Shown here one piece after another: positions 1 through 63,809 of a stretch of 63,809 nucleotides of DNA. Position 1 is the stretch's first letter, and the number at the start of each line of letters is the position of its first letter. The DNA comes from a bacterium (lineage in GTDB: Bacteria; Patescibacteriota; Andersenbacteria; UBA10190). The translations under genes were made by a program, and so were the position numbers. The notes beneath the pieces were generated by a model, which searched no databases, had not been told where the DNA came from, and saw only the letters and a list, made by a program, of their open reading frames with translations. The stretch is taken from positions 1-63,809 of the forward strand of contig JAQBWN010000001.1 of NCBI GenBank assembly GCA_027624555.1, given 5' to 3'.

Positions 1-100
1 GCATGAAGAAATAAACCCAGATGAGTTGCGCGACTACGTTGCAAGCACACTCAAAAATACAAAGACACTAGATCTACTAAACACTCTCGCAAACAAATAA
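1..100 (+). CDS. 3' end of a CDS entering from upstream (possibly trigger factor, by tig-clpP synteny only)
   Basis: Open frame from nt 2 to TAA at 98-100 (...DELRDYVASTLKNTKTLDLLNTLANK*). Too short to identify; its position just upstream of clpP is the only hint. Confidence 0.3.
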   Translation, partial: HEEINPDELRDYVASTLKNTKTLDLLNTLANK

Positions 101-121
101 GCAGTAGACTATACTGTATAT

Positions 122-706
122 ATGAACTACTTAATACCAACAGTTTTAGAAAAATCACAATTTGGAGAACGAGCATTTGATATTTATTCGCGTTTATTAA
201 AAGAGCGTATTATTTTTCTCTCCGGTGGGATAGATGAACAAGTTGCAAACCTTGTTATTGCCCAGCTCATCTTCCTCGAACACGAGGATCCGAAAAAAGA
301 TATTACGTTATATATAAATTCACCAGGCGGACAAGTAACTGCTGGTATGGCGATGTATGATACGATGCAATTTATTAAACCAGATGTGTCGACAATCTGT
401 TTTGGTATAGCAGCTAGTATGGGTGCTGTTATATTGGCAGCAGGTGCCCCAGGCAAGAGAATGGCGCTCCCAAACGCAGAAGTTATGATTCACCAAGTAA
501 TGGGCGGAGCTGAAGGCCAAGCATCAGATATCGAAATTAGTGCACGGCACATCTTAAGAACGAAGGACAAGTTAAACCACATCTTAGCCCAGCATACGAG
601 GCAAAATCTAAAAAAAGTGGAAAAAGATACGGATAGAGACTACTATATGTCTTCAGAGGAAGCGAAAGAGTATGGCCTTATCGACAAAATTATAACAAAG
701 GCATAA
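122..706 (+). CDS. clpP: ATP-dependent Clp protease proteolytic subunit
   Basis: 194 aa. Typical ClpP sequence ([32 protein letters not shown]). Confidence 0.95.
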
Positions 707-747
707 ATCCTTCAGCATTTCTTACTTTATGATTTATTACTATATAT

Positions 748-2274
748 ATGGATATACTAACGGTTTTGCCCGCAATTGGGATGGCAATAGCAGGTATTGC
801 TGTAGGGTACGCACTGCAGAAGAAAATGGGCTTAAACAAAGCGCAAAATATTGATAGTAAAATTGAACAAAAACTAACAGATGCAAAAGATAAGATAAAA
901 AAATTACGAGAAGAAGCAGATATACACGCATCGCAGCACAGGGCAAAAATCGAACAAGAACTAGATGAACGAAGAAAATCAATTATCGAACTTGAAAAGC
1001 ATATTGCTGAACGAGAAGAAAAACTTGAAACAAAGATTTCATCTGTGGAGCTAAAAGAAGAGGAAATATCTTCACTTCGTACTGCATTAGAAAATGAAAA
1101 AACGACGCTTAAATCCTTGCAAGAAGATGAACAAAAGCATCTTACGCAAATTTCCGGACTAACCGTACAACAAGCTGAAGCTAGAATGCTGCAACAAGCA
1201 ATCGATTCCACGAAAGAAGAAATCGTTCGAAGAGTGCGCAAATTAGAACAAGAAGGAGAGCACCAATTAGAGGAAAAAGCACGCGATATTCTTTCGCTTG
1301 TTATCCAACGCTATGCATCGTCTCATGTTGCGGAAAACTCCACATCGTATGTTGATGTTCCAGACGAATCTATGATTGGAAGAATTATTGGAAAAGAAGG
1401 AAGAAACATTCAACATTTAGAACGCTTAACGGGATGCGAAATCGTTATCGACGAAACTCCGAATTCTATTATGATTTCTGGCTTCTCGCCTGTTCGCAGA
1501 CAAGTTGCTAAAAAGGCAATTGAAGCACTTATGAAGGACGGTCGTGTACATCCAGGTAGAATCGAAGAAGTAATCGAAGAAGCAAAGAAAAAAATCAACG
1601 ATGACATGCGTGAAGCAGGTGAAGCCGTTGTGTATGATTTGGGAATTGTAGATTTTCCTCCACAACTTATTCAATTAGTTGGACGCATGAAATACAGAAC
1701 AAGTTATCGCCAAAATATTCTTCGCCACAGTTGGGAAGCAGCAAGAATTGCGATGATGTTGGCAGAAGAACTTGGGGCGAACGTAAATATCGCAAAGAAA
1801 GCAACGTTGCTCCACGATATTGGAAAAGCAATAGATCATGAAGTAGAAGGTAACCACGTAGAAATTGGTGAGAAGATTATGCGCAAGTACGGAATAGACG
1901 AAGCTATTATTAGAGCAGCTGCAGCCCACCACGAAGACTACCCGTTCGACACCAAAGAAGCGATTATCGTACAAGTAGCAGATGCAATATCTGCAGCACG
2001 ACCAGGTGCCCGCAAGGAAAACATGGGCGAATATGTAAAACGCATGGAAGACTTGGAACAAATTGCGACCAGCTATGCGGGCGTGAAGAAAGCATATGCA
2101 ATTTATGCAGGCAGAGAAATTAGAGTGTTCGTGGAACCCGGAGAAATAGACGACTTGGCAGCAATTACACTGGCACAAAATATTGCAAAACAAATAGAAC
2201 AAGAACTTACGTATCCGGGAGATGTGCGCGTGAACGTAATTCGCGAGATTAGAGCTGATGCGTTAGCGAGATAA
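748..2274 (+). CDS. rny: Ribonuclease Y
   Basis: 508 aa. N-terminal TM helix, long coiled-coil, KH domain (GRIIGKEGRNIQ) and HD domain (LLHDIGKA...HH). Confidence 0.93.
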   Translation: MDILTVLPAIGMAIAGIAVGYALQKKMGLNKAQNIDSKIEQKLTDAKDKIKKLREEADIHASQHRAKIEQELDERRKSIIELEKHIAEREEKLETKISSVELKEEEISSLRTALENEKTTLKSLQEDEQKHLTQISGLTVQQAEARMLQQAIDSTKEEIVRRVRKLEQEGEHQLEEKARDILSLVIQRYASSHVAENSTSYVDVPDESMIGRIIGKEGRNIQHLERLTGCEIVIDETPNSIMISGFSPVRRQVAKKAIEALMKDGRVHPGRIEEVIEEAKKKINDDMREAGEAVVYDLGIVDFPPQLIQLVGRMKYRTSYRQNILRHSWEAARIAMMLAEELGANVNIAKKATLLHDIGKAIDHEVEGNHVEIGEKIMRKYGIDEAIIRAAAAHHEDYPFDTKEAIIVQVADAISAARPGARKENMGEYVKRMEDLEQIATSYAGVKKAYAIYAGREIRVFVEPGEIDDLAAITLAQNIAKQIEQELTYPGDVRVNVIREIRADALAR

Positions 2275-2279
2275 AACGT

Positions 2280-3143
2280 ATGGATACTCAACGTATCGGT
2301 CTTCACGTATCAGCTGCTGGGGGGCTTGCGAATGCCCCAGAGAACGCAAAAGCAATGGGTGCTGAATGTTTCCAGTTCTTCTCACGAAGCCCTCGTGGTG
2401 GTGGTGCAGCGGTTATTACAGATGAACAAGCTGATCTATTTAAAAAAAGATCTAAAGACTATGACTTTGAAAGCTATATCAATACTCCCTATTATATAAA
2501 TTTTGCATCGAAGAATAATAAAATTTATCACGGATCTATAAATGCAGTTCGTGAAGAATTAACTCGAGGTACAAAACTGGGTGTGAAGTATGTCGTAACT
2601 CATTTGGGTAGTGCAAAAGATCATGTAGAAAACGTCAAATCTTCCGAAGTGCCAGCATCTGCGCTCAATCAAGCAATAGAAGGGCTAAAAAATATATTTG
2701 AAACAGATGAAAATCTCACAACTGAATTGTTGCTCGAGATCAGTGCAGGCGCCGGTGCAGTGCTTGGCGATTCATTCGATGAATTAGCGACGCTTCTAGA
2801 AGGCCTTGCTCGTCCTGATGTGCATGTATGTTTAGATACGTGCCACATGCTTGCATCTGGTTATGATATTCGAACTGAAGAAGCATTGGAAAAAACAATG
2901 CAAGAATTTCGCTCAAAAATCGGCATAGAACACTTAAAATTAGTTCACATGAATGATTCTAAAAAAGAATTAGGATCGCACAGAGACCTTCACGAACATA
3001 TAGGCATGGGTGCAATTGGTGAAACAGGCTTCATGGCGCTTCTAAAGCATCCAGATTTTCAACATGTGAACTTTATACTAGAAACAAAACACGATGAATA
3101 TATTGCGAAAGATTTGAAGTTTTTGCGAGACAACAGAGTATGA
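2280..3143 (+). CDS. nfo: Endonuclease IV (AP endonuclease family 2)
   Basis: 287 aa. Motifs VTHLGS, LLLEISAGAG, CLDTCHMLASGYD, HMNDSK. Confidence 0.9.
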   Translation: MDTQRIGLHVSAAGGLANAPENAKAMGAECFQFFSRSPRGGGAAVITDEQADLFKKRSKDYDFESYINTPYYINFASKNNKIYHGSINAVREELTRGTKLGVKYVVTHLGSAKDHVENVKSSEVPASALNQAIEGLKNIFETDENLTTELLLEISAGAGAVLGDSFDELATLLEGLARPDVHVCLDTCHMLASGYDIRTEEALEKTMQEFRSKIGIEHLKLVHMNDSKKELGSHRDLHEHIGMGAIGETGFMALLKHPDFQHVNFILETKHDEYIAKDLKFLRDNRV

Positions 3144-3149
3144 GCTTTC

Positions 3150-3197
3150 AACCTGCCCTCACCCTAACCCTCTCCCCAATTGGGGAGAGGGGAACGC
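3150..3197. repeat. GC-rich palindromic repeat, family A (short form)
   Basis: aacctgccctcaccctaaccctctccccaattggggagaggggaacg. The palindrome ctctcccc-aatt-ggggagag is shared with 16032-16096 and 55438-55502. Intergenic between nfo and udg. Confidence 0.8.
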
Positions 3198-3213
3198 CTT
3201 ACGCCAGAACTTT

Positions 3214-3795
3214 ATGAACAGAGACGAGAAACGAGCGGCGTTACAGCACTTAAACGCAGAACAACTCCCTATAGTAATTGCAAATTCGAAGCTCCATGAA
3301 GGAACAAAACAAGCAGTGCCGGGGGATGGCAACCCAGATGCTGATATTCTTATTATTGGCGAGGCGCCTGGTAAAAAAGAAGATGAAACAGGAGTGCCGT
3401 TTGTAGGTGCAGCAGGGAAGTTGTTAACGTTACTACTCGAATCTATTGGCATGAAACGGGAGGATATTTTTATCGCTAATGTGATAAAGCATCGTCCGCC
3501 AGATAACCGCGACCCCATCCCTTCAGAAATTGCCGTTTATGCTCCATGGCTGGCAAAGCAGATTGAGATTATTGATCCAAAAATTATCATAACACTCGGA
3601 CGTTTTTCTATGGATTTTATGCTAGGCTCAGGGTTTTCTATATCTCAGATTCATGGCCAGCCAAGAGAAAAAAATGGGAGGGTAATATTGCCATTGTATC
3701 ATCCCGCAGCTGCGCTGTATTCCGGAAAATTACGACCAGTGCTTTTTGAAGATTTCCAAAAAATCCCCAAAATACTTGCTCTCATAGGCAAATAA
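3214..3795 (+). CDS. Uracil-DNA glycosylase, family 4
   Basis: 193 aa. GEAPGKKED motif, FVGAAGKLL, HPAAALY motif B. Confidence 0.88.
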   Translation: MNRDEKRAALQHLNAEQLPIVIANSKLHEGTKQAVPGDGNPDADILIIGEAPGKKEDETGVPFVGAAGKLLTLLLESIGMKREDIFIANVIKHRPPDNRDPIPSEIAVYAPWLAKQIEIIDPKIIITLGRFSMDFMLGSGFSISQIHGQPREKNGRVILPLYHPAAALYSGKLRPVLFEDFQKIPKILALIGK

Positions 3796-3813
3796 TCGTA
3801 TTGTACTTGTACT

Positions 3814-3900
3814 GCTCAGATGGCGGAATCGGTATACGCGCATCCTTGAGGTGGATGTGGGAGCAATCCCGTGCAGGTTCAAGTCCTGTTCTGAGCACCA
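3814..3900 (+). tRNA. tRNA-Leu(GAG), CCA encoded
   Basis: Cloverleaf: acceptor gctcaga/tctgagc, anticodon stem catcc/ggatg, loop ttGAGgt, long variable arm, A73, cca at 3898-3900. Confidence 0.9.
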
Positions 3901-3972
3901 GGGCGATTAGCTCAGTGGTAGAGCAACTCGTTTACACCGAGAAGGCCGGGGGTTCGAATCCCTCATCGCCCA
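3901..3972 (+). tRNA. tRNA-Val(UAC)
   Basis: Starts directly after the CCA of tRNA-Leu. Acceptor gggcgat/atcgccc, loop ttTACac, T arm ggggg-ttcgaat-ccctc, A73, no encoded CCA. Confidence 0.88.
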
Positions 3973-4047
3973 CTAATAAAAGACAATACTTAGTTTGAAT
4001 TATCTGCCCATTCTGCTATGCTCGTATCACAATTGAATAATAAATAT

Positions 4048-4341
4048 GCCGCGGTAGCTCAGTGGTAGAGCGCAGCCCTGGATCTTCGGGGCCCTTCTCA
4101 GTAATGGGGAGTGTATAAACTGGGTGAACTCGGGGAACACTTTATAGGTGAAAGCCTAGAAAACAATCCCGAGCCAAGCTAAGAAGGGTTTAAGTTTCTT
4201 AGAAGGTGTAGAGACTAGCGAGTGAGTCCCAACAATAATCTCGCAGACAGCGCCCAGCTCCTATGCAAATAGGATGATGATATAGTCCAAATTCAGCCTT
4301 GGAAGAGGCTGGCGTCGACAGTTCAATTCTGTCCCGCGGCA
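4048..4341 (+). tRNA. tRNA, most likely Phe(GAA), interrupted by a group I intron after U33
   Basis: 5' exon 4048-4079: gccgcgg-ta-gctc-agtggta-gagc-g-cagcc-ct. 3' exon 4302-4341: GAAga-ggctg-gcgtc-gacag-ttcaatt-ctgtc-ccgcggc-a. The joined exons give a 72-nt cloverleaf with a short variable arm. Confidence 0.8.
4080..4301 (+). ncRNA. Group I intron (222 nt, no ORF) in the tRNA anticodon loop
   Basis: Follows U33 and ends in G4301. P1: exon gcccu (4075-4079) pairs with ggggc (4088-4092), with a U-G wobble at the splice site. R-like agagactag (about 4210-4218) and S-like gatgatatagtcc (4276-4288) form P7 gacta/tagtc. Confidence 0.8.
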
Positions 4342-4354
4342 CAGAGAAAAATAG

Positions 4355-4429
4355 GCGGGTATCGTATAGTGGCTATTACACCTGGTTGCCAATCAGGAAG
4401 CACGGGTTCGACTCCCGTTACCCGCTCCA
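4355..4429 (+). tRNA. tRNA-Gly(GCC), CCA encoded
   Basis: Acceptor gcgggta/tacccgc, anticodon stem cctgg/tcagg, loop ttGCCaa, T arm acggg-ttcgact-cccgt, U73, cca at 4427-4429. Confidence 0.88.
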
Positions 4430-4758
4430 TGAACTTACAAGACAAATCGTGCGTCCCATGCAAGGGCGGAATACCTCCATTAACTCGAAAAGAGTTTGGG
4501 CCGATGCTAAGTGAAGTTAATTCTGCTTGGGAAGTTATTGATAACAAAAAATTACGGCGAACATTTGAGTTTCCGGCGTTTATGGACGCAATTGCATTCG
4601 TAAACAAGATTGCAGACATCGCTGAGAGGGAAGGGCACCACCCAGACATCCAAATACACTACAAACAGGTGATAATTGAGCTTTGGACGTTCAAGATTGA
4701 TGGGCTGTTTGATAACGATTTTATACTAGCTACTAAAATCGACGAACTAACTAACTAG
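4429..4758 (+). CDS. Pterin-4-alpha-carbinolamine dehydratase (PCD/DCoH family)
   Basis: 109 aa from ATG 4429 (MNLQDKSCVPCKGG...EREGHHPD...). The larger track ORF (4369) would start inside tRNA-Gly. The A of this ATG is the last A of the tRNA CCA. Confidence 0.8.
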   Translation: MNLQDKSCVPCKGGIPPLTRKEFGPMLSEVNSAWEVIDNKKLRRTFEFPAFMDAIAFVNKIADIAEREGHHPDIQIHYKQVIIELWTFKIDGLFDNDFILATKIDELTN

Positions 4759-4772
4759 GCTAGCGTAGATCC

Positions 4773-4829
4773 CTTGGCCAAGCCCCCACGACGCCAAGGC
4801 TAAGTGGGGCGCAGCCGGAATGACAAACT
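4773..4829. repeat. MITE-like repeat fragment (right-end module ...gccggaatgacaaac)
   Basis: Hairpin ccttggc...gccaagg followed by ggctaagtggggcgcagccggaatgacaaac. The right end matches 5643-5682, 25279-25320 and 35253-35287. Confidence 0.7.
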
Positions 4830-4895
4830 AACGCTCCTAATATGCCTTTATATAGGCATATTATTAGTATATTGACGGAAACCACTACATAGGTA

Positions 4896-4923
4896 TTGAC
4901 TTTTTCTGCAGTTGTGCTATAGT
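4896..4923 (+). promoter_or_regulatory. Sigma70-like promoter
   Basis: ttgact (4896-4901), 16-nt spacer, tatagt (4918-4923). Lies upstream of the CDS at 5025. Confidence 0.5.
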
Positions 4924-4933
4924 TATGCGTTTC

Positions 4934-4964
4934 GCCTGATAGATCTCATTCTATCAGGCTTTTT
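4934..4964 (+). promoter_or_regulatory. Leader hairpin plus U-tract (terminator-like attenuator candidate) in the 5' UTR of the RlpA-like gene
   Basis: gcctgatag (4934-4942) pairs with ctatcaggc (4951-4959), followed by ttttt. Located about 10 nt downstream of the -10 box and 60 nt upstream of the ATG. Confidence 0.45.
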
Positions 4965-5024
4965 AGTTGCCCAAATTTTGGCAGCCCCTCACTCACAAGA
5001 GGCGTTCATTCTCTAAGATGCTCT

Positions 5025-5600
5025 ATGAAATACAGCAACATCTTGAGACACAAACACCTCACAAACACCATTATTACGCTTACAGCTCTTGTACTCCCTG
5101 CACAGGTAATGGCGTTTGAATTGCCAATACAGATAACTCCCTATATTACGCCCATAGAGGCTACTGAAACTACTCACTCATACCTTTCTGGTACAGTAGT
5201 AGCGAATGCTTCTCCTGTAACAACTGTTACACAGTTAACGAAGCGCACTGTGACTCCTCGTACATATTCAGGCAGCTCAGTAGTAATGGAAGGTATTGCA
5301 AGTTATTACAGTAAAGCCGGGTGTCTTGGGTGTAATCCACTATTTGTGATGGCAAATGGCCAGGTATTGGATGATAACGCTCTTACTATGGCTATCGGTG
5401 CCGATAAGAAACACTTAGTAGGGTACAATGCTCGAGTTACTAATCTTGTAACTGGACAATCTGTTGTAGTTCGAATTACTGACACTGGCGGATTCTACAA
5501 AGACAAATATGGAAACCGAGTAGCCGATCTTACGATTGGAACAAAAAAAGCAATCGGAATGAATGGTGGACTTGGAAAAGTTCGAGTAGAGGTTCTGTAA
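5025..5600 (+). CDS. Secreted RlpA-like double-psi beta-barrel protein
   Basis: 191 aa. N-terminal signal/TM region. C-terminal pattern GIASYY...ANGQVLDD...TMA...RVTNLVTGQSVVVRITDTGGF...RVADL is typical of the RlpA/DPBB family. Confidence 0.6.
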   Translation: MKYSNILRHKHLTNTIITLTALVLPAQVMAFELPIQITPYITPIEATETTHSYLSGTVVANASPVTTVTQLTKRTVTPRTYSGSSVVMEGIASYYSKAGCLGCNPLFVMANGQVLDDNALTMAIGADKKHLVGYNARVTNLVTGQSVVVRITDTGGFYKDKYGNRVADLTIGTKKAIGMNGGLGKVRVEVL

Positions 5601-5607
5601 TTCCAAG

Positions 5608-5682
5608 TTTGTCATGCCGGACTTGATCCGGCATCCAGACAAGCGCGACGTGGATTCCGGGTCACGGCCCGGAATGACAAAC
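5608..5682. mobile_element. MITE-like element (75 bp) with terminal inverted repeats
   Basis: gtttgtcatgccgg...cccggaatgacaaac. The left half matches 33472-33503 and the right half matches 35253-35287 and 4815-4829. No ORF. Confidence 0.7.
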
Positions 5683-5698
5683 TAAAACGAATCATCTT

Positions 5699-5726
5699 AA
5701 AGCCCCGGATATCGGGGCTTTTTTGG
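5699..5726 (+). terminator. Rho-independent terminator
   Basis: aagccccg-gatat-cggggctt followed by ttttt. Confidence 0.75.
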
Positions 5727-5727
5727 T

Positions 5728-5756
5728 TTGCATGAGCAACTTTTTTGTGCTATAAT
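5728..5756 (+). promoter_or_regulatory. Sigma70-like promoter
   Basis: ttgcat (5728-5733), 17-nt spacer, tataat (5751-5756), 11 nt before ATG 5768. Confidence 0.6.
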
Positions 5757-5767
5757 AAGCATAACAA

Positions 5768-6199
5768 ATGCTGAAGAAACACAAACATATAAACACATTT
5801 ATTGTTCAATATATTCCGTTATTCCTCATCGGGGCTATAGTCCTTGTGAACGCCTATCCTGCGCCGGCACTTGCTTTTGTTAATACAATTCAATCACCGG
5901 CTACGTTTACCTATGGAAAAATAATCGAGGTAACTGCTTCTGCATACTCATCCACCCCAGATCAAACTGACGCATCTCCATTTATTACAGCAAGCGGGGA
6001 TCATGTACGGTATGGCATTGTGGCTGCAAACTTTCTGCCAATGCATACGAACGTACGAATAGGAAATGAAATATTCACGGTAAAAGACAGGATGAATGAA
6101 CGATATAATAACGTACCAATTATTGATATCTGGATGCCTTCGCGTGAGGCAGCACTGGCATTCGGCACGCGCACTATCCTGATCGAAATAGATCGCTAG
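5768..6199 (+). CDS. Secreted 3D-domain / MltA-like DPBB protein
   Basis: 143 aa. Signal/TM region, then VTASAYSSTPDQTD...TASG...GIVAAN...IDIW...EAALAFG resembling 3D-domain cell-wall proteins. Confidence 0.5.
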   Translation: MLKKHKHINTFIVQYIPLFLIGAIVLVNAYPAPALAFVNTIQSPATFTYGKIIEVTASAYSSTPDQTDASPFITASGDHVRYGIVAANFLPMHTNVRIGNEIFTVKDRMNERYNNVPIIDIWMPSREAALAFGTRTILIEIDR

Positions 6200-6209
6200 C
6201 AAATACCAG

Positions 6210-6237
6210 TTGACTTTTCCCATAGGGTACGTAGAAT
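6210..6237 (+). promoter_or_regulatory. Sigma70-like promoter
   Basis: ttgact (6210-6215), 16-nt spacer, tagaat (6232-6237), upstream of rplS. Confidence 0.5.
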
Positions 6238-6249
6238 TACCTGTATTCT

Positions 6250-6771
6250 ATGGATTACCTACGAGCATTTGAATTAAAGCAAATAGAAGGCATTGACCGT
6301 CCCATCCTTCGAGCTGGTGACATTGTTCGAGTTGGAACAAAAGTAATCGAGGGGGACAAGTCTCGTATTCAAGCCTTCGAAGGTACAGTTATTGCTATCC
6401 ACGGAAGCGGACCTTCTAAGTCCTTCACTGTTCGTAGAGAAACAGGGAAATTTGCCGTTGAACGAGTATTCCCTCTATACAGCCCACTCATCACCAATAT
6501 TGAAATCGTAAAACGTCAGAAGGTTCGTAAATCTAAACTCTATTACTTACGACAAGAAGGACGTCGCAGAGTGAAAGAAGATGGAGTTTCTATGCAACGC
6601 CACGTAAAAGAAGATTCCGACAAAAAGCGACTTGCAGCAGATAAGATAAAACGAGCGGAAGAAAAGGCAGTTGAGGTAGAACGCAAAGCCCTTCGACAAG
6701 CTCAGGGTGAACTAACAAAAGACGCAGAAGCAACCGAAGAAATTACAGAGACTACCGAAGAAGCAAAATAA
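6250..6771 (+). CDS. rplS: 50S ribosomal protein L19 with a charged C-terminal extension
   Basis: 173 aa. L19 core (RAGDIVRV...RIQAFEGTVIAIHG...FTVRR...VERVFPLYSP) plus an extra Lys/Glu-rich tail of about 55 aa. Confidence 0.92.
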   Translation: MDYLRAFELKQIEGIDRPILRAGDIVRVGTKVIEGDKSRIQAFEGTVIAIHGSGPSKSFTVRRETGKFAVERVFPLYSPLITNIEIVKRQKVRKSKLYYLRQEGRRRVKEDGVSMQRHVKEDSDKKRLAADKIKRAEEKAVEVERKALRQAQGELTKDAEATEEITETTEEAK

Positions 6772-6842
6772 TATACCCACAAGCCCCGCATAACGGGGCT
6801 TGTCCTATGCAAACAGGCATTTGTTTGGTATTACATATACAC

Positions 6843-6915
6843 GGCCTAGTGGCGAAGTGGCTAACGCGTAGGTCTGCAAAACCTTCATTCGCCGGTTCGA
6901 ATCCGGCCTAGGCCT
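6843..6915 (+). tRNA. tRNA-Cys(GCA)
   Basis: Acceptor ggcctag/ctaggcc, loop ctGCAaa, T arm gccgg-ttcgaat-ccggc, discriminator U73 (Cys identity element). Confidence 0.88.
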
Positions 6916-6933
6916 CGGAAAATTAAATACATT

Positions 6934-7016
6934 GCCCGGGTGGCGAAACGGCAAACGCTGTGGCCTTAAAAGCCACTGTCAGAAATGGCTTGTGGGTTCG
7001 AGTCCCACCCCGGGCA
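6934..7016 (+). tRNA. tRNA-Leu(UAA)
   Basis: Acceptor gcccggg/cccgggc, anticodon stem gtggc/gccac, loop ctTAAaa, long variable arm, A73. Confidence 0.9.
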
Positions 7017-7074
7017 CAATAGGATAATCAACGCCAAAGTAGCGAAGAGAAATAATATATTATATTCTTAGTAT

Positions 7075-7374
7075 ATGAATTTTGAACGCACCCCCGAACA
7101 ACCTGCTTCCGCAGAGAATGTCATAACTACAATGGAGACAGGGGATGGACTTTCTACAGAACAATTACAAACAGTGAAAAGTATCCAAGAAATGGGGTCA
7201 AGGTATCAATACTCTCCTAGAGCTACTCGGTTGGAATATGACCCTGCTAAAAATGGGAGCGTTGATAAAACACTTGCCTATATTGCGAATAAACTTTCAG
7301 TAAAGGGCGATGTAATTGAAAAACGTTTCAGGGAAAAATATCCTAATTTAGAAGACAACGAATTGCATCAATAA
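7075..7374 (+). CDS. Hypothetical protein (99 aa), possibly the N-terminal part of a gene split by an in-frame TAA
   Basis: ORF only. The next ORF (7420) is in the same frame with no other stop between them. Confidence 0.45.
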   Translation: MNFERTPEQPASAENVITTMETGDGLSTEQLQTVKSIQEMGSRYQYSPRATRLEYDPAKNGSVDKTLAYIANKLSVKGDVIEKRFREKYPNLEDNELHQ

Positions 7375-7419
7375 TTTCTCGATTTAGCCGATGATCAAAT
7401 TAGCGACCTAATTGACGAA

Positions 7420-7776
7420 TTGCACAACGAACATGCAAGAACATACATTAATGGCGTCACCAGAAAAGATGAAGCGGATAGATTCCGGTTTTTTGATAAA
7501 TTCGGGATTTCGCTAGATCCACTTTTTACAGCATTAAACAGACATGAGAGCGGCGACGATCTTTCCGAAGAAGAGATTGGTGAAATCGAAGATACCTTGG
7601 AAGAGTACATAGGAGCTGTCTCGGGTGTGCTTAGCAGAGAATCCCATCAACAAAAACAAGCAATTGAAATACAGTTAAAGAACAACCACCCCGGCTTACT
7701 ATTTATGCACCAAGGTGAAAAAACAGCTGATTATCTGCAACGAGTTAAAAAATACTTTAACCAGTCTCCGAAATAA
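7420..7776 (+). CDS. Hypothetical protein (118 aa from TTG), same frame as 7075-7374
   Basis: ORF only. No in-frame ATG near its start. Confidence 0.4.
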   Translation: MHNEHARTYINGVTRKDEADRFRFFDKFGISLDPLFTALNRHESGDDLSEEEIGEIEDTLEEYIGAVSGVLSRESHQQKQAIEIQLKNNHPGLLFMHQGEKTADYLQRVKKYFNQSPK

Positions 7777-7781
7777 CCCCT

Positions 7782-8516
7782 ATGAACATGGAAAGACCTC
7801 CCACCCCGCCATCTACGCCTCGAAGCGAGGAGCCACCTGAAGACAAGCGGAATTTTGATAGTAAAGACCCGTTTGAGTTTTTAGGCGTGGATAGAAACGC
7901 CACAGACGATGAAATAAACAAAGCGCGCAGAAGAACACAGCGAGAGTTTCATGAAGATGCTAGGAGTACTAACCCACGTGCCCCTGAATTTTTTAAGAAG
8001 GCAGTAGAAGCGCAGAAAAAAATATCAGAATACAAGAAACCACGCAACGCAGCCCCAACGCCCCCAGTAGAGAAAAGCGTATACGTGCGGATGGGAGAAT
8101 CAACGATTCTTAAGGGCCTATCATTAGACCCGAAAGATTTTGGCAAAACTAAGCTTACAGCTAATAAGCTTGGGGTAACCAGTGAAAAAGTTGCAGAGCT
8201 AATTCACGGACCAGAAGCTCAAGATAGGTTGCGCCGTGGCGTAGATACGTTTACAGAGGCACATAGAAATGATAGTTCTGAGAAATTTGCACAACAAGCT
8301 GCTACATATATTCAAGAATGGGCCACGCATGGCATACATGTTGGAATTGACCTATTTACGGGGCAAAACAGAGCGAGTATAGAAAATCTAGTAACAAGAA
8401 CTGCTGAAGATATGTACTGGTTTAAAAAAGCTGAATTTAAGCCTTTTGTTGAGGGTTGGATATCTTCAGGCTGGCAACCAAACCAGAAAATACTAGACTT
8501 TCTCAAAACAATCTAA
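7782..8516 (+). CDS. Hypothetical protein with a degenerate J-domain-like N-terminal region
   Basis: 244 aa. DPFEFLGVDRNATDDEINKARRRTQREFHEDA resembles DnaJ helices I-II, but HPD is replaced by HED (nt 7950-7958). Confidence 0.5.
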   Translation: MNMERPPTPPSTPRSEEPPEDKRNFDSKDPFEFLGVDRNATDDEINKARRRTQREFHEDARSTNPRAPEFFKKAVEAQKKISEYKKPRNAAPTPPVEKSVYVRMGESTILKGLSLDPKDFGKTKLTANKLGVTSEKVAELIHGPEAQDRLRRGVDTFTEAHRNDSSEKFAQQAATYIQEWATHGIHVGIDLFTGQNRASIENLVTRTAEDMYWFKKAEFKPFVEGWISSGWQPNQKILDFLKTI

Positions 8517-8762
8517 TTCTAATATCTGATACAGCTCTAACGCATTTTGGATAGAGGATCTCGGTATCTCATACTTGCTCGTGCTTTTTCTTCCGCTTGG
8601 AACATGTAATCGAATAATTTCTACCGTATCTGCGCCCCACTTATCCCATAGCTCTATACCTTTTTCGCGAATTTCATTTGGGAATACATCAAGCAGACGG
8701 TCATCGCGCTCTACGCGCTCAAAGCCTTGCGCTACTAACTCGTTATAAGAGTCTTCGACCAT
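8493..8762 (-). CDS. Hypothetical protein (89 aa), translationally coupled to rluD
   Basis: Its ATG overlaps the rluD stop (TAATG on the minus strand). No recognisable motif. Confidence 0.4.
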   Translation of the reverse strand: MVEDSYNELVAQGFERVERDDRLLDVFPNEIREKGIELWDKWGADTVEIIRLHVPSGRKSTSKYEIPRSSIQNALELYQILELDCFEKV

Positions 8763-9685
8763 TAGTGATACTCAAGGTTAGCAATAACTTCCTGAAAGTC
8801 TTCGGCTAGGGGCGCAGTAAATGTCTTTCGTTTTTCATTCGGTAATAAAACAGTTAAATGCTCGGCATGCAGAAGCTGGCGCTTCACCCCATTCGGCTGC
8901 CGCTTGCGTTTAAATGTATATAAACTATCTCCCACAATTGGGTATCCAAGAAAATGAAGATGGACTCGAATTTGGTGCATTCTACCGGTAAATGGAATTA
9001 CACGAAGGAGCGCGTACATGCTCCCAAATCTTCGTTCCATCACCCATTCTGTGGCAGACTCTTTACCTGCGTCATCTACCGCGCGACGCATGGGGTTACG
9101 ACGACTTCGCATGATAGGGCGAGTAATTCTTCCATCTTTACCCCCCGGAACGCCAAATACAAGCGCCAGGTATTCTTTTCGAACCCTTCGAAGCGCGAAC
9201 TGATTCTTGAGATGCAAAAAGGCCGTTTCATTCTTTGCCAAAATCATAACTCCGCTCGTGTCTTTATCGAGCCGATGAACTATTCCTGCACGTCCGATAT
9301 CTCCAACATGCGTTACATTTGGATACCTTGCAGCAAACCAATCCGCTATTGTTCCGGACTTTATACCAACTCCTGCATGCACCGCGATACCAGGGGGCTT
9401 GTCTATAACTACGACGTCGTGATCTTCATAGAGAATTGGGATTTTTATTGCGGGTGCCTCAAAAGAGGCAGTAGAAGCTTCTTTAGGGGACGCAATATCG
9501 AGAGATACACTGTCTCCAATTCGCAGAATATACCCCGTCTTTGCCGCCGAACCATTTACCAGTATTTTTTCTTCCTTAATGGCTTTCTGCACAACAGTAC
9601 GCGAAAAATCATCTAGCCGTGCCGTACAAAACACGTCGAGTCTTTGCCCTGCCAGGTTTTCATCTATAGGTATAGATATTGACAT
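8762..9685 (-). CDS. rluD: 23S rRNA pseudouridine synthase, RluA/RluD family
   Basis: 307 aa from ATG 9685 (MSISIPIDENLAGQRLD...). S4-like N-terminus, HRLDKDTSG catalytic motif, HQIRVH. The 479-aa track ORF is an upstream read-through. Confidence 0.88.
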   Translation of the reverse strand: MSISIPIDENLAGQRLDVFCTARLDDFSRTVVQKAIKEEKILVNGSAAKTGYILRIGDSVSLDIASPKEASTASFEAPAIKIPILYEDHDVVVIDKPPGIAVHAGVGIKSGTIADWFAARYPNVTHVGDIGRAGIVHRLDKDTSGVMILAKNETAFLHLKNQFALRRVRKEYLALVFGVPGGKDGRITRPIMRSRRNPMRRAVDDAGKESATEWVMERRFGSMYALLRVIPFTGRMHQIRVHLHFLGYPIVGDSLYTFKRKRQPNGVKRQLLHAEHLTVLLPNEKRKTFTAPLAEDFQEVIANLEYH

Positions 9686-9764
9686 ACGGGTGAAGTATAC
9701 GGATATTCTACAAAAAAGCGAATATACGCTTGCAACTTTAAGCAATGTGGTATTATTCTTGAGT

Positions 9765-11036
9765 ATGAAAAAGTGGATCACAATAAGCAGTATCAGCGTC
9801 CTCGTACTATTCGTTTTGGGCTTTATTGGGTGGAGACTGGTTGCAGAACGCACGGAAAAACCCCCTCGAACAGTTGCAGCTACTCGCCAAACGGTTACCA
9901 AAGACATATCATTTACCGGAACAGTTGAAACGGAACAATCTGCGGATATATCTTTTGAGCTCTCTGGGATAATCAAAGATTTATATGTTTCTGTGGGCGA
10001 CACGGTAACTAAGGGCCAGAAACTTGCTCTTCTTGACCCTAGAAGCGTAGAACTAGAATTGGCAAAAGCCCATGCGGATACCGTAAGTACCTCAGTGCTA
10101 GACAAATTATCATGGCAAAAAGCCACGGATGCTGCGCAAAACACGATAGCAGAAAATACAAAGAGCCTGGAGCAAAAACGCCAAGCCGTGCGCGATGCCA
10201 AAACAGCACTAGATCAATCCAGTGAAATACATGCAAAAAAATCCCAAGAGAGCGGGGACGATTCTTCTATAACACTTTCCGCATACGCAACAGTTTTAAC
10301 AAACAAAGCAGCATACAACAGTGCCAAAGCCGCACTTGAAACTGCACTTAAATCTACCTCTTCATCCAACATAGCTGCGAAACATGCTGCAGATATCGCT
10401 TATGCACAATTAGTGAGTACTCAACAGGCAGCGCTAGGAGACTCCGGATTATCATCACTACGCTCGCTGGAAAGCTTAGCAAGATTAAAAGCAAGCAAGG
10501 GTATAATACGCGCTCCGTTTGACGGCGTAATTACAAGAAGAAGTAGTGAACTGGGAGAACTTGTAACAATCGGGCAAACTGTTCTCAAAATTGAAACGGT
10601 AGACCGTTTGCGATTTGCGGCCGATGTGGCAGAAACGGATGCCTTTGCACTCAAAGAAAATATGAATGCATCAATTACGTTTGACGCCCTATCATCAAAT
10701 CAGACAATTAATGCAATAGTTGCACAAATATATCCGACAGCGTTACTGCTTGATGGCGTTCCGACGTTCCGCGTTTTATTACACACTACAGATACTTCAC
10801 TTCCACTTCGAGGGGGCATTACTGCAAACATAGTTGTACACGCAGAGAAGAAAGATGACGTAATTGCCATACCGCGTAGAGCTATTATCACAAAGTCTGA
10901 CAAGCAGTTTGTCCGTATACAAAGAGACGATCTGGAACTTCAAGAAGTTGAAATTACAACGGGGGTAGTCGGGTCAGACGGATTAGTTGAAGTAACTTCT
11001 GGGCTGTCAGAAGGTGACAAGGTTGTAACTCAGTAG
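9765..11036 (+). CDS. Efflux periplasmic adaptor (HlyD/MacA family)
   Basis: 423 aa from ATG 9765 (MKKWITISSISVLVLFV...). TM anchor, coiled-coil middle, and beta-barrel C-terminus with IIRAPFDGVI. Confidence 0.8.
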   Translation: MKKWITISSISVLVLFVLGFIGWRLVAERTEKPPRTVAATRQTVTKDISFTGTVETEQSADISFELSGIIKDLYVSVGDTVTKGQKLALLDPRSVELELAKAHADTVSTSVLDKLSWQKATDAAQNTIAENTKSLEQKRQAVRDAKTALDQSSEIHAKKSQESGDDSSITLSAYATVLTNKAAYNSAKAALETALKSTSSSNIAAKHAADIAYAQLVSTQQAALGDSGLSSLRSLESLARLKASKGIIRAPFDGVITRRSSELGELVTIGQTVLKIETVDRLRFAADVAETDAFALKENMNASITFDALSSNQTINAIVAQIYPTALLLDGVPTFRVLLHTTDTSLPLRGGITANIVVHAEKKDDVIAIPRRAIITKSDKQFVRIQRDDLELQEVEITTGVVGSDGLVEVTSGLSEGDKVVTQ

Positions 11037-11041
11037 TATTC

Positions 11042-11749
11042 ATGTCGCTTATCGACATAAAAAATATAAAGAAAGTATACGGTGAGGAAGATGTAGTAAC
11101 GCGCGTTCTTCATGGAATTTCTTTTTCCATTGACGAGGGGGAATTTATTTCTATTATGGGCCCGAGCGGGTCTGGAAAATCTACTCTCCTGCACATTCTC
11201 GGACTTCTCGACCGGCCAACAAGTGGCACCTATTTTTTTGAGGAAGAAAACACTGCACTTCTTTCTGATGAAGCATTAGCCGAACTACGCAATCAAAAAA
11301 TAGGGTTCGTATTCCAGTCATTTCACTTACTTGCGCGTACAAGTGTGCTAGAAAATGTCATACTGCCCCTGTATTACTCAGCTGTTCCTAAAAAAGACTA
11401 CGTAAGCAAGGCAAAGATTGCACTGGAACACGTGCAATTAAGCCATAGATTAAACCACTTACCTCACCAACTCTCAGGAGGGGAGAAACAAAGAGTGGCT
11501 ATTGCACGGGCTCTAGTAAACGACCCGAAAGTGTTGTTTGCTGATGAACCGACAGGGAACTTAGACTCAAAGACAGGGAAAGCAGTGATGGATACTCTTG
11601 ATGCTCTTCACAAACAGGGAAAAACGATAATCATTATCACTCACGAAACGTCCACCGCAGCGTTTGCCAACCGCATTATCTCAATATCGGACGGAGCTGT
11701 AGTATCGGATCAAACATCCGGCACAAAACACACGCATTATACCAAATGA
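11042..11749 (+). CDS. ABC transporter ATP-binding protein (MacB/LolD type)
   Basis: 235 aa. Walker [10 protein letters not shown], signature LSGGEKQR, Walker [12 protein letters not shown]. Confidence 0.93.
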
Positions 11750-12990
11750 ATTTCACCACTACAGCGAAAACTTCACTGCGAGCACTTCGAGCCCACCTCG
11801 GCAGATCAATGCTAACCATTTTAGGCATCGTTATAGGGGTGGTTGCAATAGTTCTCGTTATTGCGCTTGGCCAAGGTGCGCAAGATCTTATCTTGAGTCA
11901 AGTACAAAGCATTGGGTCCAATACCGTCGTTGTTCGCCCGGGACGGCAACCAACCGGGCCATCGGATGTTGCAGATACTATTTTATCTGACTCTTTAAAA
12001 CAACGGGACGTTACTGCATTGTTAAAAACTGCAAATGTTCCCGACCTAGAATCTGTGGCGCCCGCAGTGCTCGTTCCAGGAGCTATTGCATATGAAAATA
12101 CGTTATTTCGCGGCACTGTTCTTGGTTGGACGCCAGAAGCGCTGGGACAAGTTTTTAACGTGTATCCGGACCGAGGAGCATTCTTTACCGCCGACGACGT
12201 AAAACAAGCAGCTCGAGTAATTGTAATAGGCAACAAAGTAAAAGAAGATTTATTTGGAGATTCTGATGCGCTTGGAGAATTTGTAGCGGTAAAAGGACAA
12301 AAGCTGCAGATAGTTGGCATACTGCCGCCAAAAGGGCAGGTGAGTGCATTTAATGTAGATGAAATTGCATTAATCCCATACACAACTGCACAAAAGACTA
12401 TCTTGGGAATCGACTATTTTCATGAATTTTTTATTCGAGCAAAAAGTGATGTAAATATTGATGTAGTAGTAGAAGATATAAAAGCAACACTTCGAGAAAC
12501 ACATAATATTACAGATCCGGAAAAAGATGATTTCTTCGTGGTAACACAAGCGAGTGTGATAGAAACGGTAAAAACAGTTACACAAACACTCACTATATTC
12601 CTCGTAGCCATAGCGTCCATTTCACTTATGGTTGCCGGAATTGGAATTATGAACATCATGTTGGTATCCGTAACAGAACGAACACAAGAAATTGGACTTC
12701 GCAAAGCACTTGGAGCAACAAACCGAAATATTTTGCTCCAATTCTTGATAGAATCGCTTATTTTAACGAGCACAGGGGGAATAATAGGTACAACAATTGC
12801 AATTGCGCTTGCTGCGCTTGTAAGCTACATAGCGCAAACGTATTTTACCATCGCCTGGCCGTTCACATTACCTCTAGGTGCGATTTTTCTTGGTGTTGGG
12901 GTATCCAGTGCCATCGGACTCTTATTCGGCATCTACCCGGCTCGTAGCGCCGCAAACAAAAACCCAATCGAAGCGTTGCGGTTTGAATAA
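11746..12990 (+). CDS. ABC transporter permease (MacB-PCD plus FtsX domain)
   Basis: 414 aa. ATGA overlap with the ATPase gene. N-terminal TM, periplasmic domain, three C-terminal TMs with the EIGLRKALGA motif. Confidence 0.9.
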   Translation: MNFTTTAKTSLRALRAHLGRSMLTILGIVIGVVAIVLVIALGQGAQDLILSQVQSIGSNTVVVRPGRQPTGPSDVADTILSDSLKQRDVTALLKTANVPDLESVAPAVLVPGAIAYENTLFRGTVLGWTPEALGQVFNVYPDRGAFFTADDVKQAARVIVIGNKVKEDLFGDSDALGEFVAVKGQKLQIVGILPPKGQVSAFNVDEIALIPYTTAQKTILGIDYFHEFFIRAKSDVNIDVVVEDIKATLRETHNITDPEKDDFFVVTQASVIETVKTVTQTLTIFLVAIASISLMVAGIGIMNIMLVSVTERTQEIGLRKALGATNRNILLQFLIESLILTSTGGIIGTTIAIALAALVSYIAQTYFTIAWPFTLPLGAIFLGVGVSSAIGLLFGIYPARSAANKNPIEALRFE

Positions 12991-12998
12991 AAATAATG

Positions 12999-13070
12999 TG
13001 GGCCTGGCAGGGATCGAACCTGCGACATGTACCTTATAAGAGTACCGCTCTACCACTGAGCTACAAGCCC
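12999..13070 (-). tRNA. tRNA-Ile(UAU)
   Basis: Reverse complement folds as gggcttg-ta-gctc-agtggta-gagc-g-gtact-ctTATaa-ggtac-atgtc-gcagg-ttcgatc-cctgc-caggccc-a. This is a clean 72-nt cloverleaf with anticodon TAT, A37 and A73. Confidence 0.85.
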
Positions 13071-13129
13071 TCACGACTAAACATATTTATTGCACAAAGC
13101 AGGGTATTTGGCTACTCTTTTGGAAATAA

Positions 13130-13201
13130 GCGCGCGTAGCTCAGTGGTAGAGCGCTTCCTTGACATGGAAGAGGTCGCTGGTTCGATTCCATTCGCACGC
13201 A
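13130..13201 (+). tRNA. tRNA-Val(GAC), with two stem mismatches
   Basis: gcgcgcg-ta-gctc-agtggta-gagc-g-cttcc-ttGACat-ggaag-aggtc-gctgg-ttcgatt-ccatt-cgcacgc-a. C4:A69 and C50:U64 do not pair. Confidence 0.65.
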
Positions 13202-13270
13202 CAAATTTTTAAATCCTTCCCTTGCCAGCCATAGCTTTAGCGACGGCTGGTCGTGCGCACTTCGACTAGA

Positions 13271-15202
13271 TTACGCAACCGCGGGTGCGGGGGATATATC
13301 CGGAGAACCTGTTGTAGGAAGTATTTCGGCATCTTCTTTCACCACGTCTGGATCTGCGCCACCCATCAAATCTGCGAATTGTTTTTGGCCGATTGTTTCT
13401 TTGACGATTAATTCTTGCGCAATAAGTTCTAATTTTTCCCTATTTGCAAGAAGAATTTCTTCCGCACGTTTTTGTGCATCTTTCAAAATTCCCGCAACCT
13501 CTTCGTCAATTAATGAAGCGGTTTTTTCAGAATAATCTCGCCCTTCGTGTAAGTCTCTTCCGAGGAATACTTGGTGGTCTACTTGACCATAGGTAACAGG
13601 GCCCATACTGGACATTCCAAACTGCGTTACTATGCGACGTGCAAGTTTCGTAGCTTTCATTAAATCATTACTTGCGCCTGTGGTGAGTTCTTTATACTGG
13701 ATCAATTCTGCTGTATATCCGCCCATCAGAGTTGCGAGTTCTCTCAAAAATCCTGTCTTGGTATGTAATCGCTTGTCCGTTTCCGGCAATTTTAACGTGT
13801 ACCCACCCGCAAATCCTCGCGCAATAATCGATATTTTCCGCACTGGGTCGGAATCGGGAGTGTAGTACGCAACAACTGCGTGGCCGGCTTCATGATACGC
13901 AGTGAGTTCTTTTTCTTTCTTCGAATACACTCGGCTTTTCTTCTCTGGACCAAGCAAAACCTTTTCAATACTTTCTTCCACATGGCGCTGCGCAACTTTC
14001 TTTTTATTCTCTCTTGCAGCAAATATTGCAGCTTCGTTTACCAAGTTCGCAAGATCAGCACCTGAAAACCCTGGGGTTCGCTCACCGATATTGCGAAAAT
14101 CAACATCTTTTTCTAATGGAACTTTTTTTGCATGAATAGCAAGAATTGCTTCGCGCTCTTTGATATCTGGCAAATCCATCGTTACCTGCCTATCAAATCG
14201 ACCTGGGCGGAGCAGTGCTGGGTCTAATACGTCTGGGCGGTTCGTTGCGGCGAGTACTATGACGTGGTCTGTTTGCTCAAATCCATCCATTTCTACAAGA
14301 ATTTGATTCAATGTCTGCTCTCGTTCATCATGTCCGCCTCCTAAGCCTGCTCCACGGTGGCGACCTACTGCATCTAATTCGTCTATAAACATAATAGCAG
14401 GGGAGCTACGCTTCACCTTTTGAAACAGGTCTCGCACACGGGAAGCACCTACGCCCACAAACATTTCAACGAATTCAGAACCTGAAATGCTAAAAAATGG
14501 CACCCCTGCTTCACCTGCAACTGCTCTGGCCATCAGCGTTTTCCCCGTACCAGGAGAGCCAATCAAGAGCACACCCTTAGGAATACGTGCGCCAATGTCT
14601 TGAAACTTTTTTGGACTCTTCAAAAACTCTACAACCTCCATTAATTCTTGCTTTGCTTCTTCATTTCCTGCTACGTCAGCAAATGTAGTTTTCTTTTTCT
14701 TTGTTTGATCTATAGGGCCTGAAGTCATTTGGCCAAAGTTTATTGCTTTATTACCCATATTTTGAGCGCCACGCATCATAAACCACAAGAAAAAGGCGAG
14801 GAGTGCGAATGGCAACAGCACGGGGAGTAATGATGCAGCCCAGAACGAAAAGCCAGATGGTTTTTTGATAGTAAGTTCTATTTTGCGCAGTGATTCTTCA
14901 GAAACGCCGAGATTTCTAAATGTGTCTGTTACAGAGGCATCCGTCTCTTTTTGTGTAATAAGCTTTTGAGAAGAGTCGCTTTTTAGGGTTACTAATAGAT
15001 CATTCTGATCTATAGTTATATTCGAAACGTTGTTCTTCAAAATTTCGTCCACAACCTGAGACATGCTCACGTCTCGTTGATTACTCACAGGGCTGCCATA
15101 TAAACTAAAAAGCAGTGAGCCCGCAACTACACAAAGTAGTATGATTCCGATGTTTTTGGTCCAAGAATCTTGTTTGAATTGACGAATAGGTGATGTTTGC
15201 AT
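13271..15202 (-). CDS. ftsH: ATP-dependent zinc metalloprotease FtsH
   Basis: Walker A GSPGTGKT, Walker [17 protein letters not shown] zinc site. ATG at 15202; the track ORF extends to a TTG at 15238. Confidence 0.95.
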
Positions 15203-15262
15203 ACCAGGAATAATGCCGTGCACCGTAGCCAAACGCAAGAGGAGATACTACAATGTTTCCAC

Positions 15263-15334
15263 GCCCCTGTAGTTCAACGGATAGAACGAGCCCGTCCTAA
15301 GGGTTAGATGGAGGTTCGATTCCTTCTGGGGGCA
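15263..15334 (+). tRNA. tRNA-Arg(CCU)
   Basis: Acceptor gcccctg/tgggggc, anticodon stem agccc/gggtt, loop gtCCTaa, T arm ggagg-ttcgatt-ccttc, A73. Confidence 0.85.
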
Positions 15335-15364
15335 CCTTTCGATAAACTCAAGGTAAACAACAAC

Positions 15365-16006
15365 ATGCCAAAAACACCGACATTCGACATCGAACACCAG
15401 TATTGGTCACAAGACATCGCACATATTGCAGGGCTTGATGAGGCTGGAATGGGGGCGCTTGCCGGCCCGGTTATTGCTGGTGCGGTGGTGTTTTCAGAAT
15501 CTGCATTAGAAAAAATTATTGAAAACCAGAAAAGTTTTCCAATTAGAGATAGTAAATTATTATCAGAAAAGCAGCGCGAGAAATCAGCCGTCTTCATTCG
15601 AGAAATAGCACATTTTTTTGCAATTGGAATGGCAAGCGCAGAAGAAATTGATAAAATAAATATTCGCAATGCTTCTCACTTGGCCATGCGACGCGCTATT
15701 GATGGATTAGCAAAAAAACCAGACATGCTTTTGATCGACGGAACGAGTGGCACTATCCACCCAACCATCTTTTCACTGTCTATTATTAAGGGTGATCAAC
15801 TATCGTATTCAATTGCGGCCGCAAGTATTCTGGCAAAAGTTGCGAGGGATTCGATTATGAAAGAATTGCACACGTTGCATCCGGAATATGGGTTTGATTC
15901 CCATAAAGGGTATGGGGCGAAGAAACATATGGACGCGTTGGTACTGCATGGTGCAACAGAACATCATCGGAAATCTTATGCGCCGATAGCAAAGCTTTTA
16001 CAATAA
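15365..16006 (+). CDS. rnhB: Ribonuclease HII
   Basis: 213 aa from ATG 15365 (MPKTPTFDIE...). GLDEAGMGALAGPV, ASILAK, GYG motifs. The track ORF start (15308) lies inside tRNA-Arg. Confidence 0.9.
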   Translation: MPKTPTFDIEHQYWSQDIAHIAGLDEAGMGALAGPVIAGAVVFSESALEKIIENQKSFPIRDSKLLSEKQREKSAVFIREIAHFFAIGMASAEEIDKINIRNASHLAMRRAIDGLAKKPDMLLIDGTSGTIHPTIFSLSIIKGDQLSYSIAAASILAKVARDSIMKELHTLHPEYGFDSHKGYGAKKHMDALVLHGATEHHRKSYAPIAKLLQ

Positions 16007-16031
16007 GTGCAGACCATGCGGCATGCCGCTT

Positions 16032-16096
16032 AACCAGCCCTCACCCTCCCGCCTGCTGGCGAGGATCCCTCCCCCAAATTTGGGATAGGGGATACG
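16032..16096. repeat. GC-rich palindromic repeat, family A (long form, diverged)
   Basis: aaccagccctcaccctcccgcctgctggcgaggatccctcccccaaatttgggataggggatacg aligns along its length with 55438-55502. Confidence 0.75.
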
Positions 16097-16139
16097 CTAA
16101 ATTGACAAACTCATAACCATAATCTAATCTTGAACCACT

Positions 16140-16373
16140 ATGGCAGTACCAAAGAAACGAACACCGAAGTCAAAGAAAGGGATGCGACGCAGCCATCATG
16201 GCCGAAAACCCGCAAAACTTGCTACGTGCCCAAACTGCAAATTAAGCATAACGTCTCATACTGCGTGCCCTACCTGCGGCATGTACCGTGGAAGACAAGT
16301 GATTGGAATGGCTGCAAAGATCGAAAAAACAGAGAAGAAACGAAAAGCAAAGGCACGAAGTACTGGCGCCTAA
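16140..16373 (+). CDS. rpmF: 50S ribosomal protein L32
   Basis: MAVPKKRTPKSKKGMRRSH... with CPNC...CPTC zinc ribbon. 77 aa, with a Lys-rich tail. Confidence 0.9.
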   Translation: MAVPKKRTPKSKKGMRRSHHGRKPAKLATCPNCKLSITSHTACPTCGMYRGRQVIGMAAKIEKTEKKRKAKARSTGA

Positions 16374-16407
16374 TTTTGAAATAGGGTATACATAGAAAGT
16401 ACTTTCT

Positions 16408-16845
16408 ATGGCAAACCGTCATTTAAGCAGATCGATAGCACTCCAAAGCCTTTTTGAATGGGATATGCGTGGGCAGAATCCGACAACCCTTCAATTGATC
16501 GCCAAGCATAATATCCAAGAATTTGCGCCCGGGCTGGATGACGGAGATTTCATCTATACGCTCATGTACGGCGTAAAAGACAACATGGAAAGCATTAACG
16601 CTCTCATCCAAAAATCTGCGCCTGATTGGCCGCTGGAACAAATAACTACGGTAGATAGGAACGTATTGCGCATCGGTATATTTGAATTAATGATAGCGCA
16701 TGCCCCAGACGTACCCCCGAAAGTTGCCATTAACGAAGCGATTGAACTGGCAAAAACGTTTGGAGGCCCATCCTCGGGAAAGTTCGTAAACGGGGTACTG
16801 GGAACAATTTATAAAAATATGGGAGAACCAAGAAAAGAAGAATAA
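16408..16845 (+). CDS. nusB: Transcription antitermination factor NusB
   Basis: 145 aa. Typical NusB helical sequence (RSIALQSLF...[13 protein letters not shown]...INEAIELAK...GKFVNGVL). Confidence 0.88.
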
Positions 16846-16847
16846 CT

Positions 16848-17549
16848 ATGGAAATGCCTCTAGACCTATCACCACTCGAGAAAAAAATCGGGATTACATT
16901 TTTGGATAAGAACACGCTGCTTAGAGCACTTACGCATCGGTCATACTTAAATGAAAATCCCAAATTTGAGCTTGATCATAATGAACGGCTCGAGTTTTTA
17001 GGCGATGCAGTACTCGAGCTGATTGTTACCGACTACCTATACAGAACGTACGGTGAGCTCCAAGAAGGGGAAATGACTAATCTTCGGTCAGCAATCGTAC
17101 GAGGAGAAATGCTTTCTAAAATTGCCGGTGATATGGGTATTGAAGAATATTTACTCCTATCTAGAGGAGAAAAAAAAGATACAGGGAAAGCCAGGCAATA
17201 TATTTTAGCAAATGCCGTTGAGGCCGTTATCGGCGCTGTATACGAAGATCAAGGGTACGAGGGTGCAAAAAAACTCGTAGAAACATTTGTTATATCAAAA
17301 CTCCCGGAAGTTGTTACAAAAGGCCTTCACATTGATATGAAGAGTAAGTTTCAAGAGCTTGCGCAAGAAAAACATCGCATTACTCCTGTATATAAAGTGC
17401 TGAGCGAGTCTGGGCTGGACCATCAAAAAGAATTTATTGTTGGAGTATTTCTCCATGATAAAAAAATGGGCGAGGGGAAGGGGCTTAGCAAGCAAGAGGC
17501 ACAACAACAAGCAGCCACCGCAGCACTTGCTCTCATAGACCAGGCTTGA
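16848..17549 (+). CDS. rnc: Ribonuclease III
   Basis: 233 aa. NERLEFLGDAVLEL signature and a C-terminal dsRBD. Confidence 0.93.
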   Translation: MEMPLDLSPLEKKIGITFLDKNTLLRALTHRSYLNENPKFELDHNERLEFLGDAVLELIVTDYLYRTYGELQEGEMTNLRSAIVRGEMLSKIAGDMGIEEYLLLSRGEKKDTGKARQYILANAVEAVIGAVYEDQGYEGAKKLVETFVISKLPEVVTKGLHIDMKSKFQELAQEKHRITPVYKVLSESGLDHQKEFIVGVFLHDKKMGEGKGLSKQEAQQQAATAALALIDQA

Positions 17550-17582
17550 CCAATTAGACTGTCCTGGGCTACTATTGCATCT

Positions 17583-17897
17583 ATGTTACGAATTCGCTTA
17601 CAACGACGAGGAAAACGAGGATATGCAACGTATCGCGTTGTAGTTGCTGATGGCCACGCACCTATTAAAGGCAGATTCATCGAAGATTTGGGCCATTACA
17701 ATCCACATACGGATAGCTTTGTGGTAGATGCTGAATCGGTAAACAATTGGATTAAAAAAGGAGCGCATCCTTCTGACACTGTTCATAATCTACTAATCAC
17801 GAATAAAGTCATCAAAGGCGAGAAAAAAATGCTTTTTCATCCAAAACCTAAAGCAGAAGTAGCTCCCGCAGAAACGGAAGCTGCAAATGCGAGTTGA
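17583..17897 (+). CDS. rpsP: 30S ribosomal protein S16
   Basis: MLRIRLQRRGKRGYATYRVVVAD...GHYNP. 104 aa. Confidence 0.92.
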   Translation: MLRIRLQRRGKRGYATYRVVVADGHAPIKGRFIEDLGHYNPHTDSFVVDAESVNNWIKKGAHPSDTVHNLLITNKVIKGEKKMLFHPKPKAEVAPAETEAANAS

Positions 17898-17961
17898 CGG
17901 AGAGCCTCCTTCTTGCTATTATAGATTTACTAACCGTTAATAACTTTCATACAACATTCCT

Positions 17962-18381
17962 ATGGAAAATGATCGACAGTCTCATGATGTAGAGTTCGTA
18001 GAATACGTGGTTAAATCTATCGTAGACCACCCAGATGACGTAAAGCTGGAAAGAACAATAGACGAAATGGGAGTTCTTATTACTCTTGCAGTTAACCCGG
18101 AAGATATGGGCCAGATTATTGGTCGCCAAGGGGCAACAGCAAAATCTATCCGAACACTTCTTCGAGTTATCGGCGCGCGAAATAACGCACGAGTTAATTT
18201 GAAAATCAACGAACCAGAAGGTTCTACTCGCAATGTTCGGGGGGCAGAAGGTGTAGCAGTTCCAGCAGAAGGAACACCGTCAGAAGCGGTAACAGTAGAA
18301 GCACCAGCAGCTGATGCGGCTCCAGTGGCAGAAAAGCCAAAGCAATCAGTCGAAGAAGCGCTCGACGATCTCGATCTATAA
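17962..18381 (+). CDS. khpA: KH-domain RNA-binding protein (KhpA/YlqC-like) with an Ala/Glu/Pro-rich tail
   Basis: 139 aa. VEYVVKSIVDHPDDV...GQIIGRQGATAKSIRTLL core, immediately after rpsP as in many bacteria. Confidence 0.8.
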   Translation: MENDRQSHDVEFVEYVVKSIVDHPDDVKLERTIDEMGVLITLAVNPEDMGQIIGRQGATAKSIRTLLRVIGARNNARVNLKINEPEGSTRNVRGAEGVAVPAEGTPSEAVTVEAPAADAAPVAEKPKQSVEEALDDLDL

Positions 18382-18402
18382 CATTTAATAAAGATCTAAA
18401 AT

Positions 18403-18435
18403 AAAAACCTGCTCCTACGCAGGTTTTTATTTTTG
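18403..18435 (+). terminator. Rho-independent terminator
   Basis: aaaaacctgc-tcctac-gcaggttttt followed by atttttg. Confidence 0.75.
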
Positions 18436-18485
18436 TGGTAATATTTAGTAAACAATTACATATTTTTATTTTATTTGAATCGTTC

Positions 18486-21035
18486 ATGTATTACCTTCAC
18501 AAAAAAAGAGTTTTTCAATATATCTTTCTTTTTGCTTTTATTCTCTCGCCCCTTTCCTCCCACGCACAGACAAGCCCATATGGAAATCGTAATTCCACAG
18601 ATGCGCAAGATGCTCTTTCCGGAAAAGCAGGGGCATATAGTCCGCCAGCAGTATACGCAACAAAGACAACGCTAAACCCCATTGATGCATCTGGCACAAT
18701 TTCTGGAACATTTACCATATTAAACAACAGCAAAGAAACAGTAGGAGACATAAAATACCGCGTAGAATTACTCGAAGCTCTTCCGGAGGCAAATGAAAAT
18801 GAATTTGTTGAAGATACAGGGCGCTTGTACGACAGCGTACTATCTAAAGAAATATTTGCACTTCTAAGTGGGGAAGAAAAAGTTGTTCCATTTACATACA
18901 CCCCCCCAGCAGTTCCAGCGGGTGAATATCGTATTTCCATCCAAATTACAACGTCTCAAGGAAGAGACTTGGGTTGGGATACTACAAATGTTTCATTGCA
19001 AGGAACTGCTGATTCTTTTGTAGACCTCGTACCTGGGAATATCATCCTTCCAGAATTTCCTGATGAAGATATTCCATCAACGTCTGGGCCGAACGTTTCT
19101 CCAAATACTACTTTCTCGCTTGAAGCACTTGCGATAAATTCAGGGGATAGTGCAGTAACCGTGACTCCAACTCTTACTGTGTACAACCTTTCAACATCAA
19201 AGGGAGCCCTACAAACTATTCCTCAAGCAAGCATTACACTTACACCAAAACAAGAACTGGAATTTACGATACCTGTTACTGCAAGCACAACTGCCGGAGC
19301 ATACTACGGAACCGTATCTCTTATGTCTGGCGCTACGCGAGTATCCCCCATTGCAGAATACCGCTGGGTAGTCCGCGGTTCTTCCGGAGCTATTATTTCT
19401 GCACGCATCAACAAACTGTTCACGAAATCAACTGAACAAGTAGAAGTATCAGTAGATTACGCTGGCCCCGCAGATGCAGAGACAACTATCAAAGGAACGC
19501 TTCTCATTGAAGTGATAGATGCAAACGGTGTTGCAGGAACGTTCACCGTCCCTGAACAACTAGAACTCACCGACGGTATTGGAAGCGGAATAGCCCAAGT
19601 GCCTCTTACAAGAGACCTAGTTGGTACTCCAGGACTACGCGTTACGTTAAAAGCAGAAGACGGATCAATTCTTGATGTATACGAAGTTGCTATTCCGCTT
19701 ACTGACGAGCAGCTGAAAACACTCGTGCAAGTAGCAGATCCTGTAAACACCGATACAAAAGCAACAGGAAGCAAGCAGTTGGCGTTCTACCTCCTTGTCG
19801 CATCGCTTCTTGTCGGATTATTAGCGCTTGTTCTTCACATGCACAACAAGAAACATTCTACTGCAGTTCCTCTTGGCTTGTTACTCGTGCTTTCAACGCT
19901 CTTCACCATCACTCACGGAGTTCTTGCAGCTGGTAATGGCGCTGGGATAGAAGTGGTAAGTCCAATTACCTTCATCGAAACGCAAACTGGCTGGGGTGAT
20001 CTTGGCAATAAACCTGTTATTGAAGTATTTATTAACAGACCATTTCACGATATGAAAGTTGGAACATATAGCAAAAATGCTGTTCCTTTTGAATATCGCA
20101 TTGAATATGGGGCGTGTAAAAACGCAATTGCAGGTACTAAAATATTGGTTCGCTTCGACAAAAACGGTGGTAAGCATAGCAATTTGACGGGGTCTGGTTC
20201 TAGCGACTGGAAACAAATACTTGCACGTACATTTCGTACTCATAATTGTCGTAGTCACTTCTGTGTTATATCTAGATCTGGTCGCGCAAAATTAAACCTA
20301 TCTGCCTTGAATGCTGAAGCACCAGATACCACGCTACAAATTGGTTCATTTTGGGTAAACAATGAGCGGAAACAAGTAGACGTAGACTCATTTGAAACTG
20401 CTGGTTATTACATCGATAGAAAATATGCTCATATCGTAAACATGTGGCTCAACTTCCTTGATCCGCCAACTATAACGCCAACTCCTAGTCCTACACTAAC
20501 GCCTACTCCAACACCCACACCAACGCCTACCCCAACACCGACTATTCCCACTGACGCAAACAGAGCCCCATGGGCAGTAGCAAGAATGAGTATAGATAAC
20601 GGCGTAACATTTAGTTCGAATGTTACGGTTACTCAAGGTGAGCGTGTAAACGTCCGCATTGCTGCAGGGAGTAAGGGTGGTCGTGGAAGCTTTGACCCAG
20701 ACGGATGGGATACCGTAGGTAAAGGAGTATCTGTAGGCGGTGGTAAGATAGAATGGAACAACAACCTATGGCTAGGAGAACCGAGGTTTGAAAAAACATT
20801 CACAAACCCTAAAAGCCCTGGTGCCACTGAAATGAACCTAGGAGACAAGATATTCTATCTTGCACCCGGTGTATATACATATAATTTATTAAAAATAACT
20901 GATGCAGGAGGCCTTGTATCAAACATTGGTAAGGTAACACTTACGGTTATCGCCAATCTGACTACACCAACGCCACCACCAACACCCACACCAACCGTGC
21001 AATTTAACCCTGGCGGCTTTGTAGAAACACGGTAA
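18486..21035 (+). CDS. Large surface protein with two extracytoplasmic regions joined by a TM hairpin, plus Pro-Thr linkers
   Basis: 849 aa from ATG 18486. Signal peptide, internal TM pair (QLAFYLLVASLLVGLLALVL / AVPLGLLLVLSTLFTI), (PT)n linker at about 20470-20540 and a second at about 20960-20995. Confidence 0.6.
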   Translation: MYYLHKKRVFQYIFLFAFILSPLSSHAQTSPYGNRNSTDAQDALSGKAGAYSPPAVYATKTTLNPIDASGTISGTFTILNNSKETVGDIKYRVELLEALPEANENEFVEDTGRLYDSVLSKEIFALLSGEEKVVPFTYTPPAVPAGEYRISIQITTSQGRDLGWDTTNVSLQGTADSFVDLVPGNIILPEFPDEDIPSTSGPNVSPNTTFSLEALAINSGDSAVTVTPTLTVYNLSTSKGALQTIPQASITLTPKQELEFTIPVTASTTAGAYYGTVSLMSGATRVSPIAEYRWVVRGSSGAIISARINKLFTKSTEQVEVSVDYAGPADAETTIKGTLLIEVIDANGVAGTFTVPEQLELTDGIGSGIAQVPLTRDLVGTPGLRVTLKAEDGSILDVYEVAIPLTDEQLKTLVQVADPVNTDTKATGSKQLAFYLLVASLLVGLLALVLHMHNKKHSTAVPLGLLLVLSTLFTITHGVLAAGNGAGIEVVSPITFIETQTGWGDLGNKPVIEVFINRPFHDMKVGTYSKNAVPFEYRIEYGACKNAIAGTKILVRFDKNGGKHSNLTGSGSSDWKQILARTFRTHNCRSHFCVISRSGRAKLNLSALNAEAPDTTLQIGSFWVNNERKQVDVDSFETAGYYIDRKYAHIVNMWLNFLDPPTITPTPSPTLTPTPTPTPTPTPTPTIPTDANRAPWAVARMSIDNGVTFSSNVTVTQGERVNVRIAAGSKGGRGSFDPDGWDTVGKGVSVGGGKIEWNNNLWLGEPRFEKTFTNPKSPGATEMNLGDKIFYLAPGVYTYNLLKITDAGGLVSNIGKVTLTVIANLTTPTPPPTPTPTVQFNPGGFVETR

Positions 21036-21041
21036 CAACCT

Positions 21042-21686
21042 ATGCGCATTGATATTCTGACTCTGTTTCCGGAGGTATTTGAGCCGTATATCAGCACAAG
21101 CATTATCGGAAGAGCACAACGAGAACAACGTGCAAATATTCACGTTTGGAATATCCGTAACTTCGCAACTGATGAAAGAGGGACTGTAGATGATACTCCG
21201 TATGGCGGAGGCGCTGGCATGGTTATGAAAATCGAGCCGATTCACGCTTGCCTGCAGGCAATAAGTTCACAGTTCACAGTTGCCCGCCCTAAAACTCATA
21301 TAATTGTTTTGTCGGCACGCGGAAAACAATTTACGCAGCAAAAAGCACAAGAATATTCTACGCTCGAACATCTTATTTTAATTTGCGGAAGATACGAGGG
21401 TATAGATCAGCGCGTTGCAGACCATCTTGCAGACGAAGAAATTTCTGTTGGTCCATATGTTGTTGCTGGAGGGGAACTACCCGCAATGCTCGTGACGGAA
21501 TCTGCGGTGCGTTTAATCCCAGGAGTACTCGGCAACCCAGCGTCACTTCATGAAGAATCACATACAGTGTCAGAAAAAATAGAAGCGGCGCAGTACACAA
21601 AACCTGAAGAATATAACGGCTGGAAGGTTCCCGACGTACTCCTATCAGGTGATCATGGTAAAATCGAGAAATGGAGAAACCAATAG
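21042..21686 (+). CDS. trmD: tRNA (guanine37-N1)-methyltransferase
   Basis: 214 aa. MRIDILTLFPEVF..., GRYEGIDQRV, SVGPYVVAGGELPAM. Confidence 0.93.
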   Translation: MRIDILTLFPEVFEPYISTSIIGRAQREQRANIHVWNIRNFATDERGTVDDTPYGGGAGMVMKIEPIHACLQAISSQFTVARPKTHIIVLSARGKQFTQQKAQEYSTLEHLILICGRYEGIDQRVADHLADEEISVGPYVVAGGELPAMLVTESAVRLIPGVLGNPASLHEESHTVSEKIEAAQYTKPEEYNGWKVPDVLLSGDHGKIEKWRNQ

Positions 21687-21690
21687 TATT

Positions 21691-22131
21691 ATGAACACAC
21701 CCCTTTTCCTTATTCCCCTCATCGTTGGATTGATGACGCAATTTTCTAAACGTTTCTTTAATCGAAATTGGTCCCCAGAATTGCATGGCGAAACGCCTCA
21801 TCTGCCACGATACGGAGGCATGCCTAGTGCACATACGGCATTTGCATTTTCTTTGCTTACCGTCATTGCATATACTGCCGGATTTACCAGCCCTCTTTTT
21901 GTAATCGCAGTGGTGGTTGCAGTTATTATTTTAGATGATGCTCTGCGCATGCGCATCTTTTTAGGTCGCCACGGAGAGGCACTTGTTCACCTTATTTCAC
22001 TTCTTCCGAAAGAAGAACAAAAATCCTTCCCTCACCTTGAAAAAAAACTTGGGCACGAACCAGTTGAGGCGCTGGTCGGTGCTTCAGTCGGAATAGCTCT
22101 TACCCTGATGCTCCTGATTATTTTCAGCTAA
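21691..22131 (+). CDS. Divergent PAP2 (acid phosphatase/vanadium haloperoxidase-related, DUF212-like) membrane protein
   Basis: 146 aa from ATG 21691. GGMPSAHTAFAFSL motif, 3-4 TM helices. Confidence 0.6.
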   Translation: MNTPLFLIPLIVGLMTQFSKRFFNRNWSPELHGETPHLPRYGGMPSAHTAFAFSLLTVIAYTAGFTSPLFVIAVVVAVIILDDALRMRIFLGRHGEALVHLISLLPKEEQKSFPHLEKKLGHEPVEALVGASVGIALTLMLLIIFS

Positions 22132-22134
22132 ACC

Positions 22135-23292
22135 ATGTCTACTCGCGTGGCTAGGTATGGCTTTCTGCTTCTCCTCACCGTGGCCGCTATTAAGGTAGCT
22201 CTGTTTACATGGTCATTTTCTCAGTATGACTTTCAAACATACAGTACTGAAACTCCGCTGAGCATTTGGGATAGGTGGGACGCACAAGCATATAAGACGA
22301 TTGCAGCAGGGGGGTACACCTCGACGACTGTTGCACCTGATTACCGTGCTTTTTTAAGCCATTTTCCGCCAGTGTATCCTATTACAATTAAAATAGTGTC
22401 TTTACTGTTTTTCGCACCACTCACGGAAGCGGCTATGCTCGTTTCGTTCATGGCTATTATGAGTGCCTCGTACCTCATGTACAAATTAGTATTTGATCTA
22501 TACAAAAGTATCCCCCTAGCATTTCTCTCTGTATTACTTTTGAATCTGTACCCGACATCCTACTTCACCATTGCCCCGTATACTGAATCATTGTTCATCT
22601 TTTTTATTATTTCGTCTTTCTATCTTCTGAATAAATACCCCCACCATGCATATTTTGCAGGTGTTATGGGTGGCTTGGCAGTGCTTACTCGCTTACTTGG
22701 AATTGCCGTCATTCCCGCGTACATCTACATTATCTGGCAAAAATACCGCGGTAAAAAAGGTACCTCTTTAGCAAGCATAGCCTCAGACTTTTTACTTTTG
22801 TTTTATCCAATAGTAGCAGTGGGTGTATACCTGGCGATTAATAAACACTATTTCGGTAATCCACTATTTTTTTTACAAGAATACGCAACAAACCCCTTCA
22901 GTGCGAAAACAACCAGTTGGCCACTCCAAGAAACATTTCAGTCTCTTATCCTCATTATTCAAAACGCAGTGCAAGGAATTTGGGACGCAGAGCTCATGAA
23001 TACAACTGGATGGGGAGCGCTCTTTACCACGTTTGCCCTGTTAGTTACTATTGCCGGGTTTTTTACACGCATTCGCAAAGAATGGACAATTTTTGGACTA
23101 AGTTATCTTGTATTGTTTTCTTCATTTCGCTGGGGAATTAGCAATGCACGGTACAGCTTTGCTATTTTTAGCATGTTTATTGTGCTGGGAAGTATAAAGA
23201 ATAAATGGGTAGTATCACTGATTAGTATTTGCTTTATTTTCCTTCTTTTGTATTTTAGTCGCATCTACACGAGCGGCGCCTGGGCTTTTTGA
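22135..23292 (+). CDS. Polytopic membrane glycosyltransferase-like protein (GT-C fold, PIG-V/DUF2029-like)
   Basis: 385 aa, at least 9 hydrophobic spans. First loop DRWDAQAYKTIAAGGY is typical of the mannosyltransferase-like GT-C family. Confidence 0.5.
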   Translation: MSTRVARYGFLLLLTVAAIKVALFTWSFSQYDFQTYSTETPLSIWDRWDAQAYKTIAAGGYTSTTVAPDYRAFLSHFPPVYPITIKIVSLLFFAPLTEAAMLVSFMAIMSASYLMYKLVFDLYKSIPLAFLSVLLLNLYPTSYFTIAPYTESLFIFFIISSFYLLNKYPHHAYFAGVMGGLAVLTRLLGIAVIPAYIYIIWQKYRGKKGTSLASIASDFLLLFYPIVAVGVYLAINKHYFGNPLFFLQEYATNPFSAKTTSWPLQETFQSLILIIQNAVQGIWDAELMNTTGWGALFTTFALLVTIAGFFTRIRKEWTIFGLSYLVLFSSFRWGISNARYSFAIFSMFIVLGSIKNKWVVSLISICFIFLLLYFSRIYTSGAWAF

Positions 23293-23314
23293 TGGAAAGT
23301 GTAATTGTTCCCGC

Positions 23315-23342
23315 TTGACAGCGTATTTCCCACACGTATACT
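23315..23342 (+). promoter_or_regulatory. Near-consensus promoter for the 16S rRNA gene
   Basis: ttgaca (23315-23320), 16-nt spacer, tatact (23337-23342), about 180 nt upstream of 16S. Confidence 0.65.
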
Positions 23343-23521
23343 GCTTTATACGACTATTTGATTGAACGTTGCCAATTCAACCCGTGCAAAATGCGGATTT
23401 TGACACGGAAACATTTGCGCAATTTTGCGCGATTGTAAAGTTAATGGCGTAAGAATTTGTCCCCCCGGATAGTTCTTACGTCGCCCGCCATGTGATCTCT
23501 CGCAAGAGATTTTACGTGGTC

Positions 23522-25006
<1,485 letters not shown>

Positions 25007-25198
25007 AGGGAAACTGCCTACATACTATTCGCAAGATTAGAGTGTAGGACCTGGAAGTCGAGGCTTGTACACAATATGCGCAAGTATATTGGGAACGAGT
25101 CACAATTCTTTGAGAATAAGCGGAAAGCACACCTTCCCTTTAACACATGTGGTGTGCGAAAGAGGCAATACTTTACAATCGCGCAAAGCGGCGCAGGA

Positions 25199-25226
25199 AA
25201 ATAACCCCAAATGGGGTTATTTTTGT
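25199..25226 (+). terminator. Rho-independent terminator downstream of 16S
   Basis: aataacccc-aaat-ggggttatt followed by tttg. Confidence 0.7.
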
Positions 25227-25230
25227 TTAT

Positions 25231-25320
25231 GTCATTCCCGCGAATGCGGGAATCCAAGCGATGTGGATGCCCGATCCCAACGTCGCCAAGGCTATGCTGG
25301 GCGCGGCAAGTCGGGCATGA
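25231..25320. repeat. MITE-like repeat (gtcattcccg ... cgggcatga ends)
   Basis: gtcattcccgcgaatgcgggaatccaag... The right half cgtcgccaaggctatgctgggcgcggcaagtcgggcatga parallels 4788-4826. Confidence 0.7.
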
Positions 25321-25380
25321 AAACTCTGCCCATTTTCATTATTTCACGGCTCAATATAGCCTTATTTGTTTTTATGTACC

Positions 25381-25409
25381 TTGACACGATGTAAATATAG
25401 GAGTATGAT
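25381..25409 (+). promoter_or_regulatory. Sigma70-like promoter
   Basis: ttgaca (25381-25386), 17-nt spacer, tatgat (25404-25409). Confidence 0.55.
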
Positions 25410-25460
25410 GTGCGTATTCAGTTACGACCGCTCTTTCATTCTTTTGAGTCACCTGTGTAG

Positions 25461-25820
25461 GTGGTAAAAGAGAAGAAAATTTACAAGGAATTAATCGTGA
25501 ACAAGACAATGAAACAGTATTTTGCTCTCGAGGATTCGTTACTCGCCATCGTGCCAATAGCAGGCGTCGCTGATCCGAGTGGATACTTAGTCACACATCA
25601 TCGATCTTGCATGCTGTGCGACGCTAAAAAAGGGTGGGAAGACACTTTCAGCGACGCTCTTATTGCCCAGGGCGTGGATCTGGAAAGGGTTATCCAACTC
25701 GAATCTACACCCGGCGATCCGATTTTTAAGATGCGAGAAGGAAGGTTGAAGCTGATAAGCCGCTGCGTAAAGCTGGGGGTCATTCTCAGGGCCACGGCGG
25801 AGCTGCTTCCCGAAGATTAG
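25461..25820 (+). CDS. Hypothetical protein in the 16S to tRNA-Ile spacer
   Basis: 119 aa from GTG, or 103 aa from ATG 25509. Flanked by its own promoter and terminator. No recognisable motif. Confidence 0.45.
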   Translation: MVKEKKIYKELIVNKTMKQYFALEDSLLAIVPIAGVADPSGYLVTHHRSCMLCDAKKGWEDTFSDALIAQGVDLERVIQLESTPGDPIFKMREGRLKLISRCVKLGVILRATAELLPED

Positions 25821-25854
25821 GTGATCCAATGTCACACAATCGAAAAACGTCCAC

Positions 25855-25895
25855 AAACCCGATTCACACCAAAAATGTGAATGCGGGTTTTTTCT
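25855..25895 (+). terminator. Rho-independent terminator
   Basis: aacccgattcaca-ccaaaaa-tgtgaatgcgggtt followed by ttttc. Confidence 0.7.
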
Positions 25896-25936
25896 TGCAA
25901 AAAACGTAAATAAAATGTTTACTGTATTCACAGTAC

Positions 25937-26008
25937 GCGCGTGTAGCTCAGTGGTAGAGCACTACACTGATAATGTAGTGGTCGGAAGTTCGATCCTTCC
26001 CACGCGCA
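25937..26008 (+). tRNA. tRNA-Ile(GAU)
   Basis: gcgcgtg-ta-gctc-agtggta-gagc-a-ctaca-ctGATaa-tgtag-tggtc-ggaag-ttcgatc-cttcc-cacgcgc-a. No encoded CCA. Confidence 0.92.
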
Positions 26009-26037
26009 CTAATATAGATTGCTGTTATACTTACATA

Positions 26038-27621
26038 ATGCAACTTCCTCCCGAAGTACAAACGGTTATCGAAAAACTTAATTCCGCTGGTTTTGAGGCG
26101 TATGCCGTCGGCGGATGCGTGAGGGATCTTTTACTAGGCAAAGAACCAAAAGATTGGGATATAACTACTTCTGCAAATCCCGATGAAATACAAAAAGTAT
26201 TTCCGAATTCTTTTTATACGAATAATTTTGGAACGGTAACTGTTCGCACTGGCGCTTCCCGCCAAAGCTCCCACCCCCTCCAACTCCCCCTCGGGCAGGG
26301 GGAGAGAACTGCGACACCTATCTCGGAAATCGAAGTTACGACATACCGCATAGACGCGGGGTATAACGATCAGCGGCATCCGGATTCTGTGACGTTTACG
26401 AAAAGTTTAAAAGAGGATTTGGCGAGACGGGATTTTACGGTGAATAGTATGGCGTTAGCGCCCGGCCCCTCAACACCAGGTGTTGGCGCGTTAACACCTG
26501 GTGTTTTCCCGCCGGGCGCCAGCGACACCGTCGTCATCGACGGCATGACGATCATCGACCCATTTGGCGGATTACAAGATTTACACAACCAATTGATTCG
26601 CGCGGTTGGCACGCCAAGCGAACGGTTTTCTGAAGATGCGCTTCGCTTAATGCGCGCCGTACGATTTTCTGCACAGCTTTCATTTAAGATAGAAGAACAT
26701 ACACTCAAAGCGATTACAGAATATGCGCCATCAATTACTGCCGTATCTCATGAACGCATTTGCGATGAATTAATAAAAATTGTTGAAAGTAAAAATCCCG
26801 AAAACGGAATGAACGTATTGCAACAAACCGGGCTGCTTGCTTTAATACTCCCCGAAGTTCAAGAGGGGGTTGGTGTAGGGCAAAATAAACATCACATTTA
26901 CACTGTCTTCGACCACTGCATTAAATCTTTACAATATGCTGCGCATTTTGAATATCCACTGCATGTTCGCCTGGCTGCACTTTTTCACGATATCGGGAAA
27001 CCCCGCACTAGAAGGCTTGCGCCTTCAGTGCAGGGCAAGGCCCCTGATTATACTTTTTATGGGCATGATATTGTCGGCGCACGCATGACGGAACACCTCA
27101 TGAAACGATTAAAGTTTTCGAGTGAACTGACGAAGCAAGTAAGCCACCTCGTTCGCCAACACATGTTTTATTACGATGTGGATAAAGTCACACCGGCTGG
27201 CGCACGAAGACTACTCCGAAGAGTTGGGAAAGAAAATTTTGGCGATTTAATTAAACTCCGCATTGCCGAACGCAAAGGTTCTGGCGTTCCAAAAGCAGAG
27301 CCGTACAGGCTACGCCATTTGCAGTTCATGGTAGAAAACGCTTCTAAGGAACCAATATCCGTAGGCCAGCTTGCTATCTCGGGCAATGAATTAGTGAACG
27401 ATTTAGGTATGCGTCCAGGACCAATATTCGGCGGAATACTAAATGCATTACTCGCAGAGGTATTAGAAGACCCGAAGAAAAATACAAAAGAATATCTCTT
27501 GCAGCGAGCAAGTGAGATAAAGGATAAAAGCCCAGATGAACTTAAAAAACTTGGAGCAATTGCAATTGAAGAGGAAGAGAAAAAACAGGAAGAAGAGATA
27601 AAACGAAAATATCACGTGTAG
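26038..27621 (+). CDS. cca: CCA-adding enzyme (class II nucleotidyltransferase with HD domain), carrying two in-frame repeat insertions
   Basis: 527 aa from ATG 26038 (MQLPPEVQTVIEKL...). GGCVRD motif, RDFTVNSMA, DALRLMRAVRF, HDIGKP. The track ORF start (25915) lies over tRNA-Ile. Confidence 0.88.
   Translation: MQLPPEVQTVIEKLNSAGFEAYAVGGCVRDLLLGKEPKDWDITTSANPDEIQKVFPNSFYTNNFGTVTVRTGASRQSSHPLQLPLGQGERTATPISEIEVTTYRIDAGYNDQRHPDSVTFTKSLKEDLARRDFTVNSMALAPGPSTPGVGALTPGVFPPGASDTVVIDGMTIIDPFGGLQDLHNQLIRAVGTPSERFSEDALRLMRAVRFSAQLSFKIEEHTLKAITEYAPSITAVSHERICDELIKIVESKNPENGMNVLQQTGLLALILPEVQEGVGVGQNKHHIYTVFDHCIKSLQYAAHFEYPLHVRLAALFHDIGKPRTRRLAPSVQGKAPDYTFYGHDIVGARMTEHLMKRLKFSSELTKQVSHLVRQHMFYYDVDKVTPAGARRLLRRVGKENFGDLIKLRIAERKGSGVPKAEPYRLRHLQFMVENASKEPISVGQLAISGNELVNDLGMRPGPIFGGILNALLAEVLEDPKKNTKEYLLQRASEIKDKSPDELKKLGAIAIEEEEKKQEEEIKRKYHV
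26268..26315. repeat. GC-rich palindromic repeat, family B (short form), in frame inside cca
   Basis: ctcccaccccctccaactccccctcggg-cagggggagagaactgcgac. The first 28 nt are identical to 50515-50542. Translated as ...SSHPLQLPLGQGERTAT... Confidence 0.8.
26458..26519. repeat. GC-rich nested palindrome, in frame inside cca
   Basis: gcgcccggc...aacaccaggtgtt-ggcgcg-ttaacacctggtgtt...gccgggcgc. Translated as APGPSTPGVGALTPGVFPPGA between RDFTVNSMA and IDPFGG. Confidence 0.7.
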
Positions 27622-27670
27622 CGCTTCTCCCCCTTTTCAAGGGGAGGAGAACGTATGTTACAATTTATTC

Positions 27671-27925
27671 ATGTCATTCCTCTTTTTCTTTCTCGGCTCG
27701 CTCATGATGATCGCCGGCTTTATGATGGTTTGGAAAACAGCATGGTGGGAAAATAATTGGGGAGATATCGGTGCCATGGTCGGCATTCACGGATCTGCAC
27801 TTTCTAGTTGGAAAATTGCCGGGGTTATTATGATGTTTATCGGATTCCTCGTTGCGTTCAATATTTTAGGAAGCCTTTTCTACTTATTAGTAGGACAATT
27901 TATCCCCACAGGATTCGGGCAATAA
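27671..27925 (+). CDS. Small membrane protein (84 aa, 3 TM)
   Basis: Hydrophobic ORF with no known motif. Confidence 0.5.
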   Translation: MSFLFFFLGSLMMIAGFMMVWKTAWWENNWGDIGAMVGIHGSALSSWKIAGVIMMFIGFLVAFNILGSLFYLLVGQFIPTGFGQ

Positions 27926-28017
27926 ATTTGCAAAATCATACATAAAAAGGTTAAATAAGATTTGTAGTTCATAGCAACAGAAGGGCGTAGCCCTGAAGTG
28001 TGCTTGTCACTACTTCA

Positions 28018-28090
28018 GGGCCCCTAGCTCATTTGGTAGAGCGCCTCGCTTGCACCGAGGAGGTGATCGGTTCGAATCCGATGGGGTCCA
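28018..28090 (+). tRNA. tRNA-Ala(UGC)
   Basis: gggcccc-ta-gctc-atttggta-gagc-g-cctcg-ctTGCac-cgagg-aggtg-atcgg-ttcgaat-ccgat-ggggtcc-a. G3:U70 identity pair present. Confidence 0.92.
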
Positions 28091-28196
28091 CTTGCTTTTT
28101 ATCGCTATCCTCGCTAGGGTAGCGATACTGTTTACCAGATACGTATCTGGCCTGGATTGGACATTTACTTACAAATATTTTCAAGGGATCGCTCTG

Positions 28197-28880
28197 ATGA
28201 ATGAGAGTCTCAAACTTCAATTGCTTCAGATAGCTCAAAAACGAGATGCCCTACGAATGGATCAGGCAATCTTCACACTGAAATCTGGCCGGCAAAGCCC
28301 ATACTTCTTCAATGCCGGCATGCTTCAAGATGCGGAAGCTTATGAAATTCTTTCAGAAGCATTTGCTTCAGCAATCGAAGACGAATGCCGAAACGGATTG
28401 TCATTTCACACACTCTACGGACCGGCATCCAAAGGAATACCGCTTGCAATGATTGCGGCTACGGGTCTTTACCGACGCAATCGTTCATATCGTTTTCCTT
28501 TTGTGTTCAACCGCAAAGAATCAAAAGACTACGGGGAAAAAAGGGGGTTTCTCGTTGGGGATTCCATTTTAGGCAGGCGAATACTCATAGTGGACGATGT
28601 AATTACCGCAGGCACCGCCGTAGAGGAATCTATTGAGCATATTAAAAGTGCCGGAGGAATCCCTGCGGGTCTCGCAATTATTCTGGATCGACAGGAAAGA
28701 GGCAAAGATACGGCCGACTCTGCGATTCAGGAAGTTCAAAAAAAATATCACATGCCCGCTTTTAGTATTTTGAAGCTCGACGATCTTTTAAAACATTTAG
28801 GAGAAATGAACGTTCCTCCCGAGATCGCGAATGCGATGCAAGAGTACCGCGCTCAGTACGGAGTGACGTACGAGGAATAA
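28197..28880 (+). CDS. pyrE: Orotate phosphoribosyltransferase
   Basis: 227 aa from ATG 28197 (MNESLKLQLL...). FTLKSGRQSPYFFN and the PRPP motif ILIVDDVITAGTA. The track ORF start (28050) lies inside tRNA-Ala. Confidence 0.88.
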   Translation: MNESLKLQLLQIAQKRDALRMDQAIFTLKSGRQSPYFFNAGMLQDAEAYEILSEAFASAIEDECRNGLSFHTLYGPASKGIPLAMIAATGLYRRNRSYRFPFVFNRKESKDYGEKRGFLVGDSILGRRILIVDDVITAGTAVEESIEHIKSAGGIPAGLAIILDRQERGKDTADSAIQEVQKKYHMPAFSILKLDDLLKHLGEMNVPPEIANAMQEYRAQYGVTYEE

Positions 28881-28891
28881 CACAACACGAC

Positions 28892-28928
28892 GAGCCGCAA
28901 TCACTTCAATTGCGGCTCTTTTTCTTTT
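28892..28928 (+). terminator. Rho-independent terminator
   Basis: gagccgcaa-tcacttca-attgcggctc followed by tttttctttt. Confidence 0.8.
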
Positions 28929-28994
28929 GACTTATATCTACCCGAGGAATACGCTAAATATAGTTTTCATCCTTCATACTCGAATCGAAAGGAG

Positions 28995-29714
28995 GTGTCA
29001 CTTATGGCAGAATATAATTCTTTCTTAACAGTTTGGGCAGGTGCAGTAGGAACGTCCTTAACCGACCTTTGGTTTCAATTTGTAAGCATTATTCCTAACG
29101 TCATTGCGGCTCTCGTCGTGTTCTTTATTGGATGGAGTATTGCAATTGGCCTTGGGAAATTAGTTGAAAAACTCATGGTAATGCTTCGCATCAACAGCGC
29201 GTTTGATTCCATAACGGGTCTCAAACGAGCAGTAGAACAAGCAGGGTTAAAGTTGGATATTGCTCATCTTCTTGGGGAAATCTTTAAATGGTTCCTCATT
29301 ATTGTGACGCTCTTAGCATCTACCGACATTTTGGGATTAAACCAAGTATCTCAATTCCTAAACGCGGTACTTGTGTACATTCCAAATGTTATAGTTGCAG
29401 CAATAATACTCGTTATCTCTGTAGTGCTTGCGAACTTCGTGTATCGCACAGTACTCGCGAGTGTTGAAGCAGCAGGCTTTACAAGCGGAGGTGCAATTGC
29501 AGCACTTAGCAAATGGTCAATCTTGGTCTTTGCTATCCTTGCAGCATTGCTCCAATTAAATGTAGCAACTCAACTTCTTCAAACGTTCCTCACTGCATTC
29601 TTCGCAATGGTTGCAATAGCAGGCGGGCTCGCGTTTGGATTAGGAGGTAAAGATCTTGCAGCAAAATGGCTTCAAAAAGCCGAGCATGATCTATCAGGAA
29701 AAAGACATCTATAA
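28995..29714 (+). CDS. Membrane protein with repeated conserved TM-helix modules (MscS-associated TM_helix-like)
   Basis: 239 aa (GTG 28995 or ATG 29004). Four or five TM helices with repeating NVIAALVVFFIGW / NVIVAAIILVISV type segments. Confidence 0.5.
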   Translation: MSLMAEYNSFLTVWAGAVGTSLTDLWFQFVSIIPNVIAALVVFFIGWSIAIGLGKLVEKLMVMLRINSAFDSITGLKRAVEQAGLKLDIAHLLGEIFKWFLIIVTLLASTDILGLNQVSQFLNAVLVYIPNVIVAAIILVISVVLANFVYRTVLASVEAAGFTSGGAIAALSKWSILVFAILAALLQLNVATQLLQTFLTAFFAMVAIAGGLAFGLGGKDLAAKWLQKAEHDLSGKRHL

Positions 29715-29728
29715 GACATGAGAATAAT

Positions 29729-29763
29729 CCTCCTTCGCCCTTACGGGCTTCGGCGGACAAAGC
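29729..29763. repeat. GC-rich repeat, family C
   Basis: cctccttcgcccttacgggcttcggcggacaaagc. Its reverse complement shares gtccgccgaagcccg...gggcgaagg with 35082-35127. Confidence 0.65.
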
Positions 29764-29786
29764 AAAAGCAACTTGTCTACAAAGAT

Positions 29787-29822
29787 AAAAACGACCCCTT
29801 AGCAGTAGGTGGGTCGTTTTTA
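29787..29822 (+). terminator. Rho-independent terminator
   Basis: aaaacgaccc-cttagcagtaggt-gggtcgtttt followed by ta. Confidence 0.65.
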
Positions 29823-29879
29823 TATAGTAACGGTTTATGATATTCTTGAATTACATACTATAATCTCCCTCTAACCAAT

Positions 29880-30470
29880 ATGACCCTAAATCAATACCTA
29901 CGCATAACATCTGTTGCGATGCCTATTTTTGCTGCTGCATACATAGCATTTTACTTTGCATCTAAGCTCCTTAGTGTTCCTGGCCCTCGTCGTGGTGACG
30001 TAATAGGGTACATAATTTCCGATACAGCTATATTTGTTATTCCTTTTGTGCTGGGAGGATTATCACTGCGATTAGCAGCAGGTCTTTCACAATCTAGTTC
30101 TACATTGCAAAATTCCTACCTTAATCCGAAAGTAAGGAAGACTGCTATTCTTACCCTTGCAGCATACACCGCGCTCTCCATTGGACTTGCCACCGTAATA
30201 CCACTAGAGCAGATGGACTGGAAAACCCTATCATATGGCCCTATGGGACCAGCAGCTCCTTTAATTTTTGCAGGTATTTTATTCTTCTGGTTTTTTGGCC
30301 AAATAATCACATTAATCGCATGGAGTATAATCAGGACAAAAATACGGAAGAATGCTCCTGAGGATTCATGGCTAAGACTAAGTTTTATCACACTCAATAT
30401 ATTACACATAGTAGGAATCTTGAGTATTGTTTTTTACTTCATACTCGCGATCGGAGAGGGATTGTTTTAG
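29880..30470 (+). CDS. Hypothetical polytopic membrane protein
   Basis: 196 aa with about 6 hydrophobic spans. No motif recognised. Confidence 0.5.
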   Translation: MTLNQYLRITSVAMPIFAAAYIAFYFASKLLSVPGPRRGDVIGYIISDTAIFVIPFVLGGLSLRLAAGLSQSSSTLQNSYLNPKVRKTAILTLAAYTALSIGLATVIPLEQMDWKTLSYGPMGPAAPLIFAGILFFWFFGQIITLIAWSIIRTKIRKNAPEDSWLRLSFITLNILHIVGILSIVFYFILAIGEGLF

Positions 30471-30554
30471 CCTGATTGGATTACACTGTGTAGGTGGCTC
30501 GTTTTTTGTTAGTGAAGGTTAGCGTCAGAGAATAACAAGTGATACAATTCGGAA

Positions 30555-30935
30555 ATGGATCTACTAATAGCCTTACCCGCCTTAGCGATATTATTACTTA
30601 GTATTTTTGTTGGGCAGCCTTGGAAACGTGGTATTAGCATAGCGTCTTCTTTTGTGTACATCCTAGTTGCAATACTTTTATTTGTGATTCCATCGTTCAT
30701 TCCCATAACCACCTCTAATCCTGGCTATGGTTCTCCTACAGGTCTCGTGAGGACTTTCTATTACGGACTGGCTCTTGTAACCTTTTTTCCACTGTCCGTG
30801 GTTATGTTATGCATTGACCTTCTAGTAAGTAGGCAAAAAATCGTCCTCGGCAATGGCACAAAAATCATTTGTGGCCTTATTTACATTGCCACACTTACTA
30901 TATTTCTTTGGGGATTTAATCTTGCTTTAAAATAG
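30555..30935 (+). CDS. Hypothetical membrane protein
   Basis: 126 aa with about 4 hydrophobic spans. No motif recognised. Confidence 0.45.
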   Translation: MDLLIALPALAILLLSIFVGQPWKRGISIASSFVYILVAILLFVIPSFIPITTSNPGYGSPTGLVRTFYYGLALVTFFPLSVVMLCIDLLVSRQKIVLGNGTKIICGLIYIATLTIFLWGFNLALK

Positions 30936-30948
30936 CCCTAAATACCCC

Positions 30949-30976
30949 TTGACACGCCTACTTATCCCCATATACT
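30949..30976 (+). promoter_or_regulatory. Near-consensus promoter for the 23S-5S unit
   Basis: ttgaca (30949-30954), 16-nt spacer, tatact (30971-30976). Same hexamers as the 16S promoter. Confidence 0.6.
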
Positions 30977-31480
30977 ACTTAATAACTACGAACCGCCTCT
31001 GGCAGTTCCTCTAGACAACAAAATCATCCTAGAGAATAAGGAATTAAAGTGTAAGATTTTTTGTCTGTGGGTTGATTTATATTTCTTATTGTAAGGTTCT
31101 GAACTTTGACAATTTACTATAACGAAAGAAAGAAGATTCTATTGCAAAGAATCAAGAAAATAGATCACGCATGTAGATAGTAATAATGTATTACTAGCTC
31201 ATGCAATGCATATCCAAAAACTGTGACAAATAAAGTGAAATAATCATGTGTCATACACCGTTAAGAGTATATGGTGGATGCCTTGGTAATAGACAACGAT
31301 GAAGGACGTGGCCGGCTGCGATAAGCTACGGGTAGGTGCTGAGCAACCGATGATCCGTAGATTTCCGAATGGGGAAACCCCTTTACCGTAATTGGTATTG
31401 ACTACCTTGCTGCAAGGCAGGGATAGGGATAACCTGGCGAATTGAAACATCTTAGTAGCCAGAGGAAAAGAAACGAACGA

Positions 31481-31577
31481 TTAATTATTATTTTGTAGTT
31501 AGTAGCCAGTAGTGAGTAGTGCGTTTACGCGTCCTACTTACTACGAACTAAAACCTATTTAGTAAGTAATTAGTTAC
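31481..31577 (+). other. AT-rich expansion segment / intervening sequence in 23S domain I
   Basis: Inserted between ...gaaaagaaacgaacga and attcccccagtagtggcgagcgaa, which are contiguous in E. coli 23S. Internal hairpin: gtagtgagtag (31509-31519) with ctacttactac (31534-31544). Confidence 0.75.
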
Positions 31578-31872
31578 ATTCCCCCAGTAGTGGCGAGCGA
31601 AAAGGGAGGAGCCTAAACCATGTATGCGTAATAGCTCATAAGGCGTTGCATATGTGGGGTTGCAAGGTAATGCACTGTAAATTTATGAAAAACAAACGAA
31701 ATGTAAATGTCTGTCTAGAAGAACGCGGCTGGAATGCCCGACCATAGAGGGTGAGAGTCCCGTACACGAAAGATACAATTACTTCGTTCGCATTACCTTA
31801 AGTAGGGCGGGACACGTGAAATCCCGTTTGAATCCGGGAGGACTAAACTCCCAAGGCTAAATATGTCTATTA

Positions 31873-31911
<39 letters not shown>

Positions 31912-33377
31912 CACCCCGTTAAGGGGAATGAAATAGACCTGAAACCATATACTTACAGAGAGTAGGAGCTCCGCATTTATGCGGGGTGACTGCGTGCTTT
32001 TTGCAGAACGAACCATCGAGTTCGCTGTATGCCGTTTGCTTAAGTCTCATTCGAGACGGAGGCGTAGCGAAAGCGAGTATTAATAGTGCGTTTATAATGG
32101 CATGCACGAGACCCGAAACCGGGTGATCTATCCATGAGCAGGGTGAAGTTTTGCGAAAGCAAAATGGAGGCCCGAACCCGTTGGCCGTTCAATACCATGG
32201 GATGACTTGTGGATAGCGGAGAAATTCCAATCGAACCCGGAAATAGCTGGTTCTCGTCGAAATAGCTTTAGGGCTAGCCTCGTGAGTTACCCAAGAGAGG
32301 TAGAGCACTGCAAGGGATTAGAGGGCTTTACGTTCTCAACCCTAGCAAACTCCGAATACTCTTGGCTTTCATCACGGGAGTCAGAACGTGGGGGCTAAGC
32401 TCCACGATCAAAAGGGAAACAGCCCAGATCATAACTTAAGGTCCCAAAATGCTGCCTAAGTGGTTAAGGTGGTGGAGTTGCACAGACAGCGAGGCAGTTG
32501 GCTTAGAAGCAGCCACCTGTTAAAGAAAGCGTAATAGCTCACTCGTTAAGCGATTCTGCGCCGAAAATTCAACGGGGCTCAAGGCAGCTACCGAAAGTAT
32601 GAATGCCCTCGCCTTAAAACGAGGGCGTGGTAGACGAGCGTTTCATTTGCGTCGAAGGTGTACCGTGAGGTCCGCTGGAGCGAATGAAAGTGAGGATGAT
32701 GGTATAAGTAACATGACACATGGTGAGAACCCATGTCACCGTAAATCTAAGGTTTCCTGGGCAATGTCGATCATCCCAGGGTTAGTCGATCCTAAGCTCA
32801 GGCCGAAAGGCGTAGGCGATGGACAGCAGGTTAATATTCCTGCACCGACTATATAGTTCGTATAGCATGACGAATCGTCGCACCTTGTCAGGACATATGA
32901 CTTATTCCTGCGCGGCACATGTAGTTGGACCGCTTTGGTAAATCCGGGTGGTTTCCGCTTCGGCGGGTAACAGTGAAGTGTCTCGGGAGAGCGCGAGCTT
33001 CGGCTCAAACCTCTATAAGGAAAGAAGGTTCCCGGAAAAGTGTAGTACGATTTCCTATATGGCCGATCGTACCGAAAACCAACACAGGTAGATGGATGTA
33101 AGTGCATTAAGGTGATCGGGAGAACCCTCGTTAAGGAACTCGGCAAAACAGCAGCCGTACGTTCGCAATAAGGCTTCCCGTTATGGCTCGCAAGAGTTGT
33201 GACGGGCGCAGCGCAAGATCCCTGGCGACTGTTTACCAAAAACACAGGTTCCTGCTAACTCGTAAGAGGATGTATAGGAGCTGACTCCTGGCCAGTGTCG
33301 GAACGTTAAACCCGCTTGTTAACGCGAGTGGGCCAAGCGCCGATGAACGCCGGCCGTAACTATAACGGTCCTATGGT

Positions 33378-33730
33378 AGAGGAATTTACCCCAATATTAT
33401 ATATTGTGGCTTTTGCTGCCTTAGTAAAACTTAGCTATATGCTGGAAACCCTGAGTATCTCAAGATACTAATTTGTCATTCCGGACTTGATCCGGAATCC
33501 AAGTAGTGAAAATTCTTGAGTGCAGACAATCAGCAGGAAACCATTCTGTAAAAAGAATAGGATCCTCAGAGACTACACGCTAGGCCCTGAACCCCACGTG
33601 GTTTAGGGATGATATAGTCCGACCTGTATGGCGACATACAGAGCTTGCGAGAAATCGTAAGCCACGTAATTGGTAAAAAAGCGAAACTTAACGAAGAAAA
33701 TAATCGAGAGACAATACGTCGTAACATTCG
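33378..33730 (+). ncRNA. Group I intron in 23S rRNA (about E. coli position 1931), no ORF
   Basis: Interrupts ...aacggtcctatggt | agcgaaattccttg.... The 5' exon ends in U and the intron ends in G33730. Canonical R element tcagagactacacg (33566-33579) and S element gatgatatagtcc (33608-33620). P8: ccctgaacc/ggtttaggg. Confidence 0.85.
33472..33503. repeat. MITE-like left-end module nested inside the 23S intron
   Basis: tttgtcattccggacttgatccggaatccaag parallels 5609-5640 (tttgtcatgccggacttgatccggcatccaga). Confidence 0.7.
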
Positions 33731-34283
33731 AGCGAAATTCCTTGGCAGGTAAGTTCTGTCCCGCACGAATGGAGTCACGACTGGGGAACTGTCTCAACGA
33801 GGGACCCGGTGAAATTGCAATGTCGGTAAAGATGCCGCCACCCTGCGGCTAGACGGAAAGACCCCATGAAGCTTCACTGCAACTTGGTATTGGCTCTTCG
33901 AACATAATGCTCAGTATAGGTGGGAGACTATGATGGCTCTGCTTCGGCGGAGTCGGAGTCACAATATGAGATACCACCCTTTATGTTTGACGCGTCTAAC
34001 AGCGTAGTGTGAAACCACTACCTGGACAGTGCCTGGTGGGTAGTTTATCTGGGGCGGATTCCTCATAAATTGTAACTGAGGAGCCTATAAGGTCAGCTAG
34101 ATACGGATGGAAACCGTGTCGATAGTGCAAAGGCATAAGCTGGCTTCACTGCAAGACATACATGTCGCGCAGACACGAAAGTGGAGCTTAGTGAACCGAC
34201 CGTTCTCATATAGAAGAGCGGAAGATCATCGGATAAAAGCTACTCTGGGGATAACAGGCTTATCTCCCCCAATAGTCCACATA

Positions 34284-34318
<35 letters not shown>

Positions 34319-34540
34319 CTATCCTGGGGCTGAAGAAGGTCCCAAGGGTTTGGCTGTTCGCCAATTAAAAGGGTACGCGAGCTGGGTTCAAACCGTCGCA
34401 AGACAGGTTGGACCCTATCTGTCGCAGGCGTGGAAACTTGAGGATCGTCCTTCCTAGTACGAGAGGACCGGAAGGGACCAACCTCTGGTGTACCAGCTGT
34501 TCAGTTCTTGAGCATTGCTGGGTAGCTACGTTGGGCTGGT

Positions 34541-34572
<32 letters not shown>

Positions 34573-34910
34573 CAATCCAAGACCAGGTTTCGTATGAGAC
34601 TCCTAGAAGACTACTAGGTTGATAGGTGGGAGGTGTACGCGCAGCAATGCGTTGAGCCGACCCATACTAATTAGTCCAGTTGTATGAATACGTGTTTATT
34701 TCACTTGACGTGAACTGAAACGGTTCGTACTTCCTCGCAAGATATAAATATTAGAATAAGCAATTAGGTCTAGTAAAAGGGAAGGCAAGTCACAGTGATG
34801 TATACGCAAAGCTGGGCTAGTAATATATTAGTACTATTACATAGCGTGATCATATATCTTGTTCAAGTAATAGAGTTTTCTTTCTTTCGTTTATATTTCT
34901 TCGATCTAAT

Positions 34911-35032
34911 GTTCGCGGTGTCTCAAGCGAAAGGGAAACACCTGTTCCCATTCCGAACACAGCAGTTAAGCCTTTCAGCGCCGATGGTAGTTAGAATTAA
35001 TACTTTAGCAAGAGTAGGCCGATGCCGCGTAC
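34911..35032 (+). rRNA. rrf: 5S ribosomal RNA
   Basis: ...cctgttcccattccgaacacagcagttaagc...gccgatggtagt...agagtaggc.... Terminal helix gttcgcggtg with tgccgcgtac. Confidence 0.9.
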
Positions 35033-35051
35033 ATTGTACCGAAGAAAAATA

Positions 35052-35076
35052 AAAAGCTCCTGAAGGGGAGCTTTTT
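35052..35076 (+). terminator. Rho-independent terminator after 5S
   Basis: aaaagctcc-tgaag-gggagctttt followed by tg. Confidence 0.7.
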
Positions 35077-35081
35077 GATTT

Positions 35082-35127
35082 GCGGACTAAAGTCCGCCGA
35101 AGCCCGCTACGGCGGGCGAAGGCGGAG
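35082..35127. repeat. GC-rich repeat, family C, overlapping the 3' end of tRNA-Ser
   Basis: gcggactaaagtccgccgaagcccgctacggcgggcgaaggcggag. Shares a 15-nt identity (gtccgccgaagcccg) with the reverse complement of 29729-29763. Confidence 0.65.
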
Positions 35128-35209
35128 AGGGTGAGATTTGAACTCACGAGACCGGTAAAGGTCTAGTCGCTTTCGAGGCGACCGCACTAGGCCACTATGC
35201 GACCTCTCC
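35123..35209 (-). tRNA. tRNA-Ser(CGA)
   Basis: Reverse complement: ggagagg...gtcgc-ctCGAaa-gcgac, long variable arm (tagacctttaccggtctc), gtgag-ttcaaat-ctcac, cctctcc, G73. Confidence 0.88.
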
Positions 35210-35252
35210 CGTATAAGTACACTAGCGCTATTGGTTTATATACGCCAGCTAA

Positions 35253-35287
35253 GACGCGTGGATTCTTACGTCAAGCCCGGAATGACA
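35253..35287. repeat. MITE-like right-end module
   Basis: gacgcgtggattcttacgtcaagcccggaatgaca parallels 5646-5679. Confidence 0.65.
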
Positions 35288-35322
35288 CGCTTTCTGGACT
35301 TTTGGCTTTGTATACGGTATAG

Positions 35323-37320
35323 TTGGAAATCATGATAAAACGAAGATTTCCATCCAAGAATAATCGGAAAATTGTAGAAGTGCTACAAGAATTAAAGCTG
35401 TCTGAAGGAAAGCTGATGTTCATATTAAAAGAAGTTGGAGTTCGTATTGCGGAGGGGCAAAAAAACTTAGATCACTCAGAAATTTCACGTGTTCGAGGAT
35501 ACTTAAACGAACAAGAACGTCGAGCGCAACTGAAAGGGAAAACAATCGATTTACCGTCTATTGTACGGGTACAAGACTTAGCAATTAAGCTCGAATTGCC
35601 CATAGGTAACATACTTGCAACTCTGCTGAAAAACGGTGTGCTTGCGAACCTAAACGATGACTTAGACTATGATACGGCTGCAATTATTGCACAAGAACTT
35701 GGATATAAAACTACCGAAAGCGTTGAAGAGCTAGAAAAAGACGTATTAACGGCTGAAAAACTCAGCGAAATATTTAAAAAAGAAGACCCTGCAAAACAAA
35801 AACCACGCCCACCCGTTGTTACCATCATGGGTCACGTTGACCATGGTAAAACAACACTACTAGACACTATCCGCTCTGCAAACGTAGTGGCAGGAGAAGC
35901 TGGAGGTATTACGCAGGCCATTTCTAGCTACCAGGCAGACCATAAAGGGCGAACCGTTACGTTTATAGACACCCCTGGGCATGAAATATTCGACTTTATG
36001 CGCCAGAGAGGTGCATCGCTTGCCGATATCGTAGTACTTGTAGTTGCAGCAGACGACGGCGTGCGCCCACAAACGAAAGACGCTGCTGCATATGCGCAAA
36101 AAGAAGGCTTACCTATTGTTGTAGCCATTAATAAAGTAGATAAGCCAGATGCGAATATAGAACGCGCAAAGAAACAATTATCAGAAATAGACCTGCAACC
36201 AGAAGAATGGGGAGGAAAGACGGTCATGGTTGAAGTATCTGCATTAAAAAAAGAAGGTATAGACAATCTCTTAGAGATGATTTTATTAACTGCAGACTTA
36301 AAACATATTCAAGCAGATTACGATAGGCCGGCACTCGGAACTGTTATCGAGAGTAAGCTCGACAAGAACTTAGGGCCCGTTGCCACAGTCCTTGTACACA
36401 CAGGAACACTATTTGTGGGCAATGATGTAGTAGCCGGAAAGGCTTCTGGAAAAGTTAGGATTATTAAAGATTTCCACGGCAAGCACATCAAGAAAGCTTC
36501 TCCGTCTATGCCAATTAGTATTATAGGCTTAAAAGATATTCCACAGGCAGGAGATATATTGCAGGTAGTAGAGACACGTGGCGAAGCAGTATTTAAGGCT
36601 GCAGCCCGCAGGGCACCACTCAAGCGAATGTCAAAATCGGATGATCACGATGAGCGAAAAACACTGGCAATCGTCCTAAAAGCAGACTCCAAAGGTTCGC
36701 TAGAAGCGCTTGAGCAGACTATTGTAGCTATGGTCCCTCCGGAAGTTCGCCTCTCTATACTTCGTGCCGATGTAGGAACTATTTCAGACTCGGACGTTTT
36801 AACTGCCCGCGCAGGTGGAGCAATTATTTACGGATTTACCGTAAATGTGGCGGGAATGTCCCAGAAACTAGCAGACAAAGAGAAGGTACCCGTTCGAATT
36901 TTCAATATTATCTATCAATTGTCCGAAGACGTTCGCAAAGAAATTGAAGACAGACTTCCTATAGACATTGTTACGGAAGACATCGGGAGAGTAAAAGTAC
37001 TCAAAGTATTTTTCTCTACTCCAAAAAAGAAAATCATTGGTGGAGAAGTTGCGGAAGGAATAGTAGAGCCAATGGCAAAAATCATCATCAAACGAAAAGA
37101 TAAAAAGAAAAAAGATAGTGCGGCTGAAGTTATTGGCACAGGTGTTATTGTTGAATTACAAAAAGAGAAACGGCCACTTCAAAAAGCAGAAATTGGAGAC
37201 CAGGTTGGTATGACAATTGAAGGAAAGGATAAAATTAAAGAAGGGGATGTTCTGGAAATTCTTCGAGAGACAAAAGTAAGGAAGGGAAACTCTACAGCAG
37301 CAAATGCTAGTGCTGCTTAA
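35323..37320 (+). CDS. infB: Translation initiation factor IF-2
   Basis: 665 aa (TTG 35323; alternative ATG 35332). G domain VVTIMGHVDHGKTTLLD, DTPGH, NKVD. Confidence 0.95.
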   Translation: MEIMIKRRFPSKNNRKIVEVLQELKLSEGKLMFILKEVGVRIAEGQKNLDHSEISRVRGYLNEQERRAQLKGKTIDLPSIVRVQDLAIKLELPIGNILATLLKNGVLANLNDDLDYDTAAIIAQELGYKTTESVEELEKDVLTAEKLSEIFKKEDPAKQKPRPPVVTIMGHVDHGKTTLLDTIRSANVVAGEAGGITQAISSYQADHKGRTVTFIDTPGHEIFDFMRQRGASLADIVVLVVAADDGVRPQTKDAAAYAQKEGLPIVVAINKVDKPDANIERAKKQLSEIDLQPEEWGGKTVMVEVSALKKEGIDNLLEMILLTADLKHIQADYDRPALGTVIESKLDKNLGPVATVLVHTGTLFVGNDVVAGKASGKVRIIKDFHGKHIKKASPSMPISIIGLKDIPQAGDILQVVETRGEAVFKAAARRAPLKRMSKSDDHDERKTLAIVLKADSKGSLEALEQTIVAMVPPEVRLSILRADVGTISDSDVLTARAGGAIIYGFTVNVAGMSQKLADKEKVPVRIFNIIYQLSEDVRKEIEDRLPIDIVTEDIGRVKVLKVFFSTPKKKIIGGEVAEGIVEPMAKIIIKRKDKKKKDSAAEVIGTGVIVELQKEKRPLQKAEIGDQVGMTIEGKDKIKEGDVLEILRETKVRKGNSTAANASAA

Positions 37321-37339
37321 ATTCCATTGAACAACTTTT

Positions 37340-37687
37340 GTGACCAATAGAATTTCAAAAATAAATAAACACCTTCTTCGAACTGTTGGAGAAATTTTAC
37401 TCAAGGAAGCAGACTTACCAAAGGATGCGCTTGTTACCATATCAAAAGTAGAAACCACACCAAACTTACGGTTTAGCGATATATGGCTATATATACACCC
37501 TTCTGCACAGGCGGAAGAAGTACTCGAACAATTAACGCCCCAGATGTATGATATTCAAGGATCATTAAATCGCTCTCTGCAGCTACGTCCACTGCCTCGC
37601 ATTCGTTTCCGATACGACAAAGGCGCAGATTACGCACATACCATTAATAAAAAACTCGATGAACTCAAAACAGAATCCGGCATATAA
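37340..37687 (+). CDS. rbfA: Ribosome-binding factor A
   Basis: 115 aa, directly after infB. Pattern RISKINKHLLRTVGEIL...VTISKVETTPNLRFSDIW. Confidence 0.8.
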   Translation: MTNRISKINKHLLRTVGEILLKEADLPKDALVTISKVETTPNLRFSDIWLYIHPSAQAEEVLEQLTPQMYDIQGSLNRSLQLRPLPRIRFRYDKGADYAHTINKKLDELKTESGI

Positions 37688-38663
37688 ACTTCTTCTTCCG
37701 TATAAAGAAACAGTTCAACAGATAGTTGAAACGCTTAATACCGCAAAAAATGTATTAATAGGGACACATGAGCACCCAGATGGGGATGCCTTAGGGTCAT
37801 CTCTTGCTATGCTTCACGCTCTGGAATCAAAGGGGATTACTGCGACAGTGTACATTCCAGATCCTGCAGCAGATTTTTTTCAATTTATCCCTGGATTTGA
37901 ACGCCTTACAACCGTAAGGCCAAATGTAGACGATTTTGATACGGTTATATTGCTTGATTACACCCAACTATACAGAACTCATCTAGAGCAAGAAGTTATA
38001 GGAAAACCTCGAGTTATCAGCATAGATCATCACTACGACAACACAAAACAAGCTGCCATTAACCTCATTGTCCCCGAAGCTGCTGCAACTGCTCATATTA
38101 TATTTCCGTTATTATTTGCACTAGACATTGCTGTAACTGCCAATATAGCCAACTGCTTGCTTACAGGCATTTTTACGGATACCGGATCATTTATGCACGA
38201 TAGTGTTACACCTGAAATTTTGCAGATTTCCTCCTATTTAATGCAAAAAGGAGCCAGGCTTTCACATATTGCCCACGAAACATACCAAAAAAAGGAGCTT
38301 TCAGGGTTACAAATTTGGGGAAGGGCTCTTTCTCGAATACTTATCAGCGAGAAAACGGGAGTAGCAGTATCAATTATCACAAAAGATGACCTTGATGAAT
38401 GCATGGCCACGCTCGACGACTTATCAGGGGTAGTAAGCATGTTGAACGCACTTCCAGATACGTCGTATGCGATGCTTCTCGTTGAGCATGAATACGGAAA
38501 AATAAAGGGAAGTCTTAGATCTGAGCCTCAAAAAGGCGTAGATGTAAGCAAAATTGCAAAACGTCTGGGTGGTGGAGGCCATAAATTAGCATCTGGCTTT
38601 GAAATTTCTGGCCATATTATTCAAAAAAATGGTATCTGGTACGTAGAACCGGTGGTACAATAA
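37659..38663 (+). CDS. nrnA: DHH/DHHA1 phosphoesterase (NrnA-like oligoribonuclease / pAp phosphatase)
   Basis: 334 aa. HEHPDGDALGS, IDHH, DTGSF, GGGGHKLASG motifs. Confidence 0.85.
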   Translation: MNSKQNPAYKLLLPYKETVQQIVETLNTAKNVLIGTHEHPDGDALGSSLAMLHALESKGITATVYIPDPAADFFQFIPGFERLTTVRPNVDDFDTVILLDYTQLYRTHLEQEVIGKPRVISIDHHYDNTKQAAINLIVPEAAATAHIIFPLLFALDIAVTANIANCLLTGIFTDTGSFMHDSVTPEILQISSYLMQKGARLSHIAHETYQKKELSGLQIWGRALSRILISEKTGVAVSIITKDDLDECMATLDDLSGVVSMLNALPDTSYAMLLVEHEYGKIKGSLRSEPQKGVDVSKIAKRLGGGGHKLASGFEISGHIIQKNGIWYVEPVVQ

Positions 38664-38670
38664 GCTTCCT

Positions 38671-39468
38671 ATGAAATTTTTAATTTTTGGAGACGTAGTT
38701 GGAACACTCGGGAGGAAAGCAATCACAAAAGTATTGCCAGCATTGCGCGAGGAATATGCTCCTGATGCCGTAATCGTAAATATTGAAAACATGGCTCACG
38801 GCAAAGGTATTTCTCCGGATACTATGAAAGAGGCCCTCAAGTGGAATGTATTCGCGTTTACCACTGGTGACCATGCATGGGATAACGCTCTTGGCGTAGA
38901 CATACTAAACAGTTCCAGTGTTCCAATTGTTCGCCCAGCAAATTATCCGGCAGGAGTTCCGGGAAAGGGCTATAAAGTTTTACAACTAGGTGCATACGAG
39001 GTTGCGATTATCAATTTACAGGGTCAAGTCTTCTTCAAAAATCAACCTAATAATCCATTCTTAGCATTAGATGAAATACTGAAGGAACCCGAAGTACAGA
39101 GAGCATCTATCAAGCTTCTTGATTTTCATGCGGAAACAACGAGCGAAAAGCGTGGAATGGGCTGGCACGCAGACGGAAGAATTTCTGCACTATGGGGCAC
39201 CCACACTCATGTGCCAACTGCCGATACACAAATACTCCCAAAAGGGACGGGGTATATCACCGATGTAGGCATGAATGGAGCATACGAATCTATAATCGGA
39301 ATGGATAAACGAGCACCGATAAAACAATTCTTAACTCAATTGCGTGCAAAAATGGAACCTCCTGAATACGGCCCAATGGAAGTTGGAGCACTCTTTATTG
39401 AAGTAGACCCTACAACAGGAAACACAACATCTATTGCACAAATCCGACGTATCCTGCAGAATGACTAA
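38671..39468 (+). CDS. YmdB-like metallophosphoesterase (2',3'-cyclic-nucleotide phosphodiesterase family)
   Basis: 265 aa. MKFLIFGDVVG, NIENMAHGKG, DFHAETTSEK, GTHTHVPTAD. Confidence 0.85.
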   Translation: MKFLIFGDVVGTLGRKAITKVLPALREEYAPDAVIVNIENMAHGKGISPDTMKEALKWNVFAFTTGDHAWDNALGVDILNSSSVPIVRPANYPAGVPGKGYKVLQLGAYEVAIINLQGQVFFKNQPNNPFLALDEILKEPEVQRASIKLLDFHAETTSEKRGMGWHADGRISALWGTHTHVPTADTQILPKGTGYITDVGMNGAYESIIGMDKRAPIKQFLTQLRAKMEPPEYGPMEVGALFIEVDPTTGNTTSIAQIRRILQND

Positions 39469-39773
39469 TGTCGCTCACTAAAGCCACAATCCTTATGCTC
39501 AATAAACAAAGCCTCATCGATAAAGTATCAGACGTTACAAGAATGCCCCGCAAACACGTGGAGTTAGTGATTAGCTCATTTCTTGAAACTATTTTAGATA
39601 AACTTTCTCAAGATGAAAAGATTAATCTTTCTGGGTTCGGCATTTTTGAAGTGCGAGAGCGAAAAGGGCGCAGGGGAGTAAATCCAAGAGACCCAAACAT
39701 GCCAATGCAAATTCCTACGGTACGAGTAGCAAAATTCCGCCCAGGTAAAACGTTGAAAGAGGCGGTAAAGTAG
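39468..39773 (+). CDS. hup: DNA-binding protein HU
   Basis: 101 aa. ...GFGIFEVRERKGRRGVNPRDP...IPTVRVAKFRPGKTLKEAV. TAATG overlap with the upstream gene. Confidence 0.9.
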   Translation: MSLTKATILMLNKQSLIDKVSDVTRMPRKHVELVISSFLETILDKLSQDEKINLSGFGIFEVRERKGRRGVNPRDPNMPMQIPTVRVAKFRPGKTLKEAVK

Positions 39774-39795
39774 TATATCTTTCAACCAAATATAC

Positions 39796-39869
39796 GCGGG
39801 TGTCGTATAGTGGTAATACTTCAGATTTCCAATCTGATGATAGGAGTTCGATTCTCCTCACCCGCTCCA
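39796..39869 (+). tRNA. tRNA-Gly(UCC), CCA encoded
   Basis: gcgggtg-tc-gtat-agtggta-atac-t-tcaga-ttTCCaa-tctga-tgat-aggag-ttcgatt-ctcct-cacccgc-t-cca. Confidence 0.9.
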
Positions 39870-39940
39870 CGGGGCGTCGTATACCGGTAGTACATATGCT
39901 TTGGGAGCATATTGACTGGGTTCAATTCCCAGCGCCCCGA
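39870..39940 (+). tRNA. tRNA-Pro(UGG)
   Basis: Begins immediately after the CCA of tRNA-Gly. cggggcg-tc-gtat-accggta-gtac-a-tatgc-ttTGGga-gcata-ttga-ctggg-ttcaatt-cccag-cgccccg-a. C1:G72 and G37 are typical of bacterial tRNA-Pro. Confidence 0.85.
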
Positions 39941-39965
39941 CAACAATACATGCTATAATAAAAAA

Positions 39966-40340
39966 ATGAATTACGGTCGTTATAAATGGTCACATCTGTT
40001 TTTAAGCGCGGGCTTGGGGGCAGTATTTCTCTGGATAGGGGTAGACATGCTCAGGCACCAGGATGCATGGATCGGCTATCTTCCTGCAAACATACCACTT
40101 GGATTAAGTAGAGATACTGCGCTTAAACTCAACGGAATGTTTGATATCGCAATCGGTGCGTTATTAATCCTACGGTGGTGGCCCAAAATTACTGCATTCC
40201 TGGCCGCTGTTCATCTGATTGGTATTTTAGCAAGCCAAGGAATAGATGCTGTTATTATTCGCGATGTAGGGCTCCTAGGAGCTTCTCTCGCGCTTCTTAC
40301 GTGGCCCAAGCGTCACCGAAGAAGCCACGATGCCTCTTAA
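39966..40340 (+). CDS. Hypothetical membrane protein (DoxX-like topology)
   Basis: 124 aa from ATG 39966, 4 TM helices. The track ORF start (39912) lies inside tRNA-Pro. Confidence 0.5.
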   Translation: MNYGRYKWSHLFLSAGLGAVFLWIGVDMLRHQDAWIGYLPANIPLGLSRDTALKLNGMFDIAIGALLILRWWPKITAFLAAVHLIGILASQGIDAVIIRDVGLLGASLALLTWPKRHRRSHDAS

Positions 40341-41464
40341 TACATTCCAACAGGATTGATCGGCCTTCCACCCCGACGTACTTCAAAGTGAAGATGTGGC
40401 CCAGTAGATCGTCCCGTTGATCCCATTTTTCCAATTGCTGCTCCCTTAGAAACCTTTTGACCTGCGGCAACATAAAACTTATCCAAGTGCGCATAGTATG
40501 TAGTAAGCCCGCCTCCATGGTTCACGATAATAAGATTACCGTATCCACCAAGCCACCCGGTAAACTCAACCGTTCCACTTTGAGCAGCAAATATAGGTGG
40601 GCGAGATCGGTTAGGAATATCAATACCCGTATGACCACCTCGATAACCCTGGGATAGTTGCCTTGTAGTAGTAGGCCAAACAAGCCCTTTGCCTGACTTA
40701 CCCGTATCCGCAGGAGGAGGCGTTGGCTCATCCTTATCACTATCTCGAGCTGTACGCGTATTTTGAGATACTGTTCTCGGAGCTTCTCTAGGGGCTATGT
40801 ACCCCTCAGGAATTATGAGTTTTTGACCGATAGAAAGCGCCGCATTTTCTCCAAGGTTATTATACGCAATAATTTCAGATGCCTTTGCATTATACTCACC
40901 CGCAATTTCAAGCACAGTTTCTCCGCTTGCTACTTTATGCAACACACCCGTTGTAGGCAATATTGTAAGATGATCACCAACCTTAATAACATCATTTCCA
41001 CTCAAACCGTTTGTCCAGAGAATTGTGTTCGTTGAAATACCAAACTTTGAAGCAATACCTGCGATAGTTTCTCCATCTTCTACGGTGTGGATAAATGGCT
41101 TTGATGCAACGTTAATAACAGGACCCTTCTGCCTTTCTGTATCGCTACCATCAGAGAGAACAGGCTGTAGGGGGGCCACAACGGCATTACCCTCCAGTGT
41201 TTGAGCAAACTGGACTTCAGCGTCATCAAATGTAATAAAATTGGCATCACTTGCCTCAACTACAGCAATGCGGCTCCCACCCGTACCAGGTGAATCTGTC
41301 TTCGCATACGCAGATGGGTCTAATGGACCTTCGGATATTTCCTCGCCCGATAAATATGCATGCAATAGCGAGCTTTGGTGAGAGGAAGAAGCCATGCGCC
41401 CTTGGGCAGCTATGGCAACCATCAAACCAAAAAATACTATGTGGACGGCTAACTTTTTCGTCAA
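40337..41464 (-). CDS. Secreted LysM-repeat M23 metallopeptidase
   Basis: 375 aa (TTG start gives signal peptide MTKKLAVHIVFFGLMVAIAA). Two LysM repeats (HTVEDGETIAGIASKFG..., HKVASGETVLEIAGEYN...). M23 motifs HTGIDI and GSTGRSTGPHLHFEV. Confidence 0.9.
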   Translation of the reverse strand: MTKKLAVHIVFFGLMVAIAAQGRMASSSHQSSLLHAYLSGEEISEGPLDPSAYAKTDSPGTGGSRIAVVEASDANFITFDDAEVQFAQTLEGNAVVAPLQPVLSDGSDTERQKGPVINVASKPFIHTVEDGETIAGIASKFGISTNTILWTNGLSGNDVIKVGDHLTILPTTGVLHKVASGETVLEIAGEYNAKASEIIAYNNLGENAALSIGQKLIIPEGYIAPREAPRTVSQNTRTARDSDKDEPTPPPADTGKSGKGLVWPTTTRQLSQGYRGGHTGIDIPNRSRPPIFAAQSGTVEFTGWLGGYGNLIIVNHGGGLTTYYAHLDKFYVAAGQKVSKGAAIGKMGSTGRSTGPHLHFEVRRGGRPINPVGMY

Positions 41465-41622
41465 TTGTCGCTTTTGTAAAATACCTTACTCCTTTTTTAG
41501 GGGCTTAAGGTTTGTTTTGCATGTTTATATGAGCTTTGTCAGAACCTACTGACACATAAATAGGAATTGTAGGGTAGTTGCAGGTATAGTCAAGCTTGAC
41601 ATTTTTAGGGTACAATGCCTCC

Positions 41623-43710
41623 ATGTCTAATGCCCTTACTGGTCTAAATGAGCAACAGCAGCAGGTTGTGCTCTCTACTCATGGGCCAGTTCTTGTACTT
41701 GCAGGGGCTGGTTCAGGCAAAACACGGGCCTTAACCCATCGTATTGCCCACTTCATAGAACAGCGTATTGCCACACCAGACCAGATACTAGCAGTTACGT
41801 TTACAAATAAAGCAGCTGCCGAAATGAGGCATCGTATCGGCCAGTTACTGGGCTCTTCATTTGCTTTACCTCGCAGCGTAAGCACATTTCATAGTCTGGG
41901 TGTAAAAATACTACGAGAACAATCTCATTTCCACAATCGTAGCCAAGGCTTTTCCATATTGGACTCAAAAGACTCCGAAAAGCTTGTTCGTAAAGCATTA
42001 AAAGATGCAAATTATTCGCTCAAGGAATGGAGCCCGAGCGCTGTTAAAAACATGATATCTCGTATTAAGCATGAGCAAGTAGACAACGTACTCAGTGGAT
42101 CCCCTGAAAATCCGCGAGAAGAAGTGCTTTTTGCTATTTTCCCCGTGTATGAAAAAATGCTTGCAGAGCATAATGCATACGATTTTGACGATTTATTGCG
42201 TATTCCGTTACATATTTTACGCTCACAGCCCACTGTGCGGTCACTATACCAAGCCAGGTGGCGATTCATCTCGGTAGACGAGTACCAAGATACGAACCCC
42301 ATGCAAGAAGAAATTATCTCCCACCTCATGAGTCAGGAGCAGAATATTTGCGTAGTAGGAGACGATTACCAATCTATTTACTCTTGGAGAGGTGCAAGTG
42401 TTGACCATATTCTCCAGTTTGAACAACGCCACATAGGATGCACCACAATTTTCCTCACTCAAAATTATCGCTCTACTCCGAACATTCTCGATGCCGCTAA
42501 CAATGTCATTGCGCTTAATGTAGACCAAAAACATAAGACGCTTTGGACAACTCAGGAAAGCGGAAGCGAGGTAAAAACCATGCGATTACCGTCAGATAGA
42601 GGAGAAGCGGAGTGGGTATGCAGTCAAATACGGGACCATGTACGTGATGGCGGAAAGCTTTCCGATTGTGCTGTTTTATATAGGACCAATGCACAGTCCC
42701 GCCTCATGGAAGAACAATTCCTTATGCACCGCATGCCCTACACCATAGTGGGGGGATTTCGATTCTACGACCGCAAAGAAATTAAGGACGCTTTAGCCAT
42801 ATTATCGTTCTATCTTTCTCCGTCCTCAAGAATCCACTTTGAACGAATCGCGGATGCACTCCTTACGCGCGTGGGGCCAAAAACCATCGATAAATGGGAC
42901 AACATAGCAAGAGAGCAGGGTATCTCGCTCGGACTGTATTTGTCTACAACCGAGCAACGAGCAGATCTGCGGGCAATTTTTAGTGCATATCGCGAGGCAA
43001 AGAGAAGCGAACATGAAAAAGTGTCAGACTTACTTCGTCTCCTTGTCACAAAAACAGGATATTTAGCATCCCTGGAAAATCTCCCGGACGGCAAAGAGCG
43101 AACAGAAAATATAAACGAACTTTTCAACGTAGCAGCCGCATACACAACAACTGAGGCATTTTTAGAAGACACCGCGCTGCTTTCTGACATCGATACGTTT
43201 GATAGAACGGATAGTCGAGTAACCTGCATGACGCTTCACGCCTCTAAAGGACTGGAATACCCAGTTGTGTTTATTATAGGGTGTGAAGAAGGCCTTTTAC
43301 CTCACGAAAACAGCCTTTCTTCATCTGCAAGCATTGAGGAAGAACGACGTCTTATGTACGTTGGAATGACGCGAGCAAGGGAACAATTAACCATCACGCA
43401 TGCGGCATATAGATTTAGGGGAGGGGAAATGACACCGCAGGCACCCTCTCGGTTCCTTGAACAACTTCCGCAAAGCACCGAAGGCTACAAAGAGAACACA
43501 TATAATACTCAGGAAAATTATTCAGACGATATTACCGATTTTTTACATGAAGAACCAACGCTCGTTCAACCAACTTCCGGATCGTACGTTACTCATCCAC
43601 AATTTGGGCGGGGAGTTATTATTGGTGCTTCCGGCGAAACAATTACGTGTGTGTTTGAAGGTCATGGGGTAAAAAATGTGGCGGTAAACTCCTGTTCGGT
43701 ACCAGCATGA
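41623..43710 (+). CDS. uvrD: ATP-dependent DNA helicase, UvrD/PcrA family
   Basis: 695 aa from ATG 41623. LNEQQQQVV, AGAGSGKT, VDEYQDTN, QNYRST, TLHASKGLEYPVVF, RRLMYVGMTRA. Confidence 0.93.
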   Translation: MSNALTGLNEQQQQVVLSTHGPVLVLAGAGSGKTRALTHRIAHFIEQRIATPDQILAVTFTNKAAAEMRHRIGQLLGSSFALPRSVSTFHSLGVKILREQSHFHNRSQGFSILDSKDSEKLVRKALKDANYSLKEWSPSAVKNMISRIKHEQVDNVLSGSPENPREEVLFAIFPVYEKMLAEHNAYDFDDLLRIPLHILRSQPTVRSLYQARWRFISVDEYQDTNPMQEEIISHLMSQEQNICVVGDDYQSIYSWRGASVDHILQFEQRHIGCTTIFLTQNYRSTPNILDAANNVIALNVDQKHKTLWTTQESGSEVKTMRLPSDRGEAEWVCSQIRDHVRDGGKLSDCAVLYRTNAQSRLMEEQFLMHRMPYTIVGGFRFYDRKEIKDALAILSFYLSPSSRIHFERIADALLTRVGPKTIDKWDNIAREQGISLGLYLSTTEQRADLRAIFSAYREAKRSEHEKVSDLLRLLVTKTGYLASLENLPDGKERTENINELFNVAAAYTTTEAFLEDTALLSDIDTFDRTDSRVTCMTLHASKGLEYPVVFIIGCEEGLLPHENSLSSSASIEEERRLMYVGMTRAREQLTITHAAYRFRGGEMTPQAPSRFLEQLPQSTEGYKENTYNTQENYSDDITDFLHEEPTLVQPTSGSYVTHPQFGRGVIIGASGETITCVFEGHGVKNVAVNSCSVPA

Positions 43711-44558
43711 TCCAGCCACTTACAAATCCAGACGTACTAAAAAGCGTTCTTGCTTCACATCAATTGCGAGCTGCAAAATCTATGGGCCAAAACTTTCTTA
43801 TCTGTGGAGAAGTTATAGATGCGGTATTAATGGGGCTATCTATTGGTCCCAAACATATTACAGAACTCGGACCGGGGCTCGGAACTCTAACACAAGGGCT
43901 GATAGGCTCTGGATACATTGTTAGGGGCATTGAAAAAGATGATGATTTTGTGCGCGTTCTACCAAAAATGGTTCCTCCTGCGTTCCGAAAAAATCTTACG
44001 GTAATTCATGGGGATTTATTGGAAGAAGACTGGCATTGGCCCTCGCAGGGCAGCGCGTCGGGTCAGGCTTATAGTCTCATCGGCAACATCCCTTATAACA
44101 TTTCAGGACTTATTATACGTCGCTTAACAAACATACAAGCAGTTCCTTCATTAGTCATATTATTAATGCAAAAAGAAGTTGCCGAAAGAATAGTTTATAC
44201 CGAAAATTCCATGAGTTTGCCCGGTCTTTCTGTTGGCTTGTGGGGCAATGCGGAATTGCTTTTACAAGTTCCTCCTTCATGCTTCATACCAGAGCCAGCC
44301 GTCAATTCTGCACTTATCCAAATACGCCCAAACGCGGATATGCTCTCGCTAGAGAAACGAGAAAAAATAATTGCATGTGCAAAACCCTTTTTTCAAGCCA
44401 AACGAAAACAAATCGCACATACATTGAAAAATTTCTATAGTAAAAATGCAAAAGAAATAGAATTTATTGCAAATAAACTCTCTATTTCACCATCTGCGCG
44501 CCCAGAAAACCTTTCCGTAGAAACCTGGACTGCCTTGTGTGATATACTGACCTTATGA
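43707..44558 (+). CDS. rsmA: 16S rRNA (adenine1518/1519-N6)-dimethyltransferase
   Basis: 283 aa. MGQNFL..., ELGPGLGTLT, GNIPYNIS. ATGA overlap with uvrD. Confidence 0.9.
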   Translation: MIQPLTNPDVLKSVLASHQLRAAKSMGQNFLICGEVIDAVLMGLSIGPKHITELGPGLGTLTQGLIGSGYIVRGIEKDDDFVRVLPKMVPPAFRKNLTVIHGDLLEEDWHWPSQGSASGQAYSLIGNIPYNISGLIIRRLTNIQAVPSLVILLMQKEVAERIVYTENSMSLPGLSVGLWGNAELLLQVPPSCFIPEPAVNSALIQIRPNADMLSLEKREKIIACAKPFFQAKRKQIAHTLKNFYSKNAKEIEFIANKLSISPSARPENLSVETWTALCDILTL

Positions 44559-45484
44559 CCCGCCGCGTCGTAATCGGCATTCTTATTATTCTTATACTTG
44601 GCGTCCTTGGAGGCATCGTCGCTCTTAGTATTTTTTGGCTGCAAACTCCCACGGAAGACATTGTAACAACGCCTACAATAATTCCCATCACTGACCCTAC
44701 AGCAGACTCAGACAATGATGGGCTTTCAAATGCAGATGAAAGAGTGTGGGGTACAGATCCGGCTGACGAAGACACTGATAAAGACGGGTATATAGACGGG
44801 GTAGAGGTACAAAAGGGCCATAACCCAACTATTGCCAGCCCAAACGACAAATTACCCCCCGGCTTTGCTCCTGGACAGAACGTAGCCCCCCTAGATCCGT
44901 CATCACCTTCAGTAACATCATTTGATTCATACTTTTCTGAATCGGTAGATGTGACGGGTGGAAGCAAGAATTTAACAGAAGAATATGCTCGCACGGTTCC
45001 AGATAACGACAAATCGGCTGTTACATTAAATGCGTTCGTTGCCATCCAGCCCATTAATACCGCACTTCCGGTTCTCGATGAAAGTCGGATTTCTATAACA
45101 CAAGATAGCTCGCCCGTAATCATTTCTCAATATTTAAATACAGCCGCAAATATAGAATCGATAGCAGATAAAGCTCGTATGACTATTGCACTTAATGATT
45201 TTTTTAAAAGTAAAAATGCATATGGTTTTACAACGCTTGCGGAAGCAATAAAAGCATCTCAATCCAGAATTATTGGGCTTTCAGTCCCTCAAGAGGCACT
45301 TGAATATCAAAAATTGCTTATTGGCTATACGGAGCTACTTTCAGGTACTTTAAACCAAATTGGCGCATACAAAGATGACCAACTAAAAGCACTTGTCGCG
45401 CTTCGTCAACTAGACGCTATAGATAGATTATATTTTCCCATTATTAGCAGGGAGCGTGAACGCCTCGCTGGCTTTTTAGAATAA
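44555..45484 (+). CDS. Membrane-anchored extracellular protein with thrombospondin type-3-like Ca-binding repeats (T4SS-like cluster)
   Basis: 309 aa. N-terminal TM, DSDNDGLSNADE...DTDKDGYIDG repeats. The C-terminal helical region is paralogous to the next ORF. ATGA overlap with rsmA. Confidence 0.55.
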   Translation: MTRRVVIGILIILILGVLGGIVALSIFWLQTPTEDIVTTPTIIPITDPTADSDNDGLSNADERVWGTDPADEDTDKDGYIDGVEVQKGHNPTIASPNDKLPPGFAPGQNVAPLDPSSPSVTSFDSYFSESVDVTGGSKNLTEEYARTVPDNDKSAVTLNAFVAIQPINTALPVLDESRISITQDSSPVIISQYLNTAANIESIADKARMTIALNDFFKSKNAYGFTTLAEAIKASQSRIIGLSVPQEALEYQKLLIGYTELLSGTLNQIGAYKDDQLKALVALRQLDAIDRLYFPIISRERERLAGFLE

Positions 45485-45489
45485 ACACT

Positions 45490-46275
45490 ATGCATACAAC
45501 GAACAAAGTAGGAATTCGTATAGCAGGGATAACGCTGGCTCTTGCACTAGCGATGTTTGGACTATCCAAAGCTGTTGCTTTTCTTGTTTCTCAAACTCCA
45601 GAGACGCCCGCAACAACACCTAATCCTACTTCAGCGCAAATAGTACAACCACCCAGCCCTGCAACCACCTTACCCCCAGAACTCCAGAAACAAATTTCGG
45701 CTTACAAAGAATCTGCGAACGAAACACTTGGCGAGTATACAAAAAAATATATCCAATCACTCCCAGCGGAAAGTGAAAAAAATGAGGTACTAGCGCCAAC
45801 TAAGGTAGAAGAATTTGTAAATACAAATAAAGAAGCTCTATTACCAGCACTGTTTGCAGGAACAGTGAAAACAACTACGGCCTCAGGCAAAGAAGCAATT
45901 GTGAAATACCTTGACGCAATAGCGCCATCGCATAACCCTGCAATTAAGCCAGTAACAGGAGAGATGATTTCTGCTGCTCTTATAAAGCAAGAAAGTGGGG
46001 AAGATATTCAAGCGCTAGCGCCTGTTCATGCCTCAATTGAGAGCAATTTTAACCTCTTTAAAAACGTACAAGCGCCAAAAGAAGCTGTTGAATTACACAC
46101 AAAACTCCTGCAAGCAACCCTTGCTCTTATGAACAACGTTACGTTACTGCAAAACATACAAAAAGATTTTGTAGGGGGACTTATCGGGCAGAAAAATCTT
46201 GCAGATTTAAATGCAGTGTTTACAGAAATTGGAACACAAATTCTTGCACTCGAAACCAAATACAACATCAAATAA
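45490..46275 (+). CDS. Membrane-anchored hypothetical protein, C-terminal paralog of 44555-45484
   Basis: 261 aa. N-terminal TM, Pro/Thr-rich linker. The C-terminal segment (QAPKEAVELHTKLLQATLALMNN...) aligns by eye with SVPQEALEYQKLLIGYTELLSGT... of the upstream ORF. Confidence 0.5.
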   Translation: MHTTNKVGIRIAGITLALALAMFGLSKAVAFLVSQTPETPATTPNPTSAQIVQPPSPATTLPPELQKQISAYKESANETLGEYTKKYIQSLPAESEKNEVLAPTKVEEFVNTNKEALLPALFAGTVKTTTASGKEAIVKYLDAIAPSHNPAIKPVTGEMISAALIKQESGEDIQALAPVHASIESNFNLFKNVQAPKEAVELHTKLLQATLALMNNVTLLQNIQKDFVGGLIGQKNLADLNAVFTEIGTQILALETKYNIK

Positions 46276-46299
46276 AACGTGCTATAATTTGAGGCAAGT

Positions 46300-47943
46300 A
46301 TGAGTCGTACTTTATCGCGTCCTTCGTATTATTTTCAGTATGCATTTCCTGCATTTGTTTTTGCTATTTGTTTTATATTATTTACGACGCAAACTCCATA
46401 CGCATCCGCAGATCCGCACGCAGTATTTTATACAGACAGAGCGCAAGAACAATTGTTCTACAACACTCTCGCCGCACTTAATCAGGCGGACTTTGTAGAA
46501 CCTCCTACGCTACAATCAGGACAATTCAGTAGAGAATCTCTTGTGGACTTGCGAGAAAGCACACTTCCAAGCCCGCTCCCAGGGCAAACTCCACTGCCGT
46601 TTAGCAGAGAACAAAACCCTACACTCAACGCAACTCGGACACAACTTCCCGGGATTATCGCAAGAAATATCACCCTCGAAGGGAATGACCTATGGACGGC
46701 CTATTTATTTCAGCAATTTGCGCTAGAAACGGACGTAAGAACGTCTTTAAGTAAATTAACACGCATCATCTGTACAGATGCACTTGGTCAAACAGGGTGT
46801 AACAACGAGCCCGGACCATCGCAAAATCAGTCAACGGCCTTTCCAACAGATATTAAAGAATACATCGGGCAAGATAATCTTCCTGTCGTTTCCAAGTTAT
46901 TCACACAAACAGAAAGTGAGAATAATTTTCAGGCAAAACTTACAGGAACGGATGGAGTTAATCCCGTACCCCTCAACCCAAACATCCCAGGTGGACCATC
47001 TCAACCAGGGCCATACACAACCGAACCAAAAATACCAGAGAGCTTAAAAGTGCCGCGTTCTAGTTCTGCTGAAATTGCCGCATTACACAACGACACTGAA
47101 AATAAGCCTGAAGCTCGCACGATATGGGAATCAGCAAGAAATAGCATCGTAGCATCGCTGTATAATACTGGGCTCGATTCAAAAATATTCTCGAAATTTA
47201 CACTTGCCGATAAAGGAGAGGTAACATACCCCGATGACGCTTCGTTTGATGACCACTTAGATATTCTCAGTGGTATAACGTCAATCCTCCCCGCATCTAT
47301 CGAGATTGCAGCGCGTGGCAAAGAAGAAGGCCTGGCGTTTAAACAATACCGTGAACAAACACCAGCTCTTGCAAAATACACGCTTACAAAAGAAGAGGGC
47401 GGCGGGGTAAAAGGTACTATCACGAACCCATCTACGGGTATTGAGGCTTTGATAAACACCGGCGCTCAACAGCTCGCAAACCAAACTATCAACCAAAATA
47501 TTTCTGGAACGCAGGAAATTACTAATCCTGGCAGGGTACCACTCTTACCAGTGGATCTTAGGCCCGAAGTTGCGGGTATATCGACAGAAAACGGTCCTCA
47601 AGGAGGACCTGGGGAAGTGGCTGGTATAGCTACCTTTGCTGTCGATATCGCAAGACTGTACAACACGTACTACAGTGACCCAAAGCCAAATCCAAACAGT
47701 CCAACTACAGGAGTTATTCCATATTTTGAAGAAAAAGGTCCTGATGAATTCCTCCAAGCCCTCGGCGCCACTCCCCCAAAATCTACAAAAAAAGTTGATT
47801 GTGGATTTTGCGTTTCTTTAGATGAAATTATAGCACCAGGTGGTGTAACCCAGACCATGAACGAAGTTTACTCAGACATGTATTGCTTCTTCTTCCCGAG
47901 AACGGCGGCGTGTGTAGCACGGCAAAACCCAGACTATGAATAA
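46300..47943 (+). CDS. Secreted hypothetical protein (547 aa)
   Basis: Signal/TM region at the N-terminus. No recognisable motif. The Cys-containing C-terminus overlaps the next gene by 8 nt. Confidence 0.5.
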   Translation: MSRTLSRPSYYFQYAFPAFVFAICFILFTTQTPYASADPHAVFYTDRAQEQLFYNTLAALNQADFVEPPTLQSGQFSRESLVDLRESTLPSPLPGQTPLPFSREQNPTLNATRTQLPGIIARNITLEGNDLWTAYLFQQFALETDVRTSLSKLTRIICTDALGQTGCNNEPGPSQNQSTAFPTDIKEYIGQDNLPVVSKLFTQTESENNFQAKLTGTDGVNPVPLNPNIPGGPSQPGPYTTEPKIPESLKVPRSSSAEIAALHNDTENKPEARTIWESARNSIVASLYNTGLDSKIFSKFTLADKGEVTYPDDASFDDHLDILSGITSILPASIEIAARGKEEGLAFKQYREQTPALAKYTLTKEEGGGVKGTITNPSTGIEALINTGAQQLANQTINQNISGTQEITNPGRVPLLPVDLRPEVAGISTENGPQGGPGEVAGIATFAVDIARLYNTYYSDPKPNPNSPTTGVIPYFEEKGPDEFLQALGATPPKSTKKVDCGFCVSLDEIIAPGGVTQTMNEVYSDMYCFFFPRTAACVARQNPDYE

Positions 47944-49888
47944 GAGTAAGCAATTATTTCTTATTTTCGCATTACTTGCGATGTTTGTTGCTCCATTTCA
48001 AGCATCTGCTCAACTACGTATCGTAAGTGCGGGTACAGCAATGCGCGTATCTGGTCAAAACGACGATTTCTTTAAAGACACAGCAAATTGTTCAGTAATA
48101 AAGGTAGTAAACAGCGATGACGAGGACGTACAATCACTCGACATACAACCCGAGCATCAAGACTTGCCTTTAGTAAGATTCACAAAAAACCTTACTTTTG
48201 GTGCTGCCATAACGTACTACGCATGTACAATAGAAGCTTTTGCGATAATACAAACTACGTATAATCCTGGAATATTAAATTCCATATCAGATACGCTTGT
48301 CAGCTTTTTTAAATATTTTATTGAATTAGTAAACGGACTCCTAACCTGGGTGCTTAAGTGGGCCGGGTACCTACTCATCGCCATGATTGGGCAGGGGAAG
48401 TTTATTACCAGCGACATCGTCACCCAAGCATGGCCGTTCGTGCAAGGGCTTGCAAACCTTGGATTCATATTCGCTCTTTTGTACATTGCCCTTGCCACCA
48501 CGCTTCGACTAGAATCCGTAAGTAGCTCAATACAACGGCTACTGCCAAGACTCCTCGTAGCGGCGCTGCTTGTAAATTTTAGCCTCGTCATTGGTGGCCT
48601 AATCATAGACGCGTCAAGACTCCTCATGGCTGCCGAAATTAGTATTATGGGTGGCGGTTCTTTAGATTATGAAAACTTCACTGCCGAATTAGTGAGGTCT
48701 TCAAACGCTTCAGCAACTATACTTTCCGGTTTACCACTCGTAGATACTAGCAATGCGTCTGCGGTAGTGCTTAAAATGATTCAAAGTGTTGTTTTTCTTG
48801 GGCTATTAACAGCTGCGATTTTTGTAATAGCTATAAATCTATTTATTCGCTATATTGCGCTCCTCATACTACTTATACTATCGCCCATAGCTTATCTTGC
48901 ACTTGCGTTGCCAAAAACCTCTCAGTACGCAACCCAGTGGTGGGGGATGTTTATAAAGTGGGTTTTATATGGACCGATTGTGCTCTTTTTCCTGATTATT
49001 ATTACTCGAATTCAAAACGTAGACATAGTATTAGCAGACACTGTAAGTGAAAATAAATTATTTACAGTATTCTTCAATCAATTTATTCATTTTGCGATTG
49101 TTATTGCGCTCTTCTTTGTTGCAAATAGCGTAGGTAAAAAAGTTGCTGGTGCAGGTTCAGACGCAGTTATGGGCTTTGCACAGAAAAATCCTCGAGCGGC
49201 GTTTATTGCTGGCACGTCACTTCTTACTGGCGGACTTGGTGGAGCAGCTGCTGTGGCGCTTTCGAGCAGAAGTGCTAGGGATGCATACAGTGGGGTTGGC
49301 AAAGGCCTTGCCACGAAAACTCGAGCAGGAGAATTGTTTGGCACAGGAGGTGTGCGAGGAGGCTTTAGCACTGCTGCTAAGTGGGCTCTGGGCGCAGAAC
49401 GTAACGAGAAAGGCGAACTTAAAGATGGAGAAAAATCGATTGGCTCTAGGCTCGTAGATAAAATTACTCCGCTTAAGCTTCAAGCCGCAGTTGCTGCATC
49501 TAAGGAAGCCGAGCGTATAGCAAATTTACCCGATCCAAACGAAGCAGGAATTGCATTACCAGAAAGAGTTAGAAGAACACGAGCTATTAGGACCGCATAC
49601 GACACAGCGGCTGCTCCTGGTGGCTCACTTGATCCTACAAAGCTTCTTAAGGGCAAAATTGCCGCTGAGATTTCTCCAAATGCGCTGGATAAGCTTGTTC
49701 GTAATTCAAAGAATGATTCGATGATTGATAATATCTTGGGGCATAAAGATGTCGTTGTAAATATGAAAAATGAAACAAAAGCGTATATCTTAGCAAATGG
49801 AAAGCCTCGCGACCCTCGAAAAGCTAAAGAAAATCGAGCAAGCAAGCTTGAGGGAAAGCTGCGCGACATAGGTCGAGATAAAAAATAA
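47936..49888 (+). CDS. Polytopic membrane protein, VirB6/TrbL-like candidate
   Basis: 650 aa. Signal peptide, at least 6 TM helices between about residues 130 and 400, and a hydrophilic Ala/Gly/Lys-rich C-terminal third. Position is upstream of the PrgI-like and VirB4 genes. Confidence 0.45.
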   Translation: MNKSKQLFLIFALLAMFVAPFQASAQLRIVSAGTAMRVSGQNDDFFKDTANCSVIKVVNSDDEDVQSLDIQPEHQDLPLVRFTKNLTFGAAITYYACTIEAFAIIQTTYNPGILNSISDTLVSFFKYFIELVNGLLTWVLKWAGYLLIAMIGQGKFITSDIVTQAWPFVQGLANLGFIFALLYIALATTLRLESVSSSIQRLLPRLLVAALLVNFSLVIGGLIIDASRLLMAAEISIMGGGSLDYENFTAELVRSSNASATILSGLPLVDTSNASAVVLKMIQSVVFLGLLTAAIFVIAINLFIRYIALLILLILSPIAYLALALPKTSQYATQWWGMFIKWVLYGPIVLFFLIIITRIQNVDIVLADTVSENKLFTVFFNQFIHFAIVIALFFVANSVGKKVAGAGSDAVMGFAQKNPRAAFIAGTSLLTGGLGGAAAVALSSRSARDAYSGVGKGLATKTRAGELFGTGGVRGGFSTAAKWALGAERNEKGELKDGEKSIGSRLVDKITPLKLQAAVAASKEAERIANLPDPNEAGIALPERVRRTRAIRTAYDTAAAPGGSLDPTKLLKGKIAAEISPNALDKLVRNSKNDSMIDNILGHKDVVVNMKNETKAYILANGKPRDPRKAKENRASKLEGKLRDIGRDKK

Positions 49889-49899
49889 TTATTAAACAT

Positions 49900-50676
49900 A
49901 TGGACACTTTTCAACTTTATCCAATCGGATCCATCCTAAGCAGACCCGAAGAAGCCACTCAAGGATATCTAGATATCGTCAGCTTATTACCTCAAAATAT
50001 AAAGGATATTCTTGCTGCTCCCAATTCCGCTGCTTTCGTCCTTGGCATTGTTAAAAGCTACAACATAAGTGAAGCTCAGGCGCCAAGTATTGCCTTTGAG
50101 ATTCTTGAGGTAGCTATTGGCAAGAAAACTTTTGCTCAGCTTTCGGGAGTTTTTGTTGCAGAACTTGGACTTGCACCCGATCAAGCTCAAAAAATGGCAC
50201 TAGAAATTGAGAAAGATATATTTGGGCCGATTAAGGGGGAATTGGATGAATTTTTGCGAGGGCAAAAGGGTAGCGAGACAACCCCGAGTATCGCTTCTCC
50301 CCAGCCTTCGCTAAAGCTTCGGCCGGCAGGCACCCCACCCAACCTCCCCTCAGTCAGCGGGAGAGGCGCGGCGCAACCTAACAATTTGCTAGACCTGAAA
50401 GAAATAGCTGCTGCGAAGAGGCAGGAGCAGTTGGCGGGGAAACCGACGCAAAAACAGTTACCTAAACGACAGGTGACAGCGCGGATTGCGCCTCCGCAAC
50501 AGCCACCTGCGCCACTCCCACCCCCTCCAACTCCCCCTCGGGCCCCACTTCGCCCGCTGGCTTCGAGGGGCGCAGCAGGGGGAGAGAACGCTACGACGCC
50601 TACGTTTCCCTTGCCAGCACGCACACCTCTACCAAAGCCGGCGGTTTCTCCGCTTGATTTTAGTAAGTATCAATAA
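49900..50676 (+). CDS. Hypothetical protein with a Pro-rich C-terminal half containing a family-B repeat
   Basis: 258 aa. No TM helices. The repeat at 50515-50597 is translated as ...PPPPTPPRAPLRPLASRGAAGGENATT... Confidence 0.5.
   Translation: MDTFQLYPIGSILSRPEEATQGYLDIVSLLPQNIKDILAAPNSAAFVLGIVKSYNISEAQAPSIAFEILEVAIGKKTFAQLSGVFVAELGLAPDQAQKMALEIEKDIFGPIKGELDEFLRGQKGSETTPSIASPQPSLKLRPAGTPPNLPSVSGRGAAQPNNLLDLKEIAAAKRQEQLAGKPTQKQLPKRQVTARIAPPQQPPAPLPPPPTPPRAPLRPLASRGAAGGENATTPTFPLPARTPLPKPAVSPLDFSKYQ
50515..50597. repeat. GC-rich palindromic repeat, family B (long form), in frame inside a CDS
   Basis: ctcccaccccctccaactccccctcggg + 33-nt extra module + cagggggagagaacgctacgac. The flanks match 26268-26315. 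Confidence 0.8.
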
Positions 50677-50684
50677 CTTTATCT

Positions 50685-51131
50685 ATGCGCTTTCAAGTAC
50701 CTCAATTTACCGATATAGAAGACAAAATAGTTGGGCCGTTTACGCTCAAACAGTTCTTAATATATGTAGTGGCCTGCATGTTGCTGGTTCCTGTATATAT
50801 TTATACAGACTTATCGCTCTTTATAACTATCGCGCTGCCTGTGCTCGGAGTTGCTGCAGCATTTGCTCACGTTAAAATCTACGGAAAATCGTTAAGCCAA
50901 GTTGTGTTTGCGGGGATATTCTATTTATCAAAAGGGCAGTTATACATTTGGCGCAGACAAAAAAACCAACCTTTTAAAATTGTAGACAGTGAGTGGAATG
51001 CAAATATGAGCGAAAAGGTAAATACATCACTTACACGGCCATCTTCTTCATTAAATGTTATTGCACAGTCACTTGAGACAACAGGGAACATCAGTAAAGA
51101 AGATATTCCAGACCCTCTCATGGTACAATAG
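50685..51131 (+). CDS. PrgI-family (VirB3-like) T4SS membrane protein
   Basis: 148 aa. N-terminus MRFQVPQFTDIEDKIVGPFTLKQFLIY followed by two TM helices, characteristic of PrgI-like proteins of Gram-positive/CPR T4SS loci. Confidence 0.55.
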   Translation: MRFQVPQFTDIEDKIVGPFTLKQFLIYVVACMLLVPVYIYTDLSLFITIALPVLGVAAAFAHVKIYGKSLSQVVFAGIFYLSKGQLYIWRRQKNQPFKIVDSEWNANMSEKVNTSLTRPSSSLNVIAQSLETTGNISKEDIPDPLMVQ

Positions 51132-51136
51132 AACGT

Positions 51137-51838
51137 ATGGCAATGTTTGACATGATGAGCCCCCCACTCAAAGGCAAGGCGAGTCAAAATTTAGTACATA
51201 TCTCTGAGTTACGCGATGGAATTGTTATACTGCAAGACGGTACAATGCGATGCGTCATGATGATATCTTCCGTAAACTTCGCATTAAAGTCCGAAGAAGA
51301 ACAAAATGCCATCATTTATGCGTATCAAGACTTTATCAACTCTCTCGATTTTCCTATTCAGCTTACTGTTTCATCAAGAAAAATGGATATCACACCATAC
51401 TTAGAAGAAGTAAAACATCTTCGTGATTTGCAAAAGAACGAATTGCTACATTTACAAATGACAGAATACATTAATTTTATATCCGAGCTCGTAAAAGGAA
51501 GTAATATTATGACAAAAACATTTTTTGTCACTATCCCTTTCTCTGCTTCACAAGATAAAAAAGAAGGATTTTTCTCACGTATCGGTAAAGGAGCAAAAGG
51601 GGCAGTAGGTAAGGGAAAAATGACTGATATCGAATTTGAGCACAACAAAACTCAAGTTACGCACCGCGTTGAACAAGTTGCAATTGGGCTGCGGGGCATT
51701 GGGCTGCGCGTGGTTCCGCTCAAAACGCAGGAGCTGTTGGAATTGTTCTATAACTACTTTAATCCGAACACATCTCGTAACCAACGCCTGCGCAATGTAG
51801 ATAAATTAACTATTCAAGAAACTGACGCACCGCTATGA
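51137..51838 (+). CDS. Soluble protein resembling the N-terminal (non-ATPase) domain of VirB4/TraC
   Basis: 233 aa. ...ISELRDGIVILQDGTMRCVMMISSVNFALKSEEEQNAII...FPIQLTVSSRKMDITPYLEEV... parallels the N-terminal layout of the downstream VirB4. No Walker motifs. ATGA overlap with the next gene. Confidence 0.45.
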   Translation: MAMFDMMSPPLKGKASQNLVHISELRDGIVILQDGTMRCVMMISSVNFALKSEEEQNAIIYAYQDFINSLDFPIQLTVSSRKMDITPYLEEVKHLRDLQKNELLHLQMTEYINFISELVKGSNIMTKTFFVTIPFSASQDKKEGFFSRIGKGAKGAVGKGKMTDIEFEHNKTQVTHRVEQVAIGLRGIGLRVVPLKTQELLELFYNYFNPNTSRNQRLRNVDKLTIQETDAPL

Positions 51839-53664
51839 GTATCTTTACTTCACTCTTTCCAAAGAAACCGAAAGAGCAAACACCTGCAAAAATTGATAAG
51901 GAATCTCAAAATATCATGCATCAATTTGATACAGGAGTTTCTTCACTTCGAGACATTCTTGCACCATCAGCTTTTAAAGTGAACACGAAATCAATTGAAA
52001 TCGACGGAAAATTTGCTACTACCATATACGTAACTACATATCCGAGGTATTTGGATACGAACTGGTTTGCTTCTATTGTTAATTTTGACGTTGAATTTGA
52101 TGTAGCAATGTTTATCTACCCACAAGATTCCGCAACTATTTTGAAAGAGCTACGAAAGCGAATAACCCAGGTATCTACATCTATTTCTATGCAGGCAGAG
52201 CAGGGCAAGGTAAGAGACCCTCAACTTGAAACTGCATACCAAGACATTGAAGAATTGCGAGACCGCCTTGTGCAAGGAACAGAGCGATTTTACCAGTATG
52301 GTTTATACATTACGGTATATGCCAACAGCGAAGAAGAATTGGACGATATATTATCTCAAGTAGAAGTACTCCTCGAGGGGCGCCTCATATATGCCAAGCC
52401 TGCACTCTTTCAAATGGAGCAAGGGTTTGACTCTACATTACCACTCGGACATGACACGCTCGTTGTAAACACTAATATGAATACGTCGCCACTTTCTACC
52501 AGCTTTCCATTTGTAAGCTCCGACCTCACGAGCAACTCTGGTGTTCTCTACGGAATTAATCTGCACAACAGTAGTCTCGTGCTGTTTGACCGGTTCAGTT
52601 TAGAAAATGCGAACATGGTTATCTTTGCAAAATCCGGTGCCGGAAAAAGCTACACGGTAAAGCTCGAGATTTTACGGAGCCTCATGTTTGGTACGGAAAT
52701 TATCGTCATCGACCCGGAACAAGAATACCGCTATTTAGCTGAAGCAGTAGGTGGGGCCTACCTGCAAATTGCCATTGCGTCAGACCATCGTATCAATCCG
52801 TTTGATTTACCAACACTCGGGGAAGACGAAAACCCAGAAGCAGTCCTGCGAGAAAATATCACCCGCCTTATCGGGCTTATATCTCTCATGGTAGAAGGGA
52901 TGACTGCGGAAGAGCAATCCATTGTCGATAATGCGCTTTGGGAAACGTATGCTTTAAAAGATATTACTCGCGGTGCGAAATGGGACAAGCCAGAAGTGCC
53001 AACGCTTCAGGACTTCTACAACATTACAAAAGATATGGAGGGCGGGAAGAACGTTGCAACCAGATTACAACGCTTCGTGGAAGGTACTTTTGCTGGGGTA
53101 TTTAACCGAGCAACGAACATAGACCTCGACCAACAGCTCATTGTGTTCAATATTCGAGATATGGAAGAAGAGCTTCGCCCGATTGCCATGTATGTAGTAC
53201 TTGGTTTTATTTGGAATAGGATACGAAGCCAGCTCAAGCGACGAATCCTCGTGGTGGATGAAGCTTGGATTATGATGCGCAATGAGGAATCTGCGAAGTT
53301 CTTATTCTCAATGGCAAAACGTGCCCGTAAATACTATCTCGGCGTTACCACTATTACCCAAGATATTTCTGACTTCCTGGGGTCTAAATACGGAAAGCCC
53401 ATAGTAACAAACTCGTCTATTCAATTGCTCTTACGTCAATCTCCCGCGGCAATTGATGCTCTTTCGGAACTGTTTTACCTCACCGACCATGAAAAGTTCC
53501 GCTTACTCGAAAGCGACGTAGGGGAGGGTATCTTTTTTGCTGGATTAAAACACGTGGCGATTAAAGTAGTTGCAAGCTATGCGGAAGACCAGGTGATAAC
53601 ATCGGATCCGCAGCAAATTTTGGCAATTGAAGCGGCGAAGAAAGAATTGAGTAATAATGCATAG
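51835..53664 (+). CDS. VirB4/TrbE/PrgJ-family T4SS ATPase
   Basis: 609 aa. Typical N-domain (YVTTYPRYLDTNW...QGKVRDPQLETAYQDIEELRD), Walker A AKSGAGKSY, Walker B ILVVDEAW, ITQDISDF. Confidence 0.85.
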   Translation: MSIFTSLFPKKPKEQTPAKIDKESQNIMHQFDTGVSSLRDILAPSAFKVNTKSIEIDGKFATTIYVTTYPRYLDTNWFASIVNFDVEFDVAMFIYPQDSATILKELRKRITQVSTSISMQAEQGKVRDPQLETAYQDIEELRDRLVQGTERFYQYGLYITVYANSEEELDDILSQVEVLLEGRLIYAKPALFQMEQGFDSTLPLGHDTLVVNTNMNTSPLSTSFPFVSSDLTSNSGVLYGINLHNSSLVLFDRFSLENANMVIFAKSGAGKSYTVKLEILRSLMFGTEIIVIDPEQEYRYLAEAVGGAYLQIAIASDHRINPFDLPTLGEDENPEAVLRENITRLIGLISLMVEGMTAEEQSIVDNALWETYALKDITRGAKWDKPEVPTLQDFYNITKDMEGGKNVATRLQRFVEGTFAGVFNRATNIDLDQQLIVFNIRDMEEELRPIAMYVVLGFIWNRIRSQLKRRILVVDEAWIMMRNEESAKFLFSMAKRARKYYLGVTTITQDISDFLGSKYGKPIVTNSSIQLLLRQSPAAIDALSELFYLTDHEKFRLLESDVGEGIFFAGLKHVAIKVVASYAEDQVITSDPQQILAIEAAKKELSNNA

Positions 53665-53666
53665 AG

Positions 53667-54125
53667 ATGACAGAGCAACAGGAAAGGGAGCAGCAAGTTG
53701 CATTAAACGCTAAGAGAAATCGTAAATTCCAACAAGATTTTCGTGGAGACTTGCTTAAAGCTAGGCAAGACACTAAAGAAGAGGAAGAAATTCCCCAAGA
53801 ATCAATTCAAAAAAGAAGATTAAACATATTAAAAGCGGGTGCTATTAAAGAAGCAAATGCAAGGACTGGCGGAGCCGTAGGCGCTAGTGTGGGGGGTGCG
53901 GTGGGTTCTATTATTCCGTTTATTGGTACTGGTATTGGGGCGTTTTTGGGGCGTTTTGTAGGAAAAAAATTAGGAATTACCGGATTTATTCTTATCGCGC
54001 TCCTCGCAATTGCGTTCCAAGCTATTCTATTTATTCTCGTAGTAAAAGGGTATTGTGATAGCTTAGGGTATATTGGACAAGCAGCAGATTATTTAACCGT
54101 TGGCATATGTCAAAATTTCAAATAA
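53667..54125 (+). CDS. Hypothetical membrane protein (T4SS-like cluster)
   Basis: 152 aa. Charged N-terminus, Gly-rich TM (GGAVGASVGGAVGSIIPFIGTGIGAFLG) and a second TM. Confidence 0.5.
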   Translation: MTEQQEREQQVALNAKRNRKFQQDFRGDLLKARQDTKEEEEIPQESIQKRRLNILKAGAIKEANARTGGAVGASVGGAVGSIIPFIGTGIGAFLGRFVGKKLGITGFILIALLAIAFQAILFILVVKGYCDSLGYIGQAADYLTVGICQNFK

Positions 54126-54883
54126 TTTTTTTAGGTTTCTTCATCACTTTTCTTGCCAATGGCTCTGCGTTGCCTGCATTTGCACAAATGGGTCCGGAAG
54201 GAGACCCTTTTAAAGATCCGGCAGGGTTTGGGAAATTCGAAGTTGGCTTACCTGGAATACCTAAAGATACATTTATTGCGGACTTTGTAAGCGGAGAAAA
54301 ACCAATTTTGGATTTTATAAATCTTGCAGTGAACGCCGTAATTGCAGTACTCGTGATAATTGGCCTTATTACGATAGTTATTGGCGGATATATTTATATG
54401 ACGGCGTCCGGTGATGCTTCTCGGGTTAAAACGGCGAAAGAAATGATAATAGCTGCACTTGCCGGCATATTTCTTTCTCTTGTTTCCGTTATTATCCTCA
54501 ATACAATTAATTCATATCTCGGTAGTGGTGCCGAAGAACCTAAGCTAGGCGAGCCATCAAACGGGTCAACACCAGGTGGAGGAGGCGGAAGTGGCGGTTC
54601 AAGCGGCGGTGGTTCCGGTGGAGGTGGTGGCGAGCTACCTGATGGTGGTGGAAACACGGGCGGGGGCTCAGGGATCGGTAATGGCGGTAATAATGACAAT
54701 ACCCAACCTTCACTCGATCAACTGGATCGGCTGCGTACTATTACAGTAGGTGAGATTGTTGTTTTACAAAACGAGCTTGAAAACATAAACCTTACCTCGG
54801 AGCAGAAAGCACTCTACACTGCAAATTTGACCGACGCGCAAAACAGATTAGCTGAATTTAATCGACAATTAGCTGTTCCTTAG
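54107..54883 (+). CDS. VirB2/TrbC-like T4SS pilin candidate with a long Gly-rich C-terminal extension
   Basis: 258 aa. Signal peptide (...ALPAFAQ), two TM helices flanking a short charged loop (YMTASGDASRVKTAKEMIIAALAGIF), then GGGGSGGSSGGGSGGGGG and a helical tail. Confidence 0.5.
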   Translation: MSKFQIIFLGFFITFLANGSALPAFAQMGPEGDPFKDPAGFGKFEVGLPGIPKDTFIADFVSGEKPILDFINLAVNAVIAVLVIIGLITIVIGGYIYMTASGDASRVKTAKEMIIAALAGIFLSLVSVIILNTINSYLGSGAEEPKLGEPSNGSTPGGGGGSGGSSGGGSGGGGGELPDGGGNTGGGSGIGNGGNNDNTQPSLDQLDRLRTITVGEIVVLQNELENINLTSEQKALYTANLTDAQNRLAEFNRQLAVP

Positions 54884-56117
54884 TAGATAGAGCCGTCAGC
54901 AGCCACCACAGTGCCGATAAGTCGTTTTTCCAGTAGATAGTGTCGAATAAACCGAATATAAGGATAGATATGAGGGCGAGAGTGGTTGCGTGTTGATGCG
55001 TTGCGCTTCTCCCACCCCCTCGGCGTATTGCGACAATGTTTAGGCCAATAAAGCTTACCAAGCCGACCACACCGACGTTTAGCCAAAACGAAATTATCCA
55101 GTTATGCGGGTCGCGGAAGACGAACTCGGGTATTAGCTTATAGCTTTTAGCTTCGCTAGCTTCATTAGCTTGCGTTGCGAATAATGCATGTAGCTCGGCT
55201 TGGTATGCTGGCTCAAATTGCCCGAGGCCGATACCTAATATAGGGTTTTTTTGAATTAAACGAACGCCAATATCCCACAATTGCAGCCGAACGGTAGCGG
55301 AATTGGAAGTATTTTGGTGAATAAGAGGGGAAACAAGGTACTGGATGCGTCCGGAGAGGGTGAAAAAGGCGAATATGAGAATAAATAACATTAAAAGTAA
55401 TAGTGCGGATAATGGCAAACCATACTGTATGCCGCCTAACCTGCCCTCACCCTCCCGCCTGCGGGCGAGGAGCCCTCTCCCCAATTGGGGAGAGGGGAAA
55501 CGGACCGTAAACAAAAACCCTATCAACGCAGTTCCAGCTATCGCGACAACTGCTCCAAACGACTGCGTCCAAATAATAGTTATTAGCATTATTAGGGATG
55601 CAAGCTGATAAAAACGATTTTTTTGCTGCATCCCGACCCAAAAAGCTATAAAAAAAACAGGACTTAAAAATAACGCGAGGGAGTTGGGCACGTCGTAAAT
55701 GCTTTGAATCCGTCCAAAACCGTCTATTTGCGATATACCAAGCAGGGCTACTACGAGACCCGACATAATTAACGAATGAATCACTTTTTTCCGATCAGCA
55801 GTATGTATTAACAGCCCAAACAGCATCGGAACCACAACCCAACCCTTTAGTATTCCTAAGCTAGAGCGCAACACGGGCGAAAATAGCGTAGAAACCACGG
55901 CAGACAGTAAGAATAAACACGCAAAGAGCGTAAAGCTGCGTGGCAGAGCTCGAAGCGCACTAAATAATCGATGGCGCGATTTTTTATTCCAAATAGCACT
56001 AATAAAAACCGTAATAACTAATATCTCAAAAAGATTTATAGGGATGCCAAGTAAAGAAAATCTAATGATATACGTAGGGAGTAGACCTGCCAGTGCCACC
56101 ATAAGCGTTGTAATCAC
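54858..56117 (-). CDS. O-antigen ligase / polymerase-like (Wzy_C) membrane protein carrying a family-A repeat in frame
   Basis: 419 aa (GTG start). At least 10 TM helices. PHNWIISFWLNVGVVGL motif. The repeat is translated as FPSPQLGRGLLARRREGEGRLGG. Confidence 0.65.
   Translation of the reverse strand: MITTLMVALAGLLPTYIIRFSLLGIPINLFEILVITVFISAIWNKKSRHRLFSALRALPRSFTLFACLFLLSAVVSTLFSPVLRSSLGILKGWVVVPMLFGLLIHTADRKKVIHSLIMSGLVVALLGISQIDGFGRIQSIYDVPNSLALFLSPVFFIAFWVGMQQKNRFYQLASLIMLITIIWTQSFGAVVAIAGTALIGFLFTVRFPSPQLGRGLLARRREGEGRLGGIQYGLPLSALLLLMLFILIFAFFTLSGRIQYLVSPLIHQNTSNSATVRLQLWDIGVRLIQKNPILGIGLGQFEPAYQAELHALFATQANEASEAKSYKLIPEFVFRDPHNWIISFWLNVGVVGLVSFIGLNIVAIRRGGGRSATHQHATTLALISILIFGLFDTIYWKNDLSALWWLLTALSTKEQLIVD
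55438..55502. repeat. GC-rich palindromic repeat, family A (long form), in frame inside a CDS
   Basis: aacctgccctcaccctcccgcctgcgggcgaggagccctctccccaattggggagaggggaaacg. Same ends as 3150-3197, which lacks the internal cccgcctgcgggcgaggagc module. Confidence 0.8.
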
Positions 56118-57271
56118 AGGGCAAGCAGAACGAGTAAAATATATGGAATCAATACGTGCGGGTACAGCAAGCTATTTGTAAACTGAGAGTGCACAAGCAA
56201 AAACACCGTTGCCCATATATACAGGAATGAATAGTGCCTTATAAAACCGAGCAATATTGGGATGAGAAATAAAGCCGTACCTATAATACCCGTTGTAACA
56301 AGCAGGGTAAGAATACTACTATCGGAGCCACCCCGTGAATGGATCTGATAATTAGATATGAGGCCAGCATCCTTCGCTGCCACCTGATACGCATTGTACC
56401 CAACCCCTAAAAAGATATGTGGCTCAACTAAGCGTCTCCAAACGTCTTTATATGCTTCCATTCGAATGGCGATAGTGGGGTCGTGAAAGAATATTTGCCT
56501 CGCTCTTTCCTGTAATACTATCCCTGCAAATGCCACAACAATGCCTAGCGTAATAAGCCCAGGGAGTACCATCTTCTTCCATTGCTTTGGGAACGACGAA
56601 GAAAATAGCCAAACTACACAACACACACAAAGAGCAACGGTAGCTGCAATAAATGTACTGCGAGATTTAGTAAGCAGTATTGCTATGGAACCCATCATAA
56701 AAAACCCTATCCGCATGGCTTGAGAGCGCGCCCAAAGAACAACAGCAGGAAGAGATAGGGCTAAAAACGCTCCAAAAAAATTTGGATCAAACCAAGTTCC
56801 AACCATTCTTTGTATATGCGGGTCCCATCCATTTCCAAAACCAAACAAACTTGGGAAAAATATGAGCTGTAAAAAACCAAAGCTCAAAAGAATAGCATAT
56901 GTGTACACAAAGGCCTTTTTTGCATATGCCTTTACTTCGGCTTTCTGTAATATTGCCATACCAAATGGATACAAGAGGACAATACTTGCAAGACGCACCC
57001 AATAGAGAAGGGCAATCACTATTTCACTTTGCTGTAGCTGGCTACTATGCAGTAGTAAAGTCGATATACTCCAGAGAAGAAAAGGTGAAACTATGAGGGG
57101 CGAGGAGGGGAACGACAACGCTGCAACTAGCAAGAATAAAACAACAGCGATGTCGCTTACGAGAATACCGCCACCCTGACCAGCTACTACAAACCTAATA
57201 CTTTGGCCTACTATAAGTGACGCAAAAAGGAGAGCTATTGCAGTTTTCGCAAAAAACGTTGAATGCGCCAT
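56114..57271 (-). CDS. O-antigen ligase / polymerase-like membrane protein (paralog)
   Basis: 385 aa, at least 10 TM helices. A loop followed by HSRGGSDSSILTLLVTTGIIG resembles the Wzy_C signature region. Confidence 0.55.
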   Translation of the reverse strand: MAHSTFFAKTAIALLFASLIVGQSIRFVVAGQGGGILVSDIAVVLFLLVAALSFPSSPLIVSPFLLWSISTLLLHSSQLQQSEIVIALLYWVRLASIVLLYPFGMAILQKAEVKAYAKKAFVYTYAILLSFGFLQLIFFPSLFGFGNGWDPHIQRMVGTWFDPNFFGAFLALSLPAVVLWARSQAMRIGFFMMGSIAILLTKSRSTFIAATVALCVCCVVWLFSSSFPKQWKKMVLPGLITLGIVVAFAGIVLQERARQIFFHDPTIAIRMEAYKDVWRRLVEPHIFLGVGYNAYQVAAKDAGLISNYQIHSRGGSDSSILTLLVTTGIIGTALFLIPILLGFIRHYSFLYIWATVFLLVHSQFTNSLLYPHVLIPYILLVLLAL

Positions 57272-57981
57272 ATAGTGGAAGAGTAGTGCTTTTTAAAGTA
57301 TCTGTCAGCCGATTCTCTGTACACCCTGGTTTTTGTATCACTATCCAAATTACTACCCCCTCGAAAATGAGTAACTTTTGCGGTTGGGTCCATAATCACG
57401 CTATACCCTTTTTTCCGAACCCTCCTGCACAAATCGACATCCTCCCAGTACATAAAAAAGTTTTCATCAAAACCACCCACTTCATCAAAAACTTTTTTTT
57501 GCATGATAAACGCACCACCCGAGACCCAGTCTGCATTAAAGGGAATCGACGGGATTTTTTTTAAAAACACATGCCGCAACATAAGTGCCCATAAAGTTGG
57601 CTCATCACCAAACGCCATGCGTTCTGGCGTACCGTTTTCGTCGCATAATAGCAGTCCAATTATTCCTGCATTAGGAAACTTCTGCAAAGACATTCGTATG
57701 CGCTCTACTGAACCTTTTTGCAAACGAGCATCGGGGTTTATAAATAGAACATATTCGGTGTTCAATAACCGAGCTCCTCTATTAGCAGAATAGCCGAACC
57801 CTTTATTCATACTACTGGCGTCATATTTGCATCCCTGGTGTGCTATTTCTTTCATCGTAGCGTCTTGTGAACCGCTATCAACAATAGCTATGTTTAATAA
57901 CCCTTCGCTTCTCACGCTTTCCACACACTGCGCAATATCTGCTGCACTGTTATATGTCACAATTGCAACACCAATACTCAT
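57235..57981 (-). CDS. Family 2 glycosyltransferase
   Basis: 248 aa. VAIVTYNS...VDSGSQD...FINPDA...WEDVDLC. Confidence 0.8.
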   Translation of the reverse strand: MSIGVAIVTYNSAADIAQCVESVRSEGLLNIAIVDSGSQDATMKEIAHQGCKYDASSMNKGFGYSANRGARLLNTEYVLFINPDARLQKGSVERIRMSLQKFPNAGIIGLLLCDENGTPERMAFGDEPTLWALMLRHVFLKKIPSIPFNADWVSGGAFIMQKKVFDEVGGFDENFFMYWEDVDLCRRVRKKGYSVIMDPTAKVTHFRGGSNLDSDTKTRVYRESADRYFKKHYSSTIWRIQRFLRKLQ

Positions 57982-58847
57982 AGGTTCACTCTCCCCAGGC
58001 GCCCCCTGCGAGCATCCCGCAGCGCACGAGCTACTATTTTATGCTGATTGGTACTGTGTACTGCATGGTATGCCATGCGAATCGTATTTAATGCGTACCA
58101 ATACAATCTCCAGGACAGCGAAAGATAGTGCTCAAGGACGTATGCTCCGTTACGGACCATATAATAAAGCTTTGAGGAGGAAGTAACGCCATCTGTGTCA
58201 TCGTGGATATTTTGCAGCCCAGGGATAGCCATGAGTTTACCGCCACGCCTTACAACCATCATACTTATTGCAACATCTTCCCAATACATAAAAAATGAAG
58301 CGGGAAATGAGACAGAGGAATATAACCCAAATTCAGCGATCATACATGAACCATGAATATACGTAACTTGCCATGAATTTGCTGTTTTTATTTGATTTGT
58401 AATATGGGCTCTGCCAGAAAACAGCGAGACATACCCTCCTGCTGCTCCGGCTAATACCTGCGGGCCGCCGTGCTTTTCCCACCAAGTAGCTATACGCTGC
58501 AAACTGTCTCTCGTAAACGTAATATCATTATTTAGCAATATACAAAGATCTGTTTCTTTTGCCCCTAAACGTACCGCCTCTGCAATGCCGGACTGAAGAC
58601 CTCCAGCATACCCAGTGTTAATCTTGGGACGAATAATAATAGCGTTGTCATTCCGGCCAGGCATAACTATATCTGCGTGATCTACGATAATAATATAATC
58701 AGGTGATGCGGTTCCAGTTTTAAGGGAAGCAGTTGCTGTATTAGTTATTTCGCTTGCACCGTAATGGACAAAAATCGCAAAAATCGATCTTCTTTGTGGA
58801 ATGCTTGTGGATAAATCTGTGGATAAGATTTTATTTTTTGTGAACAT
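57978..58847 (-). CDS. Family 2 glycosyltransferase-like protein
   Basis: 289 aa. ...IIIVDHAD...NTGYAGG...LLNNDITF...MYWEDV. ATGA-type overlap with the downstream gene. Confidence 0.65.
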   Translation of the reverse strand: MFTKNKILSTDLSTSIPQRRSIFAIFVHYGASEITNTATASLKTGTASPDYIIIVDHADIVMPGRNDNAIIIRPKINTGYAGGLQSGIAEAVRLGAKETDLCILLNNDITFTRDSLQRIATWWEKHGGPQVLAGAAGGYVSLFSGRAHITNQIKTANSWQVTYIHGSCMIAEFGLYSSVSFPASFFMYWEDVAISMMVVRRGGKLMAIPGLQNIHDDTDGVTSSSKLYYMVRNGAYVLEHYLSLSWRLYWYALNTIRMAYHAVHSTNQHKIVARALRDARRGRLGRVNL

Positions 58848-58886
58848 TATGCGTATTCTTAAGTTTTTTTCCTATACTGAGCCATT

Positions 58887-59795
58887 TTAATATACTTTTC
58901 TTTTCAACAGTCTGTTCGCATGGTGTACACCATACCAGAATTCCCCAGCACTCACGAGTGCGAAAAAACGAGGCATATTCGCTGTATCACCCCACGTTTT
59001 CATAACATATCGGGCAATTTTTCTTGCCCCAACAGCTCCGTACATGCCATGAACAATTCTTCGGACGGTATTTGTGTTCACGAGATACTTTGCACTCCCA
59101 ACAATTCGCTGCCGGCGCAGTATTTCCTGTGAACTATACCTATGGCGGTGCAGAGCCAGAGCACTGTGCAGAACATGTAAAACAAGTCCTTGCTTGTGGA
59201 GACGAGACCCTAGTTCAAGATCCTCCCATCCATACTCGGAAAAACTCTCAGAAAATCTCGTTTTCCCTAAAAAATTCGTTTTCATTGAAATAAACGATCC
59301 ATAAAAGTAATGCTCTGCACTGCACGTAGAAACGCCTAAAATTGCATCATAATCATTTTGTTGGCCTCCGTGCATCATCCAGTCCATTAACGGCGTAGGA
59401 TGTATTGTAGGGTCCCATACAACACACCCAAGTGCAGCTGCTGACGCCTCAGGATGCTCCTCATGAAAGAGGAGATGGAGCTGTAATGCGTTTGGTCGCA
59501 ACACGATATCGTCTGCAAGCAACAAAAAAATATCCGCCGCTGCGCTATTAATAGCGATATTGCGCGCATGAGACCGCCCTTTATGTGGACTCCGTATAAC
59601 AAGTGGGGAAACCCATGGGCTAGCCCATTCATACTCAGTAGCGATGCTTACAATAGGCTCCTTAGAACCATCGTCACTTACTATAAGTCGCATTTTCCAC
59701 CCCTCTGGAATTACTTGCTCAAGAAGAGCTGATATTACAGCTTGGAGCTTTTGCTTTCCATCTTTCGTTGGAATAATAATATCGCACGTGTTCAT
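58887..59795 (-). CDS. Family 2 glycosyltransferase
   Basis: 302 aa. DIIIPTKDG...VSDDGSKEP...ARNIAI...LLLADDIV...GWEDLELG. Confidence 0.8.
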   Translation of the reverse strand: MNTCDIIIPTKDGKQKLQAVISALLEQVIPEGWKMRLIVSDDGSKEPIVSIATEYEWASPWVSPLVIRSPHKGRSHARNIAINSAAADIFLLLADDIVLRPNALQLHLLFHEEHPEASAAALGCVVWDPTIHPTPLMDWMMHGGQQNDYDAILGVSTCSAEHYFYGSFISMKTNFLGKTRFSESFSEYGWEDLELGSRLHKQGLVLHVLHSALALHRHRYSSQEILRRQRIVGSAKYLVNTNTVRRIVHGMYGAVGARKIARYVMKTWGDTANMPRFFALVSAGEFWYGVHHANRLLKRKVY

Positions 59796-61222
59796 ATGCT
59801 CGATGTCGTTCTTAAAATACTGAGTGTAGCCTTATTCCACAAGCCGAAAGTAAATCCAATTCCAGCATATAACACACCAACAACAGCCAACCGAAACCCG
59901 ATATGGAGGCTAGTAGGAAAAATTGTACCAATATACGCCGCAACAAGAGCACCTAGTCCAGCTAAAAATATATTTAGGATGGGCAGACGATACCGAATAG
60001 ACCGGTGCACAAGAAAAGCAGCAGTACACATTGCAATACCCTCTGTTGCAACTGTTGCCCACGCTGCGGCAAATGCACCATATTTCGGGATAAATACTAT
60101 ATTTGCCCCAATATTAAACAGCACGAGGATACCGTACAATGCAACCAACACCCGCTGGCGTGATAGGGCAATAAGTGCAAATCCAAAAATATTCCCCATA
60201 AACATAATTGCGAGTGCAAGCGATAACACCCGAAGAAGGTAAATAGATACAAATAAATCATTCTGACCTGCAATAAACACAACAATAGGTGAAGCAAACA
60301 CAATGAGGATAGTTGTTATAATAATAGCTCCATACAGAGACATACTAAGACCCTGAGAAACAATCTGCTGTGTACGCTGCGCCGTTTGCTTTGCTAAAGA
60401 AGAGCTCACGTGGGGAAGGAGAAGCCCTCCCAACATAGCCGGGAAAAAAAGTCCGTTTTCAATGATTTTGTATGCGAGACCGTACCAACCCACTTCTTCT
60501 GTTGAGCGAAAAAAGGAAAGAATAATAATATCGCTGCGAAAATATACGACGTTCAATACGAGCATCACCCCAATTGGCCACGATGTTTTTATAATTTGCC
60601 GCCAAGCAGAAATTGATATTTGGGGGAAAAGACTTCGTCTATGCGGAACGAGGACAATATGCGTAATATACGCAACACATAGACTAAGCGTAAACGCAGC
60701 AGCTACCCATAAAAGAGCCCCTTCTTTTTGTACATGCAATACATACCAAAGCACCGCAACTTGAGTACTTCGCCCTACAATGTCTCCAATCGTTGCTTTC
60801 CATATACACCCGTATGCTTGAAACACTCCCATCATCAACTGACTCATTGATTGGAACACTAAGCCCAGGAAAAGGAGCAAAAAAATGATAAGGAGGTCTT
60901 GTAACGACGGAACAATAAGAAAAATAAGAAGGCCAATGAAAAATGCAATAAAGAGGAGCAATATTCGAAGTGAAACAATATGACGCATACCGCTAGTTGA
61001 AATGTTTTGTGCTGCGCCTAATGCCCGACTAGCAGTTAAATACAGGCCAAAATCAGCAAACAACTGCAAAAAAGTACCTATCGTAAGAACAAGCGAGTAG
61101 ATACCAAAACTTTCTACTGAAATAATTCGTAGCGTTATCACGGTAGCCCAAAGACCTAAGAGAATTACTATGGCTCTACTACCTGTAGCAACTAAAACAT
61201 TAAAAAAAATTGACTGGCCCAT
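59792..61222 (-). CDS. Polysaccharide flippase (MOP/Wzx family)
   Basis: 476 aa, about 14 TM helices. Overall layout typical of Wzx-type polysaccharide biosynthesis proteins. The start abuts the jag stop. Confidence 0.7.
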   Translation of the reverse strand: MGQSIFFNVLVATGSRAIVILLGLWATVITLRIISVESFGIYSLVLTIGTFLQLFADFGLYLTASRALGAAQNISTSGMRHIVSLRILLLFIAFFIGLLIFLIVPSLQDLLIIFLLLFLGLVFQSMSQLMMGVFQAYGCIWKATIGDIVGRSTQVAVLWYVLHVQKEGALLWVAAAFTLSLCVAYITHIVLVPHRRSLFPQISISAWRQIIKTSWPIGVMLVLNVVYFRSDIIILSFFRSTEEVGWYGLAYKIIENGLFFPAMLGGLLLPHVSSSLAKQTAQRTQQIVSQGLSMSLYGAIIITTILIVFASPIVVFIAGQNDLFVSIYLLRVLSLALAIMFMGNIFGFALIALSRQRVLVALYGILVLFNIGANIVFIPKYGAFAAAWATVATEGIAMCTAAFLVHRSIRYRLPILNIFLAGLGALVAAYIGTIFPTSLHIGFRLAVVGVLYAGIGFTFGLWNKATLSILRTTSSI

Positions 61223-61666
61223 TTATAAAAATACCGGACGAACCACTACGCGACGCTCTGTTCCGTCTCCCGTGCTTTCCGTAAGAACGTCCTTGTGCAA
61301 CTTCAGTGCCATATGAATAATGCGACGGTCAATTGCACTCATAGGCGAAAGGGCAACTGGCCTACCCGTTCGCTGTGCACGCTTTGCAACCTCAGTAGCA
61401 AATTCAAACAAGGTACGCTCTCTGCGTACGCGATACCCATTCACATCAACTGAAATATGCACATTTTCTGCAATATGCTTACGCAGAACACAGCGAATTA
61501 CATGCGCAAGTGCATGAAGATTTGCCCCCTGGGCACCAATAAGCATGTTACCCAACGGACCGGCCATAATTGATATACGAAGCATCCCAGGCTCTTCCAT
61601 ATGACACTCCACATGAACGTCCTGCATTCCCATAACGGCCATAAATCTGCGAACATGCTCTGTCAT
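61223..61666 (-). CDS. jag: Jag/SpoIIIJ-associated KH-R3H RNA-binding protein
   Basis: 147 aa from ATG 61666 (ATGA overlap with yidC). KH-like LIGAQGANLHALAHVI and R3H ...DRRIIHMAL. Conserved position after yidC. Confidence 0.8.
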   Translation of the reverse strand: MTEHVRRFMAVMGMQDVHVECHMEEPGMLRISIMAGPLGNMLIGAQGANLHALAHVIRCVLRKHIAENVHISVDVNGYRVRRERTLFEFATEVAKRAQRTGRPVALSPMSAIDRRIIHMALKLHKDVLTESTGDGTERRVVVRPVFL

Positions 61667-62415
61667 ATATTGGGCGGATTGTCTACGAGTCTTAGTGAAC
61701 GTTTTACGATAATCTGCTGAATAATTCCAAACAACGTTGAGACTGCCCAATATAACGCAAGAGCGGCAGGTAGCCGCAGAGCAATAAAGATAGTCATGGC
61801 AGGGAAGATGTACATCATATTTTTTTGCATAGAGGCCATCATCTTTGCTGTTTCTTCATTTGCACCAGGGCTGCTTTGTGGTGCGGGTGCTAAATAGCGC
61901 ATTTGAACAAACTGAAATATGCCCGCAATTGCCCCTAAAAGGAAACTAGGAGCACTAAGATTTATGGAAAAAAACGTAAAACTCAAAGCAGTTGGATGAG
62001 CTACAAACGAATACAAATAATGGTATGTATCTGGCGTAAGGCCAGAAAAAAATACTTGATACAGCGCAATAAGTACTGGCAATTGTAAAAAAATCGGCAA
62101 GAGTCCGCCAGCGGGGTTTATTCCAGCCTCTTTATAGATACGCATGGTTTCTTGAGCTTGCTTGGCCTTATCGTCCTTATGCTCCTTCTTAAGGGCATCA
62201 ATCTTATGTTGTATCTTGGCCATTTTTTCCTGATTCTTCCGCATCGTACTTGCCTGGTGAAGGAATGAGGGGAGCAACACAAGGCGAACAACTATAGTTA
62301 CAAATATAATTGCGAAGCCAACACTATGGGAAGGTAATACATTAGTGCTACCAATAAGGAGGTTTAATAGCGGTCTATACAACCCTTCCGTAAAAATGAG
62401 AGAAAAAATATTCAT
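61663..62415 (-). CDS. yidC: Membrane protein insertase YidC (short form)
   Basis: 250 aa from ATG 62415 (ATGA overlap with rnpA). ...GINPAGGLLPIFLQLPVLIALY...LPAALALYW... Confidence 0.9.
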   Translation of the reverse strand: MNIFSLIFTEGLYRPLLNLLIGSTNVLPSHSVGFAIIFVTIVVRLVLLPSFLHQASTMRKNQEKMAKIQHKIDALKKEHKDDKAKQAQETMRIYKEAGINPAGGLLPIFLQLPVLIALYQVFFSGLTPDTYHYLYSFVAHPTALSFTFFSINLSAPSFLLGAIAGIFQFVQMRYLAPAPQSSPGANEETAKMMASMQKNMMYIFPAMTIFIALRLPAALALYWAVSTLFGIIQQIIVKRSLRLVDNPPNI

Positions 62416-62744
62416 ATAATTGGTAAGCCTTTCTTGATTTCTTGTTCTATATCTTGGACGCTCATAGAGCAAACTCCTTGGGACTGCGCCACAACAACAA
62501 TATCATAAGAACCAGTCCAGGTGGTAACAATATAAGCACACGCTGCACGGATTTTGCGCTGCACACGATGCCGAACAACGGAACTGGCATGGACCTTTTT
62601 TCCTGCAACGCAAGCAAAACGAACAACATCAAGCGGATTGACTGCGCTATATATAGCTATATTATTTCCTCGCACACGAGAACCTCGCGCAACTACATTC
62701 TTAATATCAGAAGAGGCAGTGAGACGATTTTTTCGAGCAAGCAT
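62412..62744 (-). CDS. rnpA: Ribonuclease P protein component
   Basis: 110 aa from ATG 62744 (MLARKNRLTASSDIKNV...). RVRGNN..., VVRHRVQRKIR (RNR-like motif). Lies between rpmH and yidC. Confidence 0.85.
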   Translation of the reverse strand: MLARKNRLTASSDIKNVVARGSRVRGNNIAIYSAVNPLDVVRFACVAGKKVHASSVVRHRVQRKIRAACAYIVTTWTGSYDIVVVAQSQGVCSMSVQDIEQEIKKGLPII

Positions 62745-62746
62745 TT

Positions 62747-62884
62747 CTACTGCTTGGGAACAAGTTGAGCTCTGCCGCGCTTTCGACGACGAGAAATAAC
62801 ATTCTTGTTGTTCCGCTTTCTCGCAAGGAACCCAAACCGTCTTGCACGACGACGTTTGCTTGGTTGGTAGGTTCGTTTTGGCAT
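62747..62884 (-). CDS. rpmH: 50S ribosomal protein L34
   Basis: Not in the ORF track (45 aa). Minus-strand ATG at 62884 gives MPKRTYQPSKRRRARRFGFLARKRNNKNVISRRRKRGRAQLVPKQ*. Confidence 0.93.
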   Translation of the reverse strand: MPKRTYQPSKRRRARRFGFLARKRNNKNVISRRRKRGRAQLVPKQ

Positions 62885-62928
62885 GAGATGATGATGACGT
62901 ATTCACCTCCTCAAGTCAAGTATTTATC

Positions 62929-62995
62929 TTGTCCACATCTTATTAACATATTTTCCACATATTGATACACAACGGACTTCCATAGCTGTGGATAA
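62929..62995. promoter_or_regulatory. DnaA-box cluster in the rpmH-dnaA intergenic region (oriC / dnaA promoter candidate)
   Basis: ttgtccaca (62929-62937), ttttccaca (62951-62959), and the perfect box tgtggataa (62987-62995, i.e. TTATCCACA on the minus strand). Confidence 0.7.
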
Positions 62996-63018
62996 CCGTG
63001 ATACGATATTTTTTGCAT

Positions 63019-63809
63019 ATGAAAGATGACCAAATATGGAAAGTCGCCCTCGACCAGCTTGAGCTCAAAGTGAGCCAAAGTAATTTTCTTACGTGGTTTC
63101 GCAACACAAGCGTTAAGGATAGAACGGGGGATGTACTACTTATTGAAACAAAAAACCCTTTCGCCTATGAATGGCTTTCAAAAAAATACAGACCTATCAT
63201 TTTAGAGACCCTTCAGGGAATTGACCCAACCATCACAGAAGTTCGGTTTTCTATTGCATCACAATCTACCGAAAAACGTATTATTAAAAAAAATATGCGT
63301 ATCATTGCGCAAAAAAATCAAAGATTAGAACAACCAACTGAACAAAACGTCTCACCCAAAGCATCTTTCGAGAAAATAGGTACAAAGGAAACCACACATT
63401 CCTCATCTATTCCATTTAATAAAAACTACACGTTTGATACGTTCGTAGTGGGGACGAGTAATGAAATAGCGCACGCTGCGTGCAGGGCCGTTGCAGCTCG
63501 CCCAGGAGAAGCTTATAACCCACTATTTATATATGGGGGAGTAGGACTAGGAAAAACTCATCTTTTACAAGCGGTTGGAAATGCTATTCAGGAAGCAAAC
63601 CCAAACTTTACTGTTTTATATGTAGCATCAGAAAAGTTTACAAACGAGTTTGTTGATTCATTAAAAAACCATACAACAGCGGAATTTAAAAAGAGGTACC
63701 GCAATATCGACGTGCTTATTATTGATGATATACAGTTTTTTGCCGGTAAAGATAAAACACAGGAAGAACTTTTCTATACTTTCAACGCACTACATGGACA
63801 AAATAAACA
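63019..63809 (+). CDS. dnaA: Chromosomal replication initiator DnaA (5' partial, runs off the window)
   Basis: ATG 63019 gives MKDDQIWKVALDQLELKVSQSNFLTWF...YTFDTFVVGTSNE...NPLFIYGGVGLGKTHLLQAVGN...IDDIQF. No stop before the window end. Confidence 0.95.
   Translation, partial: MKDDQIWKVALDQLELKVSQSNFLTWFRNTSVKDRTGDVLLIETKNPFAYEWLSKKYRPIILETLQGIDPTITEVRFSIASQSTEKRIIKKNMRIIAQKNQRLEQPTEQNVSPKASFEKIGTKETTHSSSIPFNKNYTFDTFVVGTSNEIAHAACRAVAARPGEAYNPLFIYGGVGLGKTHLLQAVGNAIQEANPNFTVLYVASEKFTNEFVDSLKNHTTAEFKKRYRNIDVLIIDDIQFFAGKDKTQEELFYTFNALHGQNK

Follow-up and report, generated by a model that had tools for sequence, protein, structure and literature searches.

A tRNA-Phe(GAA) gene of Patescibacteria with a Phe.2Ug-type group I intron after U33

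The stretch of DNA that we analysed (63,809 nt; hereafter, the window) contains two half-tRNAs that are separated by 222 nt. Do these halves make up a working tRNA-Phe gene, is the insert a group I intron that could be removed from its transcript, and is an intron at this site of a new kind? We propose that the gene very probably is a working tRNA-Phe(GAA), interrupted at U33/G34 by an IA-like group I intron that has no ORF and that belongs to a type already in the literature ('Phe.2Ug').

A first-pass annotation of the window had proposed that the two halves join into a 72-nt cloverleaf with the anticodon GAA and A73. ARAGORN bears this out, both for the joined and for the genomic sequence. 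Given the joined exons (4048-4079, 32 nt, and 4302-4341, 40 nt; GCCGCGGTAGCTCAGTGGTAGAGCGCAGCCCT/GAAGAGGCTGGCGTCGACAGTTCAATTCTGTCCCGCGGCA), it finds tRNA-Phe(gaa) with all four stems perfect. An intron-aware run had been suggested as a check on the gene, and in this mode ARAGORN reports tRNA-Phe(gaa) i(33,222) from the genomic DNA. The insert does begin right after U33, and its last base is G4301, as had been described. The predicted tRNA has the features of a bacterial tRNA-Phe (a cloverleaf, the anticodon GAA, and the discriminator base A73). It has G37 instead of the usual bacterial A37, and the intronless alleles that we describe below have the same base.

With its default settings, ARAGORN misses the split gene, as does Rfam's tRNA model. 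To standard tRNA finders this gene is invisible, and an annotation that relies on them would wrongly leave the genome without a tRNA-Phe. A missed tRNA-Phe affects completeness estimates for CPR genomes, as well as inferences from their codon usage. The features of the gene and of its intron are listed in Table 1.

Table 1. Features of the split tRNA-Phe gene and its intron (window coordinates).
Feature	Position	Strand	Description	Evidence
5' exon	4048-4079	+	tRNA-Phe positions 1-33: acceptor 5' strand, D arm, anticodon-stem 5' strand CAGCC, C32, U33	ARAGORN; uninterrupted homologues are 70/72 identical
P1, 5' strand	4075-4079	+	Exon GCCCU, tRNA positions 29-33	U4079 is in the U•G wobble at the 5' splice site
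Group I intron	4080-4301	+	222 nt, no ORF, omega-G at 4301	RF00028; seed identity; family columns
Internal guide sequence	4083-4092	+	UCUUCGGGGC; 4088-4092 is the P1 strand and 4083-4087 is the P10 strand	
P2 hairpin	4094-4111	+	4094-4100 with 4105-4111; GUAA tetraloop 4101-4104	Covariation; minimum-energy fold
P3, 5' strand	4120-4126	+	Partner 4251-4257	Covariation
P4	4130-4172	+	4130-4135 with 4167-4172, enclosing P5/P5a	Covariation for P4
P5/P5a		+	4141-4149 with 4154-4162; GAAA tetraloop 4150-4153	P5a in minimum-energy fold; the P5 region aligns poorly across the family
P6 and P6a	4173-4207	+	P6, 4173-4175 with 4205-4207; P6a, 4179-4185 with 4196-4202	Covariation for P6a
P7, 5' strand ('R' element)	4211-4217	+	G4211, bulged A4212, GACUA 4213-4217; partner 4283-4288	
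P7.1 hairpin	4218-4244	+	4218-4222 with 4240-4244, between P7 and P3'	Covaries
P3, 3' strand	4251-4257	+		Covariation
P8 hairpin	4259-4274	+	GCAA tetraloop 4265-4268	Covariation; minimum-energy fold
J8/7 and P7, 3' strand	4275-4288	+	J8/7, 4275-4282; P7 3' strand, 4283-4288	Rfam consensus UgAAGAUAUAGUCu; invariant in family
'S' 13-mer of the first-pass annotation	4276-4288		Within J8/7 and the P7 3' strand	
Intron 3' tail	4294-4298	+	CAGCC, with 3' exon GGCUG (4307-4311, tRNA positions 39-43)	
3' exon	4302-4341	+	tRNA-Phe positions 34-73: G34 A35 A36 G37 A38, stem 3' strand GGCUG, variable loop, T arm, acceptor 3' strand, A73	ARAGORN

Is the insert a group I intron? The other check that had been suggested was a search with Rfam's covariance model RF00028, which matches 4029-4311 with a score of 54.8 bits (E = 3.7e-11; the gathering score is 50). 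This is just 4.8 bits over the threshold, and the model places P1 and P2 wrongly, on the body of the tRNA. When we folded 4073-4313 without constraints, the minimum-energy structure contained P1, P2, P3, P4, P5a, P6a, P7.1, P8, and a hairpin between the intron's tail and the 3' exon (z = -2.69). GNRA tetraloops cap P2, P5a, and P8. 

Comparison with related introns (the family described below) supports most of this structure, including the conserved P3-P8 core of group I introns with its P3/P7 pseudoknot. We scored a core pairing model (P2-P8, P10, and the tail) on 66 aligned members of the family, and 91.4% of cells were paired, as compared to 78.0% after shuffling (none of 500 shuffles scored as high) and 37-50% if the partners were slid. 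All six pairs tested in P2 and all seven pairs in P6a show compensatory changes (P6a is paired in 95.3% of cells). P3 is 99.8% paired with double-sided changes in 3 of its 7 pairs, P4 is 99.7% paired with double-sided changes in 4 of 6, and double-sided changes are also found in 3 of the 4 proximal pairs of P8. P7 has no support from covariation because it is invariant: it is paired in 100% of the 66 sequences, and it matches the Rfam consensus. We infer that P7 is the guanosine-binding helix. Its halves, GACUA (4213-4217) and UAGUC (4283-4287), are present as the first-pass annotation described them, and the comparative evidence supports the wider claim that a group I intron, with its P1, P7, and omega-G, interrupts a tRNA-Phe(GAA) gene after U33. 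The window's intron agrees with the rest of the family at 86 of the 87 columns whose conservation among the other members is 90% or more, so it looks intact. It is predicted to self-splice.

Relative to RF00028, the window's intron has a 31-nt insertion, which is the P7.1 hairpin. Its 17-nt loop is conserved (UGAGUCCCAACAAUAAU). We return to this hairpin when we consider which subgroup the intron belongs to.

How widespread are introns of this kind? We scanned one genome per bacterial or archaeal species for a pattern comprised of the core motif, followed by the omega-G, GAARA, and a T-arm. At least 119 stretches matched, and nearly all of these are labelled as Patescibacteria. The labels among the matches listed include many lineages of Paceibacterota/Parcubacteria, Saccharibacteria, and Minisyncoccia, along with Doudna-, Falkow-, Moran-, and Kerfeldbacteria. 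In almost all of the listed matches that were not cut by the edge of the locus, ARAGORN identified tRNA-Phe(GAA) with an intron at 33/34. Including the window, the matches listed contain 107 distinct intron-bearing genes for pre-tRNA-Phe, all with the same intron site and with introns of 195-336 nt. Introns of this length are too short to contain an endonuclease gene, and the window's intron (222 nt) contains no ORF and encodes no homing endonuclease. Our pattern demanded GATATAGTC, but the seed sequence of the published type (discussed below) carries GAGATAGTC, which falls outside the pattern, so the family must be larger than our count.

Where exactly are the splice sites? It had been proposed that the exon's GCCCU (4075-4079) pairs with GGGGC in the intron (4088-4092) to form P1, with a U•G wobble at the 5' splice site. 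This held up in the family as well as in the window. We also found a P10 that adjoins the P1 strand of the guide: UCUUC (4083-4087) can pair with GAAGA at the beginning of the 3' exon (4302-4306). This contiguous P10 was absent from the first-pass annotation. Given P10, UCUUCGGGGC can be read as one continuous guide that aligns both exons end to end, and since P10 lies next to the P1 guide, it fixes the 3' splice site. As is expected for a group I intron, the omega-G (G4301) is accompanied by a P10 on the same guide as P1.

To score P1 and P10 across the 107 members, we fixed each exon at its splice site; the columns for the guide came from an alignment of the introns' 5' ends. U33 faces G in 107 of 107 members. 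Upstream of this pair, position 32 and the guide form C-G in 103 members and U-A in 4; position 31 forms C-G (80), A-U (26), or U-A (1); and position 30 forms G-C (58) or C-G (47). In P10, G34 is opposite C (57 members) or U (49), A35 is opposite U in 106 members and A36 is opposite U in 105, and position 37 forms G-C (78) or A-U (24). The swaps at positions 30, 31, 32, and 37 are compensatory. Overall, 95.2% of the cells in P1 and P10 are paired, while shuffling the guides among the sequences 1,000 times gave 83.9% (maximum 86.5%). In alignment A1, P10 was 98.5% paired. Some rows of that alignment have their 5' exon out of register by one column, and we therefore scored P1 with the anchored exons only.

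Because both the intron and the 3' exon begin with G, placing the intron one base downstream, between positions 34 and 35 (...CCCUG/...UUGG/AAGAGG), would yield the same mature tRNA. In the window the two placements cannot be told apart by their product, and ARAGORN itself gives 33 or 34 in different relatives. However, the introns of most relatives begin with A, and in those genes only splicing at 33/34 gives the anticodon GAA. Also, the base before the intron is a U paired with G in every one of the 107 members, and G34 pairs with the last base of UCUUC in P10, which is contiguous with P1 on the guide. We therefore consider a site at 34/35 to be extremely improbable, and we place the intron at 33/34, as the first base of most relatives' introns and the U•G pair indicate.

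The 3' end of the intron has a second pairing with the exons. The tail (CAGCC) is complementary to the 3' strand of the anticodon stem, and this tail-exon helix occupies the place where other members of the family have a P9 hairpin; the window's copy has no P9 hairpin. A tail-exon helix with at least four contiguous base pairs can form in 48 of the 107 members, as compared to a mean of 13.7 and a maximum of 24 in shuffles. It is paired in 81.7% of cells, versus 66.8% when shuffled and 26-47% with a slid partner. The tail is about 30 nt long in most of the members that lack this helix (39 of 59), and where we saw such tails in the alignment, they formed an ordinary P9 hairpin. We also considered whether the tail might be a duplication, at the level of DNA, of the 5' strand of the stem. 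This is unlikely, as 39 of the 48 tails differ from that strand and still pair, mostly through G•U.

Between them, the guide and the tail seem to draw in both strands of the anticodon stem. One tentative interpretation is that the short-tailed branch of the family, which includes the window's copy, has given up P9 and uses both strands of the anticodon stem as parts of the ribozyme. Similarly, it is possible, though we would not bet on it, that the omega-G is presented in a loop between the tail helix and P10. The tail-exon helix and the IA-like architecture might be new, and we did not find the helix in the accessible literature. We lean against the view that this helix both has a function and had escaped description until now, but we take it seriously.

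Do the same tRNA genes exist without the intron? We searched metagenomes with the predicted ligated junction (GTAGAGCGCAGCCCT/GAAGAGGCTGGC) as the query, and at least 120 contigs contain uninterrupted genes for tRNA-Phe. Among the matches listed, the best ones are identical to the predicted product at 70 of 72 positions, and the difference is one compensatory pair in the T stem. Three contigs (L167, L136, and L152) have the gene order of the window without the intron. The shared order is UDG, tRNA-Leu(GAG), tRNA-Val(UAC), tRNA-Phe, tRNA-Gly(GCC), and then tRNA-Cys, which in L167 is followed by tRNA-Leu(UAA). These syntenic alleles imply that the predicted exon junction is correct. The intron occupies some orthologous loci and is missing from others, so it was gained or lost during evolution.

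The copy number of tRNA-Phe bears on whether the cell depends on splicing. There is no second tRNA-Phe in the 64-kb window, nor did we find one in the roughly 119 related loci listed, most of which are 8 kb. Complete CPR genomes have tRNAs for all amino acids, and some of these tRNAs contain group I introns and hence are hard to detect (Lui et al. 2021, PMC8172020). Since this is the sole tRNA-Phe in the window and since such genomes usually carry just one, splicing is probably needed for decoding Phe codons. With the complete tRNA sets of CPR genomes, some of them intron-bearing, and no sign of a second tRNA-Phe, it is plausible that splicing is essential for all Phe decoding. If so, the decoding of Phe in such a cell would probably depend on an RNA-catalysed reaction that requires guanosine.

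Splicing of this copy would not matter if the intron had decayed, so that the copy was a pseudogene and tRNA-Phe was supplied by a gene outside the window. The portion of the genome that we can see is 64 kb, and the Rfam score is barely over the threshold, as this scenario would have it. But the intron retains 86 of the 87 conserved columns, with P1, P10, the omega-G, and every core helix intact; the exons form a perfect cloverleaf and are 70/72 identical to uninterrupted genes; the gene is inside a conserved cluster of tRNAs; and the related loci listed (about 119) contain no second tRNA-Phe. A decayed intron in a pseudogene is thus very unlikely, and we return to our preferred reading of a working gene.

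How might this gene give rise to a mature tRNA? The pairings in the following scheme were computed here, and for the chemistry we rely on general knowledge of group I introns (PMC3984707). The gene would be co-transcribed with its neighbours in the cluster (tRNA-Leu, tRNA-Val, tRNA-Phe, and tRNA-Gly). The guide UCUUCGGGGC would pull positions 29-33 of the tRNA (GCCCU) out of the anticodon stem and into P1, where U33•G marks the point of cleavage. This would free the partner strand of the stem, GGCUG (the 3' strand, 4307-4311), for the intron's tail (CAGCC, 4294-4298) to hold. An external guanosine bound at P7 would then attack after U4079. Next, the omega-G (4301) would enter the same site, while P10 (UCUUC with GAAGA) would align the 3' exon. 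Ligation of the exons would give CU/GAAGA, and the anticodon stem would re-form afterwards. Because the gene does not encode CCA, this would be added enzymatically, and the window includes a gene for a CCA-adding enzyme (around 25915-27621).

This scheme requires the RNA to reach the active fold. The intron might be a genuine group I intron and yet need help with this, either from a host protein (for example, a chaperone or a factor that binds tRNA) or from the folded body of the tRNA. The small bacterial tRNA introns that have been studied so far (those of Anabaena and Azoarcus) self-splice in vitro, and the GNRA tetraloops on P2, P5a, and P8, together with the conserved P7.1, are the usual means of stabilisation by RNA only, which makes dependence on a helper seem unlikely. 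It is still a more credible alternative than the two discussed above: the window's intron has no P9 hairpin and small peripheral elements, the anticodon stem has to be opened for P1 and the tail helix to form, and many group I introns need help from proteins (PMC3984707). We favour splicing by the RNA itself.

Where did the intron come from? The window contains another group I intron, in the 23S rRNA (33383-33641), which also matches RF00028, and the first-pass annotation had pointed out that the two introns share a 13-mer (GATGATATAGTCC). The window does contain exactly two copies of the 13-mer, one at 4276 and one at 33608, and shuffles give a mean of 0.06 matches. However, it is the generic J8/7-P7 core motif (the Rfam consensus is UgAAGAUAUAGUCu), and the 23S intron lacks the P7.1 insertion, has a long extension of P5, and forms a P9 hairpin of its own. 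We rejected kinship between the two introns, given a 13-mer that is a family-wide consensus and introns that differ in P5, P7.1, and P9. We also rejected a phage origin. The Phe-specific pattern had no match in viral contigs, and a blastn search of phage genomes yielded five weak hits, each of them partial and each to an Alteromonas phage.

By a weaker reading of our data, this intron is an ancient and mostly vertically inherited marker of Patescibacteria, similar to the tRNA-Leu intron of cyanobacteria. A Mantel test of intron divergence against tRNA divergence gave r = 0.049, which is not significant, from tRNA bodies that carry little signal. The window is syntenic with an Andersenbacteria MAG, and the intron-bearing genome loci that we compared include no close genomic relatives of it (16S identity is around 75%). 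The synteny, together with how the intron's relatives are labelled, suggests that the window comes from a small-genome bacterium of the Patescibacteria (CPR) type.

Is the intron new? The first-pass annotation had named tRNA-Leu(UAA), tRNA-fMet, tRNA-Arg(CCU), and tRNA-Ile(CAU) as the bacterial tRNAs with group I introns, and had considered tRNA-Phe to be an unusual host. Those four are indeed the classical types (Leu.3Ug, fMet.2Ug, Arg.5Ug, and Ile2.5Ug), but as a full list they have been superseded: in the accessible parts of Williams (bioRxiv 2020, 10.1101/2020.01.27.920355), the four types are extended to 21. The idea that tRNA-Phe is an unusual host is likewise out of date, given that Phe.2Ug was catalogued in 2020 and that at least 119 stretches match our pattern. 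The seed alignment of Williams 2020, as available, contains Mba55.Phe.2Ug, and the window's intron is identical to it at 182 of 222 aligned bases (82%). What is accessible of Williams 2020 is a catalogue and a covariance model, and for the 17 new types we saw there no splicing, no tail-exon helix, and no subgroup. There is also a 2025 preprint on the tRNA group I introns of Patescibacteria (Nakagawa et al.).

The window's intron has the features of the Phe.2Ug type, namely a tRNA-Phe(GAA) host, insertion after the second base of the anticodon loop, U at -1, the omega-G, and homology to the seed. Mba55.Phe.2Ug and the window's intron have in common the host tRNA-Phe, the 33/34 site, U-1, the omega-G, the P7.1 loop UGAGUCCCAACAAUAAU, and the guide motif (GCCCU/..UCUUYGGGGC). 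We see no difference in kind between them: the window's intron is another member, from a different metagenome. This type of intron is common in Patescibacteria and the window's locus is a clean example of it, but the find in itself adds little to a type that has been in the literature since 2020 and abounds in public genomes.

The site is not unusual either, although the first-pass annotation had described it that way. An intron at 33/34 of cyanobacterial tRNA-fMet was reportedly described by Biniszkiewicz, Cesnaviciene and Shub in 1994. In Williams's notation, the '2' means that the intron lies after U33, so the tRNA-fMet intron (fMet.2Ug) is at the same site as ours. It resembles the Phe intron in having U33 as its -1 base and in its sporadic presence and absence. 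Unlike the Phe intron, it has a tRNA-fMet host and is marked as IC3 in Williams 2020, a subgroup that lacks P7.1. Also, some copies of the tRNA-fMet intron carry a homing endonuclease, according to the reference list of PMC3984707, while the Phe intron has no ORF.

The tRNA-Leu(UAA) intron (Leu.3Ug, from Anabaena/Nostoc and plastids) is like the Phe intron in being small and ORF-less, in lying in the anticodon loop, in being widespread in a single phylum, and in having a guide that pairs with both exons. It differs in its site (34/35) and in being IC3. For the Anabaena tRNA-Leu intron, pairing of the two exons within the anticodon stem is reported to be a requirement for splicing (the title of Zaug, McEvoy and Cech 1993, cited in PMC3984707). 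The pairings of the Phe intron predict the opposite, with the stem pulled apart, its 5' strand going to P1 and its 3' strand going to the tail. The introns of Azoarcus tRNA-Ile(CAU) (Ile2.5Ug) and Agrobacterium tRNA-Arg(CCU) (Arg.5Ug) also resemble the Phe intron, as they are about 200 nt long, have GNRA tetraloops, and are in bacterial tRNAs. They differ in that they are at 36/37, are IC3, have a true P9 hairpin, and have no P7.1.

Which subgroup does the Phe intron belong to? IC3 introns lack P7.1. More broadly, an IC3 intron is expected to have no extra helices from P7 to P3' and to have P9, but the window's copy has the 31-nt P7.1 insertion and no P9. Many of its relatives have UCCC-UUCG-GGGA as P7.1, followed by GUA and then by a second hairpin (P7.2). 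A pair of hairpins (P7.1 and P7.2) that lie between P7 and P3' and are linked by G-U-A is a hallmark of IA2 introns (PMC3428280). This P7.1-GUA-P7.2 arrangement in many of the relatives is IA2-like, and the window's copy has a single P7.1 hairpin. From the position of P7.1 and P7.2, which is a structural argument, we suggest that the Phe intron family is IA-like and not IC3. The four classical types are all marked as IC3 in the accessible text of Williams 2020, which cites the group I intron database.

The IA2 introns of phages (for example, in the Pf-WMP3 DNA polymerase gene and in Twort) have one or more extra hairpins between P7 and P3', as the window's intron does. In contrast to these phage introns, whose hosts are protein genes, the window's copy lies in a tRNA gene, has no ORF, and carries just one hairpin here, P7.1, whose loop is long and conserved. 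If the Phe family is indeed IA-like, then it would give the bacterial tRNA introns a second structural lineage.

In the tRNA-Phe genes that carry the intron, position 37 is usually G (loop CUGAAGA; window position 4305): this is so for 81 of the 107 intron-bearing genes among the matches listed. The usual base at this position of tRNA-Phe in bacteria is A. The intron's partner in P10 covaries with position 37, with C opposite G37 and U opposite A37. The intron-free alleles do not count as separate evidence on this base, since the query that fetched them fixed G37. Within the intron, the 17-nt loop of the P7.1 hairpin (UGAGUCCCAACAAUAAU, window 4223-4239) is almost invariant in distant lineages, and it is also found in the 2020 seed sequence.

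Some of the scan-pattern matches are in bins labelled "uncultured Gammaproteobacteria" or Nitrospirota (L011, L013, L050, L060, L078, L082, L088, L093, L095, and L114). In those that we checked, a tRNA-Phe intron of the Patescibacteria (CPR) type lies inside a CPR-like tRNA cluster, and these bins are probably mislabelled or mis-binned. Two other genomes, from Paenibacillus (L034) and Chitinophagales (L035), contain the scan pattern, and ARAGORN did not find a split tRNA in them. These may be chance matches, or they may be group I introns in another context.

In each of the records of the Alteromonas phages vB_AmaP_AD45-P1 to P4 (H1-H5), an unannotated stretch near 42.4-43.1 kb is 71% identical to positions 28-139 of the tRNA-Phe intron (window 4107-4218). 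It is possibly a group I intron that the annotation lacks.

The window also contains a tRNA-Ile with anticodon UAU (see table), which allows AUA to be read without lysidine and is rare among bacteria. The tRNAscan-SE 2.0 paper gives 17 genomes with this tRNA. Two pairs of tRNA genes have no spacer between them: tRNA-Leu(GAG) and tRNA-Val(UAC) (boundary 3900/3901), and tRNA-Gly(UCC) and tRNA-Pro(UGG) (boundary 39869/39870). CCA is encoded in only three of the window's 14 tRNA genes.

Other features of the window
Feature	Position	Location	Evidence
tRNA-Ile(UAU)	12998-13070 (-)		
CCA-adding-enzyme-like ORF	~25915-27621	between 16S and 23S	PolyA_pol, HD, tRNA_NucTran2_2 domains
tRNA-Ile(GAU)	25937	between 16S and 23S	
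tRNA-Ala(UGC)	28018	between 16S and 23S	
Phosphoribosyltransferase	within 25005-31250	between 16S and 23S	
ORF	within 25005-31250	between 16S and 23S	mechanosensitive-channel TM-helix domain
Second group I intron	33383-33641	in 23S rRNA gene (31251-34689)	RF00028, 71.8 bits

The 16S and 23S genes are separated by 6.2 kb, and two ORFs in this interval (25005-31250) had no match in Pfam. Even without its intron, the 23S gene exceeds the 2925-position model by about 250 nt, so it may contain additional insertions. The 23S intron is of another subtype than the tRNA-Phe intron: it lacks P7.1, its P5 is extended by a long stretch, and it has a P9 of its own.

What the first reader, a model, noticed from the sequence alone, without database searches (positions are those of the whole stretch)
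26268..26315. Repeat family B sits in frame in two unrelated ORFs (cca and a T4SS-cluster gene), again in short and long forms
**Seen in sequence**
- 26268-26295 and 50515-50542 are identical over 28 nt (ctcccaccccctccaactccccctcggg). Both copies end with cagggggagagaac(t)gc(t)acgac.
- The copy at 50515-50597 has an additional 33-nt internal module.
- The first copy is inside the CCA-adding enzyme, between the conserved FGTVTVR and EVTTYR strands, and is read as ...SSHPLQLPLGQGERTAT....
- The second copy is in the Pro-rich tail of ORF 49900-50676.
- A shorter related hairpin (ctcccc-cttttcaa-ggggag) lies just after the cca stop (27627-27646).

**Inference:** identical 28-mers in unrelated genes argue for recent mobility rather than convergent coding. 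An essential enzyme appears to tolerate the insertion.
Basis: partly seen in the sequence, partly recalled or inferred. Interest (0 to 1): 0.62.

Follow-up and report, generated by a model that had tools for sequence, protein, structure and literature searches.

The report
Tiny hairpin repeats inside essential genes
A 42-base GC-rich "box plus hairpin" DNA repeat, common across the ultra-small CPR (Patescibacteria) bacteria, sits in frame inside the CCA-adding enzyme and a second gene of this genome, probably read as a floppy surface loop; it resembles the palindromic elements of Rickettsia and the GC clusters of yeast mitochondria.

Summary
An exact 28-mer, and a full 42-nt unit, occur at 26268-26309 (inside cca) and 50515-50589 (inside ORF 49900-50676). 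The second copy carries a 33-nt module nested in its hairpin loop.

The unit has a conserved 13-nt box (CTCCCACCCCCTC), a short linker, an 8-bp GC hairpin and a purine tail. It has no stop codon in any of the six frames. The two window copies are read in different frames, so the repeat exists at DNA level and is not a protein motif.

The same box and hairpin turned up in more than 100 loci of Andersen-, Doudna-, Magasanik-, Uhr-, Falkow-, Kaiser- and Buchananbacteria, with unrelated flanks on both sides. About 70% lie inside intact housekeeping genes such as aaRS, GyrB, UvrA, SMC and RNR, and they keep the reading frame in 63 of 68 testable cases. Frame use is strongly skewed.

In cca the insert maps to a low-confidence loop between two strands, and relatives have an empty site or a different element there.

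Best reading: a non-autonomous proliferating DNA repeat, translated through and tolerated in loops. The mobilising machinery is unknown. I found no TIR, TSD, target motif or GTAG/CGTC tag.

It is a new family and variant of a known kind.

The parts
26268..26309 (+). Copy 1, short form (42 nt). Box 26268-26280, linker CAA 26281-26283, hairpin 26284-26304 (arms 26284-26291 and 26297-26304, loop CGGGC), tail AGAAC 26305-26309. Read in cca as (S)SHPLQLPLGQGER(T).
   Evidence: hairpin in the MFE and centroid structures; boundaries from 106 aligned copies and from contig break points at 26268 and 26305-26307
50515..50589 (+). Copy 2, long form (75 nt). Box 50515-50527, linker 50528-50530, 5' arm 50531-50538, loop start CGGG 50539-50542, nested 33-nt module 50543-50575, loop end C 50576, 3' arm 50577-50584, tail 50585-50589. 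Read as LPPPPTPPRAPLRPLASRGAAGGEN, a different frame from copy 1.
   Evidence: the nested module recurs on its own in L036 and L001
50590..50601 (+). 3' extension GCTACGACGCCT. It is shared with a third copy in the source metagenome and, in diverged form (TGCGACACCT, 26310-26319), with copy 1. It is specific to this subfamily and is not seen in the wider family.
   Evidence: loose end AACGCTACGACGCCT...; no conservation beyond +4 family-wide
26038..27621 (+). Host gene 1: class II CCA-adding enzyme (PolyA_pol head, RNA-binding, HD and tRNA_NucTran2_2 domains). It is intact and carries two inserted loops.
49900..50676 (+). Host gene 2: conserved hypothetical protein next to PrgI-like, VirB4/TraG-like and T4SS-pilin-like genes. 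Its C-terminal region is an insertion hot spot.
27627..27652 (+). Box-less hairpin CTCCCC-CTTTTCAA-GGGGAG plus a GAGAAC tail, 6 nt after the cca stop codon. It is a related module or a remnant.
   Evidence: (z -3.2)
55009..55021 (+). Third exact box (CTCCCACCCCCTC) with no canonical hairpin after it. It lies inside the minus-strand O-antigen-ligase-like ORF 54858-56117 and is an orphan or decayed copy.
26450..26527 (+). Second, unrelated palindromic insert in cca (double AACACCWGGTGTT inside a GCGCCCGGC/GCCGGGCGC stem). It encodes the loop APGPSTPGVGALTPGVFPPGA.
   Evidence: I1; z -6.3

Best explanation
The 42-nt sequence is one copy of a family of miniature, non-autonomous DNA repeats that proliferate in genomes of CPR/Patescibacteria.

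**Anatomy**
- A conserved 13-nt C-rich box (CTCCCACCCCCTC) forms the 5' end.
- A 2-5 nt linker follows, differing between lineages.
- Then comes an 8-bp GC hairpin (CTCCCCCT-CGGGC-AGGGGGAG).
- A 3-5 nt purine tail closes the unit.
- Further hairpin modules can sit in the two places that would be single-stranded in the folded element, the linker and the hairpin loop. This produces the 'long forms'.

**Why copies persist in genes**
- Copies land anywhere, in either orientation.
- The unit has no stop codon in any of six frames and its usual length is a multiple of three.
- Insertions into surface loops of proteins are therefore simply translated, as 13-25 residue Pro/Gly-rich disordered loops, and they survive purifying selection even in essential genes such as cca.
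- Insertions elsewhere are lost.

**Status of each step**
- Shown: the anatomy, the family, the intragenic bias, frame preservation, frame skew, the loop location in cca, and turnover at the same site.
- Inferred: that copies are made by a trans-acting, sequence- and structure-specific machinery that recognises box plus hairpin, most plausibly on single-stranded DNA.
- Inferred: that this recognition, together with re-insertion or conversion, is why box and hairpin stay identical while linker, loop and flanks drift.
- Not identified: the enzyme.
For: **Repeat anatomy and boundaries**
- Exact repeat, none expected by chance.
- Of 118 hairpin copies, about 106 carry the box 2-5 nt, or one module, upstream.
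- Information content falls to background immediately 5' of the box and 4 nt 3' of the hairpin.

**DNA-level unit, translated through**
- The two window copies are in different frames. The unit is stop-free in all six frames (direct reading of the sequence).
- 72 of 105 copies lie in ORFs of at least 150 codons.
- Of the 20 host ORFs scanned against Pfam, 17 gave hits, in most cases on both sides of the element: LeuRS, CysRS, IleRS, PheT (two copies), MnmA, UvrA, RNR, GyrB, SMC, PGM, PPDK, a P-type ATPase, LytR and others.
- 63 of 68 copies with at least 60 open codons on both sides keep the same frame; about 23 would be expected if frame were unconstrained.
- Frame use is skewed: A2 31 copies, A1 1 copy; chi-square 44.5, p 1.8e-8. 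The frame rich in Trp/Cys/Arg is avoided and the Gly-rich frame is favoured. This argues for selection on the peptide.

**cca**
- The modal loop is 9 aa in 62 of 121 homologues and 26 aa here. 24 of 121 carry assorted P/G-rich inserts at the same loop.
- P0003 is empty at this site, P0005 has a diverged copy of the same subfamily, and P0001 (85% identical) has a different box-hairpin family there.
- Relatives in other runs have an empty allele.
- In the AF2 model (mean pLDDT 88) the insert falls below pLDDT 50 over residues 77-89, between strands 66-70 and 97-102.
- All invariant residues are kept.

**Turnover and modularity**
- L069 and L107 have flanks 92-95% identical but carry a 57-nt and a 37-nt form at the same site.
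- L020 and L068 differ by whole modules of 9 and 42 nt.
- Other loop-nested forms are in L009, L030 and L118.

**Copy number**
- Depth over the element in the source run is 62.5 against about 6 in the flanks, spread over contigs of genome-like depth. That implies about ten copies.
Against: **Mechanism not seen**
- No transposase, HUH, RT or integrase gene was found among the 45 window ORFs scanned (40, five).
- There is no target-site duplication, no target consensus and no terminal inverted repeat, so no known transposition chemistry is indicated.

**Conservation is hard to square with plain junk**
- At some orthologous sites the element is far better conserved than the coding flanks: L021/L076 have 45 identical nt inside flanks about 71% identical.
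- A purely neutral repeat would not show this. It needs repeated re-insertion, gene conversion or selection.

**Limits of the data**
- There is no RNA or protein evidence that the insert is translated.
- The sample of copies was chosen by an exact hairpin 21-mer, so conservation of the hairpin itself cannot be judged from it.
- The 'in a gene' calls rest on ORF length. Pfam confirmed 17 of the 20 host ORFs checked and was silent on the other three.
Confidence: 0.7

Rival explanations
1. The element is a host-beneficial genomic signal rather than selfish DNA. It could be a recognition site for DNA uptake, recombination or repair, a chromosome-organising protein, or an RNA-level regulatory hairpin. 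Selection at each locus would maintain it, and the coding copies would be an accepted cost.
For: - Box and hairpin are identical across several CPR classes and at orthologous sites whose flanks are only 71-79% identical.
- Loop and linker vary while the stem is kept; in P0005 the loop changes even lengthen the stem.
- REPIN-RAYT systems show that such populations can persist for a long time (abstracts listed).
Against: - Only about 10 copies per genome of this subfamily, and 2-3 per 64 kb. That is far below uptake-signal densities of about one per kb (my own knowledge of Neisseria DUS and Haemophilus USS).
- Both orientations are used about equally inside genes, 31 sense and 41 antisense. This speaks against a transcript-level role.
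- Copies decay: the P0005 cca copy has a mutated box, and there is an orphan box at 55009.
- Sites are empty, or filled by other families, in close relatives.
Confidence: 0.15
2. The elements are ordinary REP/REPIN sequences mobilised by a RAYT (a Y1 HUH transposase of the IS200/IS605 group) encoded elsewhere in each genome.
For: - The size of 37-42 nt, the imperfect palindrome and an asymmetric conserved end match the REP design.
- Head-to-head pairs occur, with an inverted partner 15-20 nt upstream in L010 and L015.
- Intragenic REPs are documented in several species (PMC3733652).
- Modules nested in loops fit a single-strand mechanism.
Against: - The defining GTAG or CGTC end tag is absent from the element and its junctions (sequence; definition).
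- REPs are mostly extragenic, whereas at least 69% of these copies are intragenic.
- No RAYT-like gene is in the window.
- There is no conserved 4-5 nt target next to the insertion point, which IS200/IS605-type insertion would leave.
Confidence: 0.1
3. The insert never reaches the protein. It is removed from the mRNA or skipped by the ribosome, like the GC-cluster 'byps' of Magnusiomyces mitochondria.
For: - GC-rich hairpins inserted in coding regions are bypassed in Magnusiomyces mitochondria (PMC8811140).
- The window's genome does carry self-splicing group I introns in RNA genes.
Against: - Removal or bypass would free the element from coding constraints. Yet 63 of 68 copies keep the frame.
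- The unit is stop-free, and frame use is skewed towards mild peptides.
- There is no Rfam match.
- At 42 nt the element is far too small for any known self-splicing intron.
Confidence: 0.03
4. Chance low-complexity similarity, convergent Pro-rich coding, or an assembly chimera at a repeat.
For: Both host regions are Pro/Gly-rich, and short-read assemblers do break at this repeat.
Against: - 42 identical nt, none expected by chance.
- The two copies are in different reading frames.
- The same unit occurs in more than 100 independent assemblies.
- Unitigs cover both junctions at the depth of the flanks.
- The ORF is intact across the insert.
Confidence: 0.02

Closest known systems
Rickettsia palindromic elements (RPEs; Ogata et al. 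2000, 2002, as summarised in PMC10969869 and PMC3733652)
   Same: - Palindromic repeats of a small-genome, host-dependent bacterium, inserted in frame into many unrelated housekeeping genes.
- Compatible with protein fold and function.
- No known transposase.
   Different: - RPE-1 is about 100-150 bp and encodes a conserved peptide in one frame. This unit is 37-42 nt and is used in five frames and both orientations.
- The short RPE-4 and RPE-6 carry a CGTC tag; this element has none.
- This element is GC-rich (71% against 44% for the window), has a conserved non-palindromic box, and builds nested modules.
- It is spread over several CPR classes rather than one genus.
Mobile GC clusters of yeast mitochondrial genomes, including the in-frame cluster in var1 (PMC8811140)
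   Same: - Short GC-rich palindromes in a genome of lower G+C.
- In-frame insertion in a protein gene that changes protein size.
- Fast change in the loops, with merger and shuffling of clusters into new ones.
- Spread thought to involve conversion or transposition by an unknown route.
   Different: - GC clusters sit in organelles and are mostly intergenic.
- They have AG/TAG terminal repeats taken to be target duplications. No duplication was detected here.
- They have no conserved 13-nt box.
- In Magnusiomyces they are bypassed in translation, whereas these copies keep the frame.
REP / REPIN elements with RAYT transposases (PMC3116915, PMC3733652)
   Same: - 20-40 nt imperfect palindromes with one conserved asymmetric end.
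- Singlets, inverted pairs and clusters.
- Occasional intragenic copies, often in DNA repair genes.
- Long persistence in a lineage.
   Different: - No GTAG or CGTC tag.
- The majority of copies are intragenic.
- No RAYT has been found so far.
- The hosts are Patescibacteria, for which I found no REP report.
MITEs such as Correia, ERIC, RUP, BOX
   Same: Small, non-autonomous, multi-copy elements that sometimes create in-frame fusions.
   Different: MITEs are defined by terminal inverted repeats and target-site duplications and are usually over 100 bp. Neither feature is present here.

Membership tests
Rickettsia palindromic elements (RPE) | Repeated palindromic sequence inserted in frame in many unrelated protein genes | tested here: met
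   63 of 68 testable copies keep the frame. Pfam confirmed 17 of the 20 host ORFs checked.
Rickettsia palindromic elements (RPE) | Sequence homology to an RPE family, with a length of about 100-150 bp (RPE-1) or a CGTC tag (RPE-4/6) | tested here: not met
   The unit is 37-42 nt, 71% G+C, with no CGTC or GACG (definitions). No direct alignment to RPE sequences was made.
REP / REPIN-RAYT | 20-40 nt imperfect palindrome, high copy number | tested here: met
   8-bp stem and 5-nt loop. About 10 copies in the source genome and over 100 loci across genomes.
REP / REPIN-RAYT | GTAG or CGTC tetranucleotide tag at one end | tested here: not met
   Absent from the consensus and from the junction profile (definition).
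REP / REPIN-RAYT | Predominantly extragenic location | tested here: not met
   72 of 105 copies lie inside ORFs of at least 150 codons.
REP / REPIN-RAYT | Cognate RAYT (Y1 HUH transposase) in the genome | tested here: inconclusive
   None was found among the 45 window ORFs scanned. The window is only 64 kb of a genome I do not have.
MITE | Terminal inverted repeats | tested here: not met
   The 5' box has no inverted partner at the 3' end. The palindrome is internal.
MITE | Target-site duplication | tested here: not met
   Direct repeats of 3-6 nt across the element are no more frequent than in the shifted control. A duplication of 2 nt could not be tested.
Yeast mitochondrial GC clusters | GC-rich palindrome in an AT-richer genome, with loop-biased change, merger of clusters and in-frame coding copies | tested here: met
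   description of GC clusters
Yeast mitochondrial GC clusters | AG/TAG terminal repeats; organellar host | tested here: not met
   There is no conserved flank. The host is bacterial: rRNA, tRNAs and housekeeping genes are in the window.
DNA uptake sequences (DUS/USS) | Very high density (about one per kb) of a short motif arising by substitution, not insertion | tested here: not met
   There are 3 boxes in 64 kb. Copies are insertions relative to homologues. The density figure is from my own knowledge.
Self-splicing intron / intein / translational bypass element | Removed or skipped, hence free of frame and stop-codon constraint; catalytic core or take-off and landing codons | tested here: not met
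   Frame is kept 63:5. Frame use is skewed. There is no Rfam family. Actual expression was not testable with these tools.

The most novel reading that the evidence does not exclude
Box-hairpin elements may be a CPR-wide, actively maintained replicator system.

- A conserved host-encoded protein, still unknown, would recognise the invariant 13-nt box plus 21-nt hairpin on single-stranded DNA.
- It would copy or convert the element into new and old sites. This would explain why the element stays identical across classes and at orthologous sites while the coding flanks drift.
- The system would colonise mainly coding sequence, because these tiny genomes have almost no intergenic space.
- That would make it an ongoing source of new surface loops in essential proteins, and possibly a recombination or uptake signal for bacteria that depend on scavenged DNA.
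Probability: 0.2. Interest if true: 0.85.

Novelty: new variant of a known kind. Interest (0 to 1): 0.66.

Why it matters
CPR/Patescibacteria have about 1-Mb genomes with very little non-coding DNA and are usually described as poor in mobile elements.

**What is new here**
- A family of 37-42 nt repeats lives mainly inside essential genes, including aminoacyl-tRNA synthetases, gyrase, UvrA, SMC, RNR and the CCA enzyme.
- It is shared across several classes of the radiation.
- It builds nested long forms.

**What it would explain**
- Much of the unexplained length variation and Pro/Gly-rich 'low-complexity' segments in CPR proteins.
- Why short-read assemblies of these genomes break inside genes.

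**What it offers for further work**
- A second bacterial system, after Rickettsia, for studying how proteins absorb selfish insertions.
- Practical markers for strain typing, and a caution for annotation and structure prediction.
- A well-defined bait (box plus hairpin) for finding the machinery that moves it.

Tried and rejected
**Searches that gave nothing useful**
- The viral contig scan with the hairpin 21-mer found 0 hits, so there is no sign of a phage vector.
- The genome scan with the 14-nt box alone was uninformative. A 14-mer hits by chance all over high-GC genomes, and only 2 of 120 loci (L151, L170) were family members.
- Rfam gave no family at gathering threshold. At E up to 1 there were only sub-threshold generic miRNA-hairpin matches.
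- Literature searches for CPR/Patescibacteria with palindromic, REP, MITE or intragenic repeats found no description of these elements. The library lacks most subscription journals, so this is not proof of novelty.
- One fuzzy regex search timed out and was replaced by blastn-short.

**Tests that came back negative**
- Target-site duplication and target consensus: none.
- A precise empty-versus-filled junction at cca could not be defined, because the nearest empty allele (P0003, 83% identical) has a differently built loop.
- Folding energies of the short and long forms against shuffles were not significant (z -0.8 and -0.6), because the C/G-rich composition folds well even when shuffled. The hairpin is supported by its conservation, not by its energy.
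- I considered that the element and the second cca palindrome about 165 nt downstream might be the two ends of one composite element, because L067 shows the same pair about 150 nt apart. I rejected this: the DNA between them encodes conserved cca residues, and in L067 the two flank a zinc ribbon of a TraG/VirD4-like protein.

**A claim I dropped**
- Cross-phylum spread to 'Gammaproteobacteria' and 'Saccharibacteria' is not claimed. Those TPA_asm labels look wrong.
- The 'Saccharibacteria' assembly CAYIHP01 encodes a cca 85% identical to this Andersenbacteria one.
- The 'gamma' loci share 55-78% amino-acid identity with named CPR loci.
- The Kitasatospora hits have the hairpin but no box and are taken as chance.
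Full report
**1. The observation**

- The 28-mer CTCCCACCCCCTCCAACTCCCCCTCGGG is exact at 26268-26295 and 50515-50542. It occurs nowhere else in the window even with three mismatches, and none is expected by chance.
- Both copies continue with CAGGGGGAGAGAAC, at 26296-26309 and 50576-50589.
- The short copy is therefore 42 nt.
- The long copy is 75 nt. It has 33 extra bases (50543-50575) inside the loop of the hairpin, and these extend it into a longer stem.
- Both lengths are multiples of three.
- The window is about 44% G+C. The unit is 71% G+C.
- Copy 1 lies in a class II CCA-adding enzyme whose real start is 26038. The upstream part of the mechanical ORF is tRNA-Ile.
- Copy 2 lies in ORF 49900-50676, next to PrgI-, VirB4/TraG- and T4SS-pilin-like genes.
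- The two copies are translated in different frames: SHPLQLPLGQGER and LPPPPTPPRA...GGEN. That already rules out a shared protein motif.
- The unit contains no stop codon in any of the six frames (direct reading).

**2. Not an artefact**

- In the run that holds this genome, one unitig covers 25900-26307 and another covers 26278-26497. Both have the depth of the flanks, about 6.
- Depth over the element itself rises to 62.5, made up of contigs that each have depth 5-8. That implies roughly ten copies at genome-like depth.
- Contigs from other copies join and leave at 26268 and 26305-26307, which marks the element's ends.
- Related populations in two groundwater runs carry an allele in which 26247-26325 is replaced by 22 nt, an empty site.

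**3. What the element is**

- Scanning one genome per species for the 28-mer gave 15 loci.
- The aligned copies show a fixed architecture:
  - box CTCCCACCCCCTC, rarely CTCCCTCCCCCTC;
  - a linker of 2-5 nt that is typical of each lineage (CAA, TAA, CAG, TTTAT, TGCTT and others);
  - hairpin CTCCCCCT-CGGGC-AGGGGGAG;
  - a tail A-R-A.
- Sequence information drops to background right before the box and four bases after the hairpin. There is no target consensus and no direct repeat across the element.
- The core is 37 nt in 55 copies and 39 nt in 30. Longer copies carry an extra hairpin module between box and hairpin, or inside the loop.
- The window's 33-nt inner module itself recurs in two other Andersenbacteria-like contigs.
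- Named hosts are Andersen-, Doudna-, Magasanik-, Uhr-, Falkow-, Kaiser-, Buchanan- and Cerribacteria.
- The 'uncultured Gammaproteobacteria' and 'uncultured Candidatus Saccharibacteria' labels of some third-party assemblies are unreliable.
- No viral contig carries the element, and no Rfam family matches it.

**4. Where copies sit**

- Of 105 distinct copies, 72 lie in ORFs of at least 150 codons with at least 25 codons on each side.
- Seventeen of the 20 host ORFs checked gave Pfam hits. They include LeuRS, CysRS, IleRS, PheT (two copies), MnmA, UvrA, class II RNR, GyrB, SMC, phosphoglucomutase, a P-type ATPase, PPDK and LytR, mostly with domain matches on both sides of the element.
- In a test that does not presuppose an open frame through the element, 63 of 68 copies with at least 60 open codons on both sides have the same frame before and after. 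About 23 would be expected if frame did not matter.
- Both orientations occur, 31 sense and 41 antisense.
- Frame use is far from even, at 9, 7, 15, 9, 1 and 31 copies per frame (chi-square 44.5, p 1.8e-8). The frame giving SPCPRGSWRGWE is almost absent and the one giving SPPARGG(V/A)GGGG is the commonest.
- Frame preservation and peptide-dependent skew are what translation through the element predicts. Removal or ribosomal bypass would not predict them.

**5. The two host sites**

*cca*
- Against solved CCA enzymes, cca has two extra segments: one between FGTVTV and EVTTYR, and one between NSMA and IDPFGG.
- Among 120 close homologues, the first loop is 9 aa in 62 sequences and 26 aa here.
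- 24 sequences carry assorted Pro/Gly-rich inserts in that loop, such as PHPNPLPIRGEG and TPSDSPLSGREGSRPDKG.
- At DNA level the comparison is as follows:
  - P0003 (83% identical) is empty.
  - P0005 has a diverged copy of the same subfamily, with the box mutated, the loop TAGTA and the stem kept.
  - P0001 (85% identical) has a different box-hairpin family at the same place.
- The genomes of P0001 and P0005 do carry the exact 42-mer elsewhere (L001, L014).
- The AlphaFold model is confident overall (mean pLDDT 88.3). It falls below 50 exactly over residues 77-89, the element's peptide, in a loop joining strands 66-70 and 97-102. It falls again over 149-156 in the second insert.
- All residues invariant in 63 homologues are present.

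*ORF 49900-50676*
- Homologues P0125 and P0128 lack the whole inserted C-terminal stretch.
- P0122 carries the inner module.

**6. Dynamics**

- Orthologous sites in different genomes show two things.
- First, modules come and go quickly.
  - L069 and L107 have flanks 92-95% identical but carry a 57-nt and a 37-nt form.
  - L020 and L068 differ by modules of 9 and 42 nt.
- Second, box and hairpin can be much better kept than the coding flanks.
  - L021 and L076 share 45 identical bases inside flanks about 71% identical.
  - By my arithmetic, 0.71^37 is about 3e-6.
- Decaying copies also exist: the P0005 cca copy, and an orphan box at 55009-55021.
- Together this looks like a population of elements with birth, homogenisation or re-insertion, and death.

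**7. Mechanism**

*Shown*
- A DNA-level, orientation-free, modular repeat with sharp ends.
- It is tolerated in coding sequence because it is stop-free, of length 3n, and located in loops.

*Inferred*
- The invariant box plus hairpin is the recognition unit of a trans-acting machinery.
- The places where further modules nest (linker and loop) are the parts that would be single-stranded in a folded element. This points to a single-strand DNA mechanism.

*Not found*
- Any transposase, HUH, RT or integrase among the 45 window ORFs scanned.
- Any TIR, TSD, target motif or GTAG/CGTC tag.

I put about 0.7 on 'selfish, non-autonomous, translated-through repeat'. Within that, I put no more than about 0.3 on any particular enzyme class.

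**8. Comparison with known systems**

- It works like Rickettsia RPEs (in-frame palindromes in housekeeping genes) and like intragenic REPs.
- It is strikingly like yeast mitochondrial GC clusters: GC-rich palindromes, in-frame in var1, loop-biased change, and merger into new clusters.
- It is not a member of any of these, for these reasons:
  - wrong size and no tag for RPE or REP;
  - no TIR or TSD for MITEs;
  - no AG/TAG repeats, and a bacterial host, for GC clusters.
- I found no description of such elements in CPR bacteria in the searchable library.

**9. Verdict**

- This is a new family and variant of a known kind, intragenic palindromic repeats.
- Its unusual properties are a mostly intragenic location, spread across several CPR classes, a conserved non-palindromic box, nested modules, and conservation exceeding that of the coding flanks.
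- Interest 0.66.

Noticed in passing
window 23522-35030: The rRNA operon is stretched. The order is 16S (23522-25004), tRNA-Ile (25937-26009), cca, a small membrane ORF (27671-27925), tRNA-Ala (28018-28091), further ORFs (a phosphoribosyltransferase-domain ORF, a mechanosensitive-channel-like ORF and two without Pfam assignment), then 23S (31251-34689) and 5S. cca therefore sits in the 16S-23S spacer between the two spacer tRNAs. Relatives L119-L121 keep the cca / small ORF / Pribosyltran or MS-channel order.
   Followed up: partly
window 33383-33641 and 4029-4311: There are two group I introns by Rfam gathering score. One is inside the 23S rRNA gene. The other lies beside a tRNA-like 5' half (about 4048-4080) that ARAGORN does not call as a tRNA, so it may be an intron-split tRNA.
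   Followed up: no
window 26450-26527; L067 869-902; L076 2264-2276: This is a second, unrelated palindromic insert in cca: a double AACACCWGGTGTT inside a GC stem, with DNA fold z -6.3. It encodes ...TPGVGALTPGV... . The same double motif is in frame in a TraG/VirD4-like gene of another Andersenbacteria genome, so it is a further intragenic repeat family.
   Followed up: partly
window 55409-55502, 16003-16096, 3168-3194: The 'Family A' elements have a related design: a C-rich box CCCTCACCCTCCC followed by two hairpins, the second being CCCTCTCCCCAATTGGGGAGAGGG. One copy is in frame in the minus-strand O-antigen-ligase-like ORF 54858-56117 (FPSPQLGRGLLARRREGEG). The other two are intergenic, one just after the RNase HII stop.
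   Followed up: partly
window 5589-5637 and 33453-33501: A 49-nt stretch is 78% identical between these two places and contains the hairpin GTCATKCCGGACTTGATCCGGMATCC. The second copy lies inside the 23S group I intron. A similar CCGGAATGAC hairpin flanks the inner-module copy in L036.
   Followed up: no
window 20467-20548 (and 20962-20995): A 12-nt tandem repeat encodes a Thr/Pro-rich stretch in the 866-aa ORF 18435-21035, which has no Pfam match.
   Followed up: no
L001, L120 (CAYIHP01); L002, L004, L005 and other TPA_asm loci: Organism labels of several third-party MAG assemblies ('uncultured Candidatus Saccharibacteria', 'uncultured Gammaproteobacteria') disagree with their gene content. 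One encodes a cca 85% identical to this Andersenbacteria enzyme. Others share 55-78% amino-acid identity with named CPR loci.
   Followed up: partly
L138 296-360 (Binatia MAG); L180 632-680 (Elainellaceae cyanobacterium): The same 14-nt box is followed by GC hairpins in two non-CPR genomes. Box-hairpin repeats of similar design may therefore exist in other phyla. Most other box-only hits outside CPR look like chance.
   Followed up: no
L010 and L015 (about 60 nt upstream of the element): Head-to-head pairs occur. An inverted copy of a sister family (CCTCCTGCCTGAGGAGG plus GGGGTGGTGGGAG) lies 15-20 nt upstream of the box. The arrangement recalls REPIN doublets.
   Followed up: no

What the first reader, a model, noticed from the sequence alone, without database searches (positions are those of the whole stretch)
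44555..54883. Ten-gene T4SS-like / pilus-like cluster without relaxase or coupling protein, translationally fused to rsmA
**Seen in sequence:** ten same-strand genes have minimal or overlapping junctions, and the first overlaps rsmA by ATGA. In order they are:
- a TM-anchored protein with thrombospondin-type Ca-binding repeats
- its paralog
- a 547-aa secreted protein
- a 650-aa polytopic VirB6-like protein
- a Pro-rich soluble protein
- a PrgI/VirB3-like protein
- a VirB4 N-domain-like protein
- a VirB4 ATPase with Walker A and B motifs
- a small Gly-rich membrane protein
- a VirB2-like pilin candidate

No relaxase, VirD4-type coupling ATPase, VirB11, integrase or oriT-like feature is visible in the window.

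**Established knowledge:** VirB4, VirB3, VirB6 and pilin are the minimal conserved core of Gram-positive-type T4SS. Similar loci have been noted in CPR genomes.

**Inference:** this is a chromosomal, non-conjugative apparatus (attachment, host-cell interaction or uptake pilus). At least five of its components have no recognisable family.
Basis: partly seen in the sequence, partly recalled or inferred. Interest (0 to 1): 0.62.

Follow-up and report, generated by a model that had tools for sequence, protein, structure and literature searches.

The report
Chromosomal type IV secretion cluster, Patescibacteria type
The ten genes are real and encode the chromosomal, relaxase-less type IV secretion/pilus system already described across the ultra-small Patescibacteria (CPR) bacteria; this is one more example of it, from a Candidatus Andersenbacteria genome, 8 kb from dnaA, the replication initiator gene.

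Summary
Ten + strand ORFs sit exactly at the stated coordinates, with junctions of -19 to +24 nt, and uvrD-rsmA-gene 1 are joined by ATGA overlaps. Family assignments are confirmed:
- TSP3 repeats in g1.
- g2 is a true paralog of g1 (hhalign E 4.8e-24).
- g4 is VirB6-like.
- g6 is PrgI/VirB3.
- g7 plus g8 form a split VirB4: a TrsD-like N-domain protein plus an ATPase with Walker A and B.
- g10 is a T4SS_pilin-type pilin.
- g3, g5 and g9 match no family.

No relaxase, coupling protein, VirB11 or integrase lies anywhere in the window, which is a whole contig of housekeeping genes ending in rpmH-dnaA.

The core g4-g5-g6-g7-g8 is syntenic in 54-80 of 80 fetched Patescibacteria loci, often with the same uvrD/rsmA neighbours. 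It is therefore vertically inherited, not a mobile element.

The system is already published (Quinonero-Coronel 2025; Wang 2023), including TrsD, the pilins, the missing relaxase and the ksgA/rnpA/dnaA neighbourhood.

Small additions here:
- g5 is a conserved cytoplasmic component of unknown fold.
- g3 and g9 were found only in the closer (largely Andersenbacteria-labelled) loci.
- The ATPase module is far more conserved than the envelope module.

Function (host-contact pilus or conduit) remains inferred.

Verdict: a new member of a known kind, of modest interest.

The parts
41596..43710 (+). uvrD/pcrA-type helicase. First gene of the co-directional string; overlaps rsmA by ATGA. A conserved neighbour, not a T4SS part.
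   Evidence: Pfam UvrD-helicase 1.6e-82. Junction. The UvrD-RsmA-cluster order recurs in the closest loci and in Paceibacterota-labelled loci.
43707..44558 (+). rsmA/ksgA 16S rRNA dimethyltransferase. Its stop overlaps the g1 start (ATGA).
   Evidence: Pfam RrnaAD 3.2e-34. Junction. KsgA is reported as a frequent virB4 neighbour in PMC12102498.
44555..45484 (+). g1: N-terminally membrane-anchored protein with calcium-binding TSP3 repeats and a C-terminal domain of unknown family.
   Evidence: TSP3_bac 3e-9, 37 bits against a cut-off of 25. TM segment at residues 1-32. The profile search against PDB matched only the Ca-repeat segment. Orthologs.
45490..46275 (+). g2: paralog of g1 that has lost the TSP3 repeats in this genome.
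   Evidence: hhalign of the g1 family against the g2 family: probability 99.6%, E 4.8e-24. The profiles cross-hit at 1e-40 to 1e-60. Many g2 orthologs keep DxDxDG motifs.
46300..47943 (+). g3: 547-aa exported or anchored protein with conserved Cys pairs. Found only in the closer (largely Andersenbacteria-labelled) loci; unknown family.
   Evidence: 44 homologs, none with a Pfam domain. Present in 17 of 80 loci. No Pfam, NCBIfam or PDB match. AF2 model poor, pLDDT 53.
47936..49888 (+). g4: extended VirB6-like polytopic membrane protein, with signal peptide, N-terminal external domain, TM bundle at about 167-404 and a 245-aa hydrophilic C-terminal tail.
   Evidence: Its own TrbL/VirB6 hit is weak: E 0.009, 16.2 bits against a cut-off of 25.9. 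6 of 45 orthologs hit TrbL/VirB6, best 3.4e-10. The family profile's top PDB hit is TrwI (R388 VirB6), E 0.0018. Present in 56 of 80 loci.
49900..50676 (+). g5: cytoplasmic protein with a conserved all-helical N-domain (residues 1-125) and a variable Pro-rich tail. Conserved between VirB6 and VirB3 across lineages; function unknown.
   Evidence: Present in 54 of 80 loci, always between g4 and g6. No TM segment or signal peptide in orthologs. 698 cluster representatives at E<=1e-3. AF2 pLDDT about 90 for residues 1-125. No fold match in PDB, best E 0.8. No sequence match in PDB.
50685..51131 (+). g6: PrgI/VirB3-like small membrane protein.
   Evidence: Pfam PrgI 6.3e-8, 33.5 bits against a cut-off of 27. 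TM hairpin at residues 15-65. Present in 65 of 80 loci.
51137..51838 (+). g7: TrsD-like protein, that is, the first part of the VirB4 N-terminal domain encoded as a separate gene.
   Evidence: Matches CD1110 VirB4 model positions 4-140 (4.4e-9) and TrsD/TraD NF041427 (2.8e-5). 37 of 37 orthologs hit a VirB4 N-terminus and 35 of 37 hit TrsD. A separate ORF in 75 of 80 loci; inverted together with g6 in L012.
51835..53664 (+). g8: VirB4 ATPase, covering the rest of the N-domain plus the P-loop C-domain.
   Evidence: NF045971 CD1110 family 1.4e-113, 380.7 bits against a cut-off of 325, positions 183-733. Pfam P-loop_TraG and CagE_TrbE_VirB. PDB 4AG5 6.9e-46 and TrwK 6e-11. Walker A at residue 265 and Walker B at residue 471.
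53667..54125 (+). g9: small membrane protein with a charged cytoplasmic N-terminus, a Gly-zipper and a TM helix. Found only in the closer (largely Andersenbacteria-labelled) loci; unknown family.
   Evidence: Only sub-threshold Gly-zipper hits. Present in 11 of 80 loci. Alignment. Not related to the pilin family.
54107..54883 (+). g10: VirB2-like T4SS pilin domain (signal peptide, two TM helices, basic loop), followed by a Gly/Ser-rich linker and a C-terminal helical tail.
   Evidence: Its own PF18895 hit is 4e-5, 24.1 bits against a cut-off of 26.6. The Mbov_0395 pilin-like model gives 5.2e-6. 43 of 50 orthologs hit PF18895, best 5e-18. Present in 47 of 80 loci.
40337..41464 (-). LysM + M23 peptidase: a possible cell-wall hydrolase partner (VirB1 analogue). 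The association is only positional.
   Evidence: Pfam Peptidase_M23 3.5e-36 and LysM 1.4e-18. In about 20 Moranbacteria-type loci its homolog sits directly upstream of g4 on the same strand. PMC12102498 notes M23/LysM-containing VirB1-like proteins.

Best explanation
This is the Patescibacteria-clade type IV secretion system, a chromosomal, vertically inherited derivative of the monoderm (MPF-FATA) conjugation machinery that has lost the DNA-processing half.

**Shown.** The cytoplasmic-membrane engine is present: a VirB6-like channel protein (g4), PrgI/VirB3 (g6), and a VirB4 ATPase split into a TrsD-like piece (g7) and the ATPase proper (g8). A VirB2-like pilin (g10) is also present. The genes form one co-directional, tightly packed string behind uvrD and rsmA, 8 kb from dnaA. 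The core order is conserved in many Patescibacteria species.

**Inferred.**
- The string is co-transcribed with the housekeeping genes and expressed constitutively.
- VirB4 powers assembly of a pilus or tube built of g10.
- g1, g2, g3 and g9 are lineage-specific envelope or surface parts, and g5 is a cytoplasmic accessory.
- By analogy with the homologous system that is essential for epibiotic growth of Southlakia epibionticum, the machine mediates contact with a host cell and moves macromolecules across that contact. The direction of transport is unknown.
For: - **Gene identities:**
- **Organism:** the fetched relatives are uncultured Patescibacteria MAGs. The closest loci (74-97% VirB4 identity) carry mixed database titles, about half 'Candidatus Andersenbacteria' and half 'uncultured Candidatus Saccharibacteria'; named g3 homologs are Andersenbacteria.
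- **Relatives:** 454 relatives were found in Patescibacteria-type MAGs, and the 80 kept are 57-97% identical. The best plasmid VirB4s, from Actinobacteria and Firmicutes, are only 30-38% identical.
- **Synteny:** g4-g5-g6-g7-g8 are present in 56, 54, 65, 75 and 80 of 80 loci respectively. uvrD-rsmA lies upstream in the closest loci and in Paceibacterota-labelled loci. Wzy/GT2 lies downstream in the closest loci.
- **Chromosomal setting:** there are no mobile-element genes in the 64-kb contig, and the right end is jag-yidC-rnpA-rpmH-dnaA. GC is even and there are no flanking repeats.
- **Selection:** purifying selection acts on all comparable genes. g6-g8 are 93-98% identical to the nearest relative, against 82% for RsmA.
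- **Literature:** PMC12102498 describes the same clade, TrsD, VirB3, VirB6, VirB2-like pilins, missing relaxases and the dnaA/rnpA/ksgA/rpmH neighbourhood. PMC10633639 shows that the Saccharibacteria homolog, pilins included, is essential for epibiotic growth. Tubular structures at a parasite-host interface, possibly T4SS pili, are reported in 10.64898/2026.06.21.733656.
Against: - No direct evidence of expression or of a pilus exists for this organism; no RNA runs were found.
- Promoter and terminator scans are at chance level, so the operon structure is not shown.
- The g4 and g10 sequences themselves fall just below the Pfam cut-offs and lean on their orthologs.
- No VirB8-like or VirB1-like component was identified in the cluster.
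- A coupling protein elsewhere in the genome cannot be excluded.
- The functional analogy comes from a different class (Saccharimonadia), whose locus differs in make-up (pilin array, peptidase and lysozyme downstream).
Confidence: 0.85

Rival explanations
1. An integrative conjugative element, or its decayed remnant. On this reading the cluster is mobile DNA whose relaxase, coupling protein and integrase lie outside the window or have been lost recently.
For: VirB4 belongs to a family named for conjugative transfer (CD1110 family), and the nearest non-Patescibacteria relatives sit on plasmids. A tyrosine recombinase lies 2 kb upstream of the cluster in one Moranbacteria locus, L055; by its size and domains it looks XerC/D-like.
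Against: - The same gene order and the same housekeeping neighbours recur across dozens of species and several lineages.
- The contig runs from clpP to dnaA with no mobile-element gene.
- There is no GC shift and there are no flanking repeats.
- Purifying selection is strong; VirB4 is more conserved than UvrD or RsmA.
- PMC12102498 reports relaxases in only 103 genomes of a 3,035-genome dataset, in which 2,417 assemblies carry a VirB4 homolog.
Confidence: 0.03
2. An uptake machine: a T4SS run in reverse to import host DNA, RNA or other macromolecules, as in Helicobacter ComB or the archaeal Ced system. It would feed an organism that cannot make nucleotides. This is a functional sub-hypothesis of the best explanation, not a different structure.
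For: - No relaxase or T4CP lies nearby, as in ComB.
- There is a weak hit to the CedB DNA-import ATPase, 1.2e-12.
- The literature proposes uptake for the Patescibacteria T4SS, because competence (ComEC) is dispensable while the T4SS is essential (PMC11665869, PMC12857230).
- Host-RNA feeding, with tubes at the interface, is reported.
Against: The CedB score is 47 bits against a cut-off of 700, and far below the conjugative VirB4 models. No nucleic-acid-binding or nuclease domain was found in any of the ten proteins. The direction of transport cannot be read from sequence.
Confidence: 0.3
3. An effector-export or attachment pilus. The machine would secrete proteins into or onto the host cell, or serve only as an adhesive fibre.
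For: The pilin gene is present. Fast-evolving exported proteins (g1, g2, g3) sit beside it, with g3 33-41% identical where VirB4 is 90-94% identical; this is the pattern expected for host-contact surfaces. Wang 2023 favours protein export or an alternative role.
Against: No recognisable effector, toxin or adhesin domain was found apart from the Ca-binding repeats. No T4CP was found to recruit substrates. Type IV pili are already credited with adhesion in Saccharibacteria.
Confidence: 0.35
4. A degraded, non-functional locus, in which the VirB4 gene is broken by a frameshift at 51835-51838.
For: VirB4 is in two ORFs overlapping by ATGA. Together they cover one VirB4 model: positions 4-140 and 183-733.
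Against: - The split is present in 75 of 80 loci, with variable spacing, and in L012 g7 lies on the other strand.
- dN/dS is 0.012 for g7 and 0.017 for g8.
- The same split (TrsD + TrsE) exists in pGO1-type conjugative plasmids, and TrsD is the most frequent T4SS component reported in Patescibacteria.
Confidence: 0.01

Closest known systems
Patescibacteria-clade T4SS (Quinonero-Coronel et al. 2025, Microb Genom, PMC12102498), exemplified by the essential SEML1_0006-0019 locus of Southlakia epibionticum (Wang et al. 2023, Cell, PMC10633639)
   Same: - VirB4 of MPF-FATA ancestry, with a separate TrsD-like gene next to it.
- PrgI/VirB3, VirB6-like and VirB2-like pilin genes nearby.
- No relaxase or T4CP nearby.
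- Chromosomal, close to dnaA/rnpA/rpmH/ksgA.
   Different: - The window has one pilin gene, with a long Gly-rich and helical tail, rather than the array of 6 pilins in Southlakia.
- No peptidase or lysozyme lies directly downstream of virB4; a LysM-M23 peptidase lies 3 kb upstream on the other strand.
- g1, g2, g3 and g9 are accessory proteins found here only in the closer (largely Andersenbacteria-labelled) loci.
- Membership of the VirB4 clade was not tested by a tree.
pGO1/pSK41 and pIP501-type Gram-positive conjugative T4SS (MPF-FATA subclass with TrsD + TrsE)
   Same: Split VirB4 (TrsD-like protein plus ATPase), a VirB3-like small membrane protein, and a monoderm architecture without outer-membrane core proteins.
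   Different: Those systems are plasmid-borne, carry a relaxase and a T4CP, transfer DNA and have no VirB2-type pilin. According to PMC12102498 the pGO1 subclass lacks a VirB6 homolog, whereas this cluster has one.
Helicobacter pylori ComB and archaeal Ced DNA-import systems
   Same: VirB4-family ATPase with membrane partners, no relaxase and no coupling protein. These are precedents for an inward-working T4SS.
   Different: ComB is a diderm system with VirB7-10. CedB scores only 47 bits here against a cut-off of 700. No evidence for DNA import exists in this case.
Mycoplasma ICE T4SS (Mbov_0397 VirB4, Mbov_0395 pilin-like protein)
   Same: g8 and g7 hit the Mbov_0397 model (1e-85 for g8; 37 of 37 g7 orthologs). 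g10 hits the Mbov_0395 pilin-like model (5.2e-6).
   Different: All scores are below the family cut-offs (288 against 590; 26 against 40). Those systems are parts of mobile ICEs.

Membership tests
Type IV secretion system (VirB4-based) | VirB4-family ATPase with Walker A and B motifs | tested here: met
   NF045971 380.7 bits against a cut-off of 325. PF19044 and PF03135 above their cut-offs. PDB 4AG5 at 6.9e-46. Motifs at residues 265 and 471.
Type IV secretion system (VirB4-based) | VirB3/PrgI-like membrane partner next to VirB4 | tested here: met
   g6 scores 33.5 bits on PF12666 PrgI against a cut-off of 27. It is adjacent to g7 and g8.
Type IV secretion system (VirB4-based) | VirB6-like polytopic channel protein | tested here: inconclusive
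   g4 itself scores 16.2 bits against a cut-off of 25.9. 6 of 45 orthologs hit TrbL/VirB6, best 3.4e-10. The family profile hits TrwI at E 0.0018. This is supportive, but it rests on the orthologs.
Type IV secretion system (VirB4-based) | VirB8-like bitopic protein (NTF2-like fold) | tested here: not met
   No sequence match in any of the ten proteins. PMC12102498 also finds VirB8 homologs rare in Patescibacteria.
Patescibacteria-clade T4SS | VirB4 falls in the monophyletic Patescibacteria clade nested in MPF-FATA | not tested
   No tree was built. Indirect evidence: the 80 kept relatives from Patescibacteria-type MAGs are 57-97% identical, against at most 38% for plasmid VirB4s from monoderms.
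Patescibacteria-clade T4SS | Separate TrsD-like gene associated with virB4 | tested here: met
   g7. A separate ORF in 75 of 80 loci.
Patescibacteria-clade T4SS | VirB2-like pilin gene near virB4 | tested here: met
   g10 itself scores 24.1 bits against a cut-off of 26.6. 43 of 50 orthologs hit PF18895, best 5e-18.
Patescibacteria-clade T4SS | Chromosomal, no relaxase nearby, often near dnaA/rnpA/rpmH/ksgA | tested here: met
   The cluster ends 8.1 kb from dnaA, and rsmA/ksgA overlaps g1.
Conjugative element (ICE or plasmid T4SS) | Relaxase (MOB) and oriT | tested here: not met
   No relaxase domain in any window ORF scanned. oriT cannot be recognised from sequence alone.
Conjugative element (ICE or plasmid T4SS) | VirD4/TcpA-type coupling protein | tested here: not met
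   None in the 64-kb contig; the P-loop proteins are listed. The rest of the genome was not available.
Conjugative element (ICE or plasmid T4SS) | Integrase and flanking direct repeats, variable insertion site | tested here: not met
   No integrase. Only short chance repeats. The position is conserved across species.
Ced / ComB DNA-import systems | CedB-type ATPase or the ComB gene set; demonstrated DNA import | tested here: not met
   CedB model 47 bits against a cut-off of 700. No VirB7, VirB9 or VirB10 homologs. Import activity is not testable with these tools.

The most novel reading that the evidence does not exclude
The cluster may build a pilus-like conduit that works inward, pulling host nucleic acids or other macromolecules into a cell that cannot make them. 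The conserved cytoplasmic protein g5 (no known fold, always between VirB6 and VirB3) would take the place of the missing coupling protein as the cytoplasmic adaptor. The convergent Wzy_C/glycosyltransferase genes would decorate the Gly/Ser-rich tail of the pilin. The evidence excludes none of this and demonstrates none of it. The uptake idea is already speculated in the literature; the roles suggested for g5 and for the Wzy_C genes are my own conjecture.
Probability: 0.12. Interest if true: 0.85.

Novelty: new member of a known kind. Interest (0 to 1): 0.3.

Why it matters
The Patescibacteria T4SS is one of the few machines known to be essential for the epibiotic life of these very abundant, mostly uncultivated bacteria. 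A 2024 perspective calls its role 'completely unknown' (PMC11665869).

This window does not change that picture. It is a clean, complete example from a second lineage (most likely Candidatus Andersenbacteria), and it contributes three things:
- It shows which parts are universal (VirB6-like, g5, VirB3, TrsD, VirB4, pilin) and which were seen only in the closer loci (g3, g9).
- It flags g5 as an unannotated, conserved cytoplasmic component that deserves a test.
- It shows a sharp contrast between an ultra-conserved ATPase module and fast-evolving envelope parts, which is the pattern expected if the outer parts track host surfaces.

Tried and rejected
- **AF2 of g3** with a 40-sequence alignment gave pLDDT 53. 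That is too poor for a fold search, so none was run.
- **AF2 of the g5 N-domain** was confident, but Foldseek against PDB gave nothing better than E 0.8. The profile search against PDB sequences also gave nothing.
- **The search for homologous proteins for g5** found only 8 relatives. Repeating it with a 50-sequence alignment added one marginal hit. The exhaustive representative search was needed to see the family.
- **Profile searches of the g1, g3 and g10 families against PDB sequences** found nothing, apart from the Ca-repeat segment of g1.
- **g9 as a second pilin** was rejected: hhalign against the g10 family gives 2% probability.
- **Promoter and terminator scans** were at the chance level.
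- **RNA-seq runs:** none available. Only DNA metagenomes hold the sequence, so the operon structure could not be tested.
- **Flanking repeats and GC shift** as signs of an island: none.
- **Frameshifted VirB4** was rejected on conservation.

Full report
**1. The observation.**
- Their junctions are -4, +5, +24, -8, +11, +8, +5, -4, +2 and -19 nt. The rsmA stop and the g1 start share ATGA, as do uvrD/rsmA and g7/g8.
- The co-directional string therefore starts at uvrD (41596) and runs 13.3 kb to 54883. Two Wzy_C genes then converge on it from the other strand.
- The ORFs are real genes. Against the nearest relative (L025), dN/dS is 0.012-0.28 for the nine genes that could be compared. dS is above 1, so these values are rough.

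**2. What each gene is.**
- **g1** has bacterial TSP3 calcium-binding repeats above the Pfam cut-off and an N-terminal TM anchor.
- **g2** is its paralog. Pairwise BLAST is marginal (E 0.03). Family profiles match at E 4.8e-24 with 99.6% probability, and the iterated profiles cross-hit at 1e-40 to 1e-60. The window's g2 has lost the repeats that many g2 orthologs keep.
- **g3** is a 547-aa exported or anchored protein with invariant Cys residues. It has 44 homologs and no Pfam, NCBIfam or PDB match.
- **g4** is a polytopic protein. Its own TrbL/VirB6 hit is sub-threshold, but 6 of 45 orthologs hit that family (best 3.4e-10). The family profile's best solved-structure hit is TrwI, the VirB6 of R388 (E 0.0018). 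It has the layout of an 'extended VirB6', with a 245-aa hydrophilic tail.
- **g5** has no TM segment or signal peptide in any ortholog. It has a conserved N-domain of about 125 residues and a variable Pro-rich tail.
- **g6** is PrgI/VirB3, above the cut-off.
- **g7 and g8** together are one VirB4. g7 covers model positions 4-140 and g8 covers positions 183-733 of the CD1110 family model, which g8 passes on its own (380.7 bits against 325). g8 matches the solved VirB4 C-domain 4AG5 at 6.9e-46 and TrwK at 6e-11. It has Walker A AKSGAGKS and Walker B ILVVDE. g7 also matches the TrsD/TraD family, as do 35 of 37 orthologs.
- **g9** is a small Gly-zipper membrane protein unrelated to the pilin family.
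- **g10** has a signal peptide, two hydrophobic helices joined by a basic loop, then a Gly/Ser-rich linker and a helical tail. Its own T4SS_pilin score is just under the cut-off (24.1 bits against 26.6), but 43 of 50 orthologs hit the family, best 5e-18.

**3. Context in the window.** The window equals a whole contig (the longest contig on record for its proteins is 63809 bases).
- Every other sizeable ORF is housekeeping or envelope biosynthesis: ClpP, RNase Y, FtsH, an ABC/MacB system, RNase III, TrmD, IF2, the rRNA operon, YmdB, LysM-M23, UvrD and RsmA upstream; two Wzy_C proteins, glycosyltransferases, a flippase, Jag, YidC, RnpA, L34 and then DnaA downstream.
- No relaxase, T4CP, VirB11 or integrase is present. 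The only P-loop proteins are the ABC ATPase, FtsH, IF2, UvrD, VirB4 and DnaA.
- GC is even, and there are no flanking repeats beyond short chance matches.
- The cluster ends 8.1 kb from dnaA.

**4. Relatives.** A scan of one genome per species found 454 loci encoding a relative of g8; the 80 best were fetched.
- All 80 are uncultured MAGs of the Patescibacteria type. The closest loci (74-97% identity) carry mixed database titles, about half 'Candidatus Andersenbacteria' and half 'uncultured Candidatus Saccharibacteria'. More distant loci (57-64%) are titled Moranbacteria, Paceibacterota or Parcubacteria, or carry automatic labels such as 'uncultured Bdellovibrionales'. I take the window to be Andersenbacteria because the named close relatives and the named g3 homologs say so. 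No marker-gene taxonomy was run.
- BLAST and iterated profile searches over these loci found g8 in 80 loci, g7 in 75, g6 in 65, g4 in 56, g5 in 54 and a g10-type pilin in 47. The order g4-g5-g6-g7-g8 is almost always kept.
- g3 (17 loci) and g9 (11 loci) occur only in the closer loci. g1/g2-type proteins occur there and in some Moranbacteria-labelled loci.
- uvrD-rsmA lies upstream in the closest loci and again in Paceibacterota-labelled loci. In Moranbacteria-type loci the order is uvrD, LysM-M23, then g4. The Wzy_C/GT2 genes downstream are conserved in the closest loci.
- g7 and g8 are separate genes nearly everywhere, sometimes with a gap or another gene between them, and in L012 g6-g7 are inverted. 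The split is therefore ancestral, not a frameshift.
- The best plasmid-borne VirB4s, from Actinobacteria and Firmicutes, are only 30-38% identical.
- Together these results make a recent mobile-element origin very unlikely.

**5. What is already known.** The system is published.
- Quinonero-Coronel et al. 2025 (PMC12102498) found VirB4 in 2,417 of 3,035 Patescibacteria genomes, mostly in one clade nested in MPF-FATA.
- They report TrsD as the most frequent partner, along with VirB3/PrgI, VirB6 and VirB2-like pilins near virB4, and relaxases in only 103 genomes.
- They also report virB4 neighbourhoods rich in DnaA, DnaN, RnpA, KsgA and RpmH. The window reproduces each of these points.
- Wang et al. 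2023 (PMC10633639) showed by Tn-seq that the homologous locus, pilins included, is essential for epibiotic growth of Southlakia epibionticum. They noted the lack of a relaxase and a coupling protein.
- Reviews discuss effector delivery or uptake of host molecules through a pilus-like conduit (PMC12857230, PMC11665869). A 2026 preprint shows tubes at a parasite-host interface that may be T4SS pili.

**6. Mechanism.**
- *Shown:* a monoderm-type inner-membrane T4SS engine plus a pilin gene, chromosomal, conserved and under strong purifying selection.
- *Inferred:* co-transcription with uvrD/rsmA; VirB4-driven assembly of a g10 fibre or tube; g1, g2, g3 and g9 as envelope or surface accessories; g5 as a cytoplasmic accessory; a role at the contact with a host cell.
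- The direction of transport (export of effectors or import of host macromolecules) cannot be decided from sequence. I rate the two at similar odds.

**7. What this window adds.**
- g5 is a conserved component without annotation. Its N-domain family has 698 cluster representatives at E<=1e-3 in 1.84 billion proteins. The domain folds confidently as an all-helical structure (pLDDT about 90) and has no structural or sequence match in PDB.
- Evolutionary rates differ sharply within the cluster. Against L001, VirB4 is 94% identical, TrsD 88% and VirB3 81%, while UvrD is 79%, RsmA 65%, g4 41% and g3 33%.
- A LysM-M23 peptidase is a recurrent neighbour and a candidate VirB1 analogue.
- These are increments, not a new kind of system.

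**8. Verdict.** It is a new member of a known kind. The interest is modest: the class is biologically important and its function is still open, but this instance makes nothing newly testable beyond nominating g5.

Noticed in passing
window 4048-4345: A tRNA gene is interrupted by a group I intron (Rfam RF00028, 54.8 bits, hit 4029-4311). ARAGORN misses it on the genomic sequence. Joining U4079 to G4302 gives a 73-nt tRNA-Phe(GAA); the 5' exon ends in U and the intron ends in G, as group I introns require.
   Followed up: partly
window 23522-35030: The rRNA operon is interrupted. tRNA-Ile, a CCA-adding enzyme, tRNA-Ala, a phosphoribosyltransferase, an MscS-like protein and two unknown ORFs lie between the 16S and 23S genes. 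The 23S gene spans 3439 nt against a 2925-nt model and carries a group I intron at 33383-33641.
   Followed up: no
window 12998-13070 (-): A tRNA-Ile with anticodon UAU, which is unusual in bacteria; they normally read AUA with a lysidine-modified CAU tRNA.
   Followed up: no
window 62747-63809: rpmH (62747-62884, - strand) is followed by dnaA (from about 63000 on the + strand, cut by the contig end). The contig therefore ends at the replication origin region, 8.1 kb beyond the T4SS cluster.
   Followed up: yes
window 54858-61222 (-): Two Wzy_C (O-antigen ligase family) genes, a GT2, an unknown 289-aa gene, another GT2 and a Wzx-like flippase converge on the pilin gene. The arrangement is conserved in the closest loci, and Wzy_C genes also follow g10-like genes in some Moranbacteria loci. 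A link to glycosylation of the pilin's Gly/Ser-rich tail is pure conjecture.
   Followed up: partly
window 18435-21035 and 22135-23292: An 866-aa ORF and a 385-aa ORF have no Pfam match at E<=1e-4.
   Followed up: no
L055 11847-15884 and 2372-3352: In a Moranbacteria relative, virB4 is followed by a 173-aa unknown protein, a CPBP/Rce1-like intramembrane protease and a 930-aa protein with no Pfam hit, which the iterated g1 profile matched. A XerC/D-like tyrosine recombinase lies upstream, on the opposite strand.
   Followed up: partly
window 50685-53664 versus 46300-50676: Evolutionary rates differ strongly within the cluster. VirB3, TrsD and VirB4 are 93-98% identical to the nearest relative (L025), while g4, g5 and g9 are 55-61% and RsmA is 82%.
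   Followed up: partly
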